Shown piece after piece: positions 1-64,000 of a stretch of 64,000 nt of DNA (position 1 is its first letter; every line of letters begins with the position of its first letter). Source of the DNA: an uncultured bacterium. Lineage in GTDB: Bacteria > Actinomycetota > Thermoleophilia > Solirubrobacterales > 70-9. A program made the position numbers and the translations under genes. The stretch lies in contig CAVWWY010000014.1 of assembly GCA_963758865.1 (NCBI GenBank), forward strand, positions 39,581 to 103,580, written 5' to 3'. A model generated the notes under the pieces. It searched no databases and was not told where the DNA came from. It worked only from the letters and a program-made list of their open reading frames with translations.

Positions 1-1148
1 AGCGACACGCCGACCACAACCGGTCCGCCGCCCCCTTCGGGGCCGACGCGCAGACGACGAGGGAACGTCCCAACCGGTGACGGGGTCGGCGGGGTGCGCC
101 TGTTCAAGTACGGCGACTTCGACCGCCCGTCTACGTGGCCCAGCCACCCGACAGCGACCTGCCTGTTCGTCGTCGAGCAGGCCGGGCGGGTCATCGTCCT
201 GCAGGACGGCCGTCCCGTCGCCAAGCCGTTTCTGGACCTGACCGACCAGGTCTCCTGTTGCGGCGAGCAGGGCCTTCTCTCGATCGCGTTCGCGCCCGAC
301 TACGCCGCCTCGGGGCGCTTCTACGTGGACTACACGGACACCGCGGGCGACATGCGGGTGGTCGAATATCAGCGCTCCTCCGATCCGCTCGTCGCCGACC
401 CCGAGAGCCGCCGCGTCGTGCTCGGGGTCGATCAGCCGTTCTCGAACCACAACGGCGGCCTGCTGCTCTTCGGCCCCGACCGGCTGCTCTACATCGGCCT
501 CGGGGATGGCGGCGGGGCGGGCGACCAGGACCGAAGGGGCCAGGACCTCTCGACCCTGCTGGCCAAGCTCCTTCGCATCGACCCCGTGGCCGTCGAACGG
601 TAAGCCCTACACGATGCCCTCCGACAACCCGTTCATCGATCGTCCCGGCGCCCGCCCCGAGATCTACTCCTACGGGCTTCGCAACCCTGGAGGTTCTCGT
701 TCGACCGCCGGACGGACGCCCTGTCGATAGGGGACGTGGGGCAGGACGAATTCGAGGAAATCGACGGCGTCCGGCGCGGCGAGGGCGCCGGAGCGAATTT
801 CGGCTGGTCCGCCTTCGAGGGCAACCAGCGCTTCAACGAGGACCAGGAGGCCCCGGCCACGTGCCCCCGCTGCTCGTCTACCCGCTTGACTCCGGGTGCT
901 CGGTCACGGGGGGCTACGTCGTCCGGGACCCGGGCCTCGCCACGCTCTACGGACGCTACCTCTACGGGGACTTCTGCGAGGGCGAGCTGCACAGCTTCCC
1001 CGCCCGCCCCGACGAGCCCGCAACAGACGACCGGGCGCTCGGGGTCAAGGTCCCGTCCCTGAGCTCGTTCGGCGAGGACAACGCCGGCCACGTCTACGCG
1101 ACCTCGCTCGAGGGACCCGTCTACCGGCTGGTCGCCGAGAAGCCATAG
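1..1148 (+). pseudogene. PQQ-dependent sugar dehydrogenase (soluble glucose/sorbosone dehydrogenase family), paralogue 1; frame-disrupted, probably 5'-truncated by the window edge
   Basis: Frame 1 is open from nt 1, with no start codon before GVGGVRLFKYGDF. Family motifs are spread over three frames (ORFs 94-603, 506-730, 736-1062, 135-1148): [99 protein letters not shown]. Approximate frame breaks near 129, 165, 600, 687 and 855. Confidence 0.8.
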
Positions 1149-1185
1149 GCCGCGTCAAGCACCTGCCTCCCGCTGCCGATCAGAG

Positions 1186-2373
1186 GTGTGGATGAGGGGC
1201 GCGGGAAAGATTGCGCTTGCCCTGACCCTGGCCGCCGTCGCCGCCCTCGGCGGCCAGGCAGCCGCCGGGTCGGCCCCGGCCGCCGGCGCTCTCCCGCTCG
1301 AGCTGCAGAGGATCGGGAAGTTCCGGCAACCGGTCTACGTGGACGACGCCCCGGGCTTTCCCCGGCTTCTGTTCGTGGTCGAGCAGCCCGGCAGGATCTC
1401 GGTGCTCCGAGGCGGCCACCGCCTCCGGCGCCCATTCCTCGACCTGCGGGAGCGGGTGAAGTCGGATAGCAACGAGCGCGGACTGCTATCGATCGCGTTT
1501 CCGGCCGACTACCTTCGCTCGCGGCGCTTCTACGTCTACTACACGAACGAGAACGGCGACATCGAAGTCGACGAGTTCGCGCCGCGCGCCAAACCATCCC
1601 GCTCGCGCCCTGGTGTCGTCGCGGCGCCGCGTTCTGGTCATCCCCACCCCGGACAAAGGAACCACAACGGCGGGCAGCTCCAGTTCGGGCCTCACGGCCA
1701 TCTGTACATCGGGACCGGCGACGGCGGCGGGGCGGGCGACAGCGGCGACAACGCGCGCCACCTCGACGTCCTGCTCGGAAAGCTCCTGCGGATCGACCCC
1801 CGCAAGAAGTGGTCAGCGGGCGTACACGGTCCCACGGGCAACCCGTTCGTGGGCCATCGCCGCGCCCGGCCCGAGATCTACGCCTACGGGCTCCGAAACC
1901 CCTGGCGATTCTCGATCGACCGCTCCGACCGGCATGCTGGCGATCGGCGACGTCGGGCAGGCCCACGAGGAGGAGGTCGACTACACGAGGATCCGGGCGG
2001 CCAGGGGAGCGAACTTCGGCTGGCCGAAGCACGAGGGCAACACGATCTACGACCCCAGCCGGCCGGACCCCAACCCCAACCCGCCCTCCCCGACCTTTCC
2101 CATCCTCACCTACACGCACGCGATCGGCTGCGCATCATCGGCGGCTACGTGGTCCACGACGCCGACTGCCCTCACTCGACGGTCGCTACCTGTACGCCGA
2201 CCTCTGCAACGGGCAGCTCCGGAGCCTGGTTCCGAGCACCGGCTGGCGCGAGCGATGATCGGGACACCGGGCTCGCGGTTCGCTGGCCCAGCTCCTTCGG
2301 AGAGGGGCGTCGGGGGCGGATCTACGTCGCCTCCCGCATGGGGCCCGTATACAGGCTGAAACAAGGACCCTGA
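1186..2373 (+). pseudogene. PQQ-dependent sugar dehydrogenase, paralogue 2 (signal peptide present); frame 1 stays open end to end but homology jumps frames
   Basis: N-terminal signal-like KIALALTLAAVAALGGQAAAG. Motifs LLFVVEQPGRISVL, GLLSIAFPADY, NHNGGQLQFGPHGHLYIGTGDGGG, KLLRIDP, YAYGLRNPWRFSID in ORF 1186-2373. GMLAIGDVGQ..ANFGWPKHEG in ORF 1613-2359. LDGRYLYADLC in ORF 1809-2258. The end GRIYVASRMGPVYRL is back in frame 1. Approximate breaks near 1600, 1645, 1928, 2131, 2172 and 2255. Confidence 0.8.
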
Positions 2374-2446
2374 TCGCTTTCGTCCCGACGTCGGCGCCCA
2401 ATCCCATGCGGGTGGACGCCGGGGCCGATCCTCTAGTCTCCAGCCC

Positions 2447-3641
2447 GTGCCAGGCGGGGTGAAGACCGGCGCGCGCGTCGTCGCCGTGGGCGTGGTGGCT
2501 GCGCTCGCGCTGATCGCCATGAGCCCCGGAAGCGGCGCCCGTTCTCCAGAGCAACAAAAGGTCGGCGACGGGCGAGGCGGGATCACCAAGCGCAGGATCG
2601 GGAACTTCGTCTCCCCGACCTACGTCACCCACGCCCCCGGCGCCCCGGGCTTTCTGTACGTGGTCGAGCAACGCGGCACGGTCAGGGTGCTCGACCACGG
2701 TCAGATCCGGAGGGCTCGATTCCTCGACATCCGGGGCCGGGTCTCCTCCGGGGGCGAGCGTGGGCTCCTCTCGATCGCCTTCGATCCCAGGTATGCCCGC
2801 AACCACCGCTTCTACGCCTACTACACGAACCGCGGCGGAAATCTGGAGATCGACGAGTTTCGCGCCCCCTCCAACGCCCGCGCGACCCGGAGCTCGCGCC
2901 GCCGGGTGATCGTGGTCGCGCACCCGGGCGCGGCGAACCACAACGGCGGCCAGCTCGCTTTCGGGCCGGACGGGTACCTGTACGCCGGAACCGGCGACGG
3001 AGGGGACGGGGGGACCCCCGCGAGAACGCCCAGAACAAGCACAAGCTCCTCGGCAAGCTGCTGCGGATCGACCCCCACAAGCAGGGCGCAAGCGCTACCG
3101 CGTCCCACGCGGGAACCCGTACGTCGGCGCTCCGGGCCGGGACGAGATCTACGCGCTCGGCCTGCGGAACCCGTTCAGGTTCTCCTTCGACAAGGGGCGG
3201 ATCTCGATCGGCGACGTCGGGCAGGAGCGCTTCGAGGAGGTCGACTCGAGGGCCACCGCGTCGCTTCGCGGCGCCAACTTCGGGTGGGACCACTTCGAGG
3301 GCGACCATCGCTTCGACGCTCCGGGCGACAACGAGGCGCCCCGGCCGAAGCGGCGCTACCGGCCGCCGATCTTCGAGTACTCGCACGGGTCGAGTCGGTG
3401 CGCGATCATCGGCGGCTACGTGGTTCGAAGCCCGAGGCTGGGCAGCCTCAGGGGCCGCTACCTGTACACGGACCTCTGCGCGAGCGGCCTGCGGAGCTTC
3501 GTCCCGCACCGCAACCGCGGCAGGGCCGACCGCGCCCTCGGCCTCCACGTCTCCCAGCCCAGCTCATTCGGCGAAGGCCCGCAGGGGTCGATCTTCGTCA
3601 CCTCGCTGAGCGGCCCGGTCTACAAGCTGGTTCACAAGTAG
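2447..3641 (+). pseudogene. PQQ-dependent sugar dehydrogenase, paralogue 3 (signal peptide present); two frame breaks
   Basis: GFLYVVEQRGTVRVL, GLLSIAFDPRY, NHNGGQLAFGPDGYLYAGTGDGG in ORF 2447-4675. After the GGGGGG run at 3008-3013, homology continues in another frame (DPRENAQNKHKLLGKLLRIDP). From about 3090 it moves to the frame of ORF 3420-3641 (YALGLRNPFRFSFD, ANFGWDHFEG, IIGGYVV, GRYLYTDLC, GPVYKLVHK). Confidence 0.8.
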
Positions 3642-3682
3642 GCGCCCGGCGCCCCCCGGCGCGCGGAGTAGAGTCCGGGGGG

Positions 3683-5257
3683 ATGGAGAGCGCCACCGCC
3701 CCTGAGAAGGCCGCCGAGCGTTCGTCCGACGACGGAGCCAATGCGGAAGCGGCGAGCTTCGACGTCAATCGCCCAACCGACGGGTCGGTGATCCGCAGCC
3801 TCCCGATCGACCCCCCCGAACGCGTGGCCGACGTGGTCGGACGCGTTCGCGCCGCTCAGCCCGAGTGGGAGGCGATGGGGTTCGCCGGACGGCGTCGCTG
3901 GCTGGAGCAGCTGCGCGACTGGATCCTCGACCACCAGGACGAGCTCGACGACCGCATGCAGGAGGAGAGCGGAAAGGTCCGAGCCGATGCAGCGCTGGAG
4001 GCCTTCTACCTGCTCGACGCGATCAACTTCTGGTGCAGCCGCGGTCCGGGCTTCCTGGCGGACGAGACCATCACCCCGCACGTGCCGCTGCTTCGCAGCC
4101 GCAGGGCAAAGATCGCCTACCGGCCCTACCCCGTGGCCGGCATCATCAGCCCCTGGAACTTCCCCCTGATCCTCTCCCTCGGGGACGGGATCCCGGCGCT
4201 CGTCGCCGGATGCGCCCTCGTCATCAAGCCGTCGGAGTTCACCCCGCTCACGCTGATGGAGCTCGCTCGCGCCTGGAGGGAGGACCTCGGCGCCCCCGAC
4301 GTGTTCGACGTCGTCAACGGCATGGGTGAGACGGGCGGCGCACTCGTCGACGAGTGCGACTTCATCCAGTTCACCGGGTCGGAGCGAACGGGGAAGATCG
4401 TGATGAAGCGCGCCGCGGACACCCTGACGCCGCTGAGCCTGGAGCTGGGCGGCAAGGACCCGATGATCGTCACGAGCGACGCGGACATCGATCGCGCGGC
4501 GAACGCCGCCGCCTTCGGTGGCCTGCTCAACACCGGCCAGATCTGCCTTTCGATCGAGCGCGTCTACGTCGAGGAGCCTGTCTACGACGAGTTCGTGACG
4601 AAGCTCGAGAGGAACGTGAATCCCTGCGCCAGGGCGCCGACGGACGAAACTACTCGGCGGAGATCGGCGCGATGACCTCGCCCAACCAGATCGAGATCGT
4701 CTCGGAGCACGTCGAGGACGCGCGTCGCAAGGGCGCGCGGATCCTGACGGGCGGTCGGCGCAAGGATGGTCCCGGTGACTGGTACGAGCCAACCGTGATC
4801 GCCGATGCCGATCACTCGATGACCGTGATGCGCGAGGAGACGTTCGGTCCCGTGGTGCCGGTGATGAAGGTCAGGGACACCGAGGACGCCGTGCGGATGG
4901 CGAACGACACGACCTACGGCCTCGGAGGCGCGGTGTTCGCCGGCGACGTGAGCCGTGGGGGAGCGGATCGCGCGGCGCGTCGAAGCGGGCACGGTGGCCG
5001 TCAACGACCTGTTCATGACCAACTACTCGGTGCTCGGCCTGCCGATGGGGGGCTGGAAGCACTCCGGGATCGGCTACCGCCACGGCCAGGTCGGGATCCG
5101 CAAGTTCTGCCGTTCGGAGTCGCTTACCGTGCCGCGGCTCCCGCAGCCGAAGCGCGAGTTCCTCTGGTTCCCGTACAGCCCGCGGCAGCGTGGCTTCGTC
5201 CGGCGGCTCTATCGGCTGCTGAACGCGCGCGGGCTCCGCAACCGCCTCGGGATCTAG
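3683..5257 (+). pseudogene. NAD(P)-dependent aldehyde dehydrogenase (succinate-semialdehyde/aldehyde DH family); two frame breaks
   Basis: ATG at 3683. Motifs PWNFP, VIKPSEFTP, LELGGKDP and QICLSIERVYV lie in ORF 2447-4675. Homology continues in ORF 4354-5382 (EETFGPVVPVMKV, TYGLGGAVF) and then ORF 4955-5257 (GTVAVND..GGWKHSGIGYRHG). Breaks near 4620 and 4958, the latter at a GGGGG run. Confidence 0.85.
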
Positions 5258-5269
5258 CCGCCTCCCCGC

Positions 5270-7624
5270 TCAGCCGGCGGGGACGAGCTGCTCGCGAAGC
5301 TGCTTGGCCGCCTGGACCATGTTTCGCAGCGCGGGCTCGACCTCGTCCCAGGTGCGGGTCTTCAGCCCGCAATCGGGATTGACCCAGATCTGCTCCGGCT
5401 CGAGCACCTTGGCGGCGGCCTCCAGAAGCTTGGCCATCTCCTCCGCCGGCGGCACCCGCGGAGAGTGGATGTCGTAGACGCCCGGCCCGATCTTGAGCGC
5501 ATATCCGGTGCGCTCCCAGTCGTGGAGCAGCTCCATCCGGGAACGGGCCGCCTCGATCAGCAGCACGTCGGCGTCCATCTGCTGGATCTGCTCCATGATG
5601 TCCCCGAAGTCCGAGTAGCACATGTGGGTGTGGATCTGGGTCTCGTTCTTGACTCCCGCGCTCGCGACCCGGAAGCAGTGGACGGCCCACTCCAGGTAGG
5701 CATCCCAGCGGTCGCGACGAAGCGGCAGCCCCTCGCGGATGGCCGGCTCATCCACCTGGACGACCTTGATCCCCTCGGCCTCTAGGTCACCCACCTCGTC
5801 ACGGATCGCGAGCGCCAGCTGCTCGCAGGTCTCCGAGCGCGGCTGGTCGTCCCGCACGAATGACCATTGCAACATGGTCACCGGGCCGGTGAGCATGCCC
5901 TTGACGGGCTTCTCGGAGAGCGACTGCGCGAAGGCGATCCAATCCGTCGTCATCGGCTGAGGCCGGTTGACGTCGCCGAAGATGATCGGCGGGCGCACAT
6001 AACGTGAGCCGTAGGACTGCACCCACGCGTTCTGGGTGAAGACGTACCCCTCCATCTGCTCGGCGAAGTACTGGACCATGTCGTTGCGCTCCGGCTCGCC
6101 GTGGACGAGCACGTCGAGCCCGACCTCCTCCTGGAAGCGGATCACCCGCTCGATCTCCGAGCGCATGCGACGGTCATAAGCCGTTCGGTCGATCTTGCCC
6201 TCGCGCAGCTCGGCCCGTGCCTGCCGGATCTCGGCCGTCTGTGGGTAGGAGCCGATCGTCGTGGTCGGAAACAGCGGCAGGCCGAGACGGTCGCGCTGGG
6301 CCTCGCGGCGGATCTCGAACGGGCTCTGGCGGCTGGCCGCTTCATCCGTCAGCGCGGCGACCCGGTCGCGGACACCTGGGTTGCGGGTGCGATGGGAGTT
6401 TCGGCGGTCCTCGAGAGCCCGGTCGTTGGCATCGAGCTCGCCGGCGATCGCCTCCCGTCCGTGACCCAGCCCACGTGCGAGCGTCGCGACCTCGCCGACC
6501 TTCTGCTTGGCGAAGGCCATCCACGAGCGCAGCTCGTCGTCGAGCACGTCCGAGGGCGGCTCGGCGTCGAGGTCGACAGGGCTGTGAAGAAGCGAGCAGG
6601 ACGTGGAGACGACCAGCTCCGCGCATCGATCCCGCACGCCACCGAGCAGGTCGAGGCTGTGCTCGAGCTCGTTGATCCAGACATTGCGGCCGTCGACGAT
6701 GCCCGCGAAGAGCCACTTGTCCTCGAGCCCGCCCTCGTCGGCGATCAGCTCGACGTTCTTCGGCCCCTCGCGCTCCATGACGCCGGGGACATCGGCTCCC
6801 CCGCGGTGAAAGTCCAGCCCGATCCCCTCGACGGGCAGATCCCGAAGCACGCCGTAGGCGTCCCCCACGTGGTCGAAGTAGGTCTTGACCAGGATTCGAG
6901 TGCGCTCGTGGACCTTTGCCAGCTCCTCGTAGGCAAGCCGAAGCGCGTCCAGCTCCCGCTCCGATCGGTCCTGCACGAAGCAGGGCTCGTCGAGCTGCAC
7001 CCAGGTGGCTCCCTGCTGGGCGAGGCGCTCGATCACCTCGCCGTAGACCTCGAGCAGCGGCTCGATCAGGCTCAGGCGGTCGTAGTCCTCCGGGACGCCT
7101 TCCGCGGACTTGCCCAGCAACAGGAAGGACACGGGGCCCAGGATCACCGGCACGGTGTCGACCCCCACCTCCTCCATCGCCTCGGAGTGCTCGTCGAAGG
7201 GCTTCGCCGATGCAAGGGTGAAGGTGGTCTCGGGACCGAGCTCGGGGACGATGTAGTGGTAGTTGGTGTCGAACCACTTGGTCATCTCCATGGCGGTCAC
7301 GTCCACCCCGCCCTCCTGGCGACCCCGCGCCATCGCGAAGTAGGTGTCGAGCGCGACCGACTCGGTGACCGCTCCGTAGCGCTTCGGCACCGCGCCCACG
7401 AGGGCGATCGCGTCGAGAACGTGGTCATACAACGAGAAGTCGTTGGAGGGGATCAGGTCGATCCCGGCCTCCTGCATCCCTCGCCAGTTCTCAAGCCGAA
7501 TCCGCTTCGCGACGGCCAGCAGCTCCTCCTCGGAGGCCTCACCGCGCCAATAGCCCTCCAGCGCGAACTTGAGCTCGCGCTTCGGGCCGATCCGCGGGAA
7601 GCCTGCGACGTTCGAAAGAGCCAT
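5270..7624 (-). CDS. metE: 5-methyltetrahydropteroyltriglutamate-homocysteine S-methyltransferase (cobalamin-independent methionine synthase)
   Basis: Intact 784-aa ORF. N-terminal GFPRIGPKRELKFALEGYW. C-terminal Zn-site region HTHMCYSDF and NPDCGLKTR. Two Meth_synt halves of typical MetE length. Confidence 0.95.
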   Translation of the reverse strand: MALSNVAGFPRIGPKRELKFALEGYWRGEASEEELLAVAKRIRLENWRGMQEAGIDLIPSNDFSLYDHVLDAIALVGAVPKRYGAVTESVALDTYFAMARGRQEGGVDVTAMEMTKWFDTNYHYIVPELGPETTFTLASAKPFDEHSEAMEEVGVDTVPVILGPVSFLLLGKSAEGVPEDYDRLSLIEPLLEVYGEVIERLAQQGATWVQLDEPCFVQDRSERELDALRLAYEELAKVHERTRILVKTYFDHVGDAYGVLRDLPVEGIGLDFHRGGADVPGVMEREGPKNVELIADEGGLEDKWLFAGIVDGRNVWINELEHSLDLLGGVRDRCAELVVSTSCSLLHSPVDLDAEPPSDVLDDELRSWMAFAKQKVGEVATLARGLGHGREAIAGELDANDRALEDRRNSHRTRNPGVRDRVAALTDEAASRQSPFEIRREAQRDRLGLPLFPTTTIGSYPQTAEIRQARAELREGKIDRTAYDRRMRSEIERVIRFQEEVGLDVLVHGEPERNDMVQYFAEQMEGYVFTQNAWVQSYGSRYVRPPIIFGDVNRPQPMTTDWIAFAQSLSEKPVKGMLTGPVTMLQWSFVRDDQPRSETCEQLALAIRDEVGDLEAEGIKVVQVDEPAIREGLPLRRDRWDAYLEWAVHCFRVASAGVKNETQIHTHMCYSDFGDIMEQIQQMDADVLLIEAARSRMELLHDWERTGYALKIGPGVYDIHSPRVPPAEEMAKLLEAAAKVLEPEQIWVNPDCGLKTRTWDEVEPALRNMVQAAKQLREQLVPAG

Positions 7625-7649
7625 CGAAGGCTGAGGCTAACAGCAGAGG

Positions 7650-7849
7650 GATATGAGGAGCTTCAGCTCCGAAACAGGCGTGTAAGGGCGCCGCAGGCGC
7701 CCGCAAGGTATTCGAGATATGAGGAGCTTCAGCTCCGAAACAGGCGTGTAAGGGCGCCGCAGGCGCCCGCAAGGTATTCGAGATATGAGGAGCTTCAGCT
7801 CCGAAACAGGCGTGTAAGGGCGCCGCAGGCGCCCGCAGGCGTATTCAGG
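7650..7849 (+). repeat. Tandem array of three 66-bp units of a double-hairpin intergenic repeat (core ~55 nt)
   Basis: ATATGAGGAGCTTCAGCTCCGAAACAGGCGTGTAAGGGCGCCGCAGGCGCCCGCAAGGTATTCGAG starts at 7651, 7717 and 7783. Units 1 and 2 are identical; unit 3 differs at its 3' end. Hairpins are GGAGCT-TC-AGCTCC and GGGCGCC-GCA-GGCGCCC. Confidence 0.95.
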
Positions 7850-7858
7850 CCGGGGCGA

Positions 7859-8749
7859 TCAGCGCAACGGGGCGAAACGCTCGCGCGCCAGGGCGAGCAG
7901 CGCCTTCGCTGCCGGCGCCTGCCGATGCCCGGCGCGCGCCACGAGGGAGACCGGGACCCAGAGCCGCTTGGGGGAGAGCGACCGCACGACCACCGGCGGG
8001 CCATCGACCTCGGCATAGGATCGGGGCAGCACCCCGACCCCGAGGCCACGCGACACAAGCGCCCTCACCGACTCCGGGACGAGGGTCTCGACCGCGATCC
8101 GTGGGTCGACCGCGGCATCCGCGAACGCCTCGTCGGTGACCCGCCGCAGGGCGGATCCCTCCTTGAAGGTGACCAGGGGCCGCTCCGCGAGGTCGGCAAT
8201 CCGCAGGCGCTTTTTCTCGGCGAGCCCGTCGCGGGGGGCGAAGACGGCGACGATCTCCTCACGGAAGAGGACCTCCGCCTCGAGCTCCGGGCCGGCGTCG
8301 TCTGGGCCGATGAGGGCGAACGCGAAGTCCAGCTCCCCTGCCCGCAGGACGTCTCGCATCGGCCCCCAGAGCTCCTCTCGAAGCTGGATCTCGACGCCCG
8401 GGTGACGCTTTCGGAAGTCCGCGAGCAGCCCGGGTATGTCCAGCGGAGGCAGGGGCAGGCTGCCGACCGCGACCCGCCCCCGCGCGAGCCCCGTCAGATC
8501 GTCGATCTCGGCCCGCGCGGCTTCGACCTCGGCCAGCACCCGCTGAGCGCGCGGCAGCAGCAGCTCGCCTGCCTCGGTCAGGGCGACCTGGCGGGTCGTC
8601 CGCGACAGGAGCTCGATCCCCAGCTCGCGCTCCAGCTGGCGGACCTGCTGCGAGAGCCCGGGCTGCGCCACATGGAGCTCCTCGCTGGCGCGCGTGAAGT
8701 GGCGGTGGCGTGCGACAGCGGCGAAGTAGCGAAGCTGGCGAAGCTCCAT
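7859..8749 (-). CDS. LysR-family transcriptional regulator
   Basis: MELRQLRYFAAVARHRHFTRASEELHVAQPGLSQQVRQLE is a typical LTTR wHTH, followed by a substrate-binding domain. Start taken at the internal ATG (8749) of ORF 7859-8917. Confidence 0.9.
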   Translation of the reverse strand: MELRQLRYFAAVARHRHFTRASEELHVAQPGLSQQVRQLERELGIELLSRTTRQVALTEAGELLLPRAQRVLAEVEAARAEIDDLTGLARGRVAVGSLPLPPLDIPGLLADFRKRHPGVEIQLREELWGPMRDVLRAGELDFAFALIGPDDAGPELEAEVLFREEIVAVFAPRDGLAEKKRLRIADLAERPLVTFKEGSALRRVTDEAFADAAVDPRIAVETLVPESVRALVSRGLGVGVLPRSYAEVDGPPVVVRSLSPKRLWVPVSLVARAGHRQAPAAKALLALARERFAPLR

Positions 8750-8830
8750 CGAGGATTCAGTGTAATTGCGTATGGATACTGCGTATGTCGGTCTTGCGCT
8801 TCTCAATCTGATCGGGCATGCTGAGGGCGG

Positions 8831-9342
8831 ATGGATGGCGCGGTCGACCTCGAGTCCGGCGTTCGAATACGCACCTCCCCGCGGCGAAGCGACGTCGAGG
8901 CGGTCGCGGATCTGCACGCCCGCCTCTACCAGGCGGAGGACGGCTTCGGCCCACGGTTCGTCGAGTACGCGACGGTGGGCGTCGCGAAGCTGCTCGACTC
9001 CCTGGAGGAAGACGGGCGGGCGGGTCGGCTGTGGCTAGTCGACTCGGGCGGGCAAGTAGAGGGCTCGATCGCGATCGTCCGCGCGGCACCCGGTGCCGCC
9101 CAGCTGCGCTGGTTCCTGCTCGCGCCCGAGCTTCGTGGCCAGGGGCTCGGGCGCCGGCTGCTCACCGAGGCTCTGGCCTATGCCGACACGAGGGATACGA
9201 ATCCGTGTTCCTGCTGACGGTGAAGGGACTGGACCGGGCGGCGAAGCTCTACCGGAGGGCCGGGTTCGCTCTCACCCGCGAGTGGACCGGCACCTCGTGG
9301 GGCGACCCGATGGTCGAGCAGCGGTACGACCTGCGGCTTTAG
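8831..9342 (+). pseudogene. GNAT-family N-acetyltransferase; one frame break
   Basis: Acetyl-CoA motif LRWFLLAPELRGQGLGRRLL in ORF 8831-9217. The C-terminus GYESVFLLTVKGLDRAAKLYRRAGF is in ORF 8818-9342. Break near 9190 at a GGG run. Confidence 0.75.
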
Positions 9343-11649
9343 CTCGAGACCGTCTCCCGAGTGTCCCTGGGCTGCGAGGAAAGGCGGACCGGAGCCGCAC
9401 TCAGCGCCCGCAGTCGCATGTCCGACCAGGTGAGCCCCTCGCGAACCAGAGCGGGCAGGCCGAGCGTGACCGCGGTCGCGATCTCCACCGCCTGCAGGAT
9501 GACGCCGTAGGCAAGCGCGTCGGCGGCGCCGACGCCGAAGCCGGTGGTCAGGACGCTGATCACGGCGAGCTGGAAGACCCCGATGTTCGACGGGGTCGCG
9601 GGCACTACCGCCGTGACGTTGACGGCGAACAGAACCGCAGCAGCCGCGCCGATCCCCACCGAGCGCAATCCCAGGGCCTCGAACAGCGCGGCGCAGGCGA
9701 GGAGCTGGATCCCCCAGGCGACCAGCTGCGCCCCGGCGGCCACCGGTCCACGACGCGGATCGCGGAACACGTGGAGCCCAGTGCGCACGCGAAGCAGGGC
9801 TGCGCGCACCGTGCCGATGACGCGCGCGACCCGCCCTGAGCCGCCCTGGCGCACGACGACCGGCGCGAGCAGAACCGCGATCAGCAGCACCACCGGGGCC
9901 AAGCTGAACAGGAAGAGGCGCTGTGAGCTCGAGTGGAAGAGGTCCGTGGAGGCCACGATGATCACCCCGAGCAGCGCCAGCGCAACGATGTTCAACACCG
10001 TCTGCGACACGAGCGTCCCGAGCAGCACCGGGAACGTCTCCCGCATCCGTCCGGTGCGCCGGGCAAGCACCATCGCGCGGGCGGGCTCGCCCAGACGAGC
10101 CGGGAGGGTCGCCGACATCAGGACTCCGATCATCGTCGCCGAGGTCACGTCTCGACGCCTCAACGGCATACGGGGCAACGCCGAGCGCGCGATCGCGAGC
10201 CACGACACGGCTCGCATGATCATCGAGCCCATCATCAAGGCGGTGGCGATCAGGACCCAGCCCGCGTCTGAGCGGACGATGCTCTCGACGACGTTCTGAA
10301 GGCCGATCTTGTTCGCCGCCAGAACGGACAGACCGACGCCCAGCATCCCGGCTACTCCAAGCCCGACCCGCCGGGCGACCCGGTGGCGCGTGGCGGCCTG
10401 AGCCGGCGCCGGATCCAGCGAGGGGAGCCGGCTCGGGGGCCGTCGCGGAGCGCCGTCGATCGGGGCCAGACCCATTCGCCGGGCGACGTGATCGACCGCG
10501 GTCCCGGGCTCCGGGGCGCGACGGGCCTTCTCGTAGACCTGTTCCACCTGCTCGGCGACGCGCGGCCACGCATACCGTTCGGCGCTCTCCCGAGCCGACC
10601 GCCCCATCGCCTCGCGGCGGGCAGGCTCGAGGTAGAGGCGCTGGAGCTCCTCGGCGAGTCGCTGGGGATCCGCCGGCGGCACGAGGACGCCATCCGTTCC
10701 GTCCGTGACCACGTCCGAGTAGCCCGCGATCTCCGACGCGATCACGGGGGTGCCGGCGGCGAAGGCCTCGGTCAGGACCATGCCGAAGCTCTCGCCCGCC
10801 AGCGACGGCGCGCAGAGGACGTCGGCGTCGTGGAGTCGTCGCCAGAGGGCATCCCCCGAGACCCGTCCGAGCGTCTCGATGCTCGCCTCGGTGGCCGGGT
10901 CGGGGACGTATCGCTTCACGTCGTCGGGAGTCGCACCGATCAGTGTGAGACGGGCGGGCACGTGCTCGATCAGGCCCTCGAATGCCCGCAGCAGCACCGG
11001 CAGCCCCTTGCGTTCCTCGGAGCGGCCCACGAAGAGCACCCTCAGCTCCGACGAGTCGGGCTTGGGGCCGGAGGGGGGCGCATCGACGTCGACGCCGTTG
11101 GGGATGACGTGATAGTCGCCGCCGAACCAGCGCCGTCCGGTCCACTCGGCCGCCTCCGAGACGGCGATGCGGGCGCTCAGCTGGTTGAACTTGCGACGCG
11201 CTCCGAGCAGGTTCGCGATCCCATTCGGCACCCGCTTGGTGGAATAGGCGTGGAAGGTGCCGACCACCGGAGCGCCTCTGAACGAGCAGGCATCCCAGCT
11301 GAGCGTCGGCGCCGGGGGCTCGTGGACGTGGACGACGTCGAAGCGTCCCGCGCGTCAGCTCGCGCCGCATCGTCGCGACCGCCGAGGGGAACACGGAAAG
11401 GTTGGAGACCGCTCCATTGGCGCCGATGCCGACCGTGCGCAACAGCGGGATCAGGTAGTCGGGGCGCTCGCGACCGTCGGCCTCGGCGCGGTGAAGCACC
11501 CGGCTGAGCCGGTCTGGGGGATCCCAGGGGGCGAGCACCCGCACCTCGTGCCCGCGGTCGATCAACGCCTCGGCAAGCGACTCGACGTGGCGGTTTACAC
11601 CGCCCGCGTAGGTCCACGAGTAGGGGCTGACGATCGCGATGCGCATCAA
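9339..11649 (-). pseudogene. GT4 glycosyltransferase fused to a UPF0104/lysylphosphatidylglycerol-synthase-like transmembrane domain; one frame break
   Basis: N-terminus MRIAIVSPYSWTYAGGVNRHVESLAEAL in ORF 9178-11649. The rest is in ORF 9339-11267: FVGRSEERKGL, APSLAGESFGMVLTEAFAAGTPVIAS (GT4 E-x7-E region), then about 300 aa of multi-TM sequence. Break near 11347. Confidence 0.8.
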
Positions 11650-11793
11650 ATTGATCCGGGTTCCTTTGAGGGCATGGTTATGTGCGAAAGCCCGCCTTTG
11701 GGCCGCTCAGGCGGGCGGCTGACCAGTGGTCAAGAGCAATCTTCGAGGTCGGGGCGGACCAGCCTGCAAGCGTGAAAACCGGTGATACGCACC

Positions 11794-13739
11794 TTACAAG
11801 AAGGGCCCGCCGTGGTTACGCCGGGCCTGCGCCCCATGCGTGGGCGTGGCCCAGGCGAGCCCGGCCGTGGCCCCCACGAATGCCATGCCCAGGATCAGCA
11901 GTAGGGCCCCGGAGTCGTTGACGAGCATCGCGACGAGGGTCGCGGCGACTGCGCCGAGCAGTCCGGCCCACGCGATGCGGCGCTCGCCGAACCAGCCTCG
12001 GATCCTGCGTCGTTGCGCGACGCCCACGACCAGCGCCGCCACCGCCAGCCACAGCATCACCGTCGGCGCGTAGCGCTCGAAGCTGTCCACGGAGAGCTGG
12101 AGCCTCCGCTGGACGACCTCGGAGAGCTGATCGAAGCCGCCGGCGCGAAGGACGGAGCGGGTGAGGTGCGCGTCACCCCCGCTGGCGAGGTCGGCGACGA
12201 TCAGCGCCGCCAGGGCCGCCAGCGGCGCCGCGATCAGGAGCGCGAGCCGCCGCCGTCCGGCATCCAGGCAGGCGCCGATCGCCACCGCGGCGCCGATCGG
12301 GATCACGATCGCCGCGCCAACGTCGGCGCCGAAACGCCCGGGGGCGAAGGCGACGACGGCGAGGGTCGCGGTCGCTCCGAAGGCGAGGGCGGCATCCCGC
12401 CGAGAGGCCCTGGGCGCCCACGCCACGAGGGCGGCGCCGGTGGCGATCGGGACCAGCGTTGAGACGGTCGCCTCCAGCTCGTTGCCGATCCCGTAGAAGC
12501 GCACCCCGGCGGCCGGGTTGGGGCCGATCAGGGAGAGCTCGGTCAGGTGCGATCCGGCGATCACGTCCACGGCATATCCGGACACGGAGACCGCGCCGGC
12601 GATCGCCAGCGCGCCGAACGGGGAGACGAGCAGCAGGCTGAGGACGGCCAGCGCCGGGGAGCCGGCGCCGACGATCCATCGCTCGGCCGGCTCGCTTGGC
12701 TCCAGGGCCGCGGTGAGCAGCAGAAGCGCGGGAAGGTAGGCGACGGCCACGGCCAGCACCGCGAAGCGCCACGCGCAGGCCGCGGCGCCCGAATGCGATT
12801 CCGGCGAGCCCGGTGAGCGCGACCCAGACCAGCAGGTTGACCCCCACCACGGGCGCGCGGCGTGGGCCAATCGCCGCCATCCTGTCCGCGAGTCGACCCA
12901 GGAATGCGGGGTCCACCCCGCCCTCGCCCCGGATCGGCTCCCCGCTCATCCGGCTCGGAACCGGTAGGCCGAGGCGACCGAGCACCGTCGGTGCGACGTC
13001 GATCGACAGCACGTATCCGCGCATCCGGGTCGAGTCCGAGGTCAGCGTCCCGCTGAGGCCACGGCCGGCGATGCCGAGCGCGAGGGCTTGGTTCTCGGCC
13101 GGCGGGGGGCGCTCGATCGCGATCAACAGGTCGTCGCCGATGGAGGGCCCCGGCGAGCGTTCTCAGATCCGGAAGGCCGGTCCGCACGACGTCGACGCGG
13201 TCACAGCTCTCCTCCCCACAGCGCTCGGGCGGCGGCAAGCGGCCCGCCCCGTCGGCGACCATCGCGATGCCAAGGCCCTGGTGGTCGACGCGGGCGCCCG
13301 CGCGCCCGGCGCGAAGGGCCGATCCGAGCAGGCCGGGAACGAGGTCGGCGGGTACCCCGCCTGCGCGCCGGCGCACCCTCTCCCACACCGGCGCCGGGAC
13401 CCGGGTCGGGCGGCCTCCGGGGACGCCATGGATCGCCGGCAGCGGCTCGTCGTAGAGCGACGACGCAACCCGCGCGCCCTGCCCGATGTCGACGTAGGTC
13501 TGCCCGGGTGAAACGTTGCCGATCCCGGCGCTCATCAGCCCCACCGCCATGCCGGGAACCCCGGCCAGCTCCGCCGGCGTCGTGCGAGCGGGCACCACCG
13601 CGATGGTGATTTCCGTCCGATCGCAGCCGACGTGACAGGCGGTCGGGGCCGCCACCGCCGTCGTCGCCGACATGAGGACCGCAACCACTACCATCGCGGC
13701 GATGCCCGATCGCACGTTCGCCAAGTTCACCTTTCTCAA
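11794..13739 (-). pseudogene. Large integral membrane protein of unknown function (extracytoplasmic N-terminal domain plus polytopic C-terminus); two frame breaks
   Basis: Signal/anchor IAAMVVVAVLMSATTAVAA (ORF 12561-13739), middle part in ORF 12173-13126, multi-TM C-terminus in ORF 11794-12870. No family recognised from sequence alone. Confidence 0.55.
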
Positions 13740-14403
13740 GCTCGACCCCGCGTGGCAGCGCCGCGATCCCGAGGCGCGCGCGGAGGATAAACGGGAGTTC
13801 CTCGCCGCCTGCGAGGACTTCGTGGAGGATCGCTCGCTTCGCGCCTACTCCACGGTGGGCACGCGTGGCGACACCGACCTCCTCCTGCTCTCCCAAAGCC
13901 CCGACCTCGAGGACATCCACACCTTCCACGTGGTGCTGTCGCAGAGCGGGCTCGCGAAGTGGATGGCGATTCCACACTCCTACCTGGCCATGACCAAGCG
14001 GTCCCCTTACTCGGACTCGGAGGCCCGGCCCGAGCTCTGCACGTCGGACCGTCGCTACCTGTTCGTCTACCCGTTCGAGAAAAAGCGGGAGTGGTACCGC
14101 CTGCCGGCCTCCGAGCGGCAGCGGATCATGAGCGATCACATCGCGATCGGCCGCCGCTATCCCGAGATCGCGATCAACACCGCGTACTCATTCGGGCTGG
14201 ACGATCAGGAGTTCGTGGTCAGCTTCGAGGCCGACGAGCCCGGAATGTTCCTGGACCTGGTGCAGGAGCTCCGGGGGTCCGAGTCGAGCTCGTACACGCT
14301 CCGGGACACCCCGATCTTCACCTGCGTCGCGATGTCCACCGCGAAGGCGCTCGACGCGCTCGATGGCGCCGCGACGGCACGGGGCGACCCCGTGCTCTCC
14401 TGA
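13702..14403 (+). CDS. hemQ: Coproheme decarboxylase (chlorite dismutase-family HemQ/ChdC)
   Basis: Typical HemQ sequence: FAKFTFLKLDP, YLFVYPFEKKREWYRLP, ERQRIMSDHIAIGRRYPEIAINTAYSFGLDDQEFVVSFE. Start at the second ATG of ORF 13672-14403. Confidence 0.85.
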   Translation: MPDRTFAKFTFLKLDPAWQRRDPEARAEDKREFLAACEDFVEDRSLRAYSTVGTRGDTDLLLLSQSPDLEDIHTFHVVLSQSGLAKWMAIPHSYLAMTKRSPYSDSEARPELCTSDRRYLFVYPFEKKREWYRLPASERQRIMSDHIAIGRRYPEIAINTAYSFGLDDQEFVVSFEADEPGMFLDLVQELRGSESSSYTLRDTPIFTCVAMSTAKALDALDGAATARGDPVLS

Positions 14404-14438
14404 GGCCGACGGCCCTCCGGCACTAGAGTTCCCGCGTC

Positions 14439-15860
14439 ATGGGCGACCGACCGGGCAGTGCAGAGAACCCGCTGCGGGTGGCGATCGTCGGCTCCGGGCC
14501 GGCCGGCTTCTATGCGGCCGAGCATCTCTTGCGACAGGAGGAGCTTGCCACCGAGGTGGACGTCTTCGACCGCCTGCCCACCCCGTTCGGGCTGGTGCGG
14601 GCGGGAGTGGCCCCGGACCACCCCAAGATCAAGTCGGTGATCCGCGTCTACGAGAAGACCGCGGCGCGCGAGGGGTTCCGGTTCTTCGGCAACGTCGAGA
14701 TCGACCGTCAGCTGAACGCGGCGGAGCTCGCCCAGCGCTATCACGCCGTGGTCTACGCATACGGCGCCGCCACCGATCGGCACCTGGGGATTCCGGGCGA
14801 GGATCTCCCGGGATCGCATCCGGCTACCGCATTCGTCGCCTGGTACAACGCGCATCCCGACTTCGCAGATGCCACGTTCGACCTCGCCTGCGAGCGGGCG
14901 CTCGTGATCGGCAACGGCAACGTCGCCACCGACGTCGCCCGCATGCTGGCCCTGACTCGCGAGGAGCTGGCGATGACCGACACCGCGGATCACGCAATCG
15001 ATCCGCTCGCCGAGTGCGAGATCCGCGAGATCGTGGTCCTCGGGCGGCGCGGTCCGGTCCAGGCGGCGTTCACTAACCCGGAGCTGCGCGAGCTCGGTGA
15101 GATGCTGGACGCCGACATCGACGTGGATCCGGCGGAGGTCGAGCTCGATGAGCTGAGCCACTCGTTTCTCGAATCCGACGGGGCAGACATCACCACCCGC
15201 AAGAACGTCGAGATCTTCACCGAGTTCTCGCAGCGCCAGCCGGAGCACAAGCGAAAGCGCATCGCGCTGCGCTTCCTGCGCTCCCCCATCGAGATCCAGG
15301 GCGACGGGAGGGTCGAGCGGGTCGTCGTGGCGCATAACGAGCTCTACCGTGACGAGTCCGGGGCGATCCGCGCCCGCGACACGGGGGAGCGGGAGACGAT
15401 CGAGTGCGGCCTCGTCTTCCGTTCGATCGGATACGCCGGCGTCGGCCTCGAGGGAATCCCCTTCGACGATCGACGCGCGGTGATCCCGAACCAGGGGGGC
15501 CGGGTCGTCGACCTCGAAAGCGGCGAGCAGGTCCCGGGCCACTACGCCGTGGGGTGGATCAAGCGGGGGCCCTCCGGGGTGATCGGTACGAACAAGAAGG
15601 ACGCACAGGAGACGGTCGACAACCTGATCGAGGACGCCAAGGCGGGCCGGATTCCGTCACCGGGGCTGGCGGGCGATCGCTCGGCCATCGTCGAGCTCCT
15701 GGACGAGCGCGCCCCTGACTTCGTCAGCTATCAGGGATGGGAGGCGATCGACCACGCGGAGCGCGAGCGGGGCAAGCCCCTTGGCCGCCCGCGGGTGAAG
15801 TTCGTGCGAATCGACGAGATGGTCGAGGCCGCCCGGGCGGGCGCCCCGCTGTCGAGCTGA
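14439..15860 (+). CDS. fprA: Ferredoxin-NADP+ reductase, adrenodoxin-reductase type (FprA-like)
   Basis: FAD Rossmann motif VAIVGSGPAGFYAA, PTPFGLVRAGVAPDHPKIK, NADP-site VIGNGNVATDVAR, WIKRGPSGVIGTNK. Intact 473 aa. Confidence 0.9.
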   Translation: MGDRPGSAENPLRVAIVGSGPAGFYAAEHLLRQEELATEVDVFDRLPTPFGLVRAGVAPDHPKIKSVIRVYEKTAAREGFRFFGNVEIDRQLNAAELAQRYHAVVYAYGAATDRHLGIPGEDLPGSHPATAFVAWYNAHPDFADATFDLACERALVIGNGNVATDVARMLALTREELAMTDTADHAIDPLAECEIREIVVLGRRGPVQAAFTNPELRELGEMLDADIDVDPAEVELDELSHSFLESDGADITTRKNVEIFTEFSQRQPEHKRKRIALRFLRSPIEIQGDGRVERVVVAHNELYRDESGAIRARDTGERETIECGLVFRSIGYAGVGLEGIPFDDRRAVIPNQGGRVVDLESGEQVPGHYAVGWIKRGPSGVIGTNKKDAQETVDNLIEDAKAGRIPSPGLAGDRSAIVELLDERAPDFVSYQGWEAIDHAERERGKPLGRPRVKFVRIDEMVEAARAGAPLSS

Positions 15861-16102
15861 CGAGGGACGAAGTGGCCGATCTGGCCGAAATCGAGCGAAT
15901 GATCGCCGAGGCGCTGCCGGGGGCCGAGGTGGAAATCGTCGACGAGACGGGGGGCGGCGACCATCTCCGGGCCACCGTCCGCGCGCCGCAGTTCGCGGGC
16001 CGCAGCAGAATCGACCAGCACCGGATGGTTCGGGCGGCGGTTCAACCGCGCATGGACGACGGCTCGATCCACGCGCTGTCGATCAGCGCCGAGCCCCTGT
16101 GA
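15857..16102 (+). CDS. BolA-family protein (start codon uncertain)
   Basis: IERMIAEALPGAEVEIVDETGGGDHLRATVRAPQFAGRSRIDQHRMVRAAV..IHALSI fits the BolA fold signature. No canonical start lies upstream of ATG 15899 in frame. CTG 15857 overlaps the fprA stop. Confidence 0.7.
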   Translation: MTRDEVADLAEIERMIAEALPGAEVEIVDETGGGDHLRATVRAPQFAGRSRIDQHRMVRAAVQPRMDDGSIHALSISAEPL

Positions 16103-16202
16103 TCGTCTCCCGCACGTCGATGGCCGAATGGCGTTCGTCCATTCGACCGAATTCGGCCTTCGGCGACCCGAGGCCGCCGGTTGGAGTCGTTAAGGTGAGT
16201 GC

Positions 16203-16601
16203 ATGGCTTCCAATCCAGAGTTGAAGCAGAAGGTCGAGGAGCTCCTTCGCGAGAACGAGGTGCTCCTGTTCATGAAGGGCACCCCCGAGGCGCCGCGGTG
16301 CGGCTTCTCGATGCGGGTCGTCGGGGTCCTGGAGCAGCTCGGCGTCGAGTACGGGGCCGTGGACGTCCTGCCGCTGCTCGACCCGCTGCGGGAGGTGACG
16401 GGCGAGCTCGCGGACTGGAGGACCTTCCCCCAGCTGTACGCGCACGGTGAGCTGGTGGGTGGCTGCGACCTCGTCGAGGAGATGATGGAGACAGGCGAGC
16501 TGGCGGAGCTGCTCAAGGTCGAGCAACCACAGAACGTCGAGGCACCCGCGCCGCCCGAGCCATCGGACCCACAGCAGAGCCCGCCGCTTCAGATCGGCTG
16601 A
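16203..16601 (+). CDS. grxD: Monothiol glutaredoxin (Grx4/GrxD type, CGFS active site)
   Basis: VLLFMKGTPEAPRCGFSMRVVGVL ... TFPQLYAHGELVGGCD is the canonical CGFS Grx. It has a Pro-rich C-terminal tail. Confidence 0.9.
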   Translation: MASNPELKQKVEELLRENEVLLFMKGTPEAPRCGFSMRVVGVLEQLGVEYGAVDVLPLLDPLREVTGELADWRTFPQLYAHGELVGGCDLVEEMMETGELAELLKVEQPQNVEAPAPPEPSDPQQSPPLQIG

Positions 16602-16976
16602 TCAGACGGTGGCGGCGCGCTCGGCGGCGTCGTCGCGAACCTGAAACGACGATCCGCATCCGCAGGCCGCAACCACATTGGGGTTGTTGACCACGAAGCC
16701 TGCGCCCTGGAGGCCGTCGACGAAGTCGACCTCGGAGCCGAACACGAACTGCATGCTCACCTTGTCGACGACGACCGCGACGCCCTGGTGCTCAAACACG
16801 TGGTCGTCCTCCTTGGCCTGGTCGAGGGCGAGCGCGTACTGGAAGCCGGAACACCCTCCCCCCCGTACCGAAACTCGGAGCGCCTGCTCGGAGGCGTTCT
16901 CGTTGGCGGCGAGCAGGTCCTTGATCTTGCCCGCGGCCTTGTCGGTCAGGTTGATCGCCGTCGGTGCGGTATCCAT
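16602..16976 (-). CDS. erpA: Iron-sulfur cluster insertion protein (A-type carrier, ErpA/IscA/HesB family)
   Basis: LRVSVRGGGCSGFQY and C-terminal CGCGSSF cysteine motif. 124 aa. Confidence 0.9.
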   Translation of the reverse strand: MDTAPTAINLTDKAAGKIKDLLAANENASEQALRVSVRGGGCSGFQYALALDQAKEDDHVFEHQGVAVVVDKVSMQFVFGSEVDFVDGLQGAGFVVNNPNVVAACGCGSSFQVRDDAAERAATV

Positions 16977-16994
16977 AGTCCTGGATTGTAGAGG

Positions 16995-17240
16995 TCAATC
17001 CGGGTACTTCCAGTCGAGGAACTGGAGGATCCGCTTGGAGTCACAAACGACCTCGTCGCCATCGACCAGCACGGGGACCCGCCGCTGTCTCGTGAGCTCC
17101 TCGATTTCGGGGCGATTCGCGCGCCTGTACGGGACCCGTTCGGTCCTGTACCCGACGCCGAGCTTCTCCAGGCGCCTGGCCACGGCGCCGCAGGGGCAGA
17201 GGACGTTGGTCCGGTTCGGGCACCGGTAGAGGACGATCAT
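16995..17240 (-). CDS. Glutaredoxin-like / GST-N thioredoxin-fold protein
   Basis: MIVLYRCPNRTNVLCPCGAVARRLEKLGVGY...VPVLVDGDEVVCDSKRILQFL. Its ATG overlaps the upstream stop (ATGA), suggesting translational coupling with the SDR gene. Confidence 0.7.
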   Translation of the reverse strand: MIVLYRCPNRTNVLCPCGAVARRLEKLGVGYRTERVPYRRANRPEIEELTRQRRVPVLVDGDEVVCDSKRILQFLDWKYPD

Positions 17241-18295
17241 GGCTCCAGCACCCGCGCTCCGAGGCGGACCAGGGGCGCGATCAGGGCGAGCGCGGCCTCC
17301 TCGGGCCCTCGGCCGGTTCGCACACGGTCGCCGAGCTGGTCCATCTGCCACCGCACCGCGTCCTCGAGCGTCTCCTCGTGCGGCCGGGGCTCGAACCCAA
17401 GCGCGCGACGGGCCTTGGTGTTCCGATAGGTCCACCACTGCGAGGCCGAGCGCACTTCATCCGGCGAGATCGTCGTCGACAGGCCGGTCCGCGCCATCGC
17501 CCGGACCGCCAGTGCAGTCGTGGCCGCGGGAAGCCTCACGGGCACCTGAGCGCGACCGGAGATCCGGGCGAAGTCGGCGAACAGGCGGTCGAGCGTGAAG
17601 TTCCTGCCGGCGAGGATGTAGCGCTCCCCCGTCTCACCCTTCTCGTCGGCCAGCAGGTGACCCCGCGCGACATCGCGGACGTCGACGATGTTCAGCCCTC
17701 CTTCCACGTAGGCGGGGATCCGTCCGAGCAGAAAGCGACGCACGAGTCCCATCGAGGTCCCCTTCGGATCGTCGGGCCCCAGGACGAACGAGGGGTTGAC
17801 GATCACCACCGAGAGCCCGCGCGCGGCCAGCCGAAGCGCCTCGACCTCCGACTCGTGCTTGGAGTTGACGTACGCGATGCCGAGGTCTCCCGCGCGAAAC
17901 GGCTGCGCTTCATCCGCCGTCCCCCCGCGCTTCGCCGGGCCGATCGCCGCCACCGATGAGGCGTGGACCACCCGGCCCACCTCGGCGGCCAGGGCCTCCC
18001 CGAGAACGGTGCGGGTCCCTCGCACGTTCAGGTCGAAGACCCTGTCGCGATCCTGAGCTCGCATCGACGTCGAGCCGGCCAGATGGAAGACGCGCTCCAC
18101 CCCCTGCATGGCCTTCCCAACGGAGGCCCGGTTGAGCACATCGCCGGCGACCCGCTCGAACTCCAGGTCCGACAGGTGGTCGACCGTCGACCCGCGCCGC
18201 AGGAGCAGCCGCAGCTCGTCGCCGCGCGCCGCCAGCGCTCGAACCACGTGCGAGCCCAGGAAGCCGCTACCGCCGGTGACGAGCGTCTTGGCCAC
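17237..18295 (-). CDS. NAD-dependent epimerase/dehydratase-family SDR (dihydroflavonol-4-reductase-like)
   Basis: TGGSGFLGSHVVRAL Rossmann motif, YVNSKHESE (YxxxK). Intact 352 aa. Confidence 0.85.
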   Translation of the reverse strand: MAKTLVTGGSGFLGSHVVRALAARGDELRLLLRRGSTVDHLSDLEFERVAGDVLNRASVGKAMQGVERVFHLAGSTSMRAQDRDRVFDLNVRGTRTVLGEALAAEVGRVVHASSVAAIGPAKRGGTADEAQPFRAGDLGIAYVNSKHESEVEALRLAARGLSVVIVNPSFVLGPDDPKGTSMGLVRRFLLGRIPAYVEGGLNIVDVRDVARGHLLADEKGETGERYILAGRNFTLDRLFADFARISGRAQVPVRLPAATTALAVRAMARTGLSTTISPDEVRSASQWWTYRNTKARRALGFEPRPHEETLEDAVRWQMDQLGDRVRTGRGPEEAALALIAPLVRLGARVLEP

Positions 18296-18331
18296 GAGCT
18301 ACGGGATGGTAAGCCGTGATACAAGGGGTCG

Positions 18332-19213
18332 GTGAGCCCCGGCCCCACCACCGCCGTCGTCACGGACACGACGGCGTACCTGCCGGACGGGATCGTCGCG
18401 GCCAAGGACATCCATCGCGTGAGCCTCTACGTGTCGCTCGAGGGCGAGCAGCGACCGGAGATCGAGATCGCGGAATCCGAGTACGCCGAGTTCTACGAGC
18501 GCCTGCGCCACAGCGACGAGGGGGCGACCACGTCGCAGCCGTCGGTCGGCGACTTCACCTCCATGTACGCGCCGCTCTTGGCCGAGGGCAGGGAGATCGT
18601 CTCGATTCACCTCTCGGCCGGCATCTCCGGCACCTACGAGTCGGCGCGGCAGGCTCGGCAGCGACTCGTGGACGAGGGCGGCGGGGGCGAGCGGATCCAC
18701 GTATACGACAGCCGCTCCGCCGCTGGCGGCCAGGGGCTGGTGGTGCTGGCGGCGGCGGCGGCGACCGCAGCCGGCGCGAGCGGAGCCGACGCGCTCGCGG
18801 CGGCCGAGCGGTGCCGTGAGAGCCTCGAGATGTGGTTCGCGATCGACACCCTCGAGTACCTGCGCAAGGGAGGCCGGATCGGCGCGGCCCAGGCGTGGCT
18901 CGGGTCGGCGCTTCAGATCAAGCCGATCCTCACGCTGATGGAGGAGATCACCCCGGTCGAGCGGGTGCGCACGCGTCGTCGGGCGCTGGAGCGAATGGCC
19001 GAGTACGCGCGTCAGCGACATGCCGACGGCGCGGATGGCTGGGTGGTGCAGCACATCCAGGACCACGAGGCGGCTCGGCGCCTCGTGGAGCAGGGCCGGG
19101 AGACGTTCGGCTGCGATCCGGTCTTCGTCTCGGAGGTCGGCCCGGTGCTCGGAGCCCATGTGGGGCCCGGCCTGCTCGGGGTGGGCGGCGTCCCCACGCA
19201 GGCCCTCGGATAG
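18332..19213 (+). CDS. DegV-family fatty-acid-binding protein
   Basis: VVTDTTAYLP, TSQPSVGDF, IHLSAGISGTYESA, LEYLRKGGRIG. Typical DegV layout, 293 aa. Confidence 0.85.
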   Translation: MSPGPTTAVVTDTTAYLPDGIVAAKDIHRVSLYVSLEGEQRPEIEIAESEYAEFYERLRHSDEGATTSQPSVGDFTSMYAPLLAEGREIVSIHLSAGISGTYESARQARQRLVDEGGGGERIHVYDSRSAAGGQGLVVLAAAAATAAGASGADALAAAERCRESLEMWFAIDTLEYLRKGGRIGAAQAWLGSALQIKPILTLMEEITPVERVRTRRRALERMAEYARQRHADGADGWVVQHIQDHEAARRLVEQGRETFGCDPVFVSEVGPVLGAHVGPGLLGVGGVPTQALG

Positions 19214-19250
19214 GCAGCCCGGGCCGCCCGACCATCGCGGTCCGCTTCGG

Positions 19251-19523
19251 CTAGCGCCTTCGAAGCGCGATCATGCCGCCGATCGCGAACCCGACGACCG
19301 CGGCCCCGATCGCCAGCTCCCGCCGGTGTGCGCGGATCTGACGGCGCCAGTCGGTGAGCTCAGTCACGCGCCCGCGAAGCGCCTCGACCGAGCGCCCGAG
19401 CTCGCCGCGCTGGCGCTCGATGTCGGACCGGATCTGATCGGAGCTGCGCCCCGGCGCTCCGGGGGCGGCGCGCCCTACCGGCTCGCCCGCCCCGGTCACG
19501 TAGATGTCCTGCGTCTCGCTCAC
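19251..19523 (-). CDS. DUF3618-like small membrane-anchored protein
   Basis: SDQIRSDIERQRGELGRSVEALRGRV, then a C-terminal TM segment IGAAVVGFAIGGMI. GTG start overlaps the upstream stop (GTGA). Confidence 0.6.
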   Translation of the reverse strand: MSETQDIYVTGAGEPVGRAAPGAPGRSSDQIRSDIERQRGELGRSVEALRGRVTELTDWRRQIRAHRRELAIGAAVVGFAIGGMIALRRR

Positions 19524-19948
19524 CGCGTGCCGGCCTCCAAGGTCTCCTTGGTGCGTCGAGCCTCCTCGATCGCCAGGTCCGGCGTCGGTGGGGCCCCGGC
19601 CTGCACGGAGCGGTAGGCAAAGAAGCCCGCGCCCGCCGCGACCGCGAACCAAAACAGCGCCTCGACCATGAAGCCGATCCACACGTGGTCGGAGAAGAAC
19701 AGGTCGTTCAGCAGCCAGGCGATGCCGTGCATGAGCATCGCGAGGCCCATGAGGGCGAAGACCCCGGCCGCGATCCCGACCACCGAGCCCTGGACGAGCT
19801 TGTTGATCTTCTCGCGGATCTCGGTCTTGGCGAGCTCGATCTCCTCGCGAAGCAGGATCGAAATCCGCTCTGAGACGTCCAGAACGAGCTCCCCGACGGA
19901 GCGGTCCTCGGAGCCCCGGTCCGTCCCTAGCGGCTCCTGGGCGCTCAC
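19520..19948 (-). CDS. Phage-holin-family (Holin-X/DUF1469-like) membrane protein
   Basis: SVGELVLDVSERISILLREEIELAKTEIREKI, then two TM segments. This is a common actinobacterial chromosomal family. Confidence 0.65.
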   Translation of the reverse strand: MSAQEPLGTDRGSEDRSVGELVLDVSERISILLREEIELAKTEIREKINKLVQGSVVGIAAGVFALMGLAMLMHGIAWLLNDLFFSDHVWIGFMVEALFWFAVAAGAGFFAYRSVQAGAPPTPDLAIEEARRTKETLEAGTR

Positions 19949-20079
19949 TCGGGCGGATCCTCCCCGAAGACCCGCATCCAGATCGCCGCGGCGGCCCGGT
20001 TTGCGACCACCGCCGCCAGCGCGCTTACGCCCGCCACGAGCCCGGTCCAGAGCAGTCTCCTGAGGATGTCGTTGTCCAT
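19945..20079 (-). CDS. Small hydrophobic protein, 44 aa (below the ORF-track cutoff)
   Basis: Hand-translated: MDNDILRRLLWTGLVAGVSALAAVVANRAAAAIWMRVFGEDPPE. Its stop overlaps the GTG start of the next gene (GTGA), which supports real translation. Confidence 0.35.
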   Translation of the reverse strand: MDNDILRRLLWTGLVAGVSALAAVVANRAAAAIWMRVFGEDPPE

Positions 20080-20084
20080 CTCCG

Positions 20085-21371
20085 TTACCTCGTGGCGGAG
20101 TAAATCAGCTTGGACCGCGAGCGGTCCGAGTGCGAGCGGCCCCCGGTGGCGCCGTCCTCCTCACCGTACCCGGCCCATCGCTCGAAGAAACCTCGAAGGA
20201 CGGCATAGAACCAGGTCCGATCGATGGCGTCGATCGCCCCGTGGCCCCCGCCCGGCAGGACCCAAACCCGGACCAGGTCGTGGTCGCGCGCCGCGTCAGC
20301 GAGCATCCTCGCGTGCTCGACGGGCACGATCTCGTCATCGTCCGGGTGCAGGACGAGCACCGGGACCTTGGCCTGCGCGATGTGCTCCGCGGCGGCGGCA
20401 CGCCGCCAGAGCTCGTCCGCCTCGACCCCGTAGTACGGAGCCGACACCCGCTCGACGGGGTCGAGGAAGTCCTCGATCCCCTCCCAGCCCGCCTGGCGGA
20501 TCCTCGAGGTGAGCATCGCCCAGAACCCGAGGTTGAGGACATATGCGGGGTCGGTGCGAGGCAGGCGGACGGAGAGCCGCTTTGCCATCGCCCTCGGGTC
20601 GGCGGGCGGCGAGATCGCGAGGATCCCGCCGTCGAGTGCCTCGTCGGCGCCCTGCGCGTGGCAGGCGCCCAGCACGGCGGACCCGCCCAGCGAGATCCCC
20701 AGCGCCCCCACCGTCGTCGCGCCCAGCTGCTTCAGATAGCGGCCCGCGGCGACGATGTCCTCGCCCTCCTTCCAACCCACCGTCGTCGGCGCCGGGCTGG
20801 TGAGGTTGGTGAGCCCGAAGCTCCGCAGGTCGAGCGCCAGCACGTTGAAGCCCCACTCGTAGTACGCGCGCACGGCGATCTGGCGGACGTAGTCGAACCG
20901 CCGCGAGGAGAACAGCCCGTGGGCGACGATCAGGCCCGGGCGGCCGCTCGAGGCGTGAAGCCCGACGGTGGCGGCGATCCGCTCGCCGTCCGCCCCCTCG
21001 AACACGTGATCGTCGAACTGGGCGGGATAGGCGTAACCAAGGTTCGCCGCCTCGCGCTGGTTGGCGAGCACGAAGGTCGACAGGTCGGCGAGGCCCTTGC
21101 GCGCCATCGCGGCTTCGGAGTGATGGAGTCCGTGGGGAATCGCCTCGAGGTCGGACATGAGGGAGTCCATCGAGCGCTCCCGCGGCTGCGCCACGGGCAG
21201 TGGAGCCTGATCGCCATCGAGGCCAGCGAGCAGGCGGCGAAAGGGGTCGCGCAGGCGTTGCCCCAACAGCCACAGCGGCACCGCGACGAACCCGACGAGA
21301 ACGTTCAGAGCCTTGGCCGCTCCGTGCAGCGCGCGGTCCTGGCGGTGCGTCGTGCCGAGCGACTCCCACAT
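20085..21371 (-). CDS. Alpha/beta-hydrolase fold protein
   Basis: Nucleophile elbow GISLGGSAV, C-terminal GGGHGA. Start at internal ATG MWESLG, just after the TetR stop (21380). Confidence 0.75.
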   Translation of the reverse strand: MWESLGTTHRQDRALHGAAKALNVLVGFVAVPLWLLGQRLRDPFRRLLAGLDGDQAPLPVAQPRERSMDSLMSDLEAIPHGLHHSEAAMARKGLADLSTFVLANQREAANLGYAYPAQFDDHVFEGADGERIAATVGLHASSGRPGLIVAHGLFSSRRFDYVRQIAVRAYYEWGFNVLALDLRSFGLTNLTSPAPTTVGWKEGEDIVAAGRYLKQLGATTVGALGISLGGSAVLGACHAQGADEALDGGILAISPPADPRAMAKRLSVRLPRTDPAYVLNLGFWAMLTSRIRQAGWEGIEDFLDPVERVSAPYYGVEADELWRRAAAAEHIAQAKVPVLVLHPDDDEIVPVEHARMLADAARDHDLVRVWVLPGGGHGAIDAIDRTWFYAVLRGFFERWAGYGEEDGATGGRSHSDRSRSKLIYSATR

Positions 21372-21379
21372 CGCGGTGC

Positions 21380-22003
21380 CTACCCGGCTCCGGAGGCGCC
21401 GTCGCGGGCCTCGAGGCCGCCGCAGATCGTCTCGACGAGCATCTCGCGGGCACGATCGAAGTCCGCCTCGCCGCCGGGAATCAGATCGAAGACCCACCCG
21501 GAAAGGAGCTGCTCGATCGCGCCGTAGAACCACATCGACGCGAATTCGGGGTCCACGTCGCGGCGGAAGGTCCCCTTCTCCTGGGCGTCGGCCACGATCT
21601 TGGCGATCATCTCGTACGCGCGGCGGATCTCCGGGAGGTGGGTTCGGCCGAAGGAGTTCGCCGCCCTGGTCACGTCGACGATGATCACCTTCATCAGGTC
21701 CGGCTCGTGGCGGTAGGAGTCGATGATGAAGCGCGCGACTGCATCGAGCTTCTCGTGCGCGTCGATCGCCTGGCCGTCCACCTCCTCGATCGCCGCGAGG
21801 AGGAGCGACCAGCGCTCCGTGAACAGCTCGTTCAGGACCTGGTCCTTCGACTTGAAGTAGTGATAGACGAGCCCGTAGGCGACGCCGGCCTCGTCGGCGA
21901 TGTCCGAGACCCGGCAGGCATGGAAGCCCTGCCTGGCGAACACGTGGATCGCCGCGTCGAGGATCTGGCGGCGCTTGTCGACCGGGGGCGCCTTAGCGTC
22001 CAT
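21380..22003 (-). CDS. TetR/AcrR-family transcriptional regulator
   Basis: RRQILDAAIHVFARQGFHACRVSDIADEAGVAYGLVYHYFKSKDQVL is a typical TetR HTH. Intact 207 aa. Confidence 0.9.
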   Translation of the reverse strand: MDAKAPPVDKRRQILDAAIHVFARQGFHACRVSDIADEAGVAYGLVYHYFKSKDQVLNELFTERWSLLLAAIEEVDGQAIDAHEKLDAVARFIIDSYRHEPDLMKVIIVDVTRAANSFGRTHLPEIRRAYEMIAKIVADAQEKGTFRRDVDPEFASMWFYGAIEQLLSGWVFDLIPGGEADFDRAREMLVETICGGLEARDGASGAG

Positions 22004-22015
22004 GGGGCACCGCCA

Positions 22016-22873
22016 TCAGACGCTCAGCTCCTCGGTCTCCGGCCAGCGGTAGGCGTCGGGCCGGCGGTTGGCAAGCGACGGAAGCGTCGCGCGCACCCGG
22101 CTCTGGGCCTCGAGGTCGAGCTCCGCCGCGATGAAGCATTCCTCGTCGGGCGCCTGCGCAAGGACGACGCCCCAGGGGTCCAGGATCATCGAGCGTCCGT
22201 AGGAGCGGTAGTGGGGCGGCGCCTCGCCGATCTGGTTCGGCGCGACCACGAATGCCTGGTTCTCGATCGCGCGAGCGCGAAGCAGGACCTCCCAGTGATC
22301 CCGTCCGGTATCCAGCGTGAACGCCGACGGCACGGTGATCACCGTCGCCCCGCGCACGGCGAGGATCCGGTAGAGCTCCGGAAAGCGAAGGTCGTAGCAG
22401 ACGGTCATCCCTAGGGTGACGCCCTCGAGCCCGCCGAGCAGGGCGGACGTCACCACCTCGCTGCCGGGCTCCTCGTGCGCCGACTCGCGATAGGCGATCC
22501 CGCCGACGTCGACGTCGAACATGTGGATCTTCCGGTAGACGGCCTCGACCTCGCCGCCGGGACCGATCAGGGCCGAGGTGTTGAACGCCTTCTCCTGACC
22601 CTCGACGCGCTCCGCGATGCTGCCGGCGACTATGTGGATGCCCAGCTCGCGCGCCCACGAGCGCGTTGCGCCGATCGTCGTCCCCTCGAGCGGCTCGGCC
22701 CCCTCGAGGAGCGCCGCTGAATCGCCGAGCAGGTTCCACTTCTCCGGCAGCACGACCAGCGCGGCGCCGTCGCGCGCCGCGGCGCGGACGAGTCGCTCGG
22801 CAACCTCGAGGTTGCGAGCCTTGTCGGCCGTCGAGTTGAGCTGTACGGCGCCAGCGCGCATCCCGATCTCCAT
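22016..22873 (-). CDS. Carbon-nitrogen hydrolase (nitrilase superfamily, omega-amidase-like)
   Basis: Catalytic triad context: VLPEKWN (Glu), YRKIHMF (Lys), GMTVCYDLRFPE (Cys). Start taken at MEIGMRAG. The longer ORF to 22942 runs into the intergenic repeat. Confidence 0.85.
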   Translation of the reverse strand: MEIGMRAGAVQLNSTADKARNLEVAERLVRAAARDGAALVVLPEKWNLLGDSAALLEGAEPLEGTTIGATRSWARELGIHIVAGSIAERVEGQEKAFNTSALIGPGGEVEAVYRKIHMFDVDVGGIAYRESAHEEPGSEVVTSALLGGLEGVTLGMTVCYDLRFPELYRILAVRGATVITVPSAFTLDTGRDHWEVLLRARAIENQAFVVAPNQIGEAPPHYRSYGRSMILDPWGVVLAQAPDEECFIAAELDLEAQSRVRATLPSLANRRPDAYRWPETEELSV

Positions 22874-22880
22874 CCGCACC

Positions 22881-22942
22881 TGAATTACTTGCGGGCGCCT
22901 TCGGCGCCCTGACATGCCTGTTTCGGAGCTAAAGCCCCTCAT
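22881..22942 (-). repeat. Single copy of the double-hairpin intergenic repeat (forward form on the minus strand)
   Basis: The reverse complement reads ATGAGGGGCTTTAGCTCCGAAACAGGCATGTCAGGGCGCCGAAGGCGCCCGCAAGTAATTCAGG. It ends 8 nt upstream of the C-N hydrolase start codon. Confidence 0.9.
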
Positions 22943-22956
22943 CCACTGACCGGCCT

Positions 22957-22972
22957 GATTGACCAGTCAATC
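22957..22972. promoter_or_regulatory. Perfect 7-2-7 inverted repeat GATTGAC-CA-GTCAATC; candidate TetR operator upstream of the hydrolase-tetR-hydrolase operon
   Basis: The palindrome is read directly from the sequence. It lies in the only intergenic region upstream of an operon that encodes a TetR regulator. The function is inferred. Confidence 0.35.
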
Positions 22973-23037
22973 TAGGGAAGTATAGGTTCGGGTCAGCGCA
23001 GGGACGCGTGGCGGGGGATCGAGCTTCGCCCCTGCCT

Positions 23038-23907
23038 TCAGCCGCGGGGCGGCGGCTCGCGACGGCCAAGGCCCAGCGCCCGGCGCATCACCCGGTCGAA
23101 GACGCGGGTCGGCAGAAGCGCCTGGGCCGCGATCATCCCTCGCGCGTCGGCCCCCACCACGTAGCGGGCGCGGGGCCGCCGCGCGGTCAGCGCCCGCTCG
23201 ACCACTCGCGCCACCCGCTCGGGCTCCATTCCGCGCTCCCCCGTGCGGGCGGCGGCCGCCAGGGCCGCACGGGCATCCTCGCCATAGACCTCCTTCATCG
23301 CGGCCGACATATCGGAGGTCATGCTCTCCCCGTGTTCCCGGCCTCGCTCCCAGATCGCCGTCTTGATGCTGCCGGGCTCGACCGCGCAAACGTCCACCCC
23401 GGCGCCGGCGAGCTCGCGACGGAGCGCATCCGAGATGCCCTCCAGGCCGAACTTGGCGGCGTGATAGGGGCCCATGAAGGGCGTCGCCACACGGCCCCCC
23501 ACGGAGGTCACGTTGATGATCCGGCCCTGAGCGCGGCGAAGGGATGGCAAGAGAGCCTGCGTGACCGCGATCTGGCCCACGAGGTTGACCTCGAGCTGGC
23601 GCCGCAGGTCCTCGATCGGCAGCGCCTCCACCGGCCCCGGGACCACGATGCCCGCATTGTTGACGAGGCCCCAGAGGCCCTCCGGCCCGACGGCCTCGTC
23701 CACCCTGGTCGCGGCGCCGGCGATCTCGTCAGCGTCGGTGACGTCTAGCCGCAGGGGCTCGAGCTCGCCCCTTGCCTCGGATGCAAGCTGGATGGCGTCC
23801 GCCTCCTTCCGGTACCCGGCGAACACCCGAAATCCGGTTCGGGAGAGTCGCAGCGCGCAGGCGCGGCCGATCCCGCTCGACGCCCCGGTGATCACAACCG
23901 CCCTCAC
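23038..23907 (-). CDS. Short-chain dehydrogenase/reductase (classical SDR)
   Basis: VVITGASSGIGRA, NNAG, YHAAKFGLEG (YxxxK). Intact 289 aa. Confidence 0.9.
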   Translation of the reverse strand: MRAVVITGASSGIGRACALRLSRTGFRVFAGYRKEADAIQLASEARGELEPLRLDVTDADEIAGAATRVDEAVGPEGLWGLVNNAGIVVPGPVEALPIEDLRRQLEVNLVGQIAVTQALLPSLRRAQGRIINVTSVGGRVATPFMGPYHAAKFGLEGISDALRRELAGAGVDVCAVEPGSIKTAIWERGREHGESMTSDMSAAMKEVYGEDARAALAAAARTGERGMEPERVARVVERALTARRPRARYVVGADARGMIAAQALLPTRVFDRVMRRALGLGRREPPPRG

Positions 23908-23978
23908 CGGAGTAAACCTAGTCGCCCTCCGGGCGGGCGCAGGGATGCGGATCCCTGCGCCGAGGCGCGGCGCGCGAT

Positions 23979-24668
23979 TCAGCCTCGGCGACCACTCTGT
24001 CGCTCGAGCTCGGCGACCAGCAGCTTGGTGTGGAGGGCCGCGATCAGGTCGTTCAGCGGGCCGACCCCGGCCTCGACGATCTCCAGGGCGCGATCGGGAT
24101 CGAGGTCGCCGGCGAGGCGCTGGGTGAGCACCTCCACCTCCTCGGCGACCAGCGGGCCGAGCGCCTCCTTGTAGCGCAGCGTGTCGTAGACGGTGAACCC
24201 CAGGCGCTCGTCGTATCCCCCCGCGCGGAACCGAGTGATCGCCTCGATGATCCGCACGTCGGAGGGCGAGTATCCGACACTGTCGGGGCTGAGGATCTCG
24301 AGCTCCGCCAGGCGGTCGAGGACCTCCGGGGGGATCTCGTAGCGGTCGCGGACCTCCTGTGCCGGGATTCGCTCACGCTCGCCGACCAGCGCCCGCTCGA
24401 GGATGCGATCCTCGAGCTCGATCATCGCCCGCAGCCGCTCCGGCTCCGCGTCCTCTCGCTCGAGCAGCTCCCGGATCACTCGCAGGGGCATGAACCGCTC
24501 CTCCTGGAGCTGCTTGATCACCCGGATCCTGTCGACGAACTCCGGCGCGTAATAGGCCATGTTGCGGCTCGTCTTGACCGGCTCCGGGAGGAGCCCCTCG
24601 CGGAGGTAGTGGTGAATCGTCGCCACCGACACCCCGGAGCGCTCGGCGAGCTCGGAGATCTTGAGCAA
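23979..24668 (-). CDS. MerR-family transcriptional regulator
   Basis: LKISELAERSGVSVATIHHYLREGLL is a MerR HTH. It has a long C-terminal effector/coiled domain. Intact 229 aa. Confidence 0.85.
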   Translation of the reverse strand: MLKISELAERSGVSVATIHHYLREGLLPEPVKTSRNMAYYAPEFVDRIRVIKQLQEERFMPLRVIRELLEREDAEPERLRAMIELEDRILERALVGERERIPAQEVRDRYEIPPEVLDRLAELEILSPDSVGYSPSDVRIIEAITRFRAGGYDERLGFTVYDTLRYKEALGPLVAEEVEVLTQRLAGDLDPDRALEIVEAGVGPLNDLIAALHTKLLVAELERQSGRRG

Positions 24669-24716
24669 CTCCGCGTTGCTCGTCGCCGGGTTCGCGCTGG
24701 GACTCCTGGTCGACGC

Positions 24717-25956
24717 TCACGCGAGGAAGCTCCCCTGTTCGGCTGCCTGATTGAGGCCGGCCGCGGCGCCGCTCTCGATCAGTCCCGCGACCTCGTCGTC
24801 GGCGAACCCCGCCTCGCGGAGCACCTCCTCGGTGTGCTCGCCCAGCGCGGGCGCTGGCCGCTCCACGCCTCCCGGCGTGCGCGAGAGCTTCACCGGCACG
24901 CCGAGCTGGCGCACCGGGCCCAGCCGCGGCTGCTCGAGCTCGACCACCATCTCGCGCTGTCGCACGAGCTCGGAATCGAGCGCCTCATCCAGGTCCAGGA
25001 CGGGCTCGATCATCGCGTCGTGCTCGTCGTTGAACGCCCGCCACTCCTCCCTGGTGCGGGACCGAAACACATCGGCGATCTGGTGCCCGTCCTCCGAATC
25101 GGGGGACGCGAACTGCTTGTCGATCAGGTCGGGACGCCCGACCCCGTTGCAGAAGTTCTGCCAGAACTTGGGCTCCAGCGCGCCGCAGGTGACGTACCCG
25201 TCCGCAGCCTCGTACGGCAGGTAGCAGGCGAACGCCCCGGTGAGCGATCCGCGGCCGCGCTGGGGTACGACCCCGTCGCACAGGTACTGGGCCGCCACCA
25301 TCGCGAGCCAGGCAAGCGACCCGTCGGTCATCGACACGTCCACGAGCTGCCCCTCCCCCGAGCGCTCGCGCTCGCGAAGCGCCGCCATGACGCCGAAGGC
25401 AGCCATCAGCGCGCCGCCGCCGATGTCGGCGATCTGGCCGGCGGACTGGATCGGCGCGGCCTTCGGGCTCGCCGGTGAGGCCGAGCAGGCCGTTCAGGCC
25501 GAGGTAGTTCATGTCGTGGCCGGCGCGATCGGTGTTCGGTCCCGTCTGACCGTAGCCGGTGATCGCGCAATAGACGATTCCGGGGTTGGCCCGGCGGAGC
25601 GCGTCGTAGCCGCACCCGAGCCGGTCGAGGACCCCGGGCCGAAAGCTCTCCAGCACGACGTCGAATTCGCCGGCCAGCCTCAGCATCGCGTCGCGGCCGG
25701 CCTCGGACTTCAGGTCGAGCCGGATCGAGCGCTTGCCGCGATTCAGCGCCAGGTAGAGGGCGGAGCGGGTCCCCAGCGCCTGGTCGGACTCGGAGCCGTA
25801 GTACGGCGGCGCCCAGCGGACGTAGTCCCCCATCGCCGTGTCCTCGACCTTCACGACGTCCGCGCCGAAGTCGGCCAGCAGGAGCGAGCAGAACCCGCCT
25901 GGGAGCAGCCTCGTTAGGTCCAACACCCGGATGTCGCTGAGGGCGCGAGCGCTCAT
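24717..25956 (-). pseudogene. CaiB/BaiF family III CoA-transferase; one frame break
   Basis: N-terminal half [37 protein letters not shown] in ORF 24985-26421. C-terminal half in ORF 24717-25406. Break near 25430. ATGA overlap with the upstream gene. Confidence 0.8.
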
Positions 25957-26893
25957 TCCGGCGAGGCCTCGGATGCCTCGATCGGATGCGAGAGCACCTC
26001 GCGCCGGGTCGGCGCCTCCCGGTTCGGCACGCCCAGCATCTCCCGCGCCTCGGCGACCGTCGCCGCCCGCCGGCCCACGTCCTCTGCCATCTGGCGGGCC
26101 TTGGCGATCAGGTCTCCGTTCGACCGCGCCATCTCGCCATCGGGCAGATAGAAGTTGTCCTCGAGGCCGGCGCGGACGTTGCCCCCGAGCGCCAGCGCCG
26201 CGCCGATCAGCCTCCACTGGTCGCGGGAGATCCCGATCACCTGCCAGTTGTTTGGTCCCTCGCCGCCACCGGGGATCTGCTCGGCCATGAACGCCACGTT
26301 TCTCGCGTTGGGGCGGATGCCGCCGTTGACCCCGATCACCAGCGAGACGTTCAACGGCTCTGCGAGCAGCCCCATGTCGATCAATGGATCGAGGTTCGCG
26401 ATGTGGCCGGCGTCGAAGCATTCGTGCTCGGGCCTGATCCCCAGCTCGCGCATCTCGGTGAGGAACTCGATGATCGTGTCGAAGCTGTTCTCGAACACCG
26501 CCTTGAACACGAACTCCTTGCGCCGGCGGGAGTACTTGGCGTAGTTCATGGAGCTCATGTTCAGCGCGGCCACGTCGGGTCGCAGCTCCCGCAGGTAGGC
26601 GATCCGCTTGTCGATCGGCACCCCGATGGCGCCGGTTGAGTAGTTGACGATCACGTCGTCGACCTCGGCCCGGATCGCCTCGGTGATCGCGCGGAAGTCG
26701 TCGATCTCGTAGCTCGGCACGCCATCCGGCGTCCGGGCGTGGATGTGGATCTGCACCCGCCCTCGTCGACGATCCGCCGAGCCTCCGCGGCGTACTCCTC
26801 CGGCGTATAGGGGATCGCCGGACACTGGTCGCGGTTGGCGATTGCGCCGCTGATCGTGCAGGACAGGATCACCGGGTTTTCGAACCGGCTCAT
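25953..26893 (-). pseudogene. Beta-keto acid cleavage enzyme family (BKACE/DUF849, 3-keto-5-aminohexanoate cleavage enzyme-like); one frame break
   Basis: N-terminus [39 protein letters not shown] (ORF 26651-26935). Then [45 protein letters not shown] (ORF 25953-27002). Break near 26760. Confidence 0.75.
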
Positions 26894-26998
26894 GAGAGTC
26901 CTCGGGCCACGCGAACGAAGCGCTGGGCTTCCCATCGAGTGGCGTATTACTGGGCTTCAGGCACATCAAGACGCCACTCGACTCGGATCGGGCCCGGC

Positions 26999-28687
26999 TC
27001 ATACGGGCATCACCCCGTGCTTCTTGTGGGGGCGCTGGATCCGCTTGTCGGCCGCCATCCGCAGGCCGCGGATGATCGTCGGCCGAGTCTCGCGCGGGTC
27101 GATGACGTCGTCGATCACGTCGTTGCGCGCCGCGATGTATGGGTCGATCGACTCCTTGATCCGGGCGAGCATCTCCTCGCGGGTCTTCTCGGGGTCATCA
27201 GAGGCCTCGATCGCCGAGCGGCCGATGATGTTCACGGCGCCCTCCGGGCCCATGACGGAGATCTCCGCGGTCGGCCAGGCGACGATCAGGTCGGGCTCGT
27301 AGGCCTTGCCGCACATCACGTAGTAGCCGGCGCCGTAGGCCTTGCGGACCACCACCGTGATCTTGGGCACCGTCGCCCGGGAGACCGCGTAGAGCATCTT
27401 CGCGCCGTGGCGGATGATCCCGGCGTGCTCCACCTTGGAGCCGACCATGAACCCGGGGACGTCCTGGAGGAAGACGAGCGGGATGTTGAAGGCGTCGCAC
27501 AGGTTGATGAACCGCGCCGCCTTGTCGGCGGAGTCGTTCTCGAGGATGCCCCCGAGCTGCTTCGGCTGGTTGGCGACGATCCCGACCGGCTGGCCGCCGA
27601 ACCGGGCCAGGCAGGTGATGATCGTCTTGGCGAACTTGGGCTTGATGTCGAAGATCTCGCCGTCGTCGACGATCTCGCGGATCACGTCGTACATGTCGTA
27701 CGGGTGCCGGGCAGACTCGGGGACGATGTCCAAGAGCTTCTCCGACATCCGGTCGTCGGGGTCGTCCGTCTCGCGGAGTCGGCGGGCGCTCCTCGCAGCT
27801 CGCGGGGAAGTACGAGAGATAGCTCTTCACGACCTCGATGCACTCGTGGTCGTCCTTGACCTCCAGATCACCCGACGCCCGAGACGCGGCAGTGGACCCT
27901 GGCCCCGCCCAGCTCCTCCATCGAGATGTCCTCGCCGGTCACCGCCTTCGTCAGGTGCGGTCCGGCGAGCGCCATCGCCCCCTGCCCGACCACCATCGGG
28001 ACGAAGTCGGCCAGCCCGGGGATGTAGGCGGTGCCGGCGGCGCACGGCCCCACCATCGCCGCGACCAAGCGGGATGACGCCGGACATCGTCACCTCCTCG
28101 CGGAACAGGTGCCCTGACCCGGCGAACAGCGAGCCGGCGGCCTCCTGGATCCGAGCCCCCGCCGAGTCGAGCAGCCAGATGAACGGCATCCGCTTCTGCG
28201 AGCGCCATCTCCCTGCAGCCGTGAGACCTTGAGCTCGCCCGTCATTCCCATCGACCCGCCATCACCGTGAAGTCGTAGGCGACGATGCAGCAGGTCCGGC
28301 CGTCGACATCGCCCCAGCCGGTGATCACTCCGTCGGCCGGAGCCTCCCTGCCCTCCATCGAGCGCTGGGAGAAGTGTGGGCCGCCGTGGATCCCGATCTC
28401 GACGAAGCTCCCGGGTCGACCAGCAGGTCGAGCCGCTCGCGCGCGGTCAGCTTGCCGCGCTCGTGCTGAAGGGCGATCTTCTCCTCGCCGCCCCCGAGCT
28501 TCGTTCGCCGGCGGCGATCGTGGAGATCCTCTACCAGGGTCTTCATCCCCGTCTCCTCGCCGGCCTCGACCTCGTCCGGCGCCTCCGAGGCCTCCGCGGA
28601 ATCACCATCCGGCCGCGTGCTCATCTCCGACTCCGCCGCGGCCGGGTCACTGGCGGGTTGATCGACCTTCGGCGTGTCTTTCGCCAT
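26999..28687 (-). pseudogene. Acyl-CoA carboxylase carboxyltransferase (beta) subunit; at least five frame breaks
   Basis: The C-terminal half is intact in ORF 26999-27748 (QPVGIVANQP, DAFNIPLVFLQDVPGFMVG, RKAYGAGYYVM). N-terminal pieces lie in several frames: KLTARERLDLLVDPG, MPFIWLLDSAGARIQE, MVGPCAAGTAYIPGLADF, GPHLTKAVTGEDIS. Confidence 0.8.
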
Positions 28688-28689
28688 CT

Positions 28690-29478
28690 CTACCTGCCCT
28701 TCCACTTCGGTTCGCGCTTCTCGAAGAATGCCTGGGCGCCCTCCACGATGTCCTCGGTGCTGAAGGTGAGGGACAACTGCGAGCGCAGGTACTCGAGCGC
28801 GTCGTCCAGCGCCATGTCCTGCTGGCGGTACATCGCGTCGTGGCCGAGGCGCATCAGCACCGGGCTCTTCGACGCCAGCTTGCCCGCCCAGTCGGCGACC
28901 GCCGCATCGAACTGGTCCTCGGGCACGACCTTGTTGGCGAGCCCGTGCCGCACCGCGTCCTCCGCCGATAGCCGCTCCCCGAACAGGATCATCTCGTTCA
29001 CCACCTTGCGAGGCACGTTGCGGTAGATGATCGACATGATCATGTAGGGGAAAGCCCCGATGTTGATCTCCGGGGTCCAGAAGTCGGCTCCCTCCTTCGC
29101 GATCACCAGGTCGCACGAGAGGGCGAGGCCCAACCCGCCCGCCACCACGTGGCCGTTGGCGGCGCAAAGCGATGGCTTTCCGAGCCGTGGCATCAGCCGG
29201 AAGAATTCGAGGAAGAGGTCGGTGCCGAAGTGCTTTTGGATCGGCGGGGCATCGGAGCCGAAGCCGCCCAAGTCGGCGCCGGCGCAGAACGCTTTGCCCG
29301 CCCCGGTGAGCACCAGCGCCCTCGCGTCGGCGTCGTCACGGACCCGCCCGACCGCCTCCACCAGCTGCGCGAGCATCTCGGCCGACAGGCGGTTTCGCTT
29401 CTCGGGGTCGTTCAGGGTCACGGTCGCGACGCCCGCTTCGACTTCGTAGAGGACGAGCTGCTCGGCCACCGGCGCCAC
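28690..29478 (-). CDS. Enoyl-CoA hydratase/isomerase (crotonase) family protein
   Basis: VATVTLNDPEKRN, LTGAGKAFCAGADL, VAGGLGLALSCDL, FFEKREPKWKGR. GTG start at 29478 (or 29469). Confidence 0.85.
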   Translation of the reverse strand: MAPVAEQLVLYEVEAGVATVTLNDPEKRNRLSAEMLAQLVEAVGRVRDDADARALVLTGAGKAFCAGADLGGFGSDAPPIQKHFGTDLFLEFFRLMPRLGKPSLCAANGHVVAGGLGLALSCDLVIAKEGADFWTPEINIGAFPYMIMSIIYRNVPRKVVNEMILFGERLSAEDAVRHGLANKVVPEDQFDAAVADWAGKLASKSPVLMRLGHDAMYRQQDMALDDALEYLRSQLSLTFSTEDIVEGAQAFFEKREPKWKGR

Positions 29479-29572
29479 CGTAGCACAAAGTATGAGGTAA
29501 TACTCTATGCTGCGTGCCGCGCGCGCCCAGCATGCGGGCGCCGCACCCGATCCCTCGACAAGGAGCGAAACA

Positions 29573-30775
29573 GTGGCCACAGCGACCGTCATCAAGCCCG
29601 AGCACGAGGCGACCCGCAAGCACCTGCTGTTCACCGACGAGCACGAGGACCTGCGGGAGTCGATGGAGGCCTGGGTGAAGAAGGAGCTGTGGCCGCATCG
29701 CAACGAGTGGGAGGAGACGACCTGGCCTGACGAGGCGATGCGCCGCGCCGGCGAGCTCGGCTATCTCGGCCTCTGCTTCCCCGAGGAGTACGGCGGGCAG
29801 GGAGGTGACTACTACTACTCGCTGGTCCGCGCGGAGTGCATGAGCTACTCGGGATCGGGTGGCACCAACATGGGCTTCGCGGTGCAGACCGACATGGTCC
29901 TCCCCCCGATCCACCTGCTCGGAACCGAGGAGCAAAAGCAGCGCTACCTGGTCCCGGGGATCAAGGGCGAGAAGATCGGCTGCCTCGGGATCACCGAGCC
30001 GGGCGCGGGGTCCGACGTCGCGGGGATTCGCACCAAGGCGATCCGCGACGGCGACGACTACCTGATCTCGGGCTCGAAGACGTTCATCACCAACGGCGCC
30101 CGGGCCGATTTCATCCTCCTGGTCGCGAAGACGGACCCAGAGGCGCGACATGAGGGAATCACGCTGTTCCTCGTCGACCTCCGTGATGACGATGGGAACC
30201 ACGTCCCCGGCTTCGAGATCTCGCGCAAGCTCGAGAAGATGGGCATGCACGCCTCCGACACGGGCGAGCTGGCCTTCAACGAGGTCCGCGTGCCGGCCGA
30301 GAACGTGCTCGGCGAGATCGGCAAGGGCTTCTACCACATCAGCTGGGAGCTACAGAGCGAGCGCTTGGTCGCCGCGGCGGGGTCCGTCGCCGGCGCCGAG
30401 CGGATGTTCGAGAAGACGCTGGAATACGCCAAGGAGCGCGAGGCCTTCGGGCGCCCGATCGGCAGCTTCCAGGCGATCCGCCACAAGTTCGCCGAGATGG
30501 CGACCAAGATCGAGGCGGCGAAGCAGTTCAACTACGTGGTCGCGTGGCGCTACGCCAACGGCGAGTACCCGGTCCGCGAGATCACCGAGGTGAAGCTGTT
30601 CACCTCGCGGGTCGGCTGCGAGGTCGCCGACGAGTGCGTTCAGATCCTCGGCGGCTACGGCTACATGAAGGAGTACGAGATCGAGCGCGCCTACCGCGAC
30701 GTCCGCCTGAACCGCATCGGTGCCGGAACCGACGAGATCATGCTCGAGGTGATCGGCCGCTCCTACGGGCTGTAG
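29573..30775 (+). CDS. Acyl-CoA dehydrogenase
   Basis: AAGGAG lies 7 nt before GTG 29573. Motifs GCLGITEPGAGSDVAG, GSKTFITNG, GRPIGSFQAIRHKFAEM, ILGGYGYMKEY. Intact. Confidence 0.9.
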   Translation: MATATVIKPEHEATRKHLLFTDEHEDLRESMEAWVKKELWPHRNEWEETTWPDEAMRRAGELGYLGLCFPEEYGGQGGDYYYSLVRAECMSYSGSGGTNMGFAVQTDMVLPPIHLLGTEEQKQRYLVPGIKGEKIGCLGITEPGAGSDVAGIRTKAIRDGDDYLISGSKTFITNGARADFILLVAKTDPEARHEGITLFLVDLRDDDGNHVPGFEISRKLEKMGMHASDTGELAFNEVRVPAENVLGEIGKGFYHISWELQSERLVAAAGSVAGAERMFEKTLEYAKEREAFGRPIGSFQAIRHKFAEMATKIEAAKQFNYVVAWRYANGEYPVREITEVKLFTSRVGCEVADECVQILGGYGYMKEYEIERAYRDVRLNRIGAGTDEIMLEVIGRSYGL

Positions 30776-32036
30776 CCGCTCCTCGCGCAAGCCGGCTCGA
30801 GTCGGCCACCCGGTCGGCCAGGAACGAGCGCTCCACCGGGTTGGTCGCCAACTCGAGCGCGCGGCGATAGGCCGCGAGCGCCTCGTCGTCCCGGCCCACG
30901 CGGCGCAAGAGCTCTGCGCGGGCGGAATGGAGGTGCTGGTAGGAGTCGAGCCCCTCGATGCGGTCGATCAGGTCGAGACCCCGCTCGGGCCCTTCGAGCA
31001 TCGCGATGGCCGCAGCGCGGTTCAAGTCGACCACGGGCGAGGGCTGGATCAGGGCGAGCCAGTCGTAGAGACGGCTGATCCGCGCCCAGTCGGTCGCCTC
31101 TGCCGCCTCGGCGCCGGCGTGCTCGGCCGCGATCGCGGCCTGCAGCGTGTAGGGGCCGGGCGGCTGACGCGCGCTTGCTCGGCGGACCAGCCCCAGTCCC
31201 TCGTCGATCTCGCCTCGGTCCCACAGCGAGCGGTCCTGGTCCGAGAGCAGGACGAGGCGTCCGTCGGCGTCCACGCGGGCGGCCCGCCGCGAGTCCTGGA
31301 GCAGCATCAGGGCCGCTAACCCCAACGCCTCCGACTCACGAGGCATCATCGCCGCCAGGATGCGTGCCAGCCGGATCGCCTCGGCGCAGAGCTCGCGACG
31401 GATCAGTGCGTCGGACTCCTTGGCGAGATACCCCTCGTTGAAGACGAGGTAGAGCGTCGCGAGCACGGACGGCAGCCGCTCTGCAAGCCGCTCGCCCGAG
31501 GGGACCTCGTAGCGGATCCCGGCGTCGCGGATCTTGCGCTTGGCCCGCACCAGCCGTTGGGCCATCGTCGTGTCGGCCACGAGGAAGGCTCGGGCGATCT
31601 CGGTCGTGGTGAGGCCGCCGAGGGTTCGAAGCGTCAGCGCAACACGGGCCTCGGGCGCCAGCGCGGGATGGCAGCAGGTGAAGATCAGCCGCAACCGGTC
31701 GTCAGGGAGCTCGTCGGCATCGTGCTCCTGGTCGGCCCCCTCGCCCGGTTCCAGGCGCTCGAGCATGGCCCGCTTCTCGACGAGGGTTCGCTCGCGCCGG
31801 GCGCGATCGATCGCCTTGTTGCGCGCGACCCGGATGATCCACGCGCCGGGGTTGTCCGGAGCGCCCTCGCGCGGCCAGCGCTCGAGCGCGACCACGAACG
31901 CCTCCTGCACCGCCTCCTCGGCCGCGTCAAAGTCGCCGAGGATGCGTATCAGCGTGGCGACCGCCCGTCCCGACTCACGTCGGAACAGGCGGTCGGCGAT
32001 GCTGGCCGGGCCGGCCGCGGACTGCCTGGCGTCGAC
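30738..32036 (-). CDS. ECF sigma factor with C-terminal TPR-like extension (ECF42/COG4941 type); start codon unresolved
   Basis: Region 2 and 4 motifs NPGAWIIRVARNKAIDRAR, IFTCCHPALAPEARVALTLRTLGGLTTTEIARAF, plus about 200 aa of helical repeats. The first canonical start is GTG 31910. In-frame homology (SIADRLFRRESGRAVATLIRILGDFDAAEEA) continues upstream to about 32036, with no ATG/GTG/TTG back to the in-frame stop at 32082-32084. Confidence 0.8.
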   Translation of the reverse strand, partial: VDARQSAAGPASIADRLFRRESGRAVATLIRILGDFDAAEEAVQEAFVVALERWPREGAPDNPGAWIIRVARNKAIDRARRERTLVEKRAMLERLEPGEGADQEHDADELPDDRLRLIFTCCHPALAPEARVALTLRTLGGLTTTEIARAFLVADTTMAQRLVRAKRKIRDAGIRYEVPSGERLAERLPSVLATLYLVFNEGYLAKESDALIRRELCAEAIRLARILAAMMPRESEALGLAALMLLQDSRRAARVDADGRLVLLSDQDRSLWDRGEIDEGLGLVRRASARQPPGPYTLQAAIAAEHAGAEAAEATDWARISRLYDWLALIQPSPVVDLNRAAAIAMLEGPERGLDLIDRIEGLDSYQHLHSARAELLRRVGRDDEALAAYRRALELATNPVERSFLADRVADSSRLARGAATARRSGRSPRA

Positions 32037-32056
32037 CGCCTTGCGGCCAGGCGATG

Positions 32057-32455
32057 CTACGAGGAGGCCTCCGCCTGCGCCTCAACGGGCTCGAAGCCGA
32101 ACTCCGTGTAGTCCATCACCGGTCGCACCTCGATCGAACCGCCGGGCCGCAGCGGCACCTTCCTGGCCCACTCGAGCGCCTCGTCGAGGTCCTCGCACTC
32201 CAGCAGGTAGAAGCCGCCAAGCTGCTCCTTGGTCTCGGCGAAGGGGCCGTCCGTGACCAGCCGCTCGTCGCCCTCGCCGACCTTGATGGTGGTCGCGGTG
32301 GCGCTCGGCTGAAGGCCCTCGCCCGCGAGCTTGGCGCCGGCGCCGGCGACCTCGTGCTCGAACCGGTTCCAGGGCTCCATCCCGGCCTTCATGTCCTCGG
32401 GGCTCACGTCGTCCCATCCCGTCTCGTCCCCGAACAGAGCCAACAAGTACTTCAT
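32057..32455 (-). CDS. YCII-related (DGPF-domain) protein, usual partner of ECF42 sigma factors
   Basis: MKYLLALFGDE..., DGPFAETKEQLGGFYLLECEDLDEALEWA. AGGAGG lies 6 nt upstream of the ATG. Confidence 0.85.
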   Translation of the reverse strand: MKYLLALFGDETGWDDVSPEDMKAGMEPWNRFEHEVAGAGAKLAGEGLQPSATATTIKVGEGDERLVTDGPFAETKEQLGGFYLLECEDLDEALEWARKVPLRPGGSIEVRPVMDYTEFGFEPVEAQAEASS

Positions 32456-32512
32456 CTGAACCTCCTATCACGTGCGGCGCGGATCGCCGCATTCACCTTA
32501 ACGACGAACGGA

Positions 32513-32969
32513 ATGGGCCGAAATCGACATCGCGCGCCGCCGATCGTCAGAATCGGGCCGCTGGCCAACCTCGATCACATCCGCTCCTACTACGAGGCGT
32601 TGAACACGGGCGACGTCGAGTTGATCGCGTCGCACTTCACCGACGACGCCGTCCACTACTACACGAGGCTCGGGCCCCACCAGGGCGCACAGGCGATCAG
32701 CCGAGAACGCTCGCTGGGCCACCGACAACCTCGACGGAAAGTGGTGGTACGAGCACGGGATCGAACAGGGCGACGAGGCGGTGATCGAGTGGACGATGAC
32801 CTGGCGCGACCCGAAGTCGGGCGAGACCAGGCTCAACCGCGGCACCGAGTGGTTCCGCCTCAGGGACGGGAGGATCGCGGAGGTGCGCGCCTACCACCAC
32901 GGCGACCACAAGAACCCGCGCGGCGATCTGCTCGGGTTCGACTTCGAGACGGCCGGCTACACGACGTGA
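32513..32969 (+). pseudogene. SnoaL-like / NTF2-fold protein; one frame break
   Basis: IRSYYEALNTGDVELIASHFTDDAVHYY in the ORF 32054 frame. VIEWTMTWRDPKSGETRLNRGTEWFRLRDGRIAEVRAYHH in ORF 32781-32969. Break near 32700. Confidence 0.7.
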
Positions 32970-34146
32970 GCGTGATCAAGGACAGCGGCGCCCGGGCGGC
33001 CCTGCCCCCGTTCGCGGACGAGCACGACGAGCTGCGCGAGAGCGTCCGGCGCTTCGTCTCCAAGGAGATCGCTCCCAACGTCGACGACTGGGAGGCGGCG
33101 CGGGAGTTCCCGCGCGAGCTGTTCGCCCGCTGCGGCGAGCTCGGCTTCCTCGGCCTGAAGTTCCCCGAGGAGTACGGGGGCCAGGGCGGGACCCACCTCC
33201 ACGACGCCGTGTGGATCGAGGAGCTGTCGCGCTCCGGGGGCTCGGGCGGGGTTGCGGCCGGCCTCAACGCGCACGCGCAGATCGCGATGCCGCCGGTGTT
33301 CGACTTCGGCACCGAGGAGCAGCGCCGGCGGTGGATCGTGCCCGGGATCAGCGGCGAGCTCGTGGGCGCGCTCGGCATCACCGAGCCCGGGGCGGGCTCG
33401 AACGTCGCCGACATCCGCACCACGGCCCGCAAGGTCTCGGGCGGCTACGTCGTCAACGGGTCGAAGACGTTCATCACCAACGGCGTCCGCGCCGACTTCC
33501 TGGTCTGCGCTGTGAAGACGAGTCCCGACGGCGGCCACCACGGCCTGTCCTTCCTCGTCCTCGAGCGCGACATGCCCGGCTACGAGGTGACGAGCAAGCT
33601 CGAGAAGATGGGCTGGCATTCCTCGGACACTGGCGAGCTCGCCTTCACCGACGTGGAGGTGCCCGACGACCACCTGCTCGGCGACGAGGACCAGGGCTTC
33701 TACCTGATCATGGCCAACTTCCAGTGGGAGCGACTGGCCATGGCGCTCGGCGCGGTGGGTGGAATGCAGAAGGTGTTCGAGTCCACGCTCGCCTACGCCA
33801 AGGAGCGCGAGGCCTTCGGGCGCCCGATCGGGAGGTTTCAGTCGATCAGCCACAAGTTCGCCGAGATGGCGACCAGGATCGAGGCCGCGCGGGCAGTCAC
33901 CTACAACGCCCTGCGCCTGTTCGCGGAGGGCCATGACGGCGATGTCGCGAGGTGACGATCGCCAAGCTCTTCACCCAGCGAGGGCTGGTCGAGGTCGCCG
34001 ACGAGTGCCTCCAGATCCACGGGGGCTACGGGTACATGCGCGAGTACGGGATCGAGCGCGCGGTCCGCGACGCCCGCCTCGGCCCGATCGGGGGAGGCAC
34101 CGACGAGATCATGAAGGAGATCCTGGGCAGGCAGCTGGGCCTGTAG
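32966..34146 (+). pseudogene. Acyl-CoA dehydrogenase; one frame break near the 3' end
   Basis: GTG 32966 overlaps the upstream stop (GTGA). Motifs GALGITEPGAGSNVAD, GSKTFITNG, GRPIGRFQSISHKFAEM. The last 64 aa (IHGGYGYMREY..) are in ORF 33952-34146. Break near 33950. Confidence 0.85.
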
Positions 34147-34391
34147 GGATTTGCAGGGAATTCGCTCGTTTTCCCTCGATCCCAGGACCGGGCGGACACA
34201 AAACGGACACGTCACGATCACGTGCGCGGGTGCACGGCCTTCCCCGCTGCCTGATCACCCGCCTAAGCAGGGCCTATCGCCAACTGAGGCATTTGGTGTG
34301 TCAGGGGCTACCTGAATGCTTCGAACCGCTGCGCCTGACGGCGCGAGGAATGCCGCCCGCCGCACCGAATATGGCGTGAAGGGGGCTAGGC

Positions 34392-35492
34392 ATGCCAGTC
34401 GGCGAATCCACATCGCGCCTGATCCTGCGGGCCGTCCTGATCGTGATCGCGGTCGTGCTGGTGCTGTACGTGCTCTACCTGCTGCGCAAGCCGCTGAGCT
34501 GGTTAGTGATTGCGGCGTTCATCGCGGTCGCCGTCTCAGGGCCGGTGAACCTGCTATCGCGGCACATGAGGCGTGGGTTCGCAATCGCGGTGGTCTACAT
34601 CACCCTGCTGCTGATCCCGATCGCACTGGGCGCGCTGCTCATCCCCAGCCTCGTCAACCAGGGCGAGGACCTCGCCAACAACGCGCCGGAGTACGCCCAG
34701 GACGTTACCGACTTCGTGAACGAGAATGAGACGCTCCGCAACCTGAACGACGACTACGACATCACCGCCAAGCTCCAAGACGAGGCCGAGAAGCTGCCGT
34801 CCAAGATCGGCGACGCCGCCGGCACCCTTCGCGACATCGGAATCGGGTTCGTGAACTCGGTCTTCGCTGGGCTGACGATCCTCATCCTCAGCATATTCAT
34901 GGTCTCCGGAGGCAGGCGATGGATCGAGCGCTTCCTGGAGACGCGCAACCCGGACCAGGAGGAACGCATCGGGCGGGCCCTCGACCACATCGGGAACGCG
35001 GTCGGCAACTACGTGGCGGGCGCGCTGCTGCAGGCGACCATCGCGGGCATCACCTCGTTCATCGTGCTGACGATCCTGGGTGTCCCGTTCGCGGGGCCGC
35101 TCGCGCTCGTCGTGTTCTTCTTCGACCTCATCCCCCTCATTGGCGCCACCTTGGCGGCGGTGCTGGTGGCGGTCGTGACGCTGTTTGTCAACTTCCCGGT
35201 CGCGCTGATCGTGTGGGGGATCTACTCGATCGCCTACCAGCAGGTGGAGAACTACGTGATCCAGCCCCAGATCCAGCGGCGAGCCGTAGCCGTGGAGCCG
35301 TTCGTCGTCCTCGTCGCGGTGTTGTTCGGGGGCACGCTGTTCGGGATCATCGGCGCCCTGCTTGCGATCCCGGCGGCGGCCTCGATCCAGATCGCGATCC
35401 GGGAGTGGATGGCCTACCGGCGCGAGGTCGTCGTCGGGCCGGACGACAGCGCCGCCGCCGGCTCGAACCGCAGGGCCGAGGCGCCCACGTAG
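34392..35492 (+). CDS. AI-2E family transporter (PerM/UPF0118)
   Basis: Polytopic 366-aa ORF with a typical PerM C-terminal block: FFFDLIPLIGATLAAV, YQQVENYVIQPQI, LFGIIGALLAIPAAA. Confidence 0.85.
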   Translation: MPVGESTSRLILRAVLIVIAVVLVLYVLYLLRKPLSWLVIAAFIAVAVSGPVNLLSRHMRRGFAIAVVYITLLLIPIALGALLIPSLVNQGEDLANNAPEYAQDVTDFVNENETLRNLNDDYDITAKLQDEAEKLPSKIGDAAGTLRDIGIGFVNSVFAGLTILILSIFMVSGGRRWIERFLETRNPDQEERIGRALDHIGNAVGNYVAGALLQATIAGITSFIVLTILGVPFAGPLALVVFFFDLIPLIGATLAAVLVAVVTLFVNFPVALIVWGIYSIAYQQVENYVIQPQIQRRAVAVEPFVVLVAVLFGGTLFGIIGALLAIPAAASIQIAIREWMAYRREVVVGPDDSAAAGSNRRAEAPT

Positions 35493-35590
35493 ATCTCGAG
35501 CTGCGTCCGGCGCTCAGGCAGGCTGGCCGAGTTGCGACGTCTATTTCGTCCCAACTCGGCCCGTGACGGCCGCGCGGATACTCTGCGCGT

Positions 35591-36755
35591 ATGGCGACTG
35601 CCATCGAGCCCCCGACGACCTACTCGCTCCCTCAGGAGTTCCTCGACTTCCAGGAGACGATCCGCAAGATGGTCACGGAGCGGGTCGAGCCCCGGGCCGC
35701 ACAGATCGACTCGGATGCCGAGTATCCGCAGGACCTTCGGGAGCTGTTCGCGCAGCACGACCTCTTCGGCCTCCCGTTCGAGACCGAACACGGCGGCACG
35801 GGCACCGGGACGTTGATGCTCAACATCGCGGTCGAGGAGGTCGCTCGAGGCGTGCGCTTCGAGCGCCCTGATGCTGATGATCCAGGAGCTGGGAACGCTG
35901 CCGATCAAGCTGTTCGGCAGCGAGGAGCTAAAGCAGCGCTTCCTGCCCCGGTGCGCCGCGGGCGAGTGGACACCGGCGTTCGCGCTCTCGGAGCCCGACG
36001 CCGGCTCGGACCCGGGCGGCATGCGCACCCGCGCGGTGCGCGACGGGGACGAGTGGGTGATCGACGGGACCAAGAACTGGATCACCAACCTGGGGGTGGC
36101 CGACTTCTACATCGTGTTCTGCGTCACCGACCCCGAGGCCGGGCGCTCGCACGGGATCTCGGCCTTCGTCGTCGAGGCGGACCGGCCAGGCTTCTCGGTC
36201 GGCAAGCTCGAGCACAAGATGGGCATCCGCGGGTCGCCGACCGGGCAGCCGATCTTCGACTCCGTCCGCGTCCCGGCGGCCAACATGATCGGCGCGGAGA
36301 ACCAGGGCTTCAAGGTCGCGATGTCGACCCTCGATCGCTCGCGCCTGGGCGTCGCTGCGCAGGCGACGGGCATCGCCCAGGGGGCAACGGACTACGCGGC
36401 CGCCTACGCCGCCCAACGCCAGCAGTTCGGCAAGCCGATCGCCTCCTTCCAGGGGATCCAGTTCAAGCTCGCCGAGATGGAGACGCGGACGGCGGCCGCA
36501 CGCGAGCTCCTCTACCGCGCCTGCGCGAAGGTCGATGCGAGCGAGCAGGACATGGGCAAGTATTCGGCGATGGCGAAGCTGTTCGCCTCCGACACCGCGA
36601 TGTGGGTGACGACGGAGGCGGTCCAGGTCCTGGGCGGGTACGGGTACGTCAACGAGTACCCGGTCGAGCGCATGATGCGCGACGCGAAGATCACCCAGAT
36701 CTACGAGGGAACCAACGAGATCCAGCGATTGGTGATCGCGCGGAGCCTGACCTGA
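35591..36755 (+). pseudogene. Acyl-CoA dehydrogenase (short/branched-chain type); one frame break
   Basis: N-terminal 85 aa in ORF 35591-36805. The rest is in ORF 35871-36755 (FALSEPDAGSDPGG, GTKNWITN, FGKPIASFQGIQFKLAEM, VLGGYGYVNEYP, IYEGTNEIQ). Break near 35850. Confidence 0.85.
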
Positions 36756-36795
36756 TGGCCCCTGAGGCTCGGCCCGGGGCGTCCACGGTCGAGTC

Positions 36796-37206
36796 TTACG
36801 AGTAGCTGGACGGCTCGGGGCGTCGGTACTCGGACCGCCTGCGCATGGCCGCGGCCGAGTGCGATGCGACGAGCACCAGGATCACGGACGCGATCCAGAG
36901 CTTGAAGGTCGGCTCCGGCCACGTCAGCGTCCCCGACTTCGAGAACCAATCCGGGTCGATGAGGAAGACAAGGCTGACCACCGCGATCCTGATGAACGCG
37001 CCGCCGACCAAGAAGACCGAGAGCAGGATGATCCCCCAGAAGCCGAGGTCACCGGCGCCAATCGACTCCCCGAAATCGAGAACGTTCCACGCGAACCAGA
37101 CGACCACCGGCGCGATCAGCAACGCGACCAGGCTGATCATCAGGATGCCGATCCCCACCAGGCCGAAGATCAGCCCGCCGACGATGCCGTGGCGTCTGTC
37201 CTCCAC
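36796..37206 (-). CDS. Small integral membrane protein, unknown function
   Basis: GTG at 37206. Three or four hydrophobic segments (GIVGGLIFGLVGIGILMISLVALLIAPVVVWF...). Lies in the frame of ORF 36796-38106. Confidence 0.5.
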   Translation of the reverse strand: MEDRRHGIVGGLIFGLVGIGILMISLVALLIAPVVVWFAWNVLDFGESIGAGDLGFWGIILLSVFLVGGAFIRIAVVSLVFLIDPDWFSKSGTLTWPEPTFKLWIASVILVLVASHSAAAMRRRSEYRRPEPSSYS

Positions 37207-37271
37207 GTGACGACCGTAGACCCGCGACCAGACGGAAGCGGAGTCTCCCTCGGCTCGCGGGCGGTTGGTCG

Positions 37272-37758
37272 CTAGTCGGTGGCCCCGGCCTCGCCGGCCA
37301 TGAACTCGTCGAGCCCGGCCCGGGCGCGGCGGCGCACGGCGGAGCGCAGGATCGGCGTCCAGCCGAGCAGCAGGCCGGACGTCCCGAGCGCCTGGCGCGC
37401 CCAGCCGTAGAAGTCGAACTCGTCGTGGTGCTCGGCGATCAGCCCGTCGGCGAATCGGAAGGACGCCCGGACGTCGTTGGTGACGGGCCGCCCGGTCTGG
37501 GTGAACGTGTAATGGGCGACCCAGCGGGCGGAGCCGCGATTGATCGTTTGCCTCGTGCTCGACGAGGTCGACCGTCAGGTCCTCGGCGCGGCCCGTGAGC
37601 ATCCGCCACATCGCTCCCGGCTCCTCTCCGCGCAGGTTCGGGAACACCGGATCCGAAAAGCGCGCCGCCGGCGCGTAACAGGCGGCCATCGCGTCCCCTT
37701 CATGGGCGTCGAAGGCGGCGTAGAAGCGGCGGATGAGCTCCACGTTCCCCTCCGACAT
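37272..37758 (-). pseudogene. NTF2-fold (SnoaL_2/DUF4440-like) protein; one frame break
   Basis: MSEGNVELIRRFYAAFDAHEGDAMAACYAPAARFSDPVF. The C-terminal part is hand-translated in another frame (ARWVAHYTFTQTGRPVTNDVRASFRFADGLIAEHHDEFDFYGW..ATD*). Break near 37535. Confidence 0.7.
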
Positions 37759-37846
37759 CCGGGCGACGCTACCACGCCGCGCCGCACCGACACCGAGTAC
37801 GGTTCCCGCTCCGGACAAGCGCCTCAGAGAGGAGAGACGAGCGCAG

Positions 37847-38674
37847 ATGGGACTACTTGACGGCAAGGCCGCGATCATCACCGGTTCGGCCCGCGGGATC
37901 GGTCGGGCGACTGCCGAGGCCTTCATTCGCGAAGGAGCCAAGGTGCTGATCAACGACATCGACGGCGAGGTGGCCGAGCAGGCGGCCGGCGAGATCGAGG
38001 GCGAGACCGCGGTATTCGCCGGCGACCTCACGCAGCCGGGCGCCTGCGACGACCTGGTGGCGAAGGCGAACGAGGCGTTCGGCGAGGTCGACATCGTGGT
38101 CAACAACGCCGGCTACACCTGGGACGGCGTGGTCCACAAGATGAGCGACGAGCAGTTCCAGGCGATGCTGGACATCCACACGATCGTGCCCTTCCGCGTC
38201 ACGAGGGCGCTGGCGCCGCACTGGCGCGAGGCGGCCAAGCAGGAGGCCGGGCAGGGCACCGAGCGCTTCCGCAAGATCGTCAACATCACCTCGATCTCGG
38301 GCACGATGGGCAACGCGGGCCAGGCCAACTACTCGGCCGCCAAGGCCGGCATCACGGGGCTGACGAAGACGATCGCCAAGGAATGGGGCCAGTTCAAGGT
38401 CAACGTCAACGCCGTCGCCTTCGGCTTCGTCGAGACGCGCCTCACTCAGGCCAAGGAGCAGGCCGAGGCGATCGAGCGCGGCGGCGAGAAGATCGAGCTC
38501 GGGATTCCCGAGCAGCAGCGCGCGATGGCCTCGATGATCATTCCGCTGGGCCGCCCGGCCCAGCCGGCGGAGGCCGCCGGCCCCGTCCTCTTCCTGGCGT
38601 CGGAGCTCGCCAACTACGTCCATGGCCAGGTCCTCAACGTCACCGGTGGGCAGTTCGGAGGCATGTACGCCTAA
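37847..38674 (+). CDS. SDR-family oxidoreductase (FabG-like 3-oxoacyl reductase)
   Basis: GAGAGGAGAG lies upstream of ATG 37847. Motifs AIITGSARGIGRA, NNAG, YSAAKAG. Intact. Confidence 0.9.
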   Translation: MGLLDGKAAIITGSARGIGRATAEAFIREGAKVLINDIDGEVAEQAAGEIEGETAVFAGDLTQPGACDDLVAKANEAFGEVDIVVNNAGYTWDGVVHKMSDEQFQAMLDIHTIVPFRVTRALAPHWREAAKQEAGQGTERFRKIVNITSISGTMGNAGQANYSAAKAGITGLTKTIAKEWGQFKVNVNAVAFGFVETRLTQAKEQAEAIERGGEKIELGIPEQQRAMASMIIPLGRPAQPAEAAGPVLFLASELANYVHGQVLNVTGGQFGGMYA

Positions 38675-38749
38675 GGTGCCCACGCTCGAACGTGACCGGG
38701 GAGCGAGCCCTGGAGGGGGCCTGCTCCCCCGCACGCGAGCGCTGAGCCG

Positions 38750-39634
38750 ATGAAGGCCGTCAGGGTGATCGGGGTGCCGATCGACTCGGTTGGTCGATCC
38801 GGCGGCACCGAGCTGGCGCCGGGGACGCTTCGCGAGCTGGGGCTTCCCGCGGCCCTGGCACGGGCAGGACGCGGGCGATCTGGACGTGCGGGTCCGGGGC
38901 GAGGAGCGCGACCCGGCCACGGGGATCCTCGGCAGCGACGACGTGCTCGCGACCACGTCGACGTTGAGGGGCGCCGTGGCGAGTGCGCTGGAGGCCGGCG
39001 TGACGCCCGTTCCTGGTCGGCGGCTGCTGCGCCGAGCTGCCCGGCGCGCTCGCCGGCGCCCGCGACGCGCTCGGCCGCGTCGGGCTCGCCTACCTGGATG
39101 GGCACTTGGACCTCTATGACGGCGTCACCTCCCCGACCGGCGAGGCCGCCGACATGCCGGTCGGGGTGGCGCTCGGTCGGGGGCCGGAGGCCTGGGTCGA
39201 GGGCCGCCGGCGGGGCCTCACTCGCCGTGGAGAACACGGCGATCGTCGGGTACCGAGACAAGGAGGAGTCCATGGAATTTGGGATGCTCCAACCGGAGGA
39301 GCTCGGTCCCGGGCTGGTGCATCTGCCGATTGACGAGGTGCGGACCGAAGGCCCGGGCGAGGTCGGGGAGCGCGTCGCGGTCGCACTCGCCGACGGGCCC
39401 GCCTTCTGGCTTCACCTCGACGTCGACGTCCTCGATCAGGCCACCTTTCCAGCCACGGACTACCTGATGCCAAACGGCATGAGCTGGGATGAGTTGGGCG
39501 CCGTCCTGGGCCCGCTCGCCTCCTCGCCCGCGCTGACGGGCGCCTCACTCGCCTGTTACAACCCCCAGAAGGACCCGGAGCTTCGCTGCGGTCGCGCGCT
39601 CGTCGACGCGCTGGGGAGCGCGTTCGCCGGCTAG
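38750..39634 (+). pseudogene. Arginase/agmatinase/formiminoglutamase-family hydrolase; three frame breaks although one frame stays open
   Basis: VIGVPIDS.., LVGGCCAELPG, YLDGHLDLYDG, HLDVDVLD (Mn-binding DxDxxD), ACYNP. The pieces lie in ORFs 38750, 38790 and 39106. Breaks near 38862, 39010 and 39212. Confidence 0.7.
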
Positions 39635-40503
39635 CCCGCCGTCCCCGAGCCGCCCGGCTTTCGCTCCTCGGCCAGCGGCTCGCCGGCCTCGCCGGTCGCC
39701 GTCGATGGCGGCCAGGTGCCGAACCAGTTGTCGCGGGCCCCGTCGATCGTGATCACGCTTCCGGAGAGGAAATCGCCCGCCGGGGAGGCCAGGTAGGCGA
39801 CCATCCAGGCCATCTCCTCCGGCGTGCCCAGGCGCCCCAGCGGGATCGTCCGGTGGACGTTCTCGGCCACCTGGGGCGGGTACTTCGTCCGGAGCACCTC
39901 GGTGTCGAACTGGCCCGCGGCGACCGCGCAGAGCCTGATCCCGAACCGGGCCCATTCGACCGACAGCGTTCGCATCATGTTCTCGACCGCGGCGCGTGCG
40001 GCGCCCGAATGCACCATGCCGGGCATGCCGTTGTGCGGCGAGAGGGTGACGCTGATCACCTTGCCCGCGCGCTGCGGGATGAACGCCTTGGTCGCCGCTG
40101 CGTGCGTCATCTGCCAGGTCCCTTGGACATTGAGCTCGGTCACCGTTCGAAAGCCCTTGGCGCTGATCGCCTCCGCGGGACTCATGAACTGCCCGCCCGC
40201 GTTGTTGACGAGCACGTCCACCCGCCCGTAGCGCTCCACGATCCGTTCGAACAGGCTCTCGACGGCATCTGAGTCGCGGATGTCCATGGGCTCCGCGTGT
40301 GCCGTCCCGTTCGAATCCGCGATCGCGCGGACGGTTTCCTCGAGCGGCTCCGGGCGGCGGCCGCAGCCGATGATGGTGGCGCCCAGCGTCGCCAGCTCGA
40401 GCGCGATCGCCCGGCCCAGTCCGGTGCCGGCGCCGGAAACGACGCAGACCCTGCCGTCGAGGAGCCCCGGCCGGAAGATCTGCGATGCGGCCGCTTTCGC
40501 CAT
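39631..40503 (-). CDS. SDR-family oxidoreductase (2,4-dienoyl-CoA / trans-2-enoyl-CoA reductase-like)
   Basis: VCVVSGAGTGLGRAIA, NNAGGQF, HSGAARAA. Start at the internal ATG MAKAAAS. Confidence 0.85.
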   Translation of the reverse strand: MAKAAASQIFRPGLLDGRVCVVSGAGTGLGRAIALELATLGATIIGCGRRPEPLEETVRAIADSNGTAHAEPMDIRDSDAVESLFERIVERYGRVDVLVNNAGGQFMSPAEAISAKGFRTVTELNVQGTWQMTHAAATKAFIPQRAGKVISVTLSPHNGMPGMVHSGAARAAVENMMRTLSVEWARFGIRLCAVAAGQFDTEVLRTKYPPQVAENVHRTIPLGRLGTPEEMAWMVAYLASPAGDFLSGSVITIDGARDNWFGTWPPSTATGEAGEPLAEERKPGGSGTAG

Positions 40504-40602
40504 TCGAGCTGAGCTTATCCACGGCAAGGCCCCGCCCGAGACCAGCCGCCGCTTGATGTCGACCCGGTTTGCCCCGCTACGCTGACCCGCGATGAGCGCG
40601 AG

Positions 40603-41514
40603 ATGAAGGTCCACGCCGAGGCCAAGACACTCACCGAGCCGCTCCCCAATGGGAAGGACGGCGCGACCGTCACCGTCGAGCCGCTGTCGGGCGGCGAGGT
40701 GCAGTTCCCGGCCGCCAGCTTCGAGCGCCCCGGCGGGCCGTTCGAGTCGCTCAAGGTGACCGGCCTATTCACATCCCGCGCCTCGGGGTGGCTGTGGGTG
40801 CCGTGCCCCGCGTACCTGATCACCCATCCGACCGTGGGGGCCATCCTCGTGGACACGAGCCTTCACTCGTCGATCGCCGCCAAGCCCAGCGAGAATTTCG
40901 GCCGCCTGGCGTCCCGGTTCGCACGCCCTCGAATCGAGTCCGGCAAGGACCTTCCTTCACAGCTTCGCGAGCGCGGGGCCGACCCGCGGTCGATCTCGCT
41001 GGTGGTGATGACCCACCTCCACATGGACCATGCCTCCGGGATCTCCGAGTTCCCCTCCTCGACCTTCGTGGTCAGCCGGGCCGAGTGGGAGGCCGCCACC
41101 ACCGGCTCGCGGCCACTCCTGCGGGGCTACCGGCCCGAGCACTACGACTTCGTCTTCGACTATCGGTTGGTGGACTTCGACGGCCCACGGATCGACTCAT
41201 ACTCGAGCTTCGCGCGCACCTTCGACCTGTTCGGCGACGGCAGCATCAGGCTCGCGTTCACGCCCGGCCACACGCTCGGCCACATGTGCGTGCTGGCTCG
41301 CCTTCCGGACCGGGACTTCGTGATCGCCGGGGACGCCGTGTACACGACGCGCCAGCTCGAGGGGGGCCCCGGACAGCCCCGCCCTCACGACCCACACCTC
41401 TGGCGCCGCTCGCTTCAGGAGCTCCAGCTCTTCCATCGGGAGTATCCGCAGGCCGTGATCGCTCCCGGCCACGACCCGGCGCAATGGGAGAGCATGGACG
41501 CGAAGTACGGCTGA
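40603..41514 (+). CDS. MBL-fold metallo-hydrolase (lactonase-like subgroup)
   Basis: THLHMDHASG (HxHxDH), TPGHTLGH, AGDAVY, APGHD. Intact 303 aa. Confidence 0.85.
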   Translation: MKVHAEAKTLTEPLPNGKDGATVTVEPLSGGEVQFPAASFERPGGPFESLKVTGLFTSRASGWLWVPCPAYLITHPTVGAILVDTSLHSSIAAKPSENFGRLASRFARPRIESGKDLPSQLRERGADPRSISLVVMTHLHMDHASGISEFPSSTFVVSRAEWEAATTGSRPLLRGYRPEHYDFVFDYRLVDFDGPRIDSYSSFARTFDLFGDGSIRLAFTPGHTLGHMCVLARLPDRDFVIAGDAVYTTRQLEGGPGQPRPHDPHLWRRSLQELQLFHREYPQAVIAPGHDPAQWESMDAKYG

Positions 41515-41532
41515 GGCGTCCTCGGTCTCGGG

Positions 41533-42316
41533 CTAGCGGTGCTGTCCGGCCGGAAGGCCGCGCTCGGCGTGGCCGCCGATTCCCTCGCGCAGCGACTTGA
41601 TCACCCCGCGCCGGCCCTTGGCCTCGAGCGCCTGATGCATCTCTCGCACCCGCTCGAAGACCTGTCCGGCCACCTCGAGCTGCTGCTCGCGGCTGGGCTC
41701 GGCCACCACGTCGAACCTCATCGGCTCGCCGTATTGCACCGTCACCTTCGGGAATCGGAGCTTGCGCCATTTGCGCACCGCCTGCGAGCCGTGGATCGCG
41801 ACTGGGATCACCGGGACGCCCGATTGAAGCGCGATCCGCCCGACGCCCGGACGCGGCTCGCCCAGCCCCCCGCTCCGCGAGCGTCCACCCTCCGGGTACA
41901 TCAACAAGCATCCGCCACGGTCCAGGATCCTGTACGCCGTCTCGAATGCCTCCTGGTCGTGGTGGCCACGTCGCACCGGGAAGGCGCCCCCGTGCCAGAA
42001 GATGAACTTGATCACGGGATTCGTGAACAGCTGGGACTTGGCCATGAAGCGGACCTTCCGGCGAATGGTAGACGGCGGCGAAGAAGTGATCCCACTGGCT
42101 GAAGTGGTTCGGGGCGAGGATCACGGGGCCCGAGGCGGGCACATGCTCGGCGCCGATCGCGCGAGCGCGGTAGAAGAGGAGGGTCGGCGGCGTCAACAGG
42201 ATCCGCGCCACGTCGTAGACCCAATCGGGATCGTGGGTGCGGGAACGCTGGTGGAACCCGGCGAAGTACTCGGCGGGACGGGGATCCTTGTAGACCTGGG
42301 GCTTGATGTCAGCCAT
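41533..42316 (-). pseudogene. plsC: 1-acyl-sn-glycerol-3-phosphate acyltransferase (PlsC family); one frame break
   Basis: NHFSQWD (HX4D) in the frame of ORF 41258-43837. MYPEGGRS and VPVIPVAI in ORF 41533-42045. Break near 42050. Confidence 0.8.
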
Positions 42317-42372
42317 GGGCGACGGTCCGGCACGGCCGGATCCACCCGTTCTACCCCCGAGCCCGCGACGGG

Positions 42373-43824
42373 TTACGTCGTGGCCCAGCCCTTGGCCCGG
42401 TCCACGGCCCGGCGCCAGCCCGCGAGCAGCGTCTCCCGCTCGTCCTCCGCCATCCGGGGCTCGTATCGCGCGGCCTCCCGCCACATCGCCTCGACCTGCG
42501 CTGCGTCCCAGAGCCCGGCGGCGATTCCGGCCAGGTACGCAGCCCCGAGGGCCGTCGTCTCTGCGATCTGCGGCACCACAACGGGGGCCCCGAGCACATC
42601 TGCCTGGAACTGCATCAGCCAGCGGTTGGAGACCGCCCCGCCATCCGCCTTCAGGACCTCCAGCGCGCCGCCGGCTGCGGCCTCCTGGGCTCGAACCGCG
42701 TCGACGGTCTGATAGGCGATCGCCTCCAAGGCGGCTCGCGCCAGGTGCGCTCGCCCGGTGCCGCGCGTCAGCCCGACGATCGTCCCGCGCGCGTACGGGT
42801 CCCAGTGGGGCGAGCCGAGGCCGGTGAGCGCCGGAACGAAATAGACGCCGTCGTTGCCCGATATCTGCGCCGCGAGCCCCTCGGTGGCCTGCGCGGAGTC
42901 GATGATGCCCAGGCCGTCGCGAAGCCACTGGACGGCGGCGCCGGTGACGAACACCGCCGCTTCCAGCGCGTAGTCGGTCTGGTCTGGGAGCCCCCAGGCA
43001 ACCGTTGTCAACAGGCCCTCGCCGGGCTCGGGCGCCTCCGTGCCGGTGTTCAGCAACACGAAGCTCCCGGTCCCGTAGGTGTTCTTGGCCATGCCGGGCC
43101 GCTGGCAAGCCTGTCCGAAGAGCGCCGCCTGCTGATCGCCGGCGATCCCCGCGACGGGTATCTCGCCGCCGAACTCCGCGGTGACGCCGTAAACCTCGGC
43201 GGATGGCAGTGTCTCCGGAAGGCAGGCGGGGTCGACCCCCAGCATCTCGCACAGGTCCGGGTCCCACCGCAGTCGGCGGATGTCGAACAGCATCGTGCGC
43301 GAGGCGTTCGAGTAGTCGGTGATGTGGCGCCCGGTCAGCTTGAACGCCAGCCACGAATCGATCGTGCCGAACACCGCGTCCCGGGTGTCCTCGACGTTGC
43401 GGAGCATCCACTCGATCTTGGTGCCGGAGAAGTACGGGTCGATCACGAGTCCGGTTCGCTCGCGCACGAGCTGCTCGCGCCCGGCCTCCTTGAGCTCGTC
43501 GCAACGGGCCGCGGTGCGCCGGTCCTGCCAGACCAGGGCGCGGTGAACGGGTTCGCCGGTGGCCGGATTCCAGGCCACGACGGTCTCGCGCTGGTTGGCG
43601 ATCCCGATCGCATCCAGCTCGGCGCCCTGGATCCCGGCGTCGGCGATCGCTCGATTGGCCACTCCCTTCGTCACCTCCCAGATCTCGGCTGCGTCGTGCT
43701 CGACCCAGCCCGGGCGAGGGAAGTGCTGCTCGAACTCCGAATAGGCGCGCCCGGCAAGCGACCCGTCGCGGTCGAAGACCAGGCAGGTCGTCCCCGTCGT
43801 CCCCTGATCCAGAGCCAGGATCAC
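42373..43824 (-). CDS. glpK: Glycerol kinase
   Basis: ALDQGTTGT, ANQRETVVAW, DPYFSGTKIEW, GDQQAALFGQ, NTYGTGSF, LKADGGA. GTG start at 43824 overlaps the GT2 stop (GTGA). Confidence 0.93.
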   Translation of the reverse strand: MILALDQGTTGTTCLVFDRDGSLAGRAYSEFEQHFPRPGWVEHDAAEIWEVTKGVANRAIADAGIQGAELDAIGIANQRETVVAWNPATGEPVHRALVWQDRRTAARCDELKEAGREQLVRERTGLVIDPYFSGTKIEWMLRNVEDTRDAVFGTIDSWLAFKLTGRHITDYSNASRTMLFDIRRLRWDPDLCEMLGVDPACLPETLPSAEVYGVTAEFGGEIPVAGIAGDQQAALFGQACQRPGMAKNTYGTGSFVLLNTGTEAPEPGEGLLTTVAWGLPDQTDYALEAAVFVTGAAVQWLRDGLGIIDSAQATEGLAAQISGNDGVYFVPALTGLGSPHWDPYARGTIVGLTRGTGRAHLARAALEAIAYQTVDAVRAQEAAAGGALEVLKADGGAVSNRWLMQFQADVLGAPVVVPQIAETTALGAAYLAGIAAGLWDAAQVEAMWREAARYEPRMAEDERETLLAGWRRAVDRAKGWATT

Positions 43825-44525
43825 GTTCGCCTTCCACGGCTCAGGTACGCCCTGGCGATGTCGCGGAGCTGCACGCCGCGATGCAGGAATCCGCCGAGGG
43901 TGCGCCCGGTCGCCCGATGCTCGAGGTCGAGCTCGATCTCGCACAGCCTGTAGCCGGCCCGCACCGCGTCGACGGTCATCGCCGTCTCCAGCCCGTAGCC
44001 GGGAGCCAGAGGCAAGAGGTCGCGCAACACGGCGGCGCGCATGGCCCGCTGGCCCGAGATGGGCGCCACGGCGCGGTAGCCGCAGCGACGCTCGATCGCC
44101 CAGCGCGCGAAGCCCAGCGTCAGCCCGAAGCCACCACCCACCCGGTTGCGAAACACCGCCACGGCGAGATCGCACGCACCACGGTCAACCGCGGCCACGA
44201 GACCTCGAAGCTCGACCGCCGAGGCCCCGAGGTCGGCGTCGCAGAGCAGGAACACCGGCGACTCGGTACCCGAGCCCGTGCCGAGCGCGGCCTCGGCCGC
44301 GGCCGTCACGTTGGCCCCCTTTCCGTGGGGGCGACGCCGGCTGACGATCTGGGCCCCGCGGGCCAGCGCCACCTCGGACGTGCCATCGGCCGACGCGTCG
44401 TCGGCGACCACCACGTGGGCGCTCGGAAACGCCCGTGCGAGTGCGTCGAGGGTCGCGCCGATCCGGTCGGCCTCGTTGTGCGCCGCGACGATCACCACCG
44501 GCTCTCGTGTCCGTTCGGTGTGCAA
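43821..44525 (-). CDS. GT2-family glycosyltransferase (glucosyl-3-phosphoglycerate-synthase-like size)
   Basis: VVIVAAHNEADRIGATL, VVADDASADGT, LLCDADL (DxD). Intact 234 aa. Confidence 0.75.
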   Translation of the reverse strand: MHTERTREPVVIVAAHNEADRIGATLDALARAFPSAHVVVADDASADGTSEVALARGAQIVSRRRPHGKGANVTAAAEAALGTGSGTESPVFLLCDADLGASAVELRGLVAAVDRGACDLAVAVFRNRVGGGFGLTLGFARWAIERRCGYRAVAPISGQRAMRAAVLRDLLPLAPGYGLETAMTVDAVRAGYRLCEIELDLEHRATGRTLGGFLHRGVQLRDIARAYLSRGRRT

Positions 44526-44594
44526 GGCCGGATATTCTCCCGCGGCCGTGTCGCGTTGTCACAAGCCCCGCCGGCGATCGGGCCCCTCGAGGTC

Positions 44595-44810
44595 ATGAGC
44601 ATCGACGTCCAGGCCCACATCACCGGGACCGTGTGGAAGATCGAGGTCGGGGTCGGCGACCGGGTGGACGAGGGCGAGACGGTCGTGATCCTCGAGTCGA
44701 TGAAGATGGAGATGCCGGTCGAAGCGGAGGACCCGGGGACCGTCAAGGAGATCAAGTGCGAGGAGGGCCAGTCGGTCCAGGAGGGCGACGTCCTGGTCGT
44801 CCTGGAATGA
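44595..44810 (+). CDS. Stand-alone biotinyl/lipoyl-domain protein (BCCP-like, 71 aa)
   Basis: ITGTVWKIEVGVGDRVDEGETVVILESMKMEMPVEA carries the E(A/S)MKM biotinylation motif. Confidence 0.85.
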   Translation: MSIDVQAHITGTVWKIEVGVGDRVDEGETVVILESMKMEMPVEAEDPGTVKEIKCEEGQSVQEGDVLVVLE

Positions 44811-45653
44811 GCTCGCATGCGGCGTCCCCGCCAGGGGGCGAAGCCGCGGGCTCCCAACTCGCGGCCGGGAAGCTGGTCCTGGACCACCCGGCCGATGCGG
44901 TCGCAAGGCTCACGATCCGCAACCCCGAGCGGCGAAACGCCCTCGACCACGACATCCTGGACGCGCTGTCCGAGGTCCTGCCGACGCTCGACCGCGGGAT
45001 CGAGGTCCGATGCGTGGTGATCACCGGGGCCGGTGACATCTTCTCCGCGGGCTACGACATCGCCGGCATCCCCCAGGAGACCTTCGCCGCCGACGCGGAG
45101 GCGCTGGTGGCCCACCCGTTCCACGCCGCGATGGAGGCGATCAGCGCGCATCCCTATCCGGTGCTCGCGGCGATCAACGGGCACTGCCTCGGCGGCGGCC
45201 TTGAGCTCGCGGTTCGCTGTGACCTGCGCCTTTCCGTAATGGGGGCGAAGCTCGGCATGCCGCCCGCGAAGCTGGGGCTGATCTACGGCCACACCGGCCT
45301 CCAGAAGTTCATCGACGTGGTCGGGCTACGCCCGCACCAAGGAGCTGTTTCTCACCGGGCGCAACCTGAGCGCACCACGGGCGATGGCGATCGGCCTGAT
45401 CCACGACACGGTCCCAGAGGGAAAGCTCGAGGCATCGGCGCTCGAGCTGGCATCCGAGATCGCGGCCAACGCCCCGCTGTCCGCGCGCGGCAACAAGCAT
45501 GCGATCGAGACGCTCAATTCCTATCCCCGCCTCACTCCCGAGCAGGAGCGGGAGCTGATCGAGCTGCGCCGCTCGTGCTTTGAGTCGGAGGACTTTCGCG
45601 AGGGGGTCAGGGCGTTCGCGGAGAAGCGACGCCCGAAGTGGCGCGGGCGCTAG
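44807..45653 (+). pseudogene. Crotonase-family protein (methylmalonyl-CoA decarboxylase/enoyl-CoA hydratase-like); one frame break
   Basis: ATGA overlap with the BCCP gene. Motifs RLTIRNPERRNAL, ITGAGDIFSAGYD, GHCLGGGLELAVRCD. The C-terminal 89 aa are in ORF 45384-45653 (FAEKRRPKWRGR). Break near 45325. Confidence 0.8.
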
Positions 45654-45664
45654 CCCCTCCGGTA

Positions 45665-45726
45665 ATGAGGAGCTTTAGCTCCGAAACAGGCGTGTCAGGG
45701 CGCCGAAGGCGCCCGCAAGAGATTCC
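45665..45726 (+). repeat. Single copy of the double-hairpin intergenic repeat
   Basis: ATGAGGAGCTTTAGCTCCGAAACAGGCGTGTCAGGGCGCCGAAGGCGCCCGCAAGAGATTCC, located between convergent genes. Confidence 0.9.
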
Positions 45727-45755
45727 TTGTCGCTGAGCCTCGAGTGAGCCAGGGC

Positions 45756-47228
45756 TCACGGCACTGGATCCGGATGATGGACCCGACAGGTCGCGCCCGC
45801 GCACTGCTTCAGCTGGTGGAGGCGGTTGGTCAGCACGGACTTGACGGACGCATAGGCCGCGGCCTTGTGGCGGCTCTGGAGCTCGTACGGGTCGATCTGC
45901 AGGTCGTAGAGCTCCTTCTCGCCGGTGTTGTGCTCCGCGTAGATGTAGCGCTCCGTCCGAATCGCCTTGAAGCTCGGCTCCTCGATCAGGAGCTCGCGGT
46001 CGCGCTCGATCCCCGGGTGCTTCGCCACCGGGATCAGCGAGCGTCCATCCATGGTCACGCCGCCGTGGTTGGCGTTGGCCACGTCGACGATCGTCGGCGC
46101 CAGGTCGGCGTTGATCACCAGGGGATCGACGCTCACTCCCTGCGGGATACCCGGGCCGCGCATCTCGAGCGGCACCCGGATCGACTCCTCATACAGGTGC
46201 ATCTTGTCGGTCGGGATGCGGTGCTCGCCATGGAAGTAGCCGTTGTCGGAGGTGTAGACGAACACTGTGTTGTTGAACTCGCCCTTGGCCTTCAGGGCAT
46301 CGACGACCTTCTTGACCCCCTCATCGACGGACAGCAGCGATTCGAGCTCGCACCGGTATTTGCGCTGGACGGTCCCGATCTGGGTCGGACTCAGACGCGG
46401 CTGATCGCGGATCTTCTTGGGCTTGTCGGAGACATCGGCCTCGTTGAAGTCGGGCGGCATCGGCAGCGGCTCGGAGTTGAACGCGTCGGCGTGGCGCGGC
46501 GCCGGCTTCGCGGCGTCCACGCAGTTCTGCGGGGGGTTCGGATTGGGCGGCCCGCCGGCGTGCGGGGCCGTGTAGGTGAGCCAGAGGAAGAACGGCTGTG
46601 CCTTCGGCGCCCGGCGGTCGACCAGGTCCACCGCCTTCCTGGTCAAGACGTCCTGCTTGAAGTCGGCCGGGTCCTGGCCATACTCGACCAGACGGCCGTC
46701 GTTGTTGATCGGGTAGGTGTAGACCCTCTGGTCGTACGGGGCGGCGGCATGCCACTCCGACCAGCCGGGAGGCACGGGGGGATGGTTGCTATAGGCGTTC
46801 AGGTACTTGCCGATCATCGCGGTGTAGTAACCGGCCCGCTCGAGCCACACCGCGAGGTTGTCGTCTCCGTGCAGCGCCCGGAAGCGGGGGTAGCCGCCGT
46901 TCGGCGGCTGGTTGGAGAGCACGCGGTGGTTGTGCGCGTACTGGCCGGTGAGGAAGGTGGCGCGCGAGGGGCAGCAGAGGGAGAAGTTGACGAAGCTGTT
47001 GGTGAACGTCACCCCCTGATCGCCGATCAGCGAGTTGACGTTGTCCATCACCTTCATCGACTCGAGCGTCTGGTCGTCGGACATGACCACGACTACGTTC
47101 GGCCGGCTCTGCGCCGCGGTCGCCTGGACAGGGCTCGACGGGCTCGTGCCCGAGCCCGACACCGCCAAGGCGACGACTACGCCCAGTGCCAACGAGATCG
47201 CTGTAAGGAGACGCCCCCGCCTTCCCAT
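45756..47228 (-). CDS. Cys-type sulfatase (GlcNAc-6-sulfatase-like), secreted; paralogue 1, intact
   Basis: Signal peptide. Motifs NVVVVMSDDQ, formylglycine motif CCPSRATFLTGQ, TSDNGYFHGEH. Intact 490 aa. Confidence 0.9.
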   Translation of the reverse strand: MGRRGRLLTAISLALGVVVALAVSGSGTSPSSPVQATAAQSRPNVVVVMSDDQTLESMKVMDNVNSLIGDQGVTFTNSFVNFSLCCPSRATFLTGQYAHNHRVLSNQPPNGGYPRFRALHGDDNLAVWLERAGYYTAMIGKYLNAYSNHPPVPPGWSEWHAAAPYDQRVYTYPINNDGRLVEYGQDPADFKQDVLTRKAVDLVDRRAPKAQPFFLWLTYTAPHAGGPPNPNPPQNCVDAAKPAPRHADAFNSEPLPMPPDFNEADVSDKPKKIRDQPRLSPTQIGTVQRKYRCELESLLSVDEGVKKVVDALKAKGEFNNTVFVYTSDNGYFHGEHRIPTDKMHLYEESIRVPLEMRGPGIPQGVSVDPLVINADLAPTIVDVANANHGGVTMDGRSLIPVAKHPGIERDRELLIEEPSFKAIRTERYIYAEHNTGEKELYDLQIDPYELQSRHKAAAYASVKSVLTNRLHQLKQCAGATCRVHHPDPVP

Positions 47229-47261
47229 CGACCCGAGGCTAACAGGCGGGGGAGGTGGGTG

Positions 47262-48938
47262 CTACGGGGTCGAGTCCTCCACGTACTGGCGCGCCGCCGA
47301 GCACCCGGAGGTATTGCCGGCCTGGTCGGTCGCGCGCGCTCGGAACATCGTCGTCGTGTTATTGGCCACCGTGACCGCGATGCCGGTGTTGCGGAACAGC
47401 GAGGCGGCTCCGGTGGCCGCGGGCGACCCGGTGCAGCCCGACGTCTTGTAGATCTTCACGACCGAGCCGGGCTGGGTGTTGCCCCTCACCTTCGGGTTGT
47501 TGTTGTTCGCCGGCGATGCTGGGGTGGTGCCGGTGATCGTGGGGGTCCCGGGCGGCTGCGTGTCGACCGTGAAGGACCTCGATCGAATCGCGCTGACGTT
47601 CCCGGGGGCGTCGATCGCCCTGAGGAAGAAGGTGTGGCTGCCCTGCGTCAGGTGAACCGTGTAGGGAGAGCTGCACCGCCGGAACGCGGTCTGGTCGAGG
47701 TGGCATTCGAAGGTCGAGCCGGCCTCGTTGGAGATGAAGGAGAAGGTGGGGTTCGCGTTCTTGGTGAACGCCCCCGACTTCGGTCCGCCCGTAATAGTCG
47801 CCTGGGGAGCGCGCTTCTCGGCCGAGAACCCCCTGAAGGCGGCGAAGGCGAGCTTGGGGTCTCGGCTGTGCTTCAAGAGCCCGGCGCTGCCGCAGAAGCT
47901 GCATCGGTGCGCGAAGTCTGAGTTCGCGCCCGGGTCACGCCAGAGGAACCAGTACATGCGCTGCAGGTTCCACGGCTTGCGACTGGCGAGGGCCAGCTGG
48001 AAGGCGCCCTTCAGCATCCTCTCTTGGCCCGCCGCACCCTTGTTGATCCCGAAGCGGTCGGGCGGCGCCGATCCCCAGCCGAACTCGGTGATCCAAAGCG
48101 GCGTCGCCAGGTCGCCGTGGTTCCCCATCACGCCACGGAACCTCTGGAGCTCGAACCGCATCGTGTCGATGGTGGAGGCGTATGGGTGGATGGCCGCGAC
48201 CTCGAAGTTGGCCGCAGCTCCAGGCGTCCGGTAGAGGCGGTCGAGGAACTCCCAGGCCTTGAGGCCACCGCTCGGCGGATAGCCGGGGTTTCCGGCGAGA
48301 ACGACCTGCGCCTTCGAGCTGGTGCTCTTGATCGCGGCGTGGGAAATCTCCAGCAGCCGAGCGTACTTCTGGATCGTTTGCTCGTCCGTCCCGCCCGGAT
48401 TGAAGAACTTGGTGAGGTTCGGCTCGTTCCAGATCTGCCAATGCTGGATCGGCAATGGGGTGACTCCCGCTCCGTACCTCTGGCGAAAGCCGTTCGCCCA
48501 ATAGTTGCCGCCGGGCCCATAGCGCGCCACCAGCCTCTTCAGGAAGGTGCGCCACCGCTCCTCGTGTGCTGCGGAGTCGACCGGAGGAATCGAGGGCTTG
48601 CTCATCATCCACTTCGGGGAGCCCCAGACGAACGGAGCCGGCCTGATCCCGTGCGAGGCAAGCTTGCCGATCAGATCGTCCGACGCGTCCCACTTGAACG
48701 TGCCCCGCTGTGGCTCCAAAAACCTCCACCCGAGCTCGAAGCGGTCGGTCCGCACTCCGGCGTTGCGCATCCCGTTGGCGTCTCGATTGTCGAGCTGCTG
48801 CTGAGCGATCCCGAAGAACTCCGATCGAACCGCGGCGGCGCTGGATGCGGGCACGAGCGATCCGGCCAAGACGGCCAGAACGACTAGGAGCCGGGACGCG
48901 CGTGCGCCCGGCTTCGGACCCGTGCCTCCGAAGCTCAT
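47262..48938 (-). CDS. Secreted clan GH-A (beta/alpha)8 glycoside hydrolase with C-terminal Ig-like domains
   Basis: Signal peptide RLLVVLAVLAGSLVPASSAAA. WQIWNEPN (acid/base Glu) and LWITEFGW (nucleophile Glu). About 180 aa of beta-rich C-terminus. The exact GH family is not assignable by eye. Confidence 0.65.
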   Translation of the reverse strand: MSFGGTGPKPGARASRLLVVLAVLAGSLVPASSAAAVRSEFFGIAQQQLDNRDANGMRNAGVRTDRFELGWRFLEPQRGTFKWDASDDLIGKLASHGIRPAPFVWGSPKWMMSKPSIPPVDSAAHEERWRTFLKRLVARYGPGGNYWANGFRQRYGAGVTPLPIQHWQIWNEPNLTKFFNPGGTDEQTIQKYARLLEISHAAIKSTSSKAQVVLAGNPGYPPSGGLKAWEFLDRLYRTPGAAANFEVAAIHPYASTIDTMRFELQRFRGVMGNHGDLATPLWITEFGWGSAPPDRFGINKGAAGQERMLKGAFQLALASRKPWNLQRMYWFLWRDPGANSDFAHRCSFCGSAGLLKHSRDPKLAFAAFRGFSAEKRAPQATITGGPKSGAFTKNANPTFSFISNEAGSTFECHLDQTAFRRCSSPYTVHLTQGSHTFFLRAIDAPGNVSAIRSRSFTVDTQPPGTPTITGTTPASPANNNNPKVRGNTQPGSVVKIYKTSGCTGSPAATGAASLFRNTGIAVTVANNTTTMFRARATDQAGNTSGCSAARQYVEDSTP

Positions 48939-49005
48939 GGGCAGCGGACCCTACAGCTGATGCATGGGCGCCGCGCCATCGCAGCGCGGCCTTCCCAAGA
49001 ACCCG

Positions 49006-50531
49006 TTAGTGATTCCCGCTAGGCCCCGAGCCGGGCTCCCCAGAGGGCGTCGGATCCGGATGATGGACCCGACAAGTCGCGCCGGAGCACGTCTCGAGCT
49101 GGCGCAGGCGACTCGCGAGCGCGGACCTGACCGGCGCGTAGGCCAAAGCCTTTTGCCTGCTCTTGAGCTCGTACGGATCGATCTGCAGGTCGTAGAGCTC
49201 ACGCTCGCCGGAGTCGTGCTCGGCGTACATGTAGCGGGGGGTTCGGATCGCGCTCAGGGTCGGCTCCTCCACCAGGAGCTCCCGGTTGCGCTCGAGCCCC
49301 GGCTGCTGGGCAACACGGATCAGCGATCGCCCGTCGAACGCCACGCCGCTCGTGGCTTGCGTTCGCCACGTCGACGATCGTGGGCGCAAGGTCGGCGTTG
49401 GTCACCAGCGAGCCGACCCTCGTACCCCGCGGGATGCCGGGGCCGCGCATCTCGAACGGCACGCGAATCGATTCCTCGTAGATGTGCTGCTTGCCCTGGA
49501 AGATCCGGTGCTCGCCGTAGAAGTAGCCGTTGTCGGAGACGTAGACGACGAGCGTGTCGTCCAGCTCGCCCGTCGCCTTCAGGGCGTCTGACAACCTTCT
49601 CGACGCCGTCGTCCACTGACACCAGGGACTCGAGGGAGCACCGGTACTTGCGCTGGATGTTCACGATCTCACTCGGGGTGAAGCGCGAGCGATTCCGGAT
49701 CTCCGTCGGCTTGTCGGAGACGTCGGCTTCGTTGAAGTCGGGGGGCCTCGGCAGCGGCTCCGAGTCGAATGCGTGAGCGTGACGCGGCGCCGGCTTGGCG
49801 GCGTCGCCGCAATCGCCCGGCGGGTTCGGGTTCGGGTTGGGTCCCGCGGTGTGGGGCGCCTGATAGGTCAGCCAGAGGAAGAACGGCTGCGTCCGGGGCG
49901 CCCTGCGGTCGACGAAGTCGACCGCCTTGGAGGTCAGGACGTCCTGCTCGTAGTCCGCGGGATCGCGACCGTGATGGGCCAACGACCCGTTGTCGTTGAC
50001 CGTGTAGTCGTACGCCTTGACCCAGTTCGGGGCCACCGCGTGCCACTCGGACCAGCCGGAGGGAATGGCGGGCTGGTTGGCATAGCCATTCAGGTACTTG
50101 CCGATCATCGCGGTGTAGTAGCCGGCCTGCCGCAGCCAGACCGCGAGGTTGTTGTGGGCGTGCAGCGACTCGAATCGCTGGTAGCCGCCGTCAGGCGGCT
50201 TGTTGGTGAGCACGCGGTGGTTGTGCGCGTACTGGCCGGTGAGGAAGGTGGCGCGCGAGGGGCAGCAGAGGGAGAAGTTGACGAAGCTGTTGGTGAACGT
50301 CACCCCCTGATCGCCGATCAGCGAGTTGACGTTGTCCATCACCTTCATCGACTCGAGCGTCTGGTCGTCGGACATGACCACGACCACGTTCGGCCTACTC
50401 TGCGCGGCGGTCGCCTGGCCGGGGCTCGCCGGCTCGGTGCCGTGCCAACCCATGGCCGCGAATCCCGTCAGACAGACCACGGCGAGGACCGAGATCAGCG
50501 AGCGGCGGCGAAGCCATGCGATGCGCTTCAT
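49006..50531 (-). pseudogene. Cys-type sulfatase, paralogue 2; two frame breaks
   Basis: N-terminal 330 aa in ORF 49320-50717 (MSDDQ, CCPSRATFLTGQ). VSDNGYFYGEH in ORF 49199-49594. C-terminus in ORF 49006-49389. Breaks near 49590 and 49370. Confidence 0.85.
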
Positions 50532-50589
50532 CTCCCTGCGCATACGGGTTGCGACCCTAACAGGGCAGATCCGCTTGCTGTTAGGGTCG

Positions 50590-52053
50590 GTGGGGGTGAA
50601 GCCTGGGTGGGCAGTCGGCTGGTGGTGCGTGGGCGCAATGGCGGTCTCGGTGCTCGTGCTCGCGCTCTGGCCTGCCGGTGCCGGGGCCGAGCCGCTCTCG
50701 AGCCAGGCGCGCTTCAAGCTGCCGAGCCTCTTTCCGAGCTACGCGCCGAAGGTGCACGACTACACCGTCCGGTGCAAGAACCGGCCGGTGACGGTCAAGG
50801 GCCACGCTTCCGGGGGCTGGGAGATGGCGGTCGGGGACCGCCCCTTCCGCACCGGTGACTTCAGCGCAGGGGTCCGGCTGGCGACCGGGCAGGCGTTCGA
50901 GATCATGGTGCGGAAGATCGGCGGCACGCTCGATTACCGCTACCACGTGCGCTGCCTGCCCGGCAACTTCCCCGGGTACACCTTCACCCGGTATGGCAGC
51001 GTCTCTCCGCAGTTCTTCTCGGTGGATCAGTTCTACGTCTATCGGAACTCCACCGCTCAGTACGCCACCATCTTCGACAACCGCGGGGTGCCGATCTGGT
51101 GGTACCACACGCCGGCGTGGAACACGAGGGTGCTTCCGAACGGCAACGTCCTGTGGTTCGATCGCGCATCCTCTCCTGGCAGGTGGACGGTCCACACCCT
51201 GGACGGGACACTCATCCGAACCCTCAACACGGTGGGCCGAGCGGCCAATCAACACGACCTGCAGCTGCTCCCGAACGGTGATTTCCTGGCCGGGACGTAC
51301 GTGAAGCAGAGCAACGTGGACACGAGCGCCTACGGCGGCTCCAGGAACGCCACCGTCATCAACGCCGAGCTGCAGCACGTGAACACCGGTGGCCAGCTGG
51401 CCTGGCGCTGGAAGAGCCAGCAGCACATTTCACTGGCCGAGACTGGGCGCCGCTGGGGGTGGATCGTCGACCACCCGAACGCGGGCGCCTACGACATCCT
51501 CCATTGGAACTCGATCGAGCCAGACGGCAACTCGGTGATCGCCTCTTTCCGGCACCTGGACGCCGTCTACAAGATCAACAAGAACAACGGCGGGATCGCC
51601 TGGAAGCTGGGCGGGACCAAGACGCCGAAGAGCCTCAAGGTGAAGAACGACCCCCTCGGGTACACGTTCGGCGCCCAGCACGACGCCCGCCTGCTCCCCG
51701 ACGGCACGCTGACGGTGTTCGACAACCGCACCAACCAGGGAAACAGCACGCCTCGCGCGGTGCGCTACCGGATCGACGAGGAGCAACGGACGGCGACGCT
51801 CCTGCAATCGATCTCCGACCCGGCGGTTCGCGGCTCTCGCTGCTGCGGTTCGGCGCGTCGCCTGGAGGATGGGGACTGGCTCGTCGACTGGGGCCCGAAC
51901 AACCCGATCGGCGGCTATCAGGCGAACGGCCGGCGAACCTTCCACCTCACCTTCGACTCCAACTTCAGCTACCGGGCGGAGCCGGTCCCGGTCGGGGCCG
52001 TCACGTCCGCCGACCTGCGTCAGGCCATGGACGACGTGTACGGGGTGCCCTGA
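50590..52053 (+). CDS. Arylsulfotransferase (ASST)-like secreted beta-propeller protein
   Basis: Signal peptide. The repeated WxxxG/HD..LPNG blades (NQHDLQLLPNGDFL, ILHWNSIEPDGN, AQHDARLLPDGT) resemble ASST-family proteins. The call is from memory of the family, not a search. GTG start at 50590 or 50596; ATG 50638 is also possible. Confidence 0.6.
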   Translation: MGVKPGWAVGWWCVGAMAVSVLVLALWPAGAGAEPLSSQARFKLPSLFPSYAPKVHDYTVRCKNRPVTVKGHASGGWEMAVGDRPFRTGDFSAGVRLATGQAFEIMVRKIGGTLDYRYHVRCLPGNFPGYTFTRYGSVSPQFFSVDQFYVYRNSTAQYATIFDNRGVPIWWYHTPAWNTRVLPNGNVLWFDRASSPGRWTVHTLDGTLIRTLNTVGRAANQHDLQLLPNGDFLAGTYVKQSNVDTSAYGGSRNATVINAELQHVNTGGQLAWRWKSQQHISLAETGRRWGWIVDHPNAGAYDILHWNSIEPDGNSVIASFRHLDAVYKINKNNGGIAWKLGGTKTPKSLKVKNDPLGYTFGAQHDARLLPDGTLTVFDNRTNQGNSTPRAVRYRIDEEQRTATLLQSISDPAVRGSRCCGSARRLEDGDWLVDWGPNNPIGGYQANGRRTFHLTFDSNFSYRAEPVPVGAVTSADLRQAMDDVYGVP

Positions 52054-52059
52054 GGCGGC

Positions 52060-53580
52060 TCAGGGCGACGGGTCGGCCTGACGGACGCGGCAGCTCGCCC
52101 CGGAGCAGGTCTCGAGCTTGTGGAGCCGGTTCGCCAGCACGGACCGGGCGTTCGCGTAGGCCGGATCGTTGTGACGGCTCCGAAGCTCGTACGGGTCCCC
52201 TCGGAGGTCGTATAGCTCCTTCTCGCCGGTACTGTGCTCGGCGTACATGTACCGCGCGGTGCGGATCGCCGCGAAGTTGGGCTGCTCGACCAACAGCTGG
52301 CGACCGGCCTGTCGATCCCCGGCTGCTGGGCGACTCCGATCAGCGAGCGGCCGTCCATGACCAGGCCCGGAGTCGCGTTCCCGGCGTCGACGATCGTGGG
52401 CGCCAGGTCCGCGTTCACGGCCAGGTCGTCGACATCTTCGCCCTGCTGGGATGCCGGGGCCCCGCATCAGCAGGGGCGACCCTGATCGCCTCCTCGTAGA
52501 TGCGCTGCTTGCCCAGCGGGATGCGGTGCTCTCCGTTGAAGAATCCGTTGTCCGACGTATAGATGATCAGCGTGTCTCGAGCTCGCCCGCCGCGGTCAGG
52601 GCGTCCACCACCTGCTTCACGCCCTCGTCCACCGACAGCAGCGACCCCAGCGCGCACCGGTACTTGCGCTGGATGTCGGAGACCTGACTCGAGCTCAAGA
52701 AGCGGGAGGTTTCGGATCTGCTTCGGCTTGTCGGAGACGTCCGCCTCGTTGAAGTTGGGGGGTTGGGGCAGCGGCTCGGTGGCGAAGGTGAGCGCGTGGC
52801 GGGGGGCGGGCTTCGCCCCACCGCTGCAGTTGAACGGCGGGTTCGGATTCGGGTCCGGGCCGCCGGTGTGCGGGGCCGTGTAGGTGAGCCAGAGGAAGAA
52901 CGGCTTCGGCCTGGGGGCCCGGTCGTTGACGAAGCCCACCGCCTTCGAGGTGAGCACGTCCTGCTTGAAATCAGTCAGCGCATGGCCGTAGCTGACCAGC
53001 GTCCCATTCTCGTTGAGGGTGTAGTCGTAGACCTTCTGGTCGCTCGGATACGGCGCGGCCTGCCACTCGGACCAGCCGGGCGGAACGGGCGGGTTGTTCG
53101 GCGTAGCGGTTCAGGTACTTGCCGATCATGCCGGTGTGGTAGCCGGCGCGCTTCATCCAGACGGCCAGGTTGTTGGCTCCGTGCAGGGACTGGAAGCGCG
53201 TGAAGCCCCCGTTCGGGGGGGTGTTGCCGAGCACGCCGTGGTTGTGCGCGTACTGGCCGGTGAGGAAGGTGGCGCGCGAAGGGCAGCAGAGCGGGAAGTT
53301 GACGAAGCTGTTGGTGAACGTCGCGCCCTCGTCTGCGATCAGCGAGTTGACGTTGTCCATGACCCGCATCGACTCGACCGTCTGGTCGTCGGTCTCGATC
53401 ACGAGCACGTTCGGTCGTGGCGGGGGGGCGGCCACCGCCTCGCCGACGGTCGCCGGGTCGGTCCCGCGTGCCAATCGTGGCCAGCGCGCTCACCACGCCC
53501 AGCGCCCGCGAGGGCCGACACCAGGAGGCGCCGCCTCCGAACCGGAGCGCAGCGCCTCCCATGCGCTCGTTCACGCTCAT
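52060..53580 (-). pseudogene. Cys-type sulfatase, paralogue 3; at least five frame breaks
   Basis: Pieces in ORFs 52975-53679, 52971-53474 (ETDDQ, CCPSRATFLTGQ), 52415-52957 (TSDNGFFNGEH), 52567-52821, 52020-52418 and 52060-52467. Confidence 0.85.
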
Positions 53581-53614
53581 ACCGAGCCGGCTTGCCTGCT
53601 GATTGCCTCCGCCA

Positions 53615-55127
53615 CTACGGGAAGGCGGGCTCCGGCTCGTGCACGCGGCAGCTCTCGCCGGCGCAGGTCTCGAGCTCATGGAGCCGGTTCGCCAGCTCCG
53701 CCTTCACCGCGGCGTACGCGGGGTCGTCGTGGCGGCTCAGGAGCTCGAACGGATCGCGCTGGAGGTCGTAGAGCTCGCTCTCGCCCGTGTTGTGCTCGGC
53801 GTACATGTAGCGCCCAGTCCGAATCGCCTCGAAGCTGGGCTCCTCGACCAGGAGCTGGCGCCCGTTCTCACTCCCCGGGTTCTGCGCCACCGGGATCAGC
53901 GACGTTCCGTCCATGACCAAGCCGGCGGTGGCGTTCGCGACGTCGACGGCCGTCGGCGCGAGGTCGGCGTTGATCACCCGGTCGTTCACGACCTTACCGC
54001 TTGGGACGCCCGGCCCGCGCATCGCCAGCGGCACCCGGATGGACTCCTCGTAGATGTGCTGCTTGCCCGCGGGGATGCGGTGCTCTCCGTGGAAGAAGCC
54101 GTTGTCGGAGGTGAACACGAGCAGGGTGCGCCCGAGCTCGCCCTGGGCCCTCAGGGCCTGGACGATCTCCTTCACCCCGTCGTCGACCGAGAGCAGCGAC
54201 TCGAGCCGGCAGCGGTAGGAGCGCCGGATGTCCCTGATCTGGTTCCGGCTCAAGGAGCCTGCGGTTGCGGATCTCGGCCGGCTTGTCGGAGACGTTCGCC
54301 TCGTTGAAGTTGGGCGGCTTCGGCAGCGGCTCGGTTGTCGAACGCGTGCGCATGGCGCGGCGCCGGCTTCACGGTGCCCTGGCAGTTGAACGGCGGGTTC
54401 GGGTTCGGGTTCGGCCCGCCGCCGTGTGGCGCCGTGTAGGTGAGCCAGAGGAAGAACGGCTTCGGCTTCGGCGCGCGGCGGTCGACTAGGCCGACTGCCT
54501 TCCTGGTCAGGACGTCCTGCTTGAAGTCGGCCACGTCGGTCCCGTAGTGGACCGGGGTGCCGTTCTGGTTGAGCGTGTAGTCGTAGGCGTTCTGGGTGTT
54601 CGGCGCGGCCCCGAACCACTCGCTCCACCCGGCGGGCACGACTGTCGCCCGAATAGCCGTTCAGGTACTTGCCGATCAGCGCCGTGTGATAGCCGGAGTC
54701 CTCGCATCCACGTGGCGAGGTTGTTGTTGCCGTGAAGGGCCTGGAAGCGCTGGAACCCGCCGGTTGGCCCACCGTTGGTCCTCACGCCGTGGTTGTGCTC
54801 GTACTGCCCGGTCAGGAAGGTGGCGCGCGACGGGACAGCACAGCGCGTGGTTGACGAAGCTGTTGCGGAACAGGGCGCCCTTGTCGACGATCAGCGAGTT
54901 GACGTTGGGCATGAACTTCAGCGACTTGAGCGTGCTGGTCGTCGGTCTCGATCACGACCACGTTCGGCCGCAGCCTGTGCCGCGGCCGGTTGCTCCAGGG
55001 TCGCCGGGGGCGTTCCCGAGGCGATCGCCGCCAGCGCGCCGATCAGTCCCAATCCGAAGGCCGCTCCGAGGAGGCGGCCTCGAATCCCCGCCTCGCGCCT
55101 CATCATGAGCCCTGCTTGCCTCGCCAT
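53615..55127 (-). pseudogene. Cys-type sulfatase, paralogue 4; at least four frame breaks
   Basis: Signal peptide in ORF 54918-55127. CCPV.. remnant in ORF 54676-54912. Middle part in ORF 54250-54639. C-terminal 200 aa (TSDNGFFHGEH ...) in ORF 53615-54772. Confidence 0.85.
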
Positions 55128-55222
55128 GTCCCCCTCCTTCGTTTGAACGTCCCGTTGTCAGCGTCAACACGCCGATGGGCAGAGAAGTAGCGGTCATGCC
55201 GGGAAGGGCCGGCGGCGGGCTC

Positions 55223-56353
55223 TCAGCGGGCTCCGAGGTTGGCCCGCAGGTCGAGCACCCGCTGAGCCGACCGCTCGAACCGCTGCCTGCCGAGTCGGCC
55301 CGAGCGCAGCTTGCGACGCAACACCCGCTGCGCGTGCAGGGCGCCGCGGTAGTCCGTGAACAGCAGCAGGTCCGCGCCCGCGCGGGCGGCCGCGAATCCC
55401 GCCTTGCCCGGCCCGCCGAAGCTCCGCGCCGCGACGGTCTCCAGCGCGTCCGTGATCGAGACCCCGCGAAACCCCAGCCGGTTTCGCAGTTCCCCGGTGG
55501 CGATCCGCGCGGTGAAGGCGGCGGGGCGGTGCGAGAAGCTGGTGTAGATCGCGGTGCTGATCATCACCATGTCGCCCTTGCGAGCGACCAGCTTCTCGTA
55601 GGGCCGCTCGTCGATCCGCCGCAGACGCGACCGTGGCAGGCGGATTCGCTGGACCGCGACATCGGTGTTCTCGAAAGCAGCGCCCAGCCCGGGGAAGTGC
55701 TTGGCGGTGGCGGCGACTCCCCGCTGCTCGAGCGCCGCCGCGAAGGGAATCGCCGTCTTGATCACGCGGCCGGGGTGGGACCCGAAGCTTCGGCGCTCCG
55801 CGCGAATCGCGCTTCCATGCCGGCCCACGTCCAGGACCGGCGCCAGATCGACGTTCACCCCGACGCGTTTCAGGCTTCGCGCCGTCCTCTTTCCCTGCCG
55901 CCGGCTGTAGGCCTTGCCGCGCCGGCCCATCTTCGCGGCGGAGGCCCCGGGTGGACCGGGCAGCCGCTTCACGAGACCACCTTCCTGGTCGATCATCACC
56001 AGCATCGGGTTGCGCAGCCCGCGCGGGCGCCTGATCCGTTGCAGACGGCGGATCAGCCGCCTTGCATGGTGGCGACTCCCCAAGTTGTCGTCGAACAGGA
56101 TCACGCCCGCCAGCCGACCCCGATGGATCGCCCGCTCGAGCCGCCCGGGGATCCGGCCACCCTCGAATCCGGCGATCAGCCGCTGGCCGGCAAGCTCCGC
56201 CGCGCTGAGGTCGCGAGCGTCCGCCACCCTCTCGCTCGCGTCGCCGGCGCCATCAGTTCCGTCCGCGAGGACGATCCAAAGCGCCCCGGCGATCGCCCCG
56301 AGGCCGAGCAGCGCAACCGCCCGCCGCCTCCAGAAGGTCAGCTTCCCGGGCAA
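55223..56353 (-). CDS. Glycoside hydrolase family 3 N-terminal-domain protein (NagZ/beta-hexosaminidase-like), membrane-anchored or secreted
   Basis: MIDQEGGLVKRL, NVDLAPVLDV, KHFPGLG. TTG start at 56353. Intact 376 aa. Confidence 0.8.
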   Translation of the reverse strand: MPGKLTFWRRRAVALLGLGAIAGALWIVLADGTDGAGDASERVADARDLSAAELAGQRLIAGFEGGRIPGRLERAIHRGRLAGVILFDDNLGSRHHARRLIRRLQRIRRPRGLRNPMLVMIDQEGGLVKRLPGPPGASAAKMGRRGKAYSRRQGKRTARSLKRVGVNVDLAPVLDVGRHGSAIRAERRSFGSHPGRVIKTAIPFAAALEQRGVAATAKHFPGLGAAFENTDVAVQRIRLPRSRLRRIDERPYEKLVARKGDMVMISTAIYTSFSHRPAAFTARIATGELRNRLGFRGVSITDALETVAARSFGGPGKAGFAAARAGADLLLFTDYRGALHAQRVLRRKLRSGRLGRQRFERSAQRVLDLRANLGAR

Positions 56354-56410
56354 GGGAGCAATCGTACGCCGAGTGACGCCTATTTCCGCGCTGACTGTGC
56401 CTCATCTTCC

Positions 56411-56472
56411 TGAATCACTTGCGGGCGCCTTCGGCGCCCTGACACGCCCCTTTCGGAGCTAAAGCTCCTCAC
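56411..56472 (-). repeat. Single copy of the double-hairpin intergenic repeat (forward form on the minus strand)
   Basis: The reverse complement reads GTGAGGAGCTTTAGCTCCGAAAGGGGCGTGTCAGGGCGCCGAAGGCGCCCGCAAGTGATTCAGG. It lies in the divergent GH3/bioB intergenic region. Confidence 0.9.
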
Positions 56473-56528
56473 CCAATAAGCGGCGTCCGGACGGCGGCCT
56501 AGCCTGGTGTCCCGGCCATGACTCCCAG

Positions 56529-57734
56529 ATGGCTGATCCCACGATCCCGCGCCGCCCCCGGATGTCGTCGCTGATCACCTTCGACGAAGCGATGGCGCTG
56601 GGCGAGCTCTCGACCCAGGCCGAGATCATGGCGCTCATCGAGCGCGCCTGGGAGGCGCGGACGGAGCGCTTCGGCGACTCCACCGACATGTGCTCGTTGG
56701 TGAACGCAAAGTCCGGCGGGTGCGCGGAGGACTGCGGATTCTGCGCCCAGTCGCGGTACTCGGAGGCCGACACGCCGATGCACGCGATGATGGACCCGGA
56801 CCAGATCCTCGAGCACGCCAGGGCGGCGGAGGCGGCCGGGGCGCACCGGTTCTGCATGGTCACCCAGGGCCAGGGGTTGTCCAAACGCGACTTCGAGAAG
56901 GTTGTCGAGGGGGCGAAGCTGGTCGCCGAGCACACGAACCTGAAGCGCTGCGCCTCGATCGGGCACATCTCGGCCGAGCGCGCCCAGCGCCTCGCCGACG
57001 CAGGCATCCAGCGCGTGCATCACAACGTCGAAACGTCACGCTCCTACTACCCGGAGGTCTCGACCACGGTTCGCTACGAGGGTCGCGTCCGCACGATTGA
57101 CGCCGTCAAGGAAGCGGGGCTCGAGACCTGCGTCGGCGGAATTCTCAACCTCGGCGAGACGCCTCGCCAGCGGGTGGAGATGGCCTTCGAGCTCTCGGAG
57201 ATCAACCCCACGTCGGTGCCGATCAACCTCCTCAACCCGCGGCCGGGCACCAAGTTCGGCGACCGGACGCTGATGGACCCCTGGGAGGTCGTCAAGTGGG
57301 TGGCGATCTTCCGGCTGATCCTTCCCGATGCCCTGTTCCGGCTCTGCGGCGGGCGAGTCGAGAACCTGGACGAGCTCCAACCGCTGGCCGTCAAGGCGGG
57401 CCTGAACGGGGTAATGATGGGCAATTTCCTGACCACGCTGGGCGCGGAGCCCGCGGACGACCGGGCGATGTTCGAGGAGCTGGGGCTGAACGTGGCCCGG
57501 CAGCCCGACAACGGCGCCAACCCGCGGCCCGACAACCGGGCCGGCCGACTCGAGGGCTCCACGCCGGCCACGCCGATCGACGCGCTGATCGACAGCCAGG
57601 CCGAGGCGAACTTCTGGGATCCCTCGACGCAGCTGCGCGTGGTCAAGACGCGTCGCAAGCCGCCCCCCTATCCCGGGCCGGCCTCGGGCGCGGACGAAGG
57701 CGCCCTCGACCAGCCGGCGGGCTGGGGAGACTAG
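56529..57734 (+). CDS. bioB: Biotin synthase
   Basis: Radical-SAM CAEDCGFCAQS, plus GAHRFCMV, VHHNVETS and CVGGILNLGE. Intact 401 aa with a Pro-rich C-terminal tail longer than the E. coli enzyme. Confidence 0.93.
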   Translation: MADPTIPRRPRMSSLITFDEAMALGELSTQAEIMALIERAWEARTERFGDSTDMCSLVNAKSGGCAEDCGFCAQSRYSEADTPMHAMMDPDQILEHARAAEAAGAHRFCMVTQGQGLSKRDFEKVVEGAKLVAEHTNLKRCASIGHISAERAQRLADAGIQRVHHNVETSRSYYPEVSTTVRYEGRVRTIDAVKEAGLETCVGGILNLGETPRQRVEMAFELSEINPTSVPINLLNPRPGTKFGDRTLMDPWEVVKWVAIFRLILPDALFRLCGGRVENLDELQPLAVKAGLNGVMMGNFLTTLGAEPADDRAMFEELGLNVARQPDNGANPRPDNRAGRLEGSTPATPIDALIDSQAEANFWDPSTQLRVVKTRRKPPPYPGPASGADEGALDQPAGWGD

Positions 57735-57749
57735 GCCGACGGCCTCCCA

Positions 57750-58962
57750 ATGAGCGACGTCCGCGATCGCCTCGAGGAGCTGCGGGCGGCGGGCCTTCAC
57801 CGACGGCTTCGGGTGATCGAGGGGCCGCAGGGCCCACGAGTGACTCTCGACGGCTCCGAGGTCCTCCTCCTGTGCTCCAACAACTACCTCGGCCTGGCCG
57901 ACCATCCTAGGGTTCGCCAGGCGGCGGCCGACGCCGCCGAGCGATTCGGGGCCGGGGCCGGGGCCTCCCGGCTGATCTCCGGGAGCATGGAGCTGCACGG
58001 GCGCCTGGAGCAGCGGGTCGCGGCCTTCGCCGGGTATGACGCGGCGCTCCTGTTCGGTTCCGGCTACCTCGCGAACACCGGAACGATCGCCGCGCTTGCT
58101 CGCCGGGGGGAGGTCGTCTTCTCGGACGAGCTCAACCACGCGAGCATCATCGATGGCTGCCGGATCTCCCGCGCGGAGCGCTTCGTGTATCGGCACACCG
58201 ACCTCGAGCACCTCTCCTGGGGCCTGCGCAAGGCCGACGGCCGGGGCTCGCTTGATCGTCACCGACGCGCTGTTCTCGATGGACGGCGACGTCGCCCCGA
58301 TCTCGGGACTACTGGACGTCGCGCGCCGCTACGGGTGTCGCCTGATGGTGGACGAGGCCCATGCCGTCGGCGCGCTCGGTCCAGGCGGGCGAGGAGCGGT
58401 CGCCGAGGCGGGGCTCTCCGGCGAGGTCGACCTGATCGTGGGCACCCTGGGGAAGGCGCTCGGGAGCTACGGCGCCTATGTCTGCGCGAGCCTCGAGATC
58501 GTCGACCTGCTCACCAACGTCGCTCGCCCCTTCATCTTCTCCACCGCTCTGCCCCCGCCGGTGATCGGAGCGGCCCTCGCCGCCCTCACCCTGCTCGACG
58601 ACCAGCCCGGTGTTGTCGAGCACCTGCGGCGAAACGGCGCCCTGCTCAGGGAGGCGCTGGCGAGCCGGGGGCTCGACCTCGGCACCTCGCGCACCCAGAT
58701 CGTGCCCGTGATGGTCGGGGACGCGCGCGTCGCGGTGGAGCTCTGCGAACGCGCGCTCGAGGGACGGGTGTTCGCCCAGGCGATTCGGCCTCCGACCGTG
58801 CCCGACGGCACCTCGCGGCTGCGGCTCTCGGTGATGGCCAACCATCGCGCCGACGAGCTCTCGGCGCGCGGCGAACGTGATCGGCGAGGCCGCCCACCAG
58901 CTCGGGATCGGCTCGCCGAGCCCGCGGTTCGGCAGCTCTCCCGCCTGGCGCGGGCCGCGTAG
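57750..58962 (+). pseudogene. bioF: 8-amino-7-oxononanoate synthase; at least two frame breaks, 3' end uncertain
   Basis: LLCSNNYLGLADHP, SGYLANTG, DELNHASIIDG in ORF 57750-58880. MVDEAHAVG and the PLP-lysine context GTLGKALG in ORF 58036-58962. Breaks near 58245 and about 58866. Confidence 0.85.
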
Positions 58963-58977
58963 ACGCACGGCGCTCGT

Positions 58978-59649
58978 TTGCGCGGCGTCTTCGTCACCGG
59001 GACCGGGACCGAGGTGGGCAAGACGGTCGTGGCGGCGGCGATCGCGAGGACGATGGCCCGATCTGGATCGAGGGTGGCGGTCTTCAAGCCGGCGGTCACG
59101 CGGGCTCGACGACGGAGGGGAGGCCGACCACGCCCTCCTGCGCCGTGCCGCAGGCATCGGCCCAATCCGACGACGCGATCTCCCCGTACCGCTTCGGCCC
59201 GCCGGTCTCACCGCATCTCGGGGCGGAGCTCGCGGGGGAGCGGATCGAGCCCGAGCGCCTTTTGGGTGCCGCACGGAGGGCCGGTGAGGGCGCCGATTAT
59301 CTCGTCTGCGAGGGCGTCGGCGGCCTGCTCGTGCCGTTGACGCTCGGCTACTCCGTGCGGGATCTCGCCCGCGAGCTCGCGCTGCCGCTCGTCGTCGCCG
59401 CCGGCCCGGGCCTGGGGACGATCAACCACACCCTGCTCACCCTGGAGGCGGCGCGGGCCGTTGGGCTCGATGTGTGGCGTGTCGTGCTCACGCCGTGGCC
59501 GGAGGACCCATCCGTGCATCGAGCGGTCCAACCGCAGCTCGATCGAGCGGCTCGGGAGGATCCCAGTCGAGGTACTGCCTCGACTCGATCTGGCCGCGCC
59601 GGATGCGTGGCCGGCTCTGAGCGCCGAAGGGCCGGCGTCAGAGAGCTAG
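58978..59649 (+). pseudogene. bioD: Dethiobiotin synthase; three frame breaks
   Basis: P-loop FVTGTGTEVGKT in ORF 58978-59340. GLDDGGEADHALL in ORF 58877-59287. ISPYRF..VCEGVGGLLVPL..GLGTINHTLLT in ORF 59145-60614. C-terminus in ORF 59461-59649. Confidence 0.85.
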
Positions 59650-61245
59650 CCGGCGCGTTCGCCCGCGGCAAGCCCGCCGGCGGGCGTCGCCGGCGCCGAC
59701 CTGGAGCTCGGGCTCGGCGCCGCCGCCCGCGGATCAGCGTCAGGGCGACCACCACCCCCGCCGCCGCGACCCCGGTCGCGACCTTCATCGACGTGGCGAA
59801 GCCGCTGATGAACGCATCGTGCGCCGCCGCGGCTCACCTGGGCGGCCTGGGAGTGGTCGAGGCCGGCGGGCACGCCGGACACACCGCCGCCCAGGCCGTG
59901 GGCGATGTCGCTTCGCTGGGCGGCCGTGAGGCCAGACCCGGCGAGCAGCTGGTCGAGCTTCGACCGCGCGGCGCGCCTGGAACACAGCGCCGATCACCGC
60001 GACCCCGAGCGTGCCGCCGATCATGCGGTTCATCGACAGGATGCCCGAGGCGATCCCGGCCTTGGCGTCGGCCACGGCGTTCATCGCCGCGGTCGACATC
60101 GGCGACATCACCAGCGCCATGCCGATCCCCATCAGGAAGAAGGACGGCAGCAGGCCTCCGTACGTCGTCGAGGCGTCGATCTGTGGTCAGCCAGACCATC
60201 GCCACCGAGACCAGGGACAGGCCGGTGGCGATCGGGATCCGAGGCCCGATCCGATCGGTCAGCCGACCCGCGATGCGGCGCGATCGCGACGATCATCAGC
60301 GTCGCCGGCAGGAATCGGAACCCGGCCTGGAGCGGCGAGTAGCCGAGGATGTTCTGCATGTAGAGGGCGAGGAAGAAGAACTGCGCCAGCATCGCGAAGG
60401 TGACGATCAGCGCGATCGATGTTGGAGCCGACGAAGTTGCGGCTCGGCGAACAGCCGGAACTCGACCATCGGCGTCTTCACCCGGAGCTCGACGAGCACG
60501 AACGCGGCCAGAAGCACGATGGAGCCGCCGAGCAGCCCAGGATCGCGGGGGAGCCCCAGCCCCACGCGTTGCCCTCGATCAGCGCCAGGACCAGCGCGGT
60601 CAGCCCCCCGGTGAGCGTGGCGACACCCAGATAGTCGACCTCGCGCCCGACGGTGTCGTCGCGCGACTCCCGAACCGCGAACAGCGTGGCCATCACGGCG
60701 CCCACGCCGACGGGCAGGTTGATGTAGAAGATCGCCCGCCACGAGACGGCCTCCGTCAGGAAGCCGCCCAGCACGGGGCCGATCGCCAGCGCGAGCGCCG
60801 AGACGCCGGCCCAGGTGCCGATCGCCTTGCCGCGCTCAGCGGGTGGGAATGCGTTGGTGACGATCGAGAGCGTGGCCGGCATCATCAGCGCGCCGCCGAT
60901 CCCCTGGACCACGCGGCTGGCGACGAGCGCGGTGGTGTCCGGGGCGAGGCCGGCGGTCGCCGAGGAGAGCGTGAACAGGGTGACCCCGATCAGGAAGGTG
61001 AGGCGGCGGCCGAAGATGTCCCCGAGCCGACCGCCGGTGGCGAGCAGCACGGCGAATGCGAGCGTGTACCCGTTGACCGTCCACTCGAGGCCCGAGAGGC
61101 TCGCCCCGAGGTCGCGCTCGATCGAGGGCAGCGCGACGTTGACCACCGTGTTGTCGAGCATGAGCATGAACAGGGCGAAGCACATGGCTCCCAGCGTCCA
61201 CCACCTGCGGTTCTCGTCGGTGATCAGGTGGCGATAGCGGGTCAC
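59646..61245 (-). pseudogene. MFS transporter, DHA2 (EmrB/QacA, 14-TMS) type; at least five frame breaks, 3' end uncertain
   Basis: MLMLDNTVVNVALPSI, GGRLGDIFGRR, GIGGALMMPATLSIV in ORF 60478-61605. Further TM pieces in ORFs 60407-60742, 60132-60392, 59834-60205, 59785-60132 and 59348-59788. GTG start overlaps the marR stop (GTGA). Confidence 0.8.
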
Positions 61246-61787
61246 TTCAAGTCCTCCTTCAGCTCGGAGTAGGCAACCGCGACCTCTTCCCGCTCGAGGA
61301 GGGACTCCAGCGCGGTCGAGAGCTTCTTTCGCTGGGCTTGCGTGAGGTCGCCGATGAAGGTCGCCAGCCCATCCATGCGGGCGGCGAGGAGCTGCCTGGC
61401 AAGTCGCTCGCCCTCGTCGGTCAGCGCGAGGTTGCGTACGCGCCGATCCTCGGCGTCCTCGTCCCGTTGCACGAGTCCCTCGCGGACCAGCACGTCCACG
61501 GCGCGGCTGATGGTGGGGAGCGACGCGCCGGTTCGGGCGGCGACGTCCTTCGCCGCCCTGGGCTCGCCATGCCCGCCGGGCGCCAGCGCGATCAGCACCT
61601 TGCACTGGGTGAGCGTGAGGCCGCTTTCCTCCAGCGTGCCGAAGAACTCGCCCGCCGTGGTGGCCATCGCGTACATGACGGCGCCGAAGCGGTGGGCAAG
61701 CTCCCGAGCCTCCGTGTCCGCCTGCCTGCCGACCTTCGAGGCCCGTCCGCGTCTGGCTGTGGCGGTTCCTTCCATCTGAGCAATCAT
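61242..61787 (-). CDS. MarR-family transcriptional regulator
   Basis: LTLTQCKVLIAL..., wHTH ARTGASLPTISRAVDVLVREGLVQRDEDAEDRRVRNLALTDEG. Intact 181 aa. Confidence 0.9.
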   Translation of the reverse strand: MIAQMEGTATARRGRASKVGRQADTEARELAHRFGAVMYAMATTAGEFFGTLEESGLTLTQCKVLIALAPGGHGEPRAAKDVAARTGASLPTISRAVDVLVREGLVQRDEDAEDRRVRNLALTDEGERLARQLLAARMDGLATFIGDLTQAQRKKLSTALESLLEREEVAVAYSELKEDLK

Positions 61788-61826
61788 TGCATAAGTGAAA
61801 TCATCTATCTCATAAATAGTTGTCTA

Positions 61827-61842
61827 TGTGATCACGATCACA
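61827..61842. promoter_or_regulatory. Perfect inverted repeat TGTGATC-AC-GATCACA in the AT-rich marR/bioA divergent intergenic region; candidate operator
   Basis: The palindrome is read directly. It sits in the only markedly AT-rich stretch of this region (61788-61850), 40 nt upstream of marR. The function is inferred. Confidence 0.35.
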
Positions 61843-61927
61843 CAGGCGGCAAGCGAGGACCGCCGCAATCGCGGCCGGGTCCGCCGGCCGGTCTTCCGCC
61901 GTGGCGCCTTCTAAGGTCGCCCGGACG

Positions 61928-63253
61928 ATGTCGGAGACCGTCGGCGATCTCGATCACCGCCACCTCTGGCACCCGTTCACGCAGCAGCGCGATTGGTGCC
62001 TGGAGGAGCCGATAGTCATCGAGCGGGCCGAGGGCACCGACTTGATCGACGCCCAGGGCAGGCGCTACATCGACGGGGTCTCGTCCCTGTGGTGCAACGT
62101 CCACGGCCACCGCCATCCGCTGATCGACGACGCCGTGCGGGAGCAGCTGGACCGGGTCGCGCACACGACGATGCTGGGCCTGACCCACGGCCCGGCCGCG
62201 CGGCTGGCCGCCCGGCTGGTCGAGCTTGCCCCGCCCGGCCTCGAGCGCGTCTTCTACTCGGACTCCGGATCCACCGCGGCCGAGATCGCGCTCAAGATGG
62301 CCTTTCAGTACTGGCGCCAGCAGGGCGGCCAGCACGCCCGTCGCACCGCGTTCGTGTCGCTGCGCGACGCCTACCACGGCGACACGCTCGGGGCCGTGTC
62401 GGTCGGTGGCATCGACCTCTTCCACGCCGCGTACTCACCGCTCCTGTTCCCGGCGCACCGGGTCGAGCCCGGGGACTCCCGACAGCTCGAGCGCGTGCTC
62501 GAACTCCACGCCGAGGAGATCGCCGCTGTGATCGTCGAGCCGCTCGTCCAGGGGGCCGCCGGGATCAAGGTGCACCCGCCGGGATACCTGCGGCGGGTTC
62601 GCGAGCTGTGCGACCGGCACGACGTGCTCCTGATCTGCGACGAGGTGGCCACGGGCTTCGGTCGGACCGGGACGATGTTCGCGTGCGAGCAGGAGCGGGT
62701 CGCCCCCGACTTCCTTTGCCTCGGCAAGGGGCTGACCGGCGGTTACCTGCCGCTCGCGGCGACCCTGACCACCGAGCGCGTCTACGAGGGGTTCCTGGCG
62801 AGCGCCGGAGGACGGCAGCACCTTCTTCCACGGTCACACGTTCACCGGCAACCCGCTCGCCTGCGCGGCGGGGCTCGCCAACCTCGACGCCTTCGAGACC
62901 GAGGGGACGCTGCTTCGCCTGCAGCCGAAGATCCGGCTGCTCGGCGAGCTGCTCTCTGAGGTCGCCGGGATGCCCGAGGTCGCGGAGGTGCGTGGTCGCG
63001 GCTTCATGGTGGGGATCGACCTGGGGGACCACGACCCGGCGCTCCGGCTCGGCTCACCGGGTCACGCTGGAGGCGCGCCGGCGCGGCGTGATCATTCGCC
63101 CGCTGGGGGACGTAGTCGTGCTGATGCCCCCGCTGGCGATCAGACGAGGCCGACCTGCGACGGCTGGTCGCGATCGTGGCCGACTCGATCCGGGCCGTCT
63201 GCGGCTCGGCGCACGGCGAGGCGCCTACCGCCGAGCTCGCCCAGGCCGCCTAG
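61928..63253 (+). pseudogene. bioA: Adenosylmethionine-8-amino-7-oxononanoate aminotransferase; three frame breaks
   Basis: [36 protein letters not shown] and PLP-lysine [11 protein letters not shown] in ORF 61901-62959. [16 protein letters not shown].. in the frame of ORF 62970. RGVIIRPLGDVVVLMPPL in the ORF 61993 frame. Breaks near 62805, 63050 and 63140. GTG 61901 is an alternative start. Confidence 0.85.
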
Positions 63254-63313
63254 CACCAACCTCCCGCGCGGCGGGGCTTGTGCCGACGCTCCCTGGGCCC
63301 GATAGTGGACGTG

Positions 63314-63880
63314 ATGAACCGCGCGGTCGCGCGTAGTGCTGGTGTGGAGGAAACGCTGGCAGCCCCGGCAGCCGATGCCCCGAGCGACGCGGAGCGTCGC
63401 ATTCGAGGAGCTCTATCGGCGAAGCCGGGACGACGTCTACGCGTACGTCGCCGGCCTGCTCCGCGACCGTCCCGCCGCCGAGGACGTGACGGCGCTGGCT
63501 TTCGAGCGCGCCTACCGGCGCCGCCGCTCCTTCAACCCGAAGCGCGGAACTCGCCGCGCCTGGCTGTTCGGGATCGCGCGCAACGCCGCCCTCGACGAGC
63601 TCCGCAGGCGCCGGCGCCAGGCGACCCTGGCCGCCGAGCCGGTCGACGAGATGCGCGCTCGCGCCGAGAGGGCGTCGAGGTCGCGCTGCGGCGCGCCGCG
63701 CTTCGGGCGGCGCTCGGCTCGCTCGCCCCGCGCGAGCGCGAGCTGGTCGCATTGAAGTTCTTCGCCGGACTGGGCAACTCCGAGATCGCCGCGGTGATCG
63801 GCGTCTCGGAGACCAACGCGGGGACCCGGCTCCACCGGGTGATCGAGAAGCTGAGGAGGGCGTGCGATGAGGCTGCGTGA
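63314..63880 (+). pseudogene. ECF-type RNA polymerase sigma factor; one or two frame breaks
   Basis: Region 2 AFEELYRRSRDDVYAYVAGLL..AEDVTALAFERAY..WLFGIARNAALDELRRR in ORF 63336-63755. Region 4 LAPRERELVALKFFAGLGNSEIAAVIGVSETNAGTRLHRVIEKLR in ORF 63278-63880. Break near 63660, and possibly another near 63395. Confidence 0.8.
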
Positions 63881-64000
63881 GCAAGAGATGCCGCTGGATC
63901 CCGAGATCGAGCGCGAGCTGGATGCCCTCGACCGGGCGCTCGCCGGCGGGTCGGTCGATCCGGACCTCGAGGAGCTGGCGCTGCTCGCCGTCGAGCTTCG
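63867..64000 (+). CDS. Putative anti-sigma factor, 5' fragment (runs off the window)
   Basis: ATG 63867 overlaps the sigma-factor 3' end. The open frame MRLREQEMPLDPEIERELDALDRALAGGSVDPDLEELALLAVEL.. runs to the window edge. The call rests on position only. Confidence 0.3.
   Translation, partial: MRLREQEMPLDPEIERELDALDRALAGGSVDPDLEELALLAVEL

Follow-up and report, generated by a model that had tools for sequence, protein, structure and literature searches.

A double-hairpin repeat family of Solirubrobacterales whose layout at gene junctions resembles that of mycobacterial MIRUs

MIRUs are short (40–100 bp) actinobacterial intergenic repeats that occur singly or as variable-number direct tandems, lie between co-transcribed genes and carry small open reading frames (ORFs) overlapping the flanking genes, with no transposase known (PMC12548453; PMC3184786; PMC4213456). 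Their insertion has been described as targeting start codons, with an ORF coupled through a −4 spacing, and empty and filled sites as well as 4-nt direct repeats are on record (PMC12548453; PMC3184786). Another actinobacterial repeat, TRIT of Mycobacterium, is a conserved palindromic motif of 147 copies that overlaps stop codons (PMC3152330). The movement and the cellular role of MIRU-type repeats (Supply et al. 1997) have been open since 1997, partly because there are only a few MIRUs and a single narrow clade carries them. Here we describe an unrecognised repeat family of Solirubrobacterales which, judged by analogy, is new but of a kind already known in bacteria, its logic appearing closest to that of the mycobacterial MIRUs.

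The 64-kb stretch of DNA that was analysed (the window) contains six copies, for which a reading made from the letters alone (the sequence-only reading) had proposed a head-to-tail array of 3 × 66 bp at 7651–7848 and three single copies. The array was borne out by the sequence, by a covariance model built from 145 related copies and by Tandem Repeats Finder, which called it as the sole array (7650–7846, period 66, 3.0 copies, 98% matches, score 378). Unit 1 (7651–7716, + strand; 84.4 bits, E = 1.1e-31) consists of a start codon ATG (7653–7655) overlapping a stop codon TGA (7654–7656), a first hairpin P1 (7657–7661/7666–7670, loop TTCA), the linker GAAACAGGCGTGTAA (7671–7685) including a TAA at 7683–7685, a second hairpin P2 (7686–7692/7696–7702, loop GCA) and the tail GCAAGGTATTCGAG (7703–7716); its short ORF translates as MRSFSSETGV followed by a stop. 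Unit 2 (7717–7782, +; 84.4 bits) has the same sequence, and unit 3 (7783–7848, +; 78.7 bits) differs in its tail (GCAGGCGTATTCAG).

The three single copies and their strands were likewise as proposed. The first (22879–22944, core 22881–22942, − strand; 85.6 bits), a sense copy, lies between a short-chain dehydrogenase gene upstream (23038–23895, −) and a carbon-nitrogen hydrolase gene directly downstream (22016–22879, −) and is flanked by the direct repeat TCAG (22946–22949 and 22880–22883). The second, also sense (45663–45728, core 45665–45726, +; 87.9 bits), follows the stop of an enoyl-CoA hydratase gene (45653, +) by 10 nt and faces a convergent sulfatase gene (45756–47192, −). Next to the third (56409–56474, core 56411–56472, −; 86.5 bits) are a glycoside hydrolase family 3 gene downstream in the same sense (55223–56353, −) and a divergent radical SAM/BATS gene (56562–57734, +). 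Gene calls were made with our own crude codon-bias caller and checked with Pfam, and by these calls all six copies are indeed intergenic. The two stem-loops and the differences between copies, including the G·U pair in P1 of the 22881 copy, are as the sequence-only reading had described them. All six copies scored 78.7–87.9 bits (E = 1e-29 to 1e-33); the next match of the covariance model, at 13.9 bits (24287–24341), lies inside coding sequence and was treated as chance. With up to two mismatches allowed, the 17-nt P2 palindrome matched eight times in the window, six times exactly, against 0.69 matches expected, and none of 100 shuffles reached eight.

Two further segments on the − strand are probably decayed, as judged from their sequences. 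One, tentatively placed at 56356–56407 directly 3′ of the 56409 copy (ATGAGGCACAGTCAGCGCGGAAATAGGCGT...; 6.6 bits, E = 2.9, similarity by eye), is probably a decayed extra unit adjoining that copy. The other, at 25957–26003 (GAGGTGCTCTCGCATCCGATCGAGGCATCCGAGGCCTCGCCGGA; 6.1 bits for 25946–26004), is tentatively a probable decayed relic, and its orthologous site holds an intact copy in a relative (L041). The upstream ORF now uses this segment as its C-terminal tail and overlaps the next gene by an ATGA (25953–25956).

The array stands 26 nt upstream of the start codon of metE, encoding a cobalamin-independent methionine synthase (5270–7624, −; Pfam Meth_synt_1 E = 1e-121, Meth_synt_2 E = 1e-153), and is antisense to it. 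On its other side, the stop codon of a LysR-family regulator gene (7859–8749, −; Pfam HTH_1 and LysR_substrate) is 10 nt from the array end. Gene order in relatives lacks the LysR gene at the corresponding position, and relatives are without any element upstream of metE. The array is a lineage-specific insertion between the LysR gene and metE in the minority antisense orientation, with local amplification to three units like that of a variable-number tandem repeat. A promoter and terminator scan of the array revealed no site, and no terminator-like site on either strand.

Many further copies were obtained in Solirubrobacterales MAGs and soil metagenomes, where the family now comprises more than 150 loci. 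A search of 816 kb with nhmmer yielded 205 matches; 33 genome loci, all from Actinomycetota or Solirubrobacterales MAGs, and at least 120 metagenome stretches carry the element. Sampling was seeded by sequence patterns that fix many columns, and only 17 copies were found independently of these patterns. The whole window gave no Rfam match at the gathering score, and permissive Rfam scans of the array and of one class-45 copy (E up to 10, hammerhead models included) gave chance matches only (E ≥ 1.9). The element was absent from collections of plasmids, phages and viral contigs, its literal sequence appeared in no paper, and no paper on repeats in Solirubrobacterales was found. In the larger alignment, variation preserves both stems: 99.6% of 1699 pair cells are standard pairs, and 189 cells, in five covarying pairs, are changed on both sides. 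The covariation score was 0.275 compared to 0.058 for shuffled alignments, none of 500 shuffles reached 0.275, and slid controls were 36–45% paired. RNAalifold predicted the same two hairpins. Wobble cells, meant to show the strand of the hairpins, were small in number (5 G·U against 3 A·C). A third helix or a linker-tail pseudoknot was sought by mutual information and RNAalifold, neither of which found one. With no Rfam match and strong covariation, the initial view of an unrecognised interspersed repeat with two true stem-loops holds, and the hairpins are, on this comparative evidence, under selection.

The element measures 62 bases (~60–66 nt) and comprises R-TGA, P1 (GGNGC-YUUA-GCNCC), a conserved unpaired linker of 15 nt (GAAA-SNR-GC-R-UGU-M-A), the GC-rich P2 and the tail GCARG-NN-AUUC. 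The modules around P1 and P2 are alike, each consisting of U-R-A, a hairpin starting with GG and then G-A/C-AA. Up to three frames contain a stop codon (TGA at position 4, TAG within the loop of P1, TAA or TGA at position 33), so that an upstream ORF would be closed wherever the element lands. The stop of the upstream gene is the TGA of the element in 27 copies, the TAG in 10 and the TAA in 5, and most other upstream genes stop no more than 27 nt before it. R-TG is present at positions 3–5 in 132 of 145 copies (134 counting TTG); this A/G-TG start, which opens a short ORF, is placed over the 5′ TGA with the −4 overlap that is usual for coupling. In the subfamily with a 7-bp P2, the type found in the window, the short ORF has 10 codons, ends at the foot of P2 and overlaps at its 5′ side only. 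In the 6-bp-P2 subfamily it is 20–21 codons long, and its end and the start of the next gene form a second ATGA overlap. In 20 of 38 class-45 (6-bp-P2) copies the short ORF closes within an RTGA shared with the downstream start, and in 60 of 93 class-47 copies it closes at TAA-33. Downstream start codons are fixed at +13 or +16 from C51, nearly always as RTGA. The purine-rich tail resembles a Shine-Dalgarno sequence (GCAGGAG / GCAGGUGAU) and, in the 6-bp-P2 subfamily, lies at Shine-Dalgarno distance from the start of the next gene. Subfamilies have different short ORFs, and compensatory mutations in the stems alter the encoded peptide; what can matter is solely that the ORF is translated, not what it encodes. 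The sequence-only reading had missed this coding-junction layout, that is, the upstream use of the stops, the R-TG overlap and the Shine-Dalgarno-like tail at a fixed distance from the start. A reading as K-turn or SECIS ("stop codon plus hairpin") was rejected: no C-stem is conserved, upstream genes end at the element, and some arrays have a period (65 or 68 nt) that is not divisible by three.

Copies are mostly located within operons, directly before the next start codon, e.g., ahead of atpA, sucD and trpB, and by Pfam the flanking genes are functionally unrelated. Orientation was counted over 112 ortholog groups, that is, non-orthologous sites with orthologous duplicates removed. Between co-directional genes, 58 of 68 sites are sense to both genes and 10 are antisense; seven groups lie between convergent genes, as does the 45663 copy of the window. 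The earlier impression that orientation bears no constant relation to the flanking genes is thus contradicted by a clearly non-random distribution. The window is unrepresentative in this respect because its array belongs to the antisense minority.

Orthologous sites demonstrate insertion polymorphism. At three sites the window is empty and a relative filled, and at the 22881 site the window is filled and L017 empty (CCGGTCAG|GTGCAGATGG). From filled versus empty orthologous sites we conclude that the element is an insertion. In L017 an element lies within the last codons of a gene, and the old codons TAC GGG CGC TGA persist downstream of it; at some sites upstream genes take C-terminal codons and stop from the element. 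Between sucC and sucD the empty site in L022 reads GC-ATGA-GC and filled sites carry CATGAG on both sides, the insertions being flanked by 6–8 nt repeats containing ATGA. Junction identities vary from 3 to 8 nt (e.g., TCAG, CATGAG), and the ends of the inserted segment vary as well. In a flank-identity test, the signal was clear only within arrays, whose duplicated unit takes in 4–12 nt of 5′ flank; for single copies the excess over the shuffled control was weak. The loci examined showed no gene for mobilisation, no terminal inverted repeats and no target duplication of constant length. The sequence-only reading had seen neither transposase nor terminal inverted repeats nor target-site duplications: the inverted repeats are indeed absent, the ends (R-TGAGG... 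and ...ATTC) not being inverted, but short direct repeats that may be such duplications flank the 22881 copy (TCAG, relative to the empty site in L017) and the sucC-sucD insertions (6–8 nt). The hallmarks of a MITE are absent, as the ends are not inverted repeats and no target-site duplication of fixed length is seen. Arrays consist of two, three or five units with a period of 63–68 nt, whereas 138 of 165 sites are single. Adjacent copies are always direct repeats and never inverted doublets, and copy number varies between orthologous sites in six groups.

On balance we favour, with some confidence, a reading of the element as a non-autonomous insertion of MIRU-like type that has spread among Solirubrobacterales. 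The module would be tolerated, and probably retained, in operon junctions, and it would persist mainly at gene junctions because its layout is compatible with operon translation, as has likewise been proposed for mycobacterial MIRUs. Retention agrees with the slower evolution of sense copies than of the flanking genes, with the compensatory P2 changes at atpH-atpA, and with the subfamily, which was the same in 14 of 14 ortholog pairs (chance 0.34) despite several subfamilies per genome. Against this reading, match scores of antisense and sense copies did not differ (p = 0.6), in a test biased by pattern-seeded copies. It would close one gene and restart the next: terminating ribosomes may re-initiate via the short ORF, and by this re-initiation an insertion would leave coupling unbroken. 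Both hairpins presumably act in the mRNA, where their role may be to block initiation that is independent, or to protect or delimit the cistrons, and they may also serve as a handle for a mobilising enzyme. The conserved linker is not accounted for by this model of insertion and coupling.

A cis-acting mRNA element of the host, in which a dedicated protein or nuclease would bind a structured intercistronic module and spread would be secondary, is in our judgement rather unlikely; it overlaps the MIRU-like reading, and both can hold. Such an element would set processing, stability or relative translation in atpH-atpA, sucC-sucD, trp and other operons. It draws support from the slow evolution of sense copies, which in 18 of 18 ortholog pairs are more conserved (identity 0.92) than the flanking coding DNA (0.81; worst codon phase 0.67). 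Compensatory P2 changes have occurred in place at atpH-atpA, unpaired nucleotides are conserved across subfamilies and genomes, including the 17 pattern-independent copies, the sense bias is strong, and the two look-alike modules are as expected of a repeated binding site. However, the filled and empty sites and the insertion into a coding 3′ end show insertion to be the origin of copies, ~15% of the copies that lie between co-directional genes, the window's array among them, are antisense, the flanking genes have no functional relation, and no partner protein is known. A host function accounts for the high conservation at old orthologous sites no less well than a selfish element does.

Also conceivable, if doubtful, is a structured RNA module read by a dedicated factor (an RNA-binding protein, a nuclease or a hairpin-recognising copying enzyme) and employed by the lineage in dozens of housekeeping operons as a portable "operon junction". 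If true, this junction would set termination, re-initiation and mRNA processing and would represent a new sort of mobile post-transcriptional control element; a hairpin-recognising enzyme would act on RNA or single-stranded DNA, copying the element to new junctions.

Improbable, in our view, is a REP-like element that moves in the form of single-stranded DNA through a tyrosine HUH transposase (RAYT or IS200/IS605 TnpA) whose gene lies elsewhere in the genome, with P1 and P2 as the recognised hairpins and cleavage sites in the linker or tail. Hairpins kept by complementarity rather than sequence would suit it, as would the conserved sequences at the hairpin feet, the several subfamilies within one genome, and ends without terminal inverted repeats or regular target duplication. 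Nevertheless, adjacent copies are all direct, with none of the inverted doublets of REPIN or BIME, a conserved GTAG-type head is missing, the ends of the inserted segment are variable, and orientation within the 64-kb window tracks local gene direction and not one replication strand. No RAYT gene was seen in the genome and metagenome stretches examined. Of the three options offered by the sequence-only reading, the miniature mobile element fits best in view of the filled and empty sites, the structured RNA stands in so far as the hairpins are selected, and REP/BIME is not supported, given the missing doublets and head.

A stop-codon-linked transcription terminator or attenuator is very unlikely. 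TRIT would be its precedent in another actinobacterial group (PMC3152330). The narrow position relative to stop codons, the GC-rich hairpin and the copies between convergent genes would agree with such a function, but neither hairpin is followed by a U-tract, the array scan found no terminator, and most copies precede operon genes needing expression (atpA, sucD, trpB). Mycobacterial RNA polymerase requires a U-tract at intrinsic terminators, which counts against this reading.

A small functional RNA gene, a self-cleaving ribozyme or an array like those of CRISPR or type III antitoxins we regard as least probable of all, for although U-G-A, stem and G-A-A-A around P1 resemble hammerhead domain 2 and tandem arrays with a 63–68 nt period exist, no Rfam model matched, the hammerhead core lacks its CUGA half, positions 1–3 being variable, the prevailing single sites have unrelated contexts, no toxin gene adjoins the arrays, and whole units are repeated, so that there are no spacers. 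Both the ribozyme, with its missing CUGA half, and a CRISPR or ToxI-like array were rejected, the latter in view of identical 66-nt units, metE and LysR as neighbours and 138 of 165 sites being single copies.

The element may be an easier case than MIRUs for the study of such repeats, since it is abundant in uncultured soil Solirubrobacterales and old enough for genomes ~20% diverged to share it at orthologous sites, and since its covariation is clean, its subfamilies are distinct, and both filled and empty sites are numerous. This comparative material bears on how the features required for insertion differ from those required for operon expression, on whether a start-stop-coupled short ORF makes insertion translationally neutral, and on which gene co-occurs with the element. 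In practical terms, the element leads to mis-called ORFs, with mechanical ORFs beginning and upstream genes ending within it, and variable-number arrays could act as strain markers in soil metagenomes.

Among the known systems, REP elements can stabilise upstream mRNA. The family shares with REP/BIME and REPIN sequences the abundance of GC-rich extragenic hairpins, often intercistronic or 3′ in operons, and stems kept by complementarity. A REP, however, is a single imperfect palindrome of 20–40 nt headed by a conserved 5′ tetranucleotide, commonly in inverted pairs, whereas the element has two unlike hairpins and a 15-nt linker, occurs in direct tandems only, lacks the GTAG-type head, and is tied tightly to stop and start codons with a strong sense bias. 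RPEs enter ORFs as in-frame insertions, while ERICs, which are co-transcribed, influence mRNA decay depending on their orientation. RPE and ERIC/IRU sequences are, like the element, small palindromic mobile repeats surviving by compatibility with expression, but are single long palindromes of 100–150 bp from Proteobacteria without the built-in stop, restart and Shine-Dalgarno layout. With TRIT (Gardner et al. 2011), the element has in common that it is a highly conserved structured actinobacterial repeat with a narrow stop-codon position and partial overlap of coding ends (PMC3152330). The TRIT motif, known from Mycobacterium only, forms one largely bidirectional palindrome at the ends of genes, whereas the element is asymmetric, strand-biased and mostly intra-operon before the next start codon.

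The comparison with MIRUs was made by layout and descriptions and not by consensus sequence, so that the element "works like" a MIRU and is not filed as a member. As with MIRUs, it lies between co-directional genes in the same orientation (58 versus 10, the window's array being antisense), contains an internal short ORF overlapping the flanking stop and start (with the double ATGA overlap in 20 of 38 6-bp-P2 copies), forms direct tandem arrays of varying copy number, and shows filled and empty sites with short direct repeats and no known transposase. It differs in its host group, Thermoleophilia/Solirubrobacterales rather than Mycobacterium, in its two covarying hairpins, three-frame stops and conserved unpaired linker, and in being kept at orthologous sites across genomes ~20% diverged in coding DNA.

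The 3 × 66-bp tandem array claimed by the sequence-only reading was confirmed by Tandem Repeats Finder (7650-7846, period 66, 3.0 copies, 98% matches) and by the sequence read-out, which yielded three units arranged head-to-tail. Places and orientations of the single copies reported at 22881 (minus strand), 45665 (plus) and 56411 (minus) were likewise correct; as delimited here, one (22879-22944) precedes a carbon-nitrogen hydrolase gene, one (45663-45728) follows an enoyl-CoA hydratase gene and one (56409-56474) precedes a glycoside hydrolase family 3 gene, each copy being sense to at least one neighbouring gene. All six copies scored 79-88 bits with R1, the covariance model of the element, compared to 13.9 bits for the next-best match in the window (G+C ~70%). 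The 17-nt palindrome of the second hairpin (P2) was matched eight times in the window with at most two mismatches against 0.69 expected, a number reached in none of 100 shuffles. The enoyl-CoA hydratase gene (44435-45653, plus) is split over two reading frames, with ECH_1 profile positions 4-147 in one and 167-250 in another, a split due either to a frameshift that made the gene a pseudogene or to faulty assembly. Just 5′ of the 22879 copy, in the interval that separates the short-chain dehydrogenase gene from the carbon-nitrogen hydrolase gene, GATTGAC-TG-GTCAATC (22957-22972) forms a perfect inverted repeat (7+2+7) and looks like a putative repressor operator; it is conserved in the related locus L017, and a similar ATTGACTGATCAGTCAAT adjoins the element in L067/L065.

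No part of the window matched Rfam 15 at gathering score, in agreement with the earlier impression that the element resembles no recognised RNA family, and permissive Rfam scans of the array and one copy of the other subfamily yielded chance matches only (E ≥ 1.9). Nothing similar was found in plasmid, phage and viral-contig collections, and the literal sequence was absent from the papers searched by text. Searching related genomes for the consensus revealed further copies: a degenerate sequence pattern retrieved 33 loci in species-representative genomes, all in MAGs labelled Solirubrobacterales, Actinomycetes, Actinomycetota or 'uncultured bacterium', and a looser pattern at least 120 stretches of soil metagenomes. 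In the 816 kb collected, nhmmer detected 205 copies (179 unique sequences) at 165 sites, comprising 138 single copies, 21 doublets, five triplets and one site with five units; 17 copies lay outside both seed patterns, yet showed the same conserved features.

The model consists of N-N-R (positions 1-3), TGA (4-6), the hairpin P1 (7-20; GGNGC, loop YUUA, GCNCC), the highly conserved, unpaired linker GAAA-SNR-GC-R-UGU-M-A (21-35), P2 (36-52) and the tail GCARG-NN-AUUC (53-63). P2 occurs in a 7-bp form (GGSSGCC, loop G-N-A, GGCSSCC), which is the window's type, and a 6-bp form (GGCGGC, loop GAA, GCCGCC). The proposal of two stem-loops with variation that preserves pairing was strongly supported by the 145-sequence alignment A1, in which 99.6% of 1699 pair cells hold standard pairs and five pairs (189 cells) changed on both sides. 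The covariation score of 0.275 compared to 0.058 in shuffles was reached by none of 500 shuffles, several invariant columns being set by the search patterns but the covarying columns and positions 51-55 being unconstrained. Sliding the 3′ partners lowered pairing to 36-45%. For the middle P1 pair, 63 copies have A-U, 46 have G-C and 32 have U-A. With RNAalifold both hairpins were recovered but no third helix, and mutual information detected no covarying pairs beyond P1 and P2.

Synteny between the window and fetched related loci, and among these loci themselves, demonstrated that the element is an insertion. An antisense copy in L007 corresponds to an empty window site at 14404-14438, and copies in L017 and L025 to one at ~16977-17008. 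In L017 the element sits among the final codons of a glutaredoxin-like gene; this gene now stops at the element's TAG, and the former codons TAC GGG CGC TGA persist downstream. At this same site, L007 (633-660) carries a deletion derivative of which the first 16 nt (ATGAGGAGCTTTAGC) are left, exactly the part supplying the upstream gene's last codons and TAG stop. Conversely, the window copy at 22881 is absent from L017, where CCGGTCAG directly adjoins GTGC; the window itself has CCGGTCAG-TGGATGAGG...AATTCAG-GTGC, with a 4-nt direct repeat. In L118, two units directly follow a stop codon at a site that is empty in the window (36756-36795), and an intact copy in L041 corresponds to a probable decayed relic at ~25957-26003, read through as a C-terminal tail ending in an ATGA overlap. 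At sucC-sucD, L022 shows the bare overlap GC-ATGA-GC without the element, which is flanked on both sides by GGCATGAG in L073 and by GTCATGAG in L150. The earlier statement that terminal inverted repeats are missing stood; that target-site duplications are missing is less certain in view of the repeats at 22881 and sucC-sucD. Junction identities of single copies are short (3-8 nt), variable and weakly above control. The empty L007-insertion site itself has an unrelated GC-rich hairpin, GAGGCCGACGGCCCTC (14392-14423, plus strand), between two plus-strand genes.

Within arrays the duplicated unit takes in 4-12 nt of 5′ flank, and in six groups the orthologs have different numbers of copies, which argues for local tandem duplication. 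The antisense copies L127 2939-3000 and L106 7147-7202 begin with 12 tail-like nucleotides, CAAGTATTCCGG, ahead of TGAGG, and tail-like 5′ flanks were also seen in several further copies, including L033/L031, L003/L018 and perhaps the window array. As the inserted segment opens with a tail-like stretch, a tandem or circularly permuted unit may be the source of insertion.

The window array separates a LysR-family gene (7859-8749), whose stop faces it, from metE (5270-7624), whose start faces it; both genes are on the minus strand and the array is antisense to them. Its near-identical units point to recent local amplification. In five relatives (MetE 88% identical) the element is absent upstream of metE, where a glycosyltransferase/LPG-synthase gene is found instead, with a spacer of 28-73 nt. 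Since their metE loci are without both, the array and likewise the LysR gene at this position are lineage-specific; in the window the two occupy the place of the relatives' short spacer after the glycosyltransferase gene. Upstream of metE, window and relatives share only the conserved block TGT(TG)TAGCCTCAGC just before the ATG (window 7625-7650; L155 2480-2500; L156 2480-2500; L157 2485-2500; 9-10 nt upstream), which could be a candidate -10-like box of a near-leaderless metE transcript. No riboswitch match was obtained at metE, and neither promoter-like nor terminator-like sites were predicted in the array.

Genes were called with a self-trained codon-bias caller and sites pooled into 112 ortholog groups. 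Orientation relative to the flanking genes is not constant, as noted before, in that both orientations occur, but it is biased: 58 groups are sense to both neighbours compared to 10 antisense to both, 14 are mixed (7 of each kind), and the remaining groups lack one neighbour gene. The element fills the intergenic space. It provides stops in all three frames, since its TGA (position 4) ends the upstream gene in 27 copies, the P1-loop TAG does so in 10 and the position-33 TAA in 5; other upstream stops mostly lie at most 27 nt upstream of it. The downstream start codon follows at a fixed offset of +13 or +16 from C51, is nearly always followed by A (RTGA) and is preceded by tails such as GCAGGAGAUUC or GCAGGUGAUUC, which complement the anti-Shine-Dalgarno end of 16S rRNA. 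Furthermore, positions 3-5 are ATG (81) or GTG (51) in 132 of 145 copies, overlapping TGA. The short ORF opened there has 20-21 codons in the 6-bp-P2 subfamily (M, the variable linker base, = C; for example L141, MRCFSTERCVSGGEAAAGDLS and stop), and in 20 of 38 copies its terminal TGA overlaps the ATG of the downstream gene; in the 7-bp-P2 subfamily (M mostly A) it has 10 codons, with the stop at the P2 foot in 60 of 93 copies (MRSFSSETGV and stop in the window unit). Compensatory stem changes alter the peptide, arguing for selection on the nucleic acid and not on the product. At atpH-atpA a half unit (P2 and tail only) comes after a full unit, directly before the Shine-Dalgarno and GTG start of atpA (L078 4132-4170; L032 6524-6561; L038 5973-6005).

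In orthologous sense pairs mean identity was 0.92 for the element compared to 0.81 for flanking coding DNA and 0.67 for the worst codon phase of the flanks, and in 18 of 18 pairs the element was conserved above its flanks. For antisense pairs the values were 0.85 versus 0.83, from a small sample of three non-independent pairs. P1 type, P2 class and M were common to orthologs in 14 of 14 pairs (chance 0.34). As single loci carry several subfamilies, this favours vertical descent under constraint over repeated re-insertion. Compensatory steps in P2 were evident at atpH-atpA (GGCCGCC/GGCGGCC, GGCCACC/GGTGGCC, GGCCGGC/GCCGGCC).

The evidence for structure and retention is unusually clear, and the element seems to be kept at gene junctions. 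We suggest that it is a non-autonomous insertion module, which survives and is apparently retained there because it would preserve termination and re-initiation. The hairpins may act in mobilisation, in protecting or processing mRNA, or by blocking independent initiation. That it is a factor-bound operon-junction element with a host function is less probable. For REP/RAYT (the REP/BIME-like option of the sequence-only reading), and for terminator, ribozyme, CRISPR and antitoxin readings, defining features failed or support was missing; the sequence-only view of an unrecognised intergenic repeat family held, with insertion now demonstrated.

The element is a new family within a known kind, the small interspersed intergenic repeats, and is MIRU-like in its working. 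MIRU, the closest precedent, is described as a repeat of 40-100 bp found in mycobacterial operons, where it occurs singly or as tandem arrays of variable number and appears to be mobile, with filled as well as empty sites and direct repeats of 4 nt. It inserts at start codons, which gives rise to an internal ORF with coupling at a spacing of -4, 'with minimal impact on expression' (PMC12548453; PMC3184786; PMC4213456). The element shares this logic but adds stops in three frames, a pair of covarying hairpins and a tail that resembles a Shine-Dalgarno sequence. TRIT of Mycobacterium, a conserved palindrome linked to stop codons (PMC3152330), is a second actinobacterial analogue.
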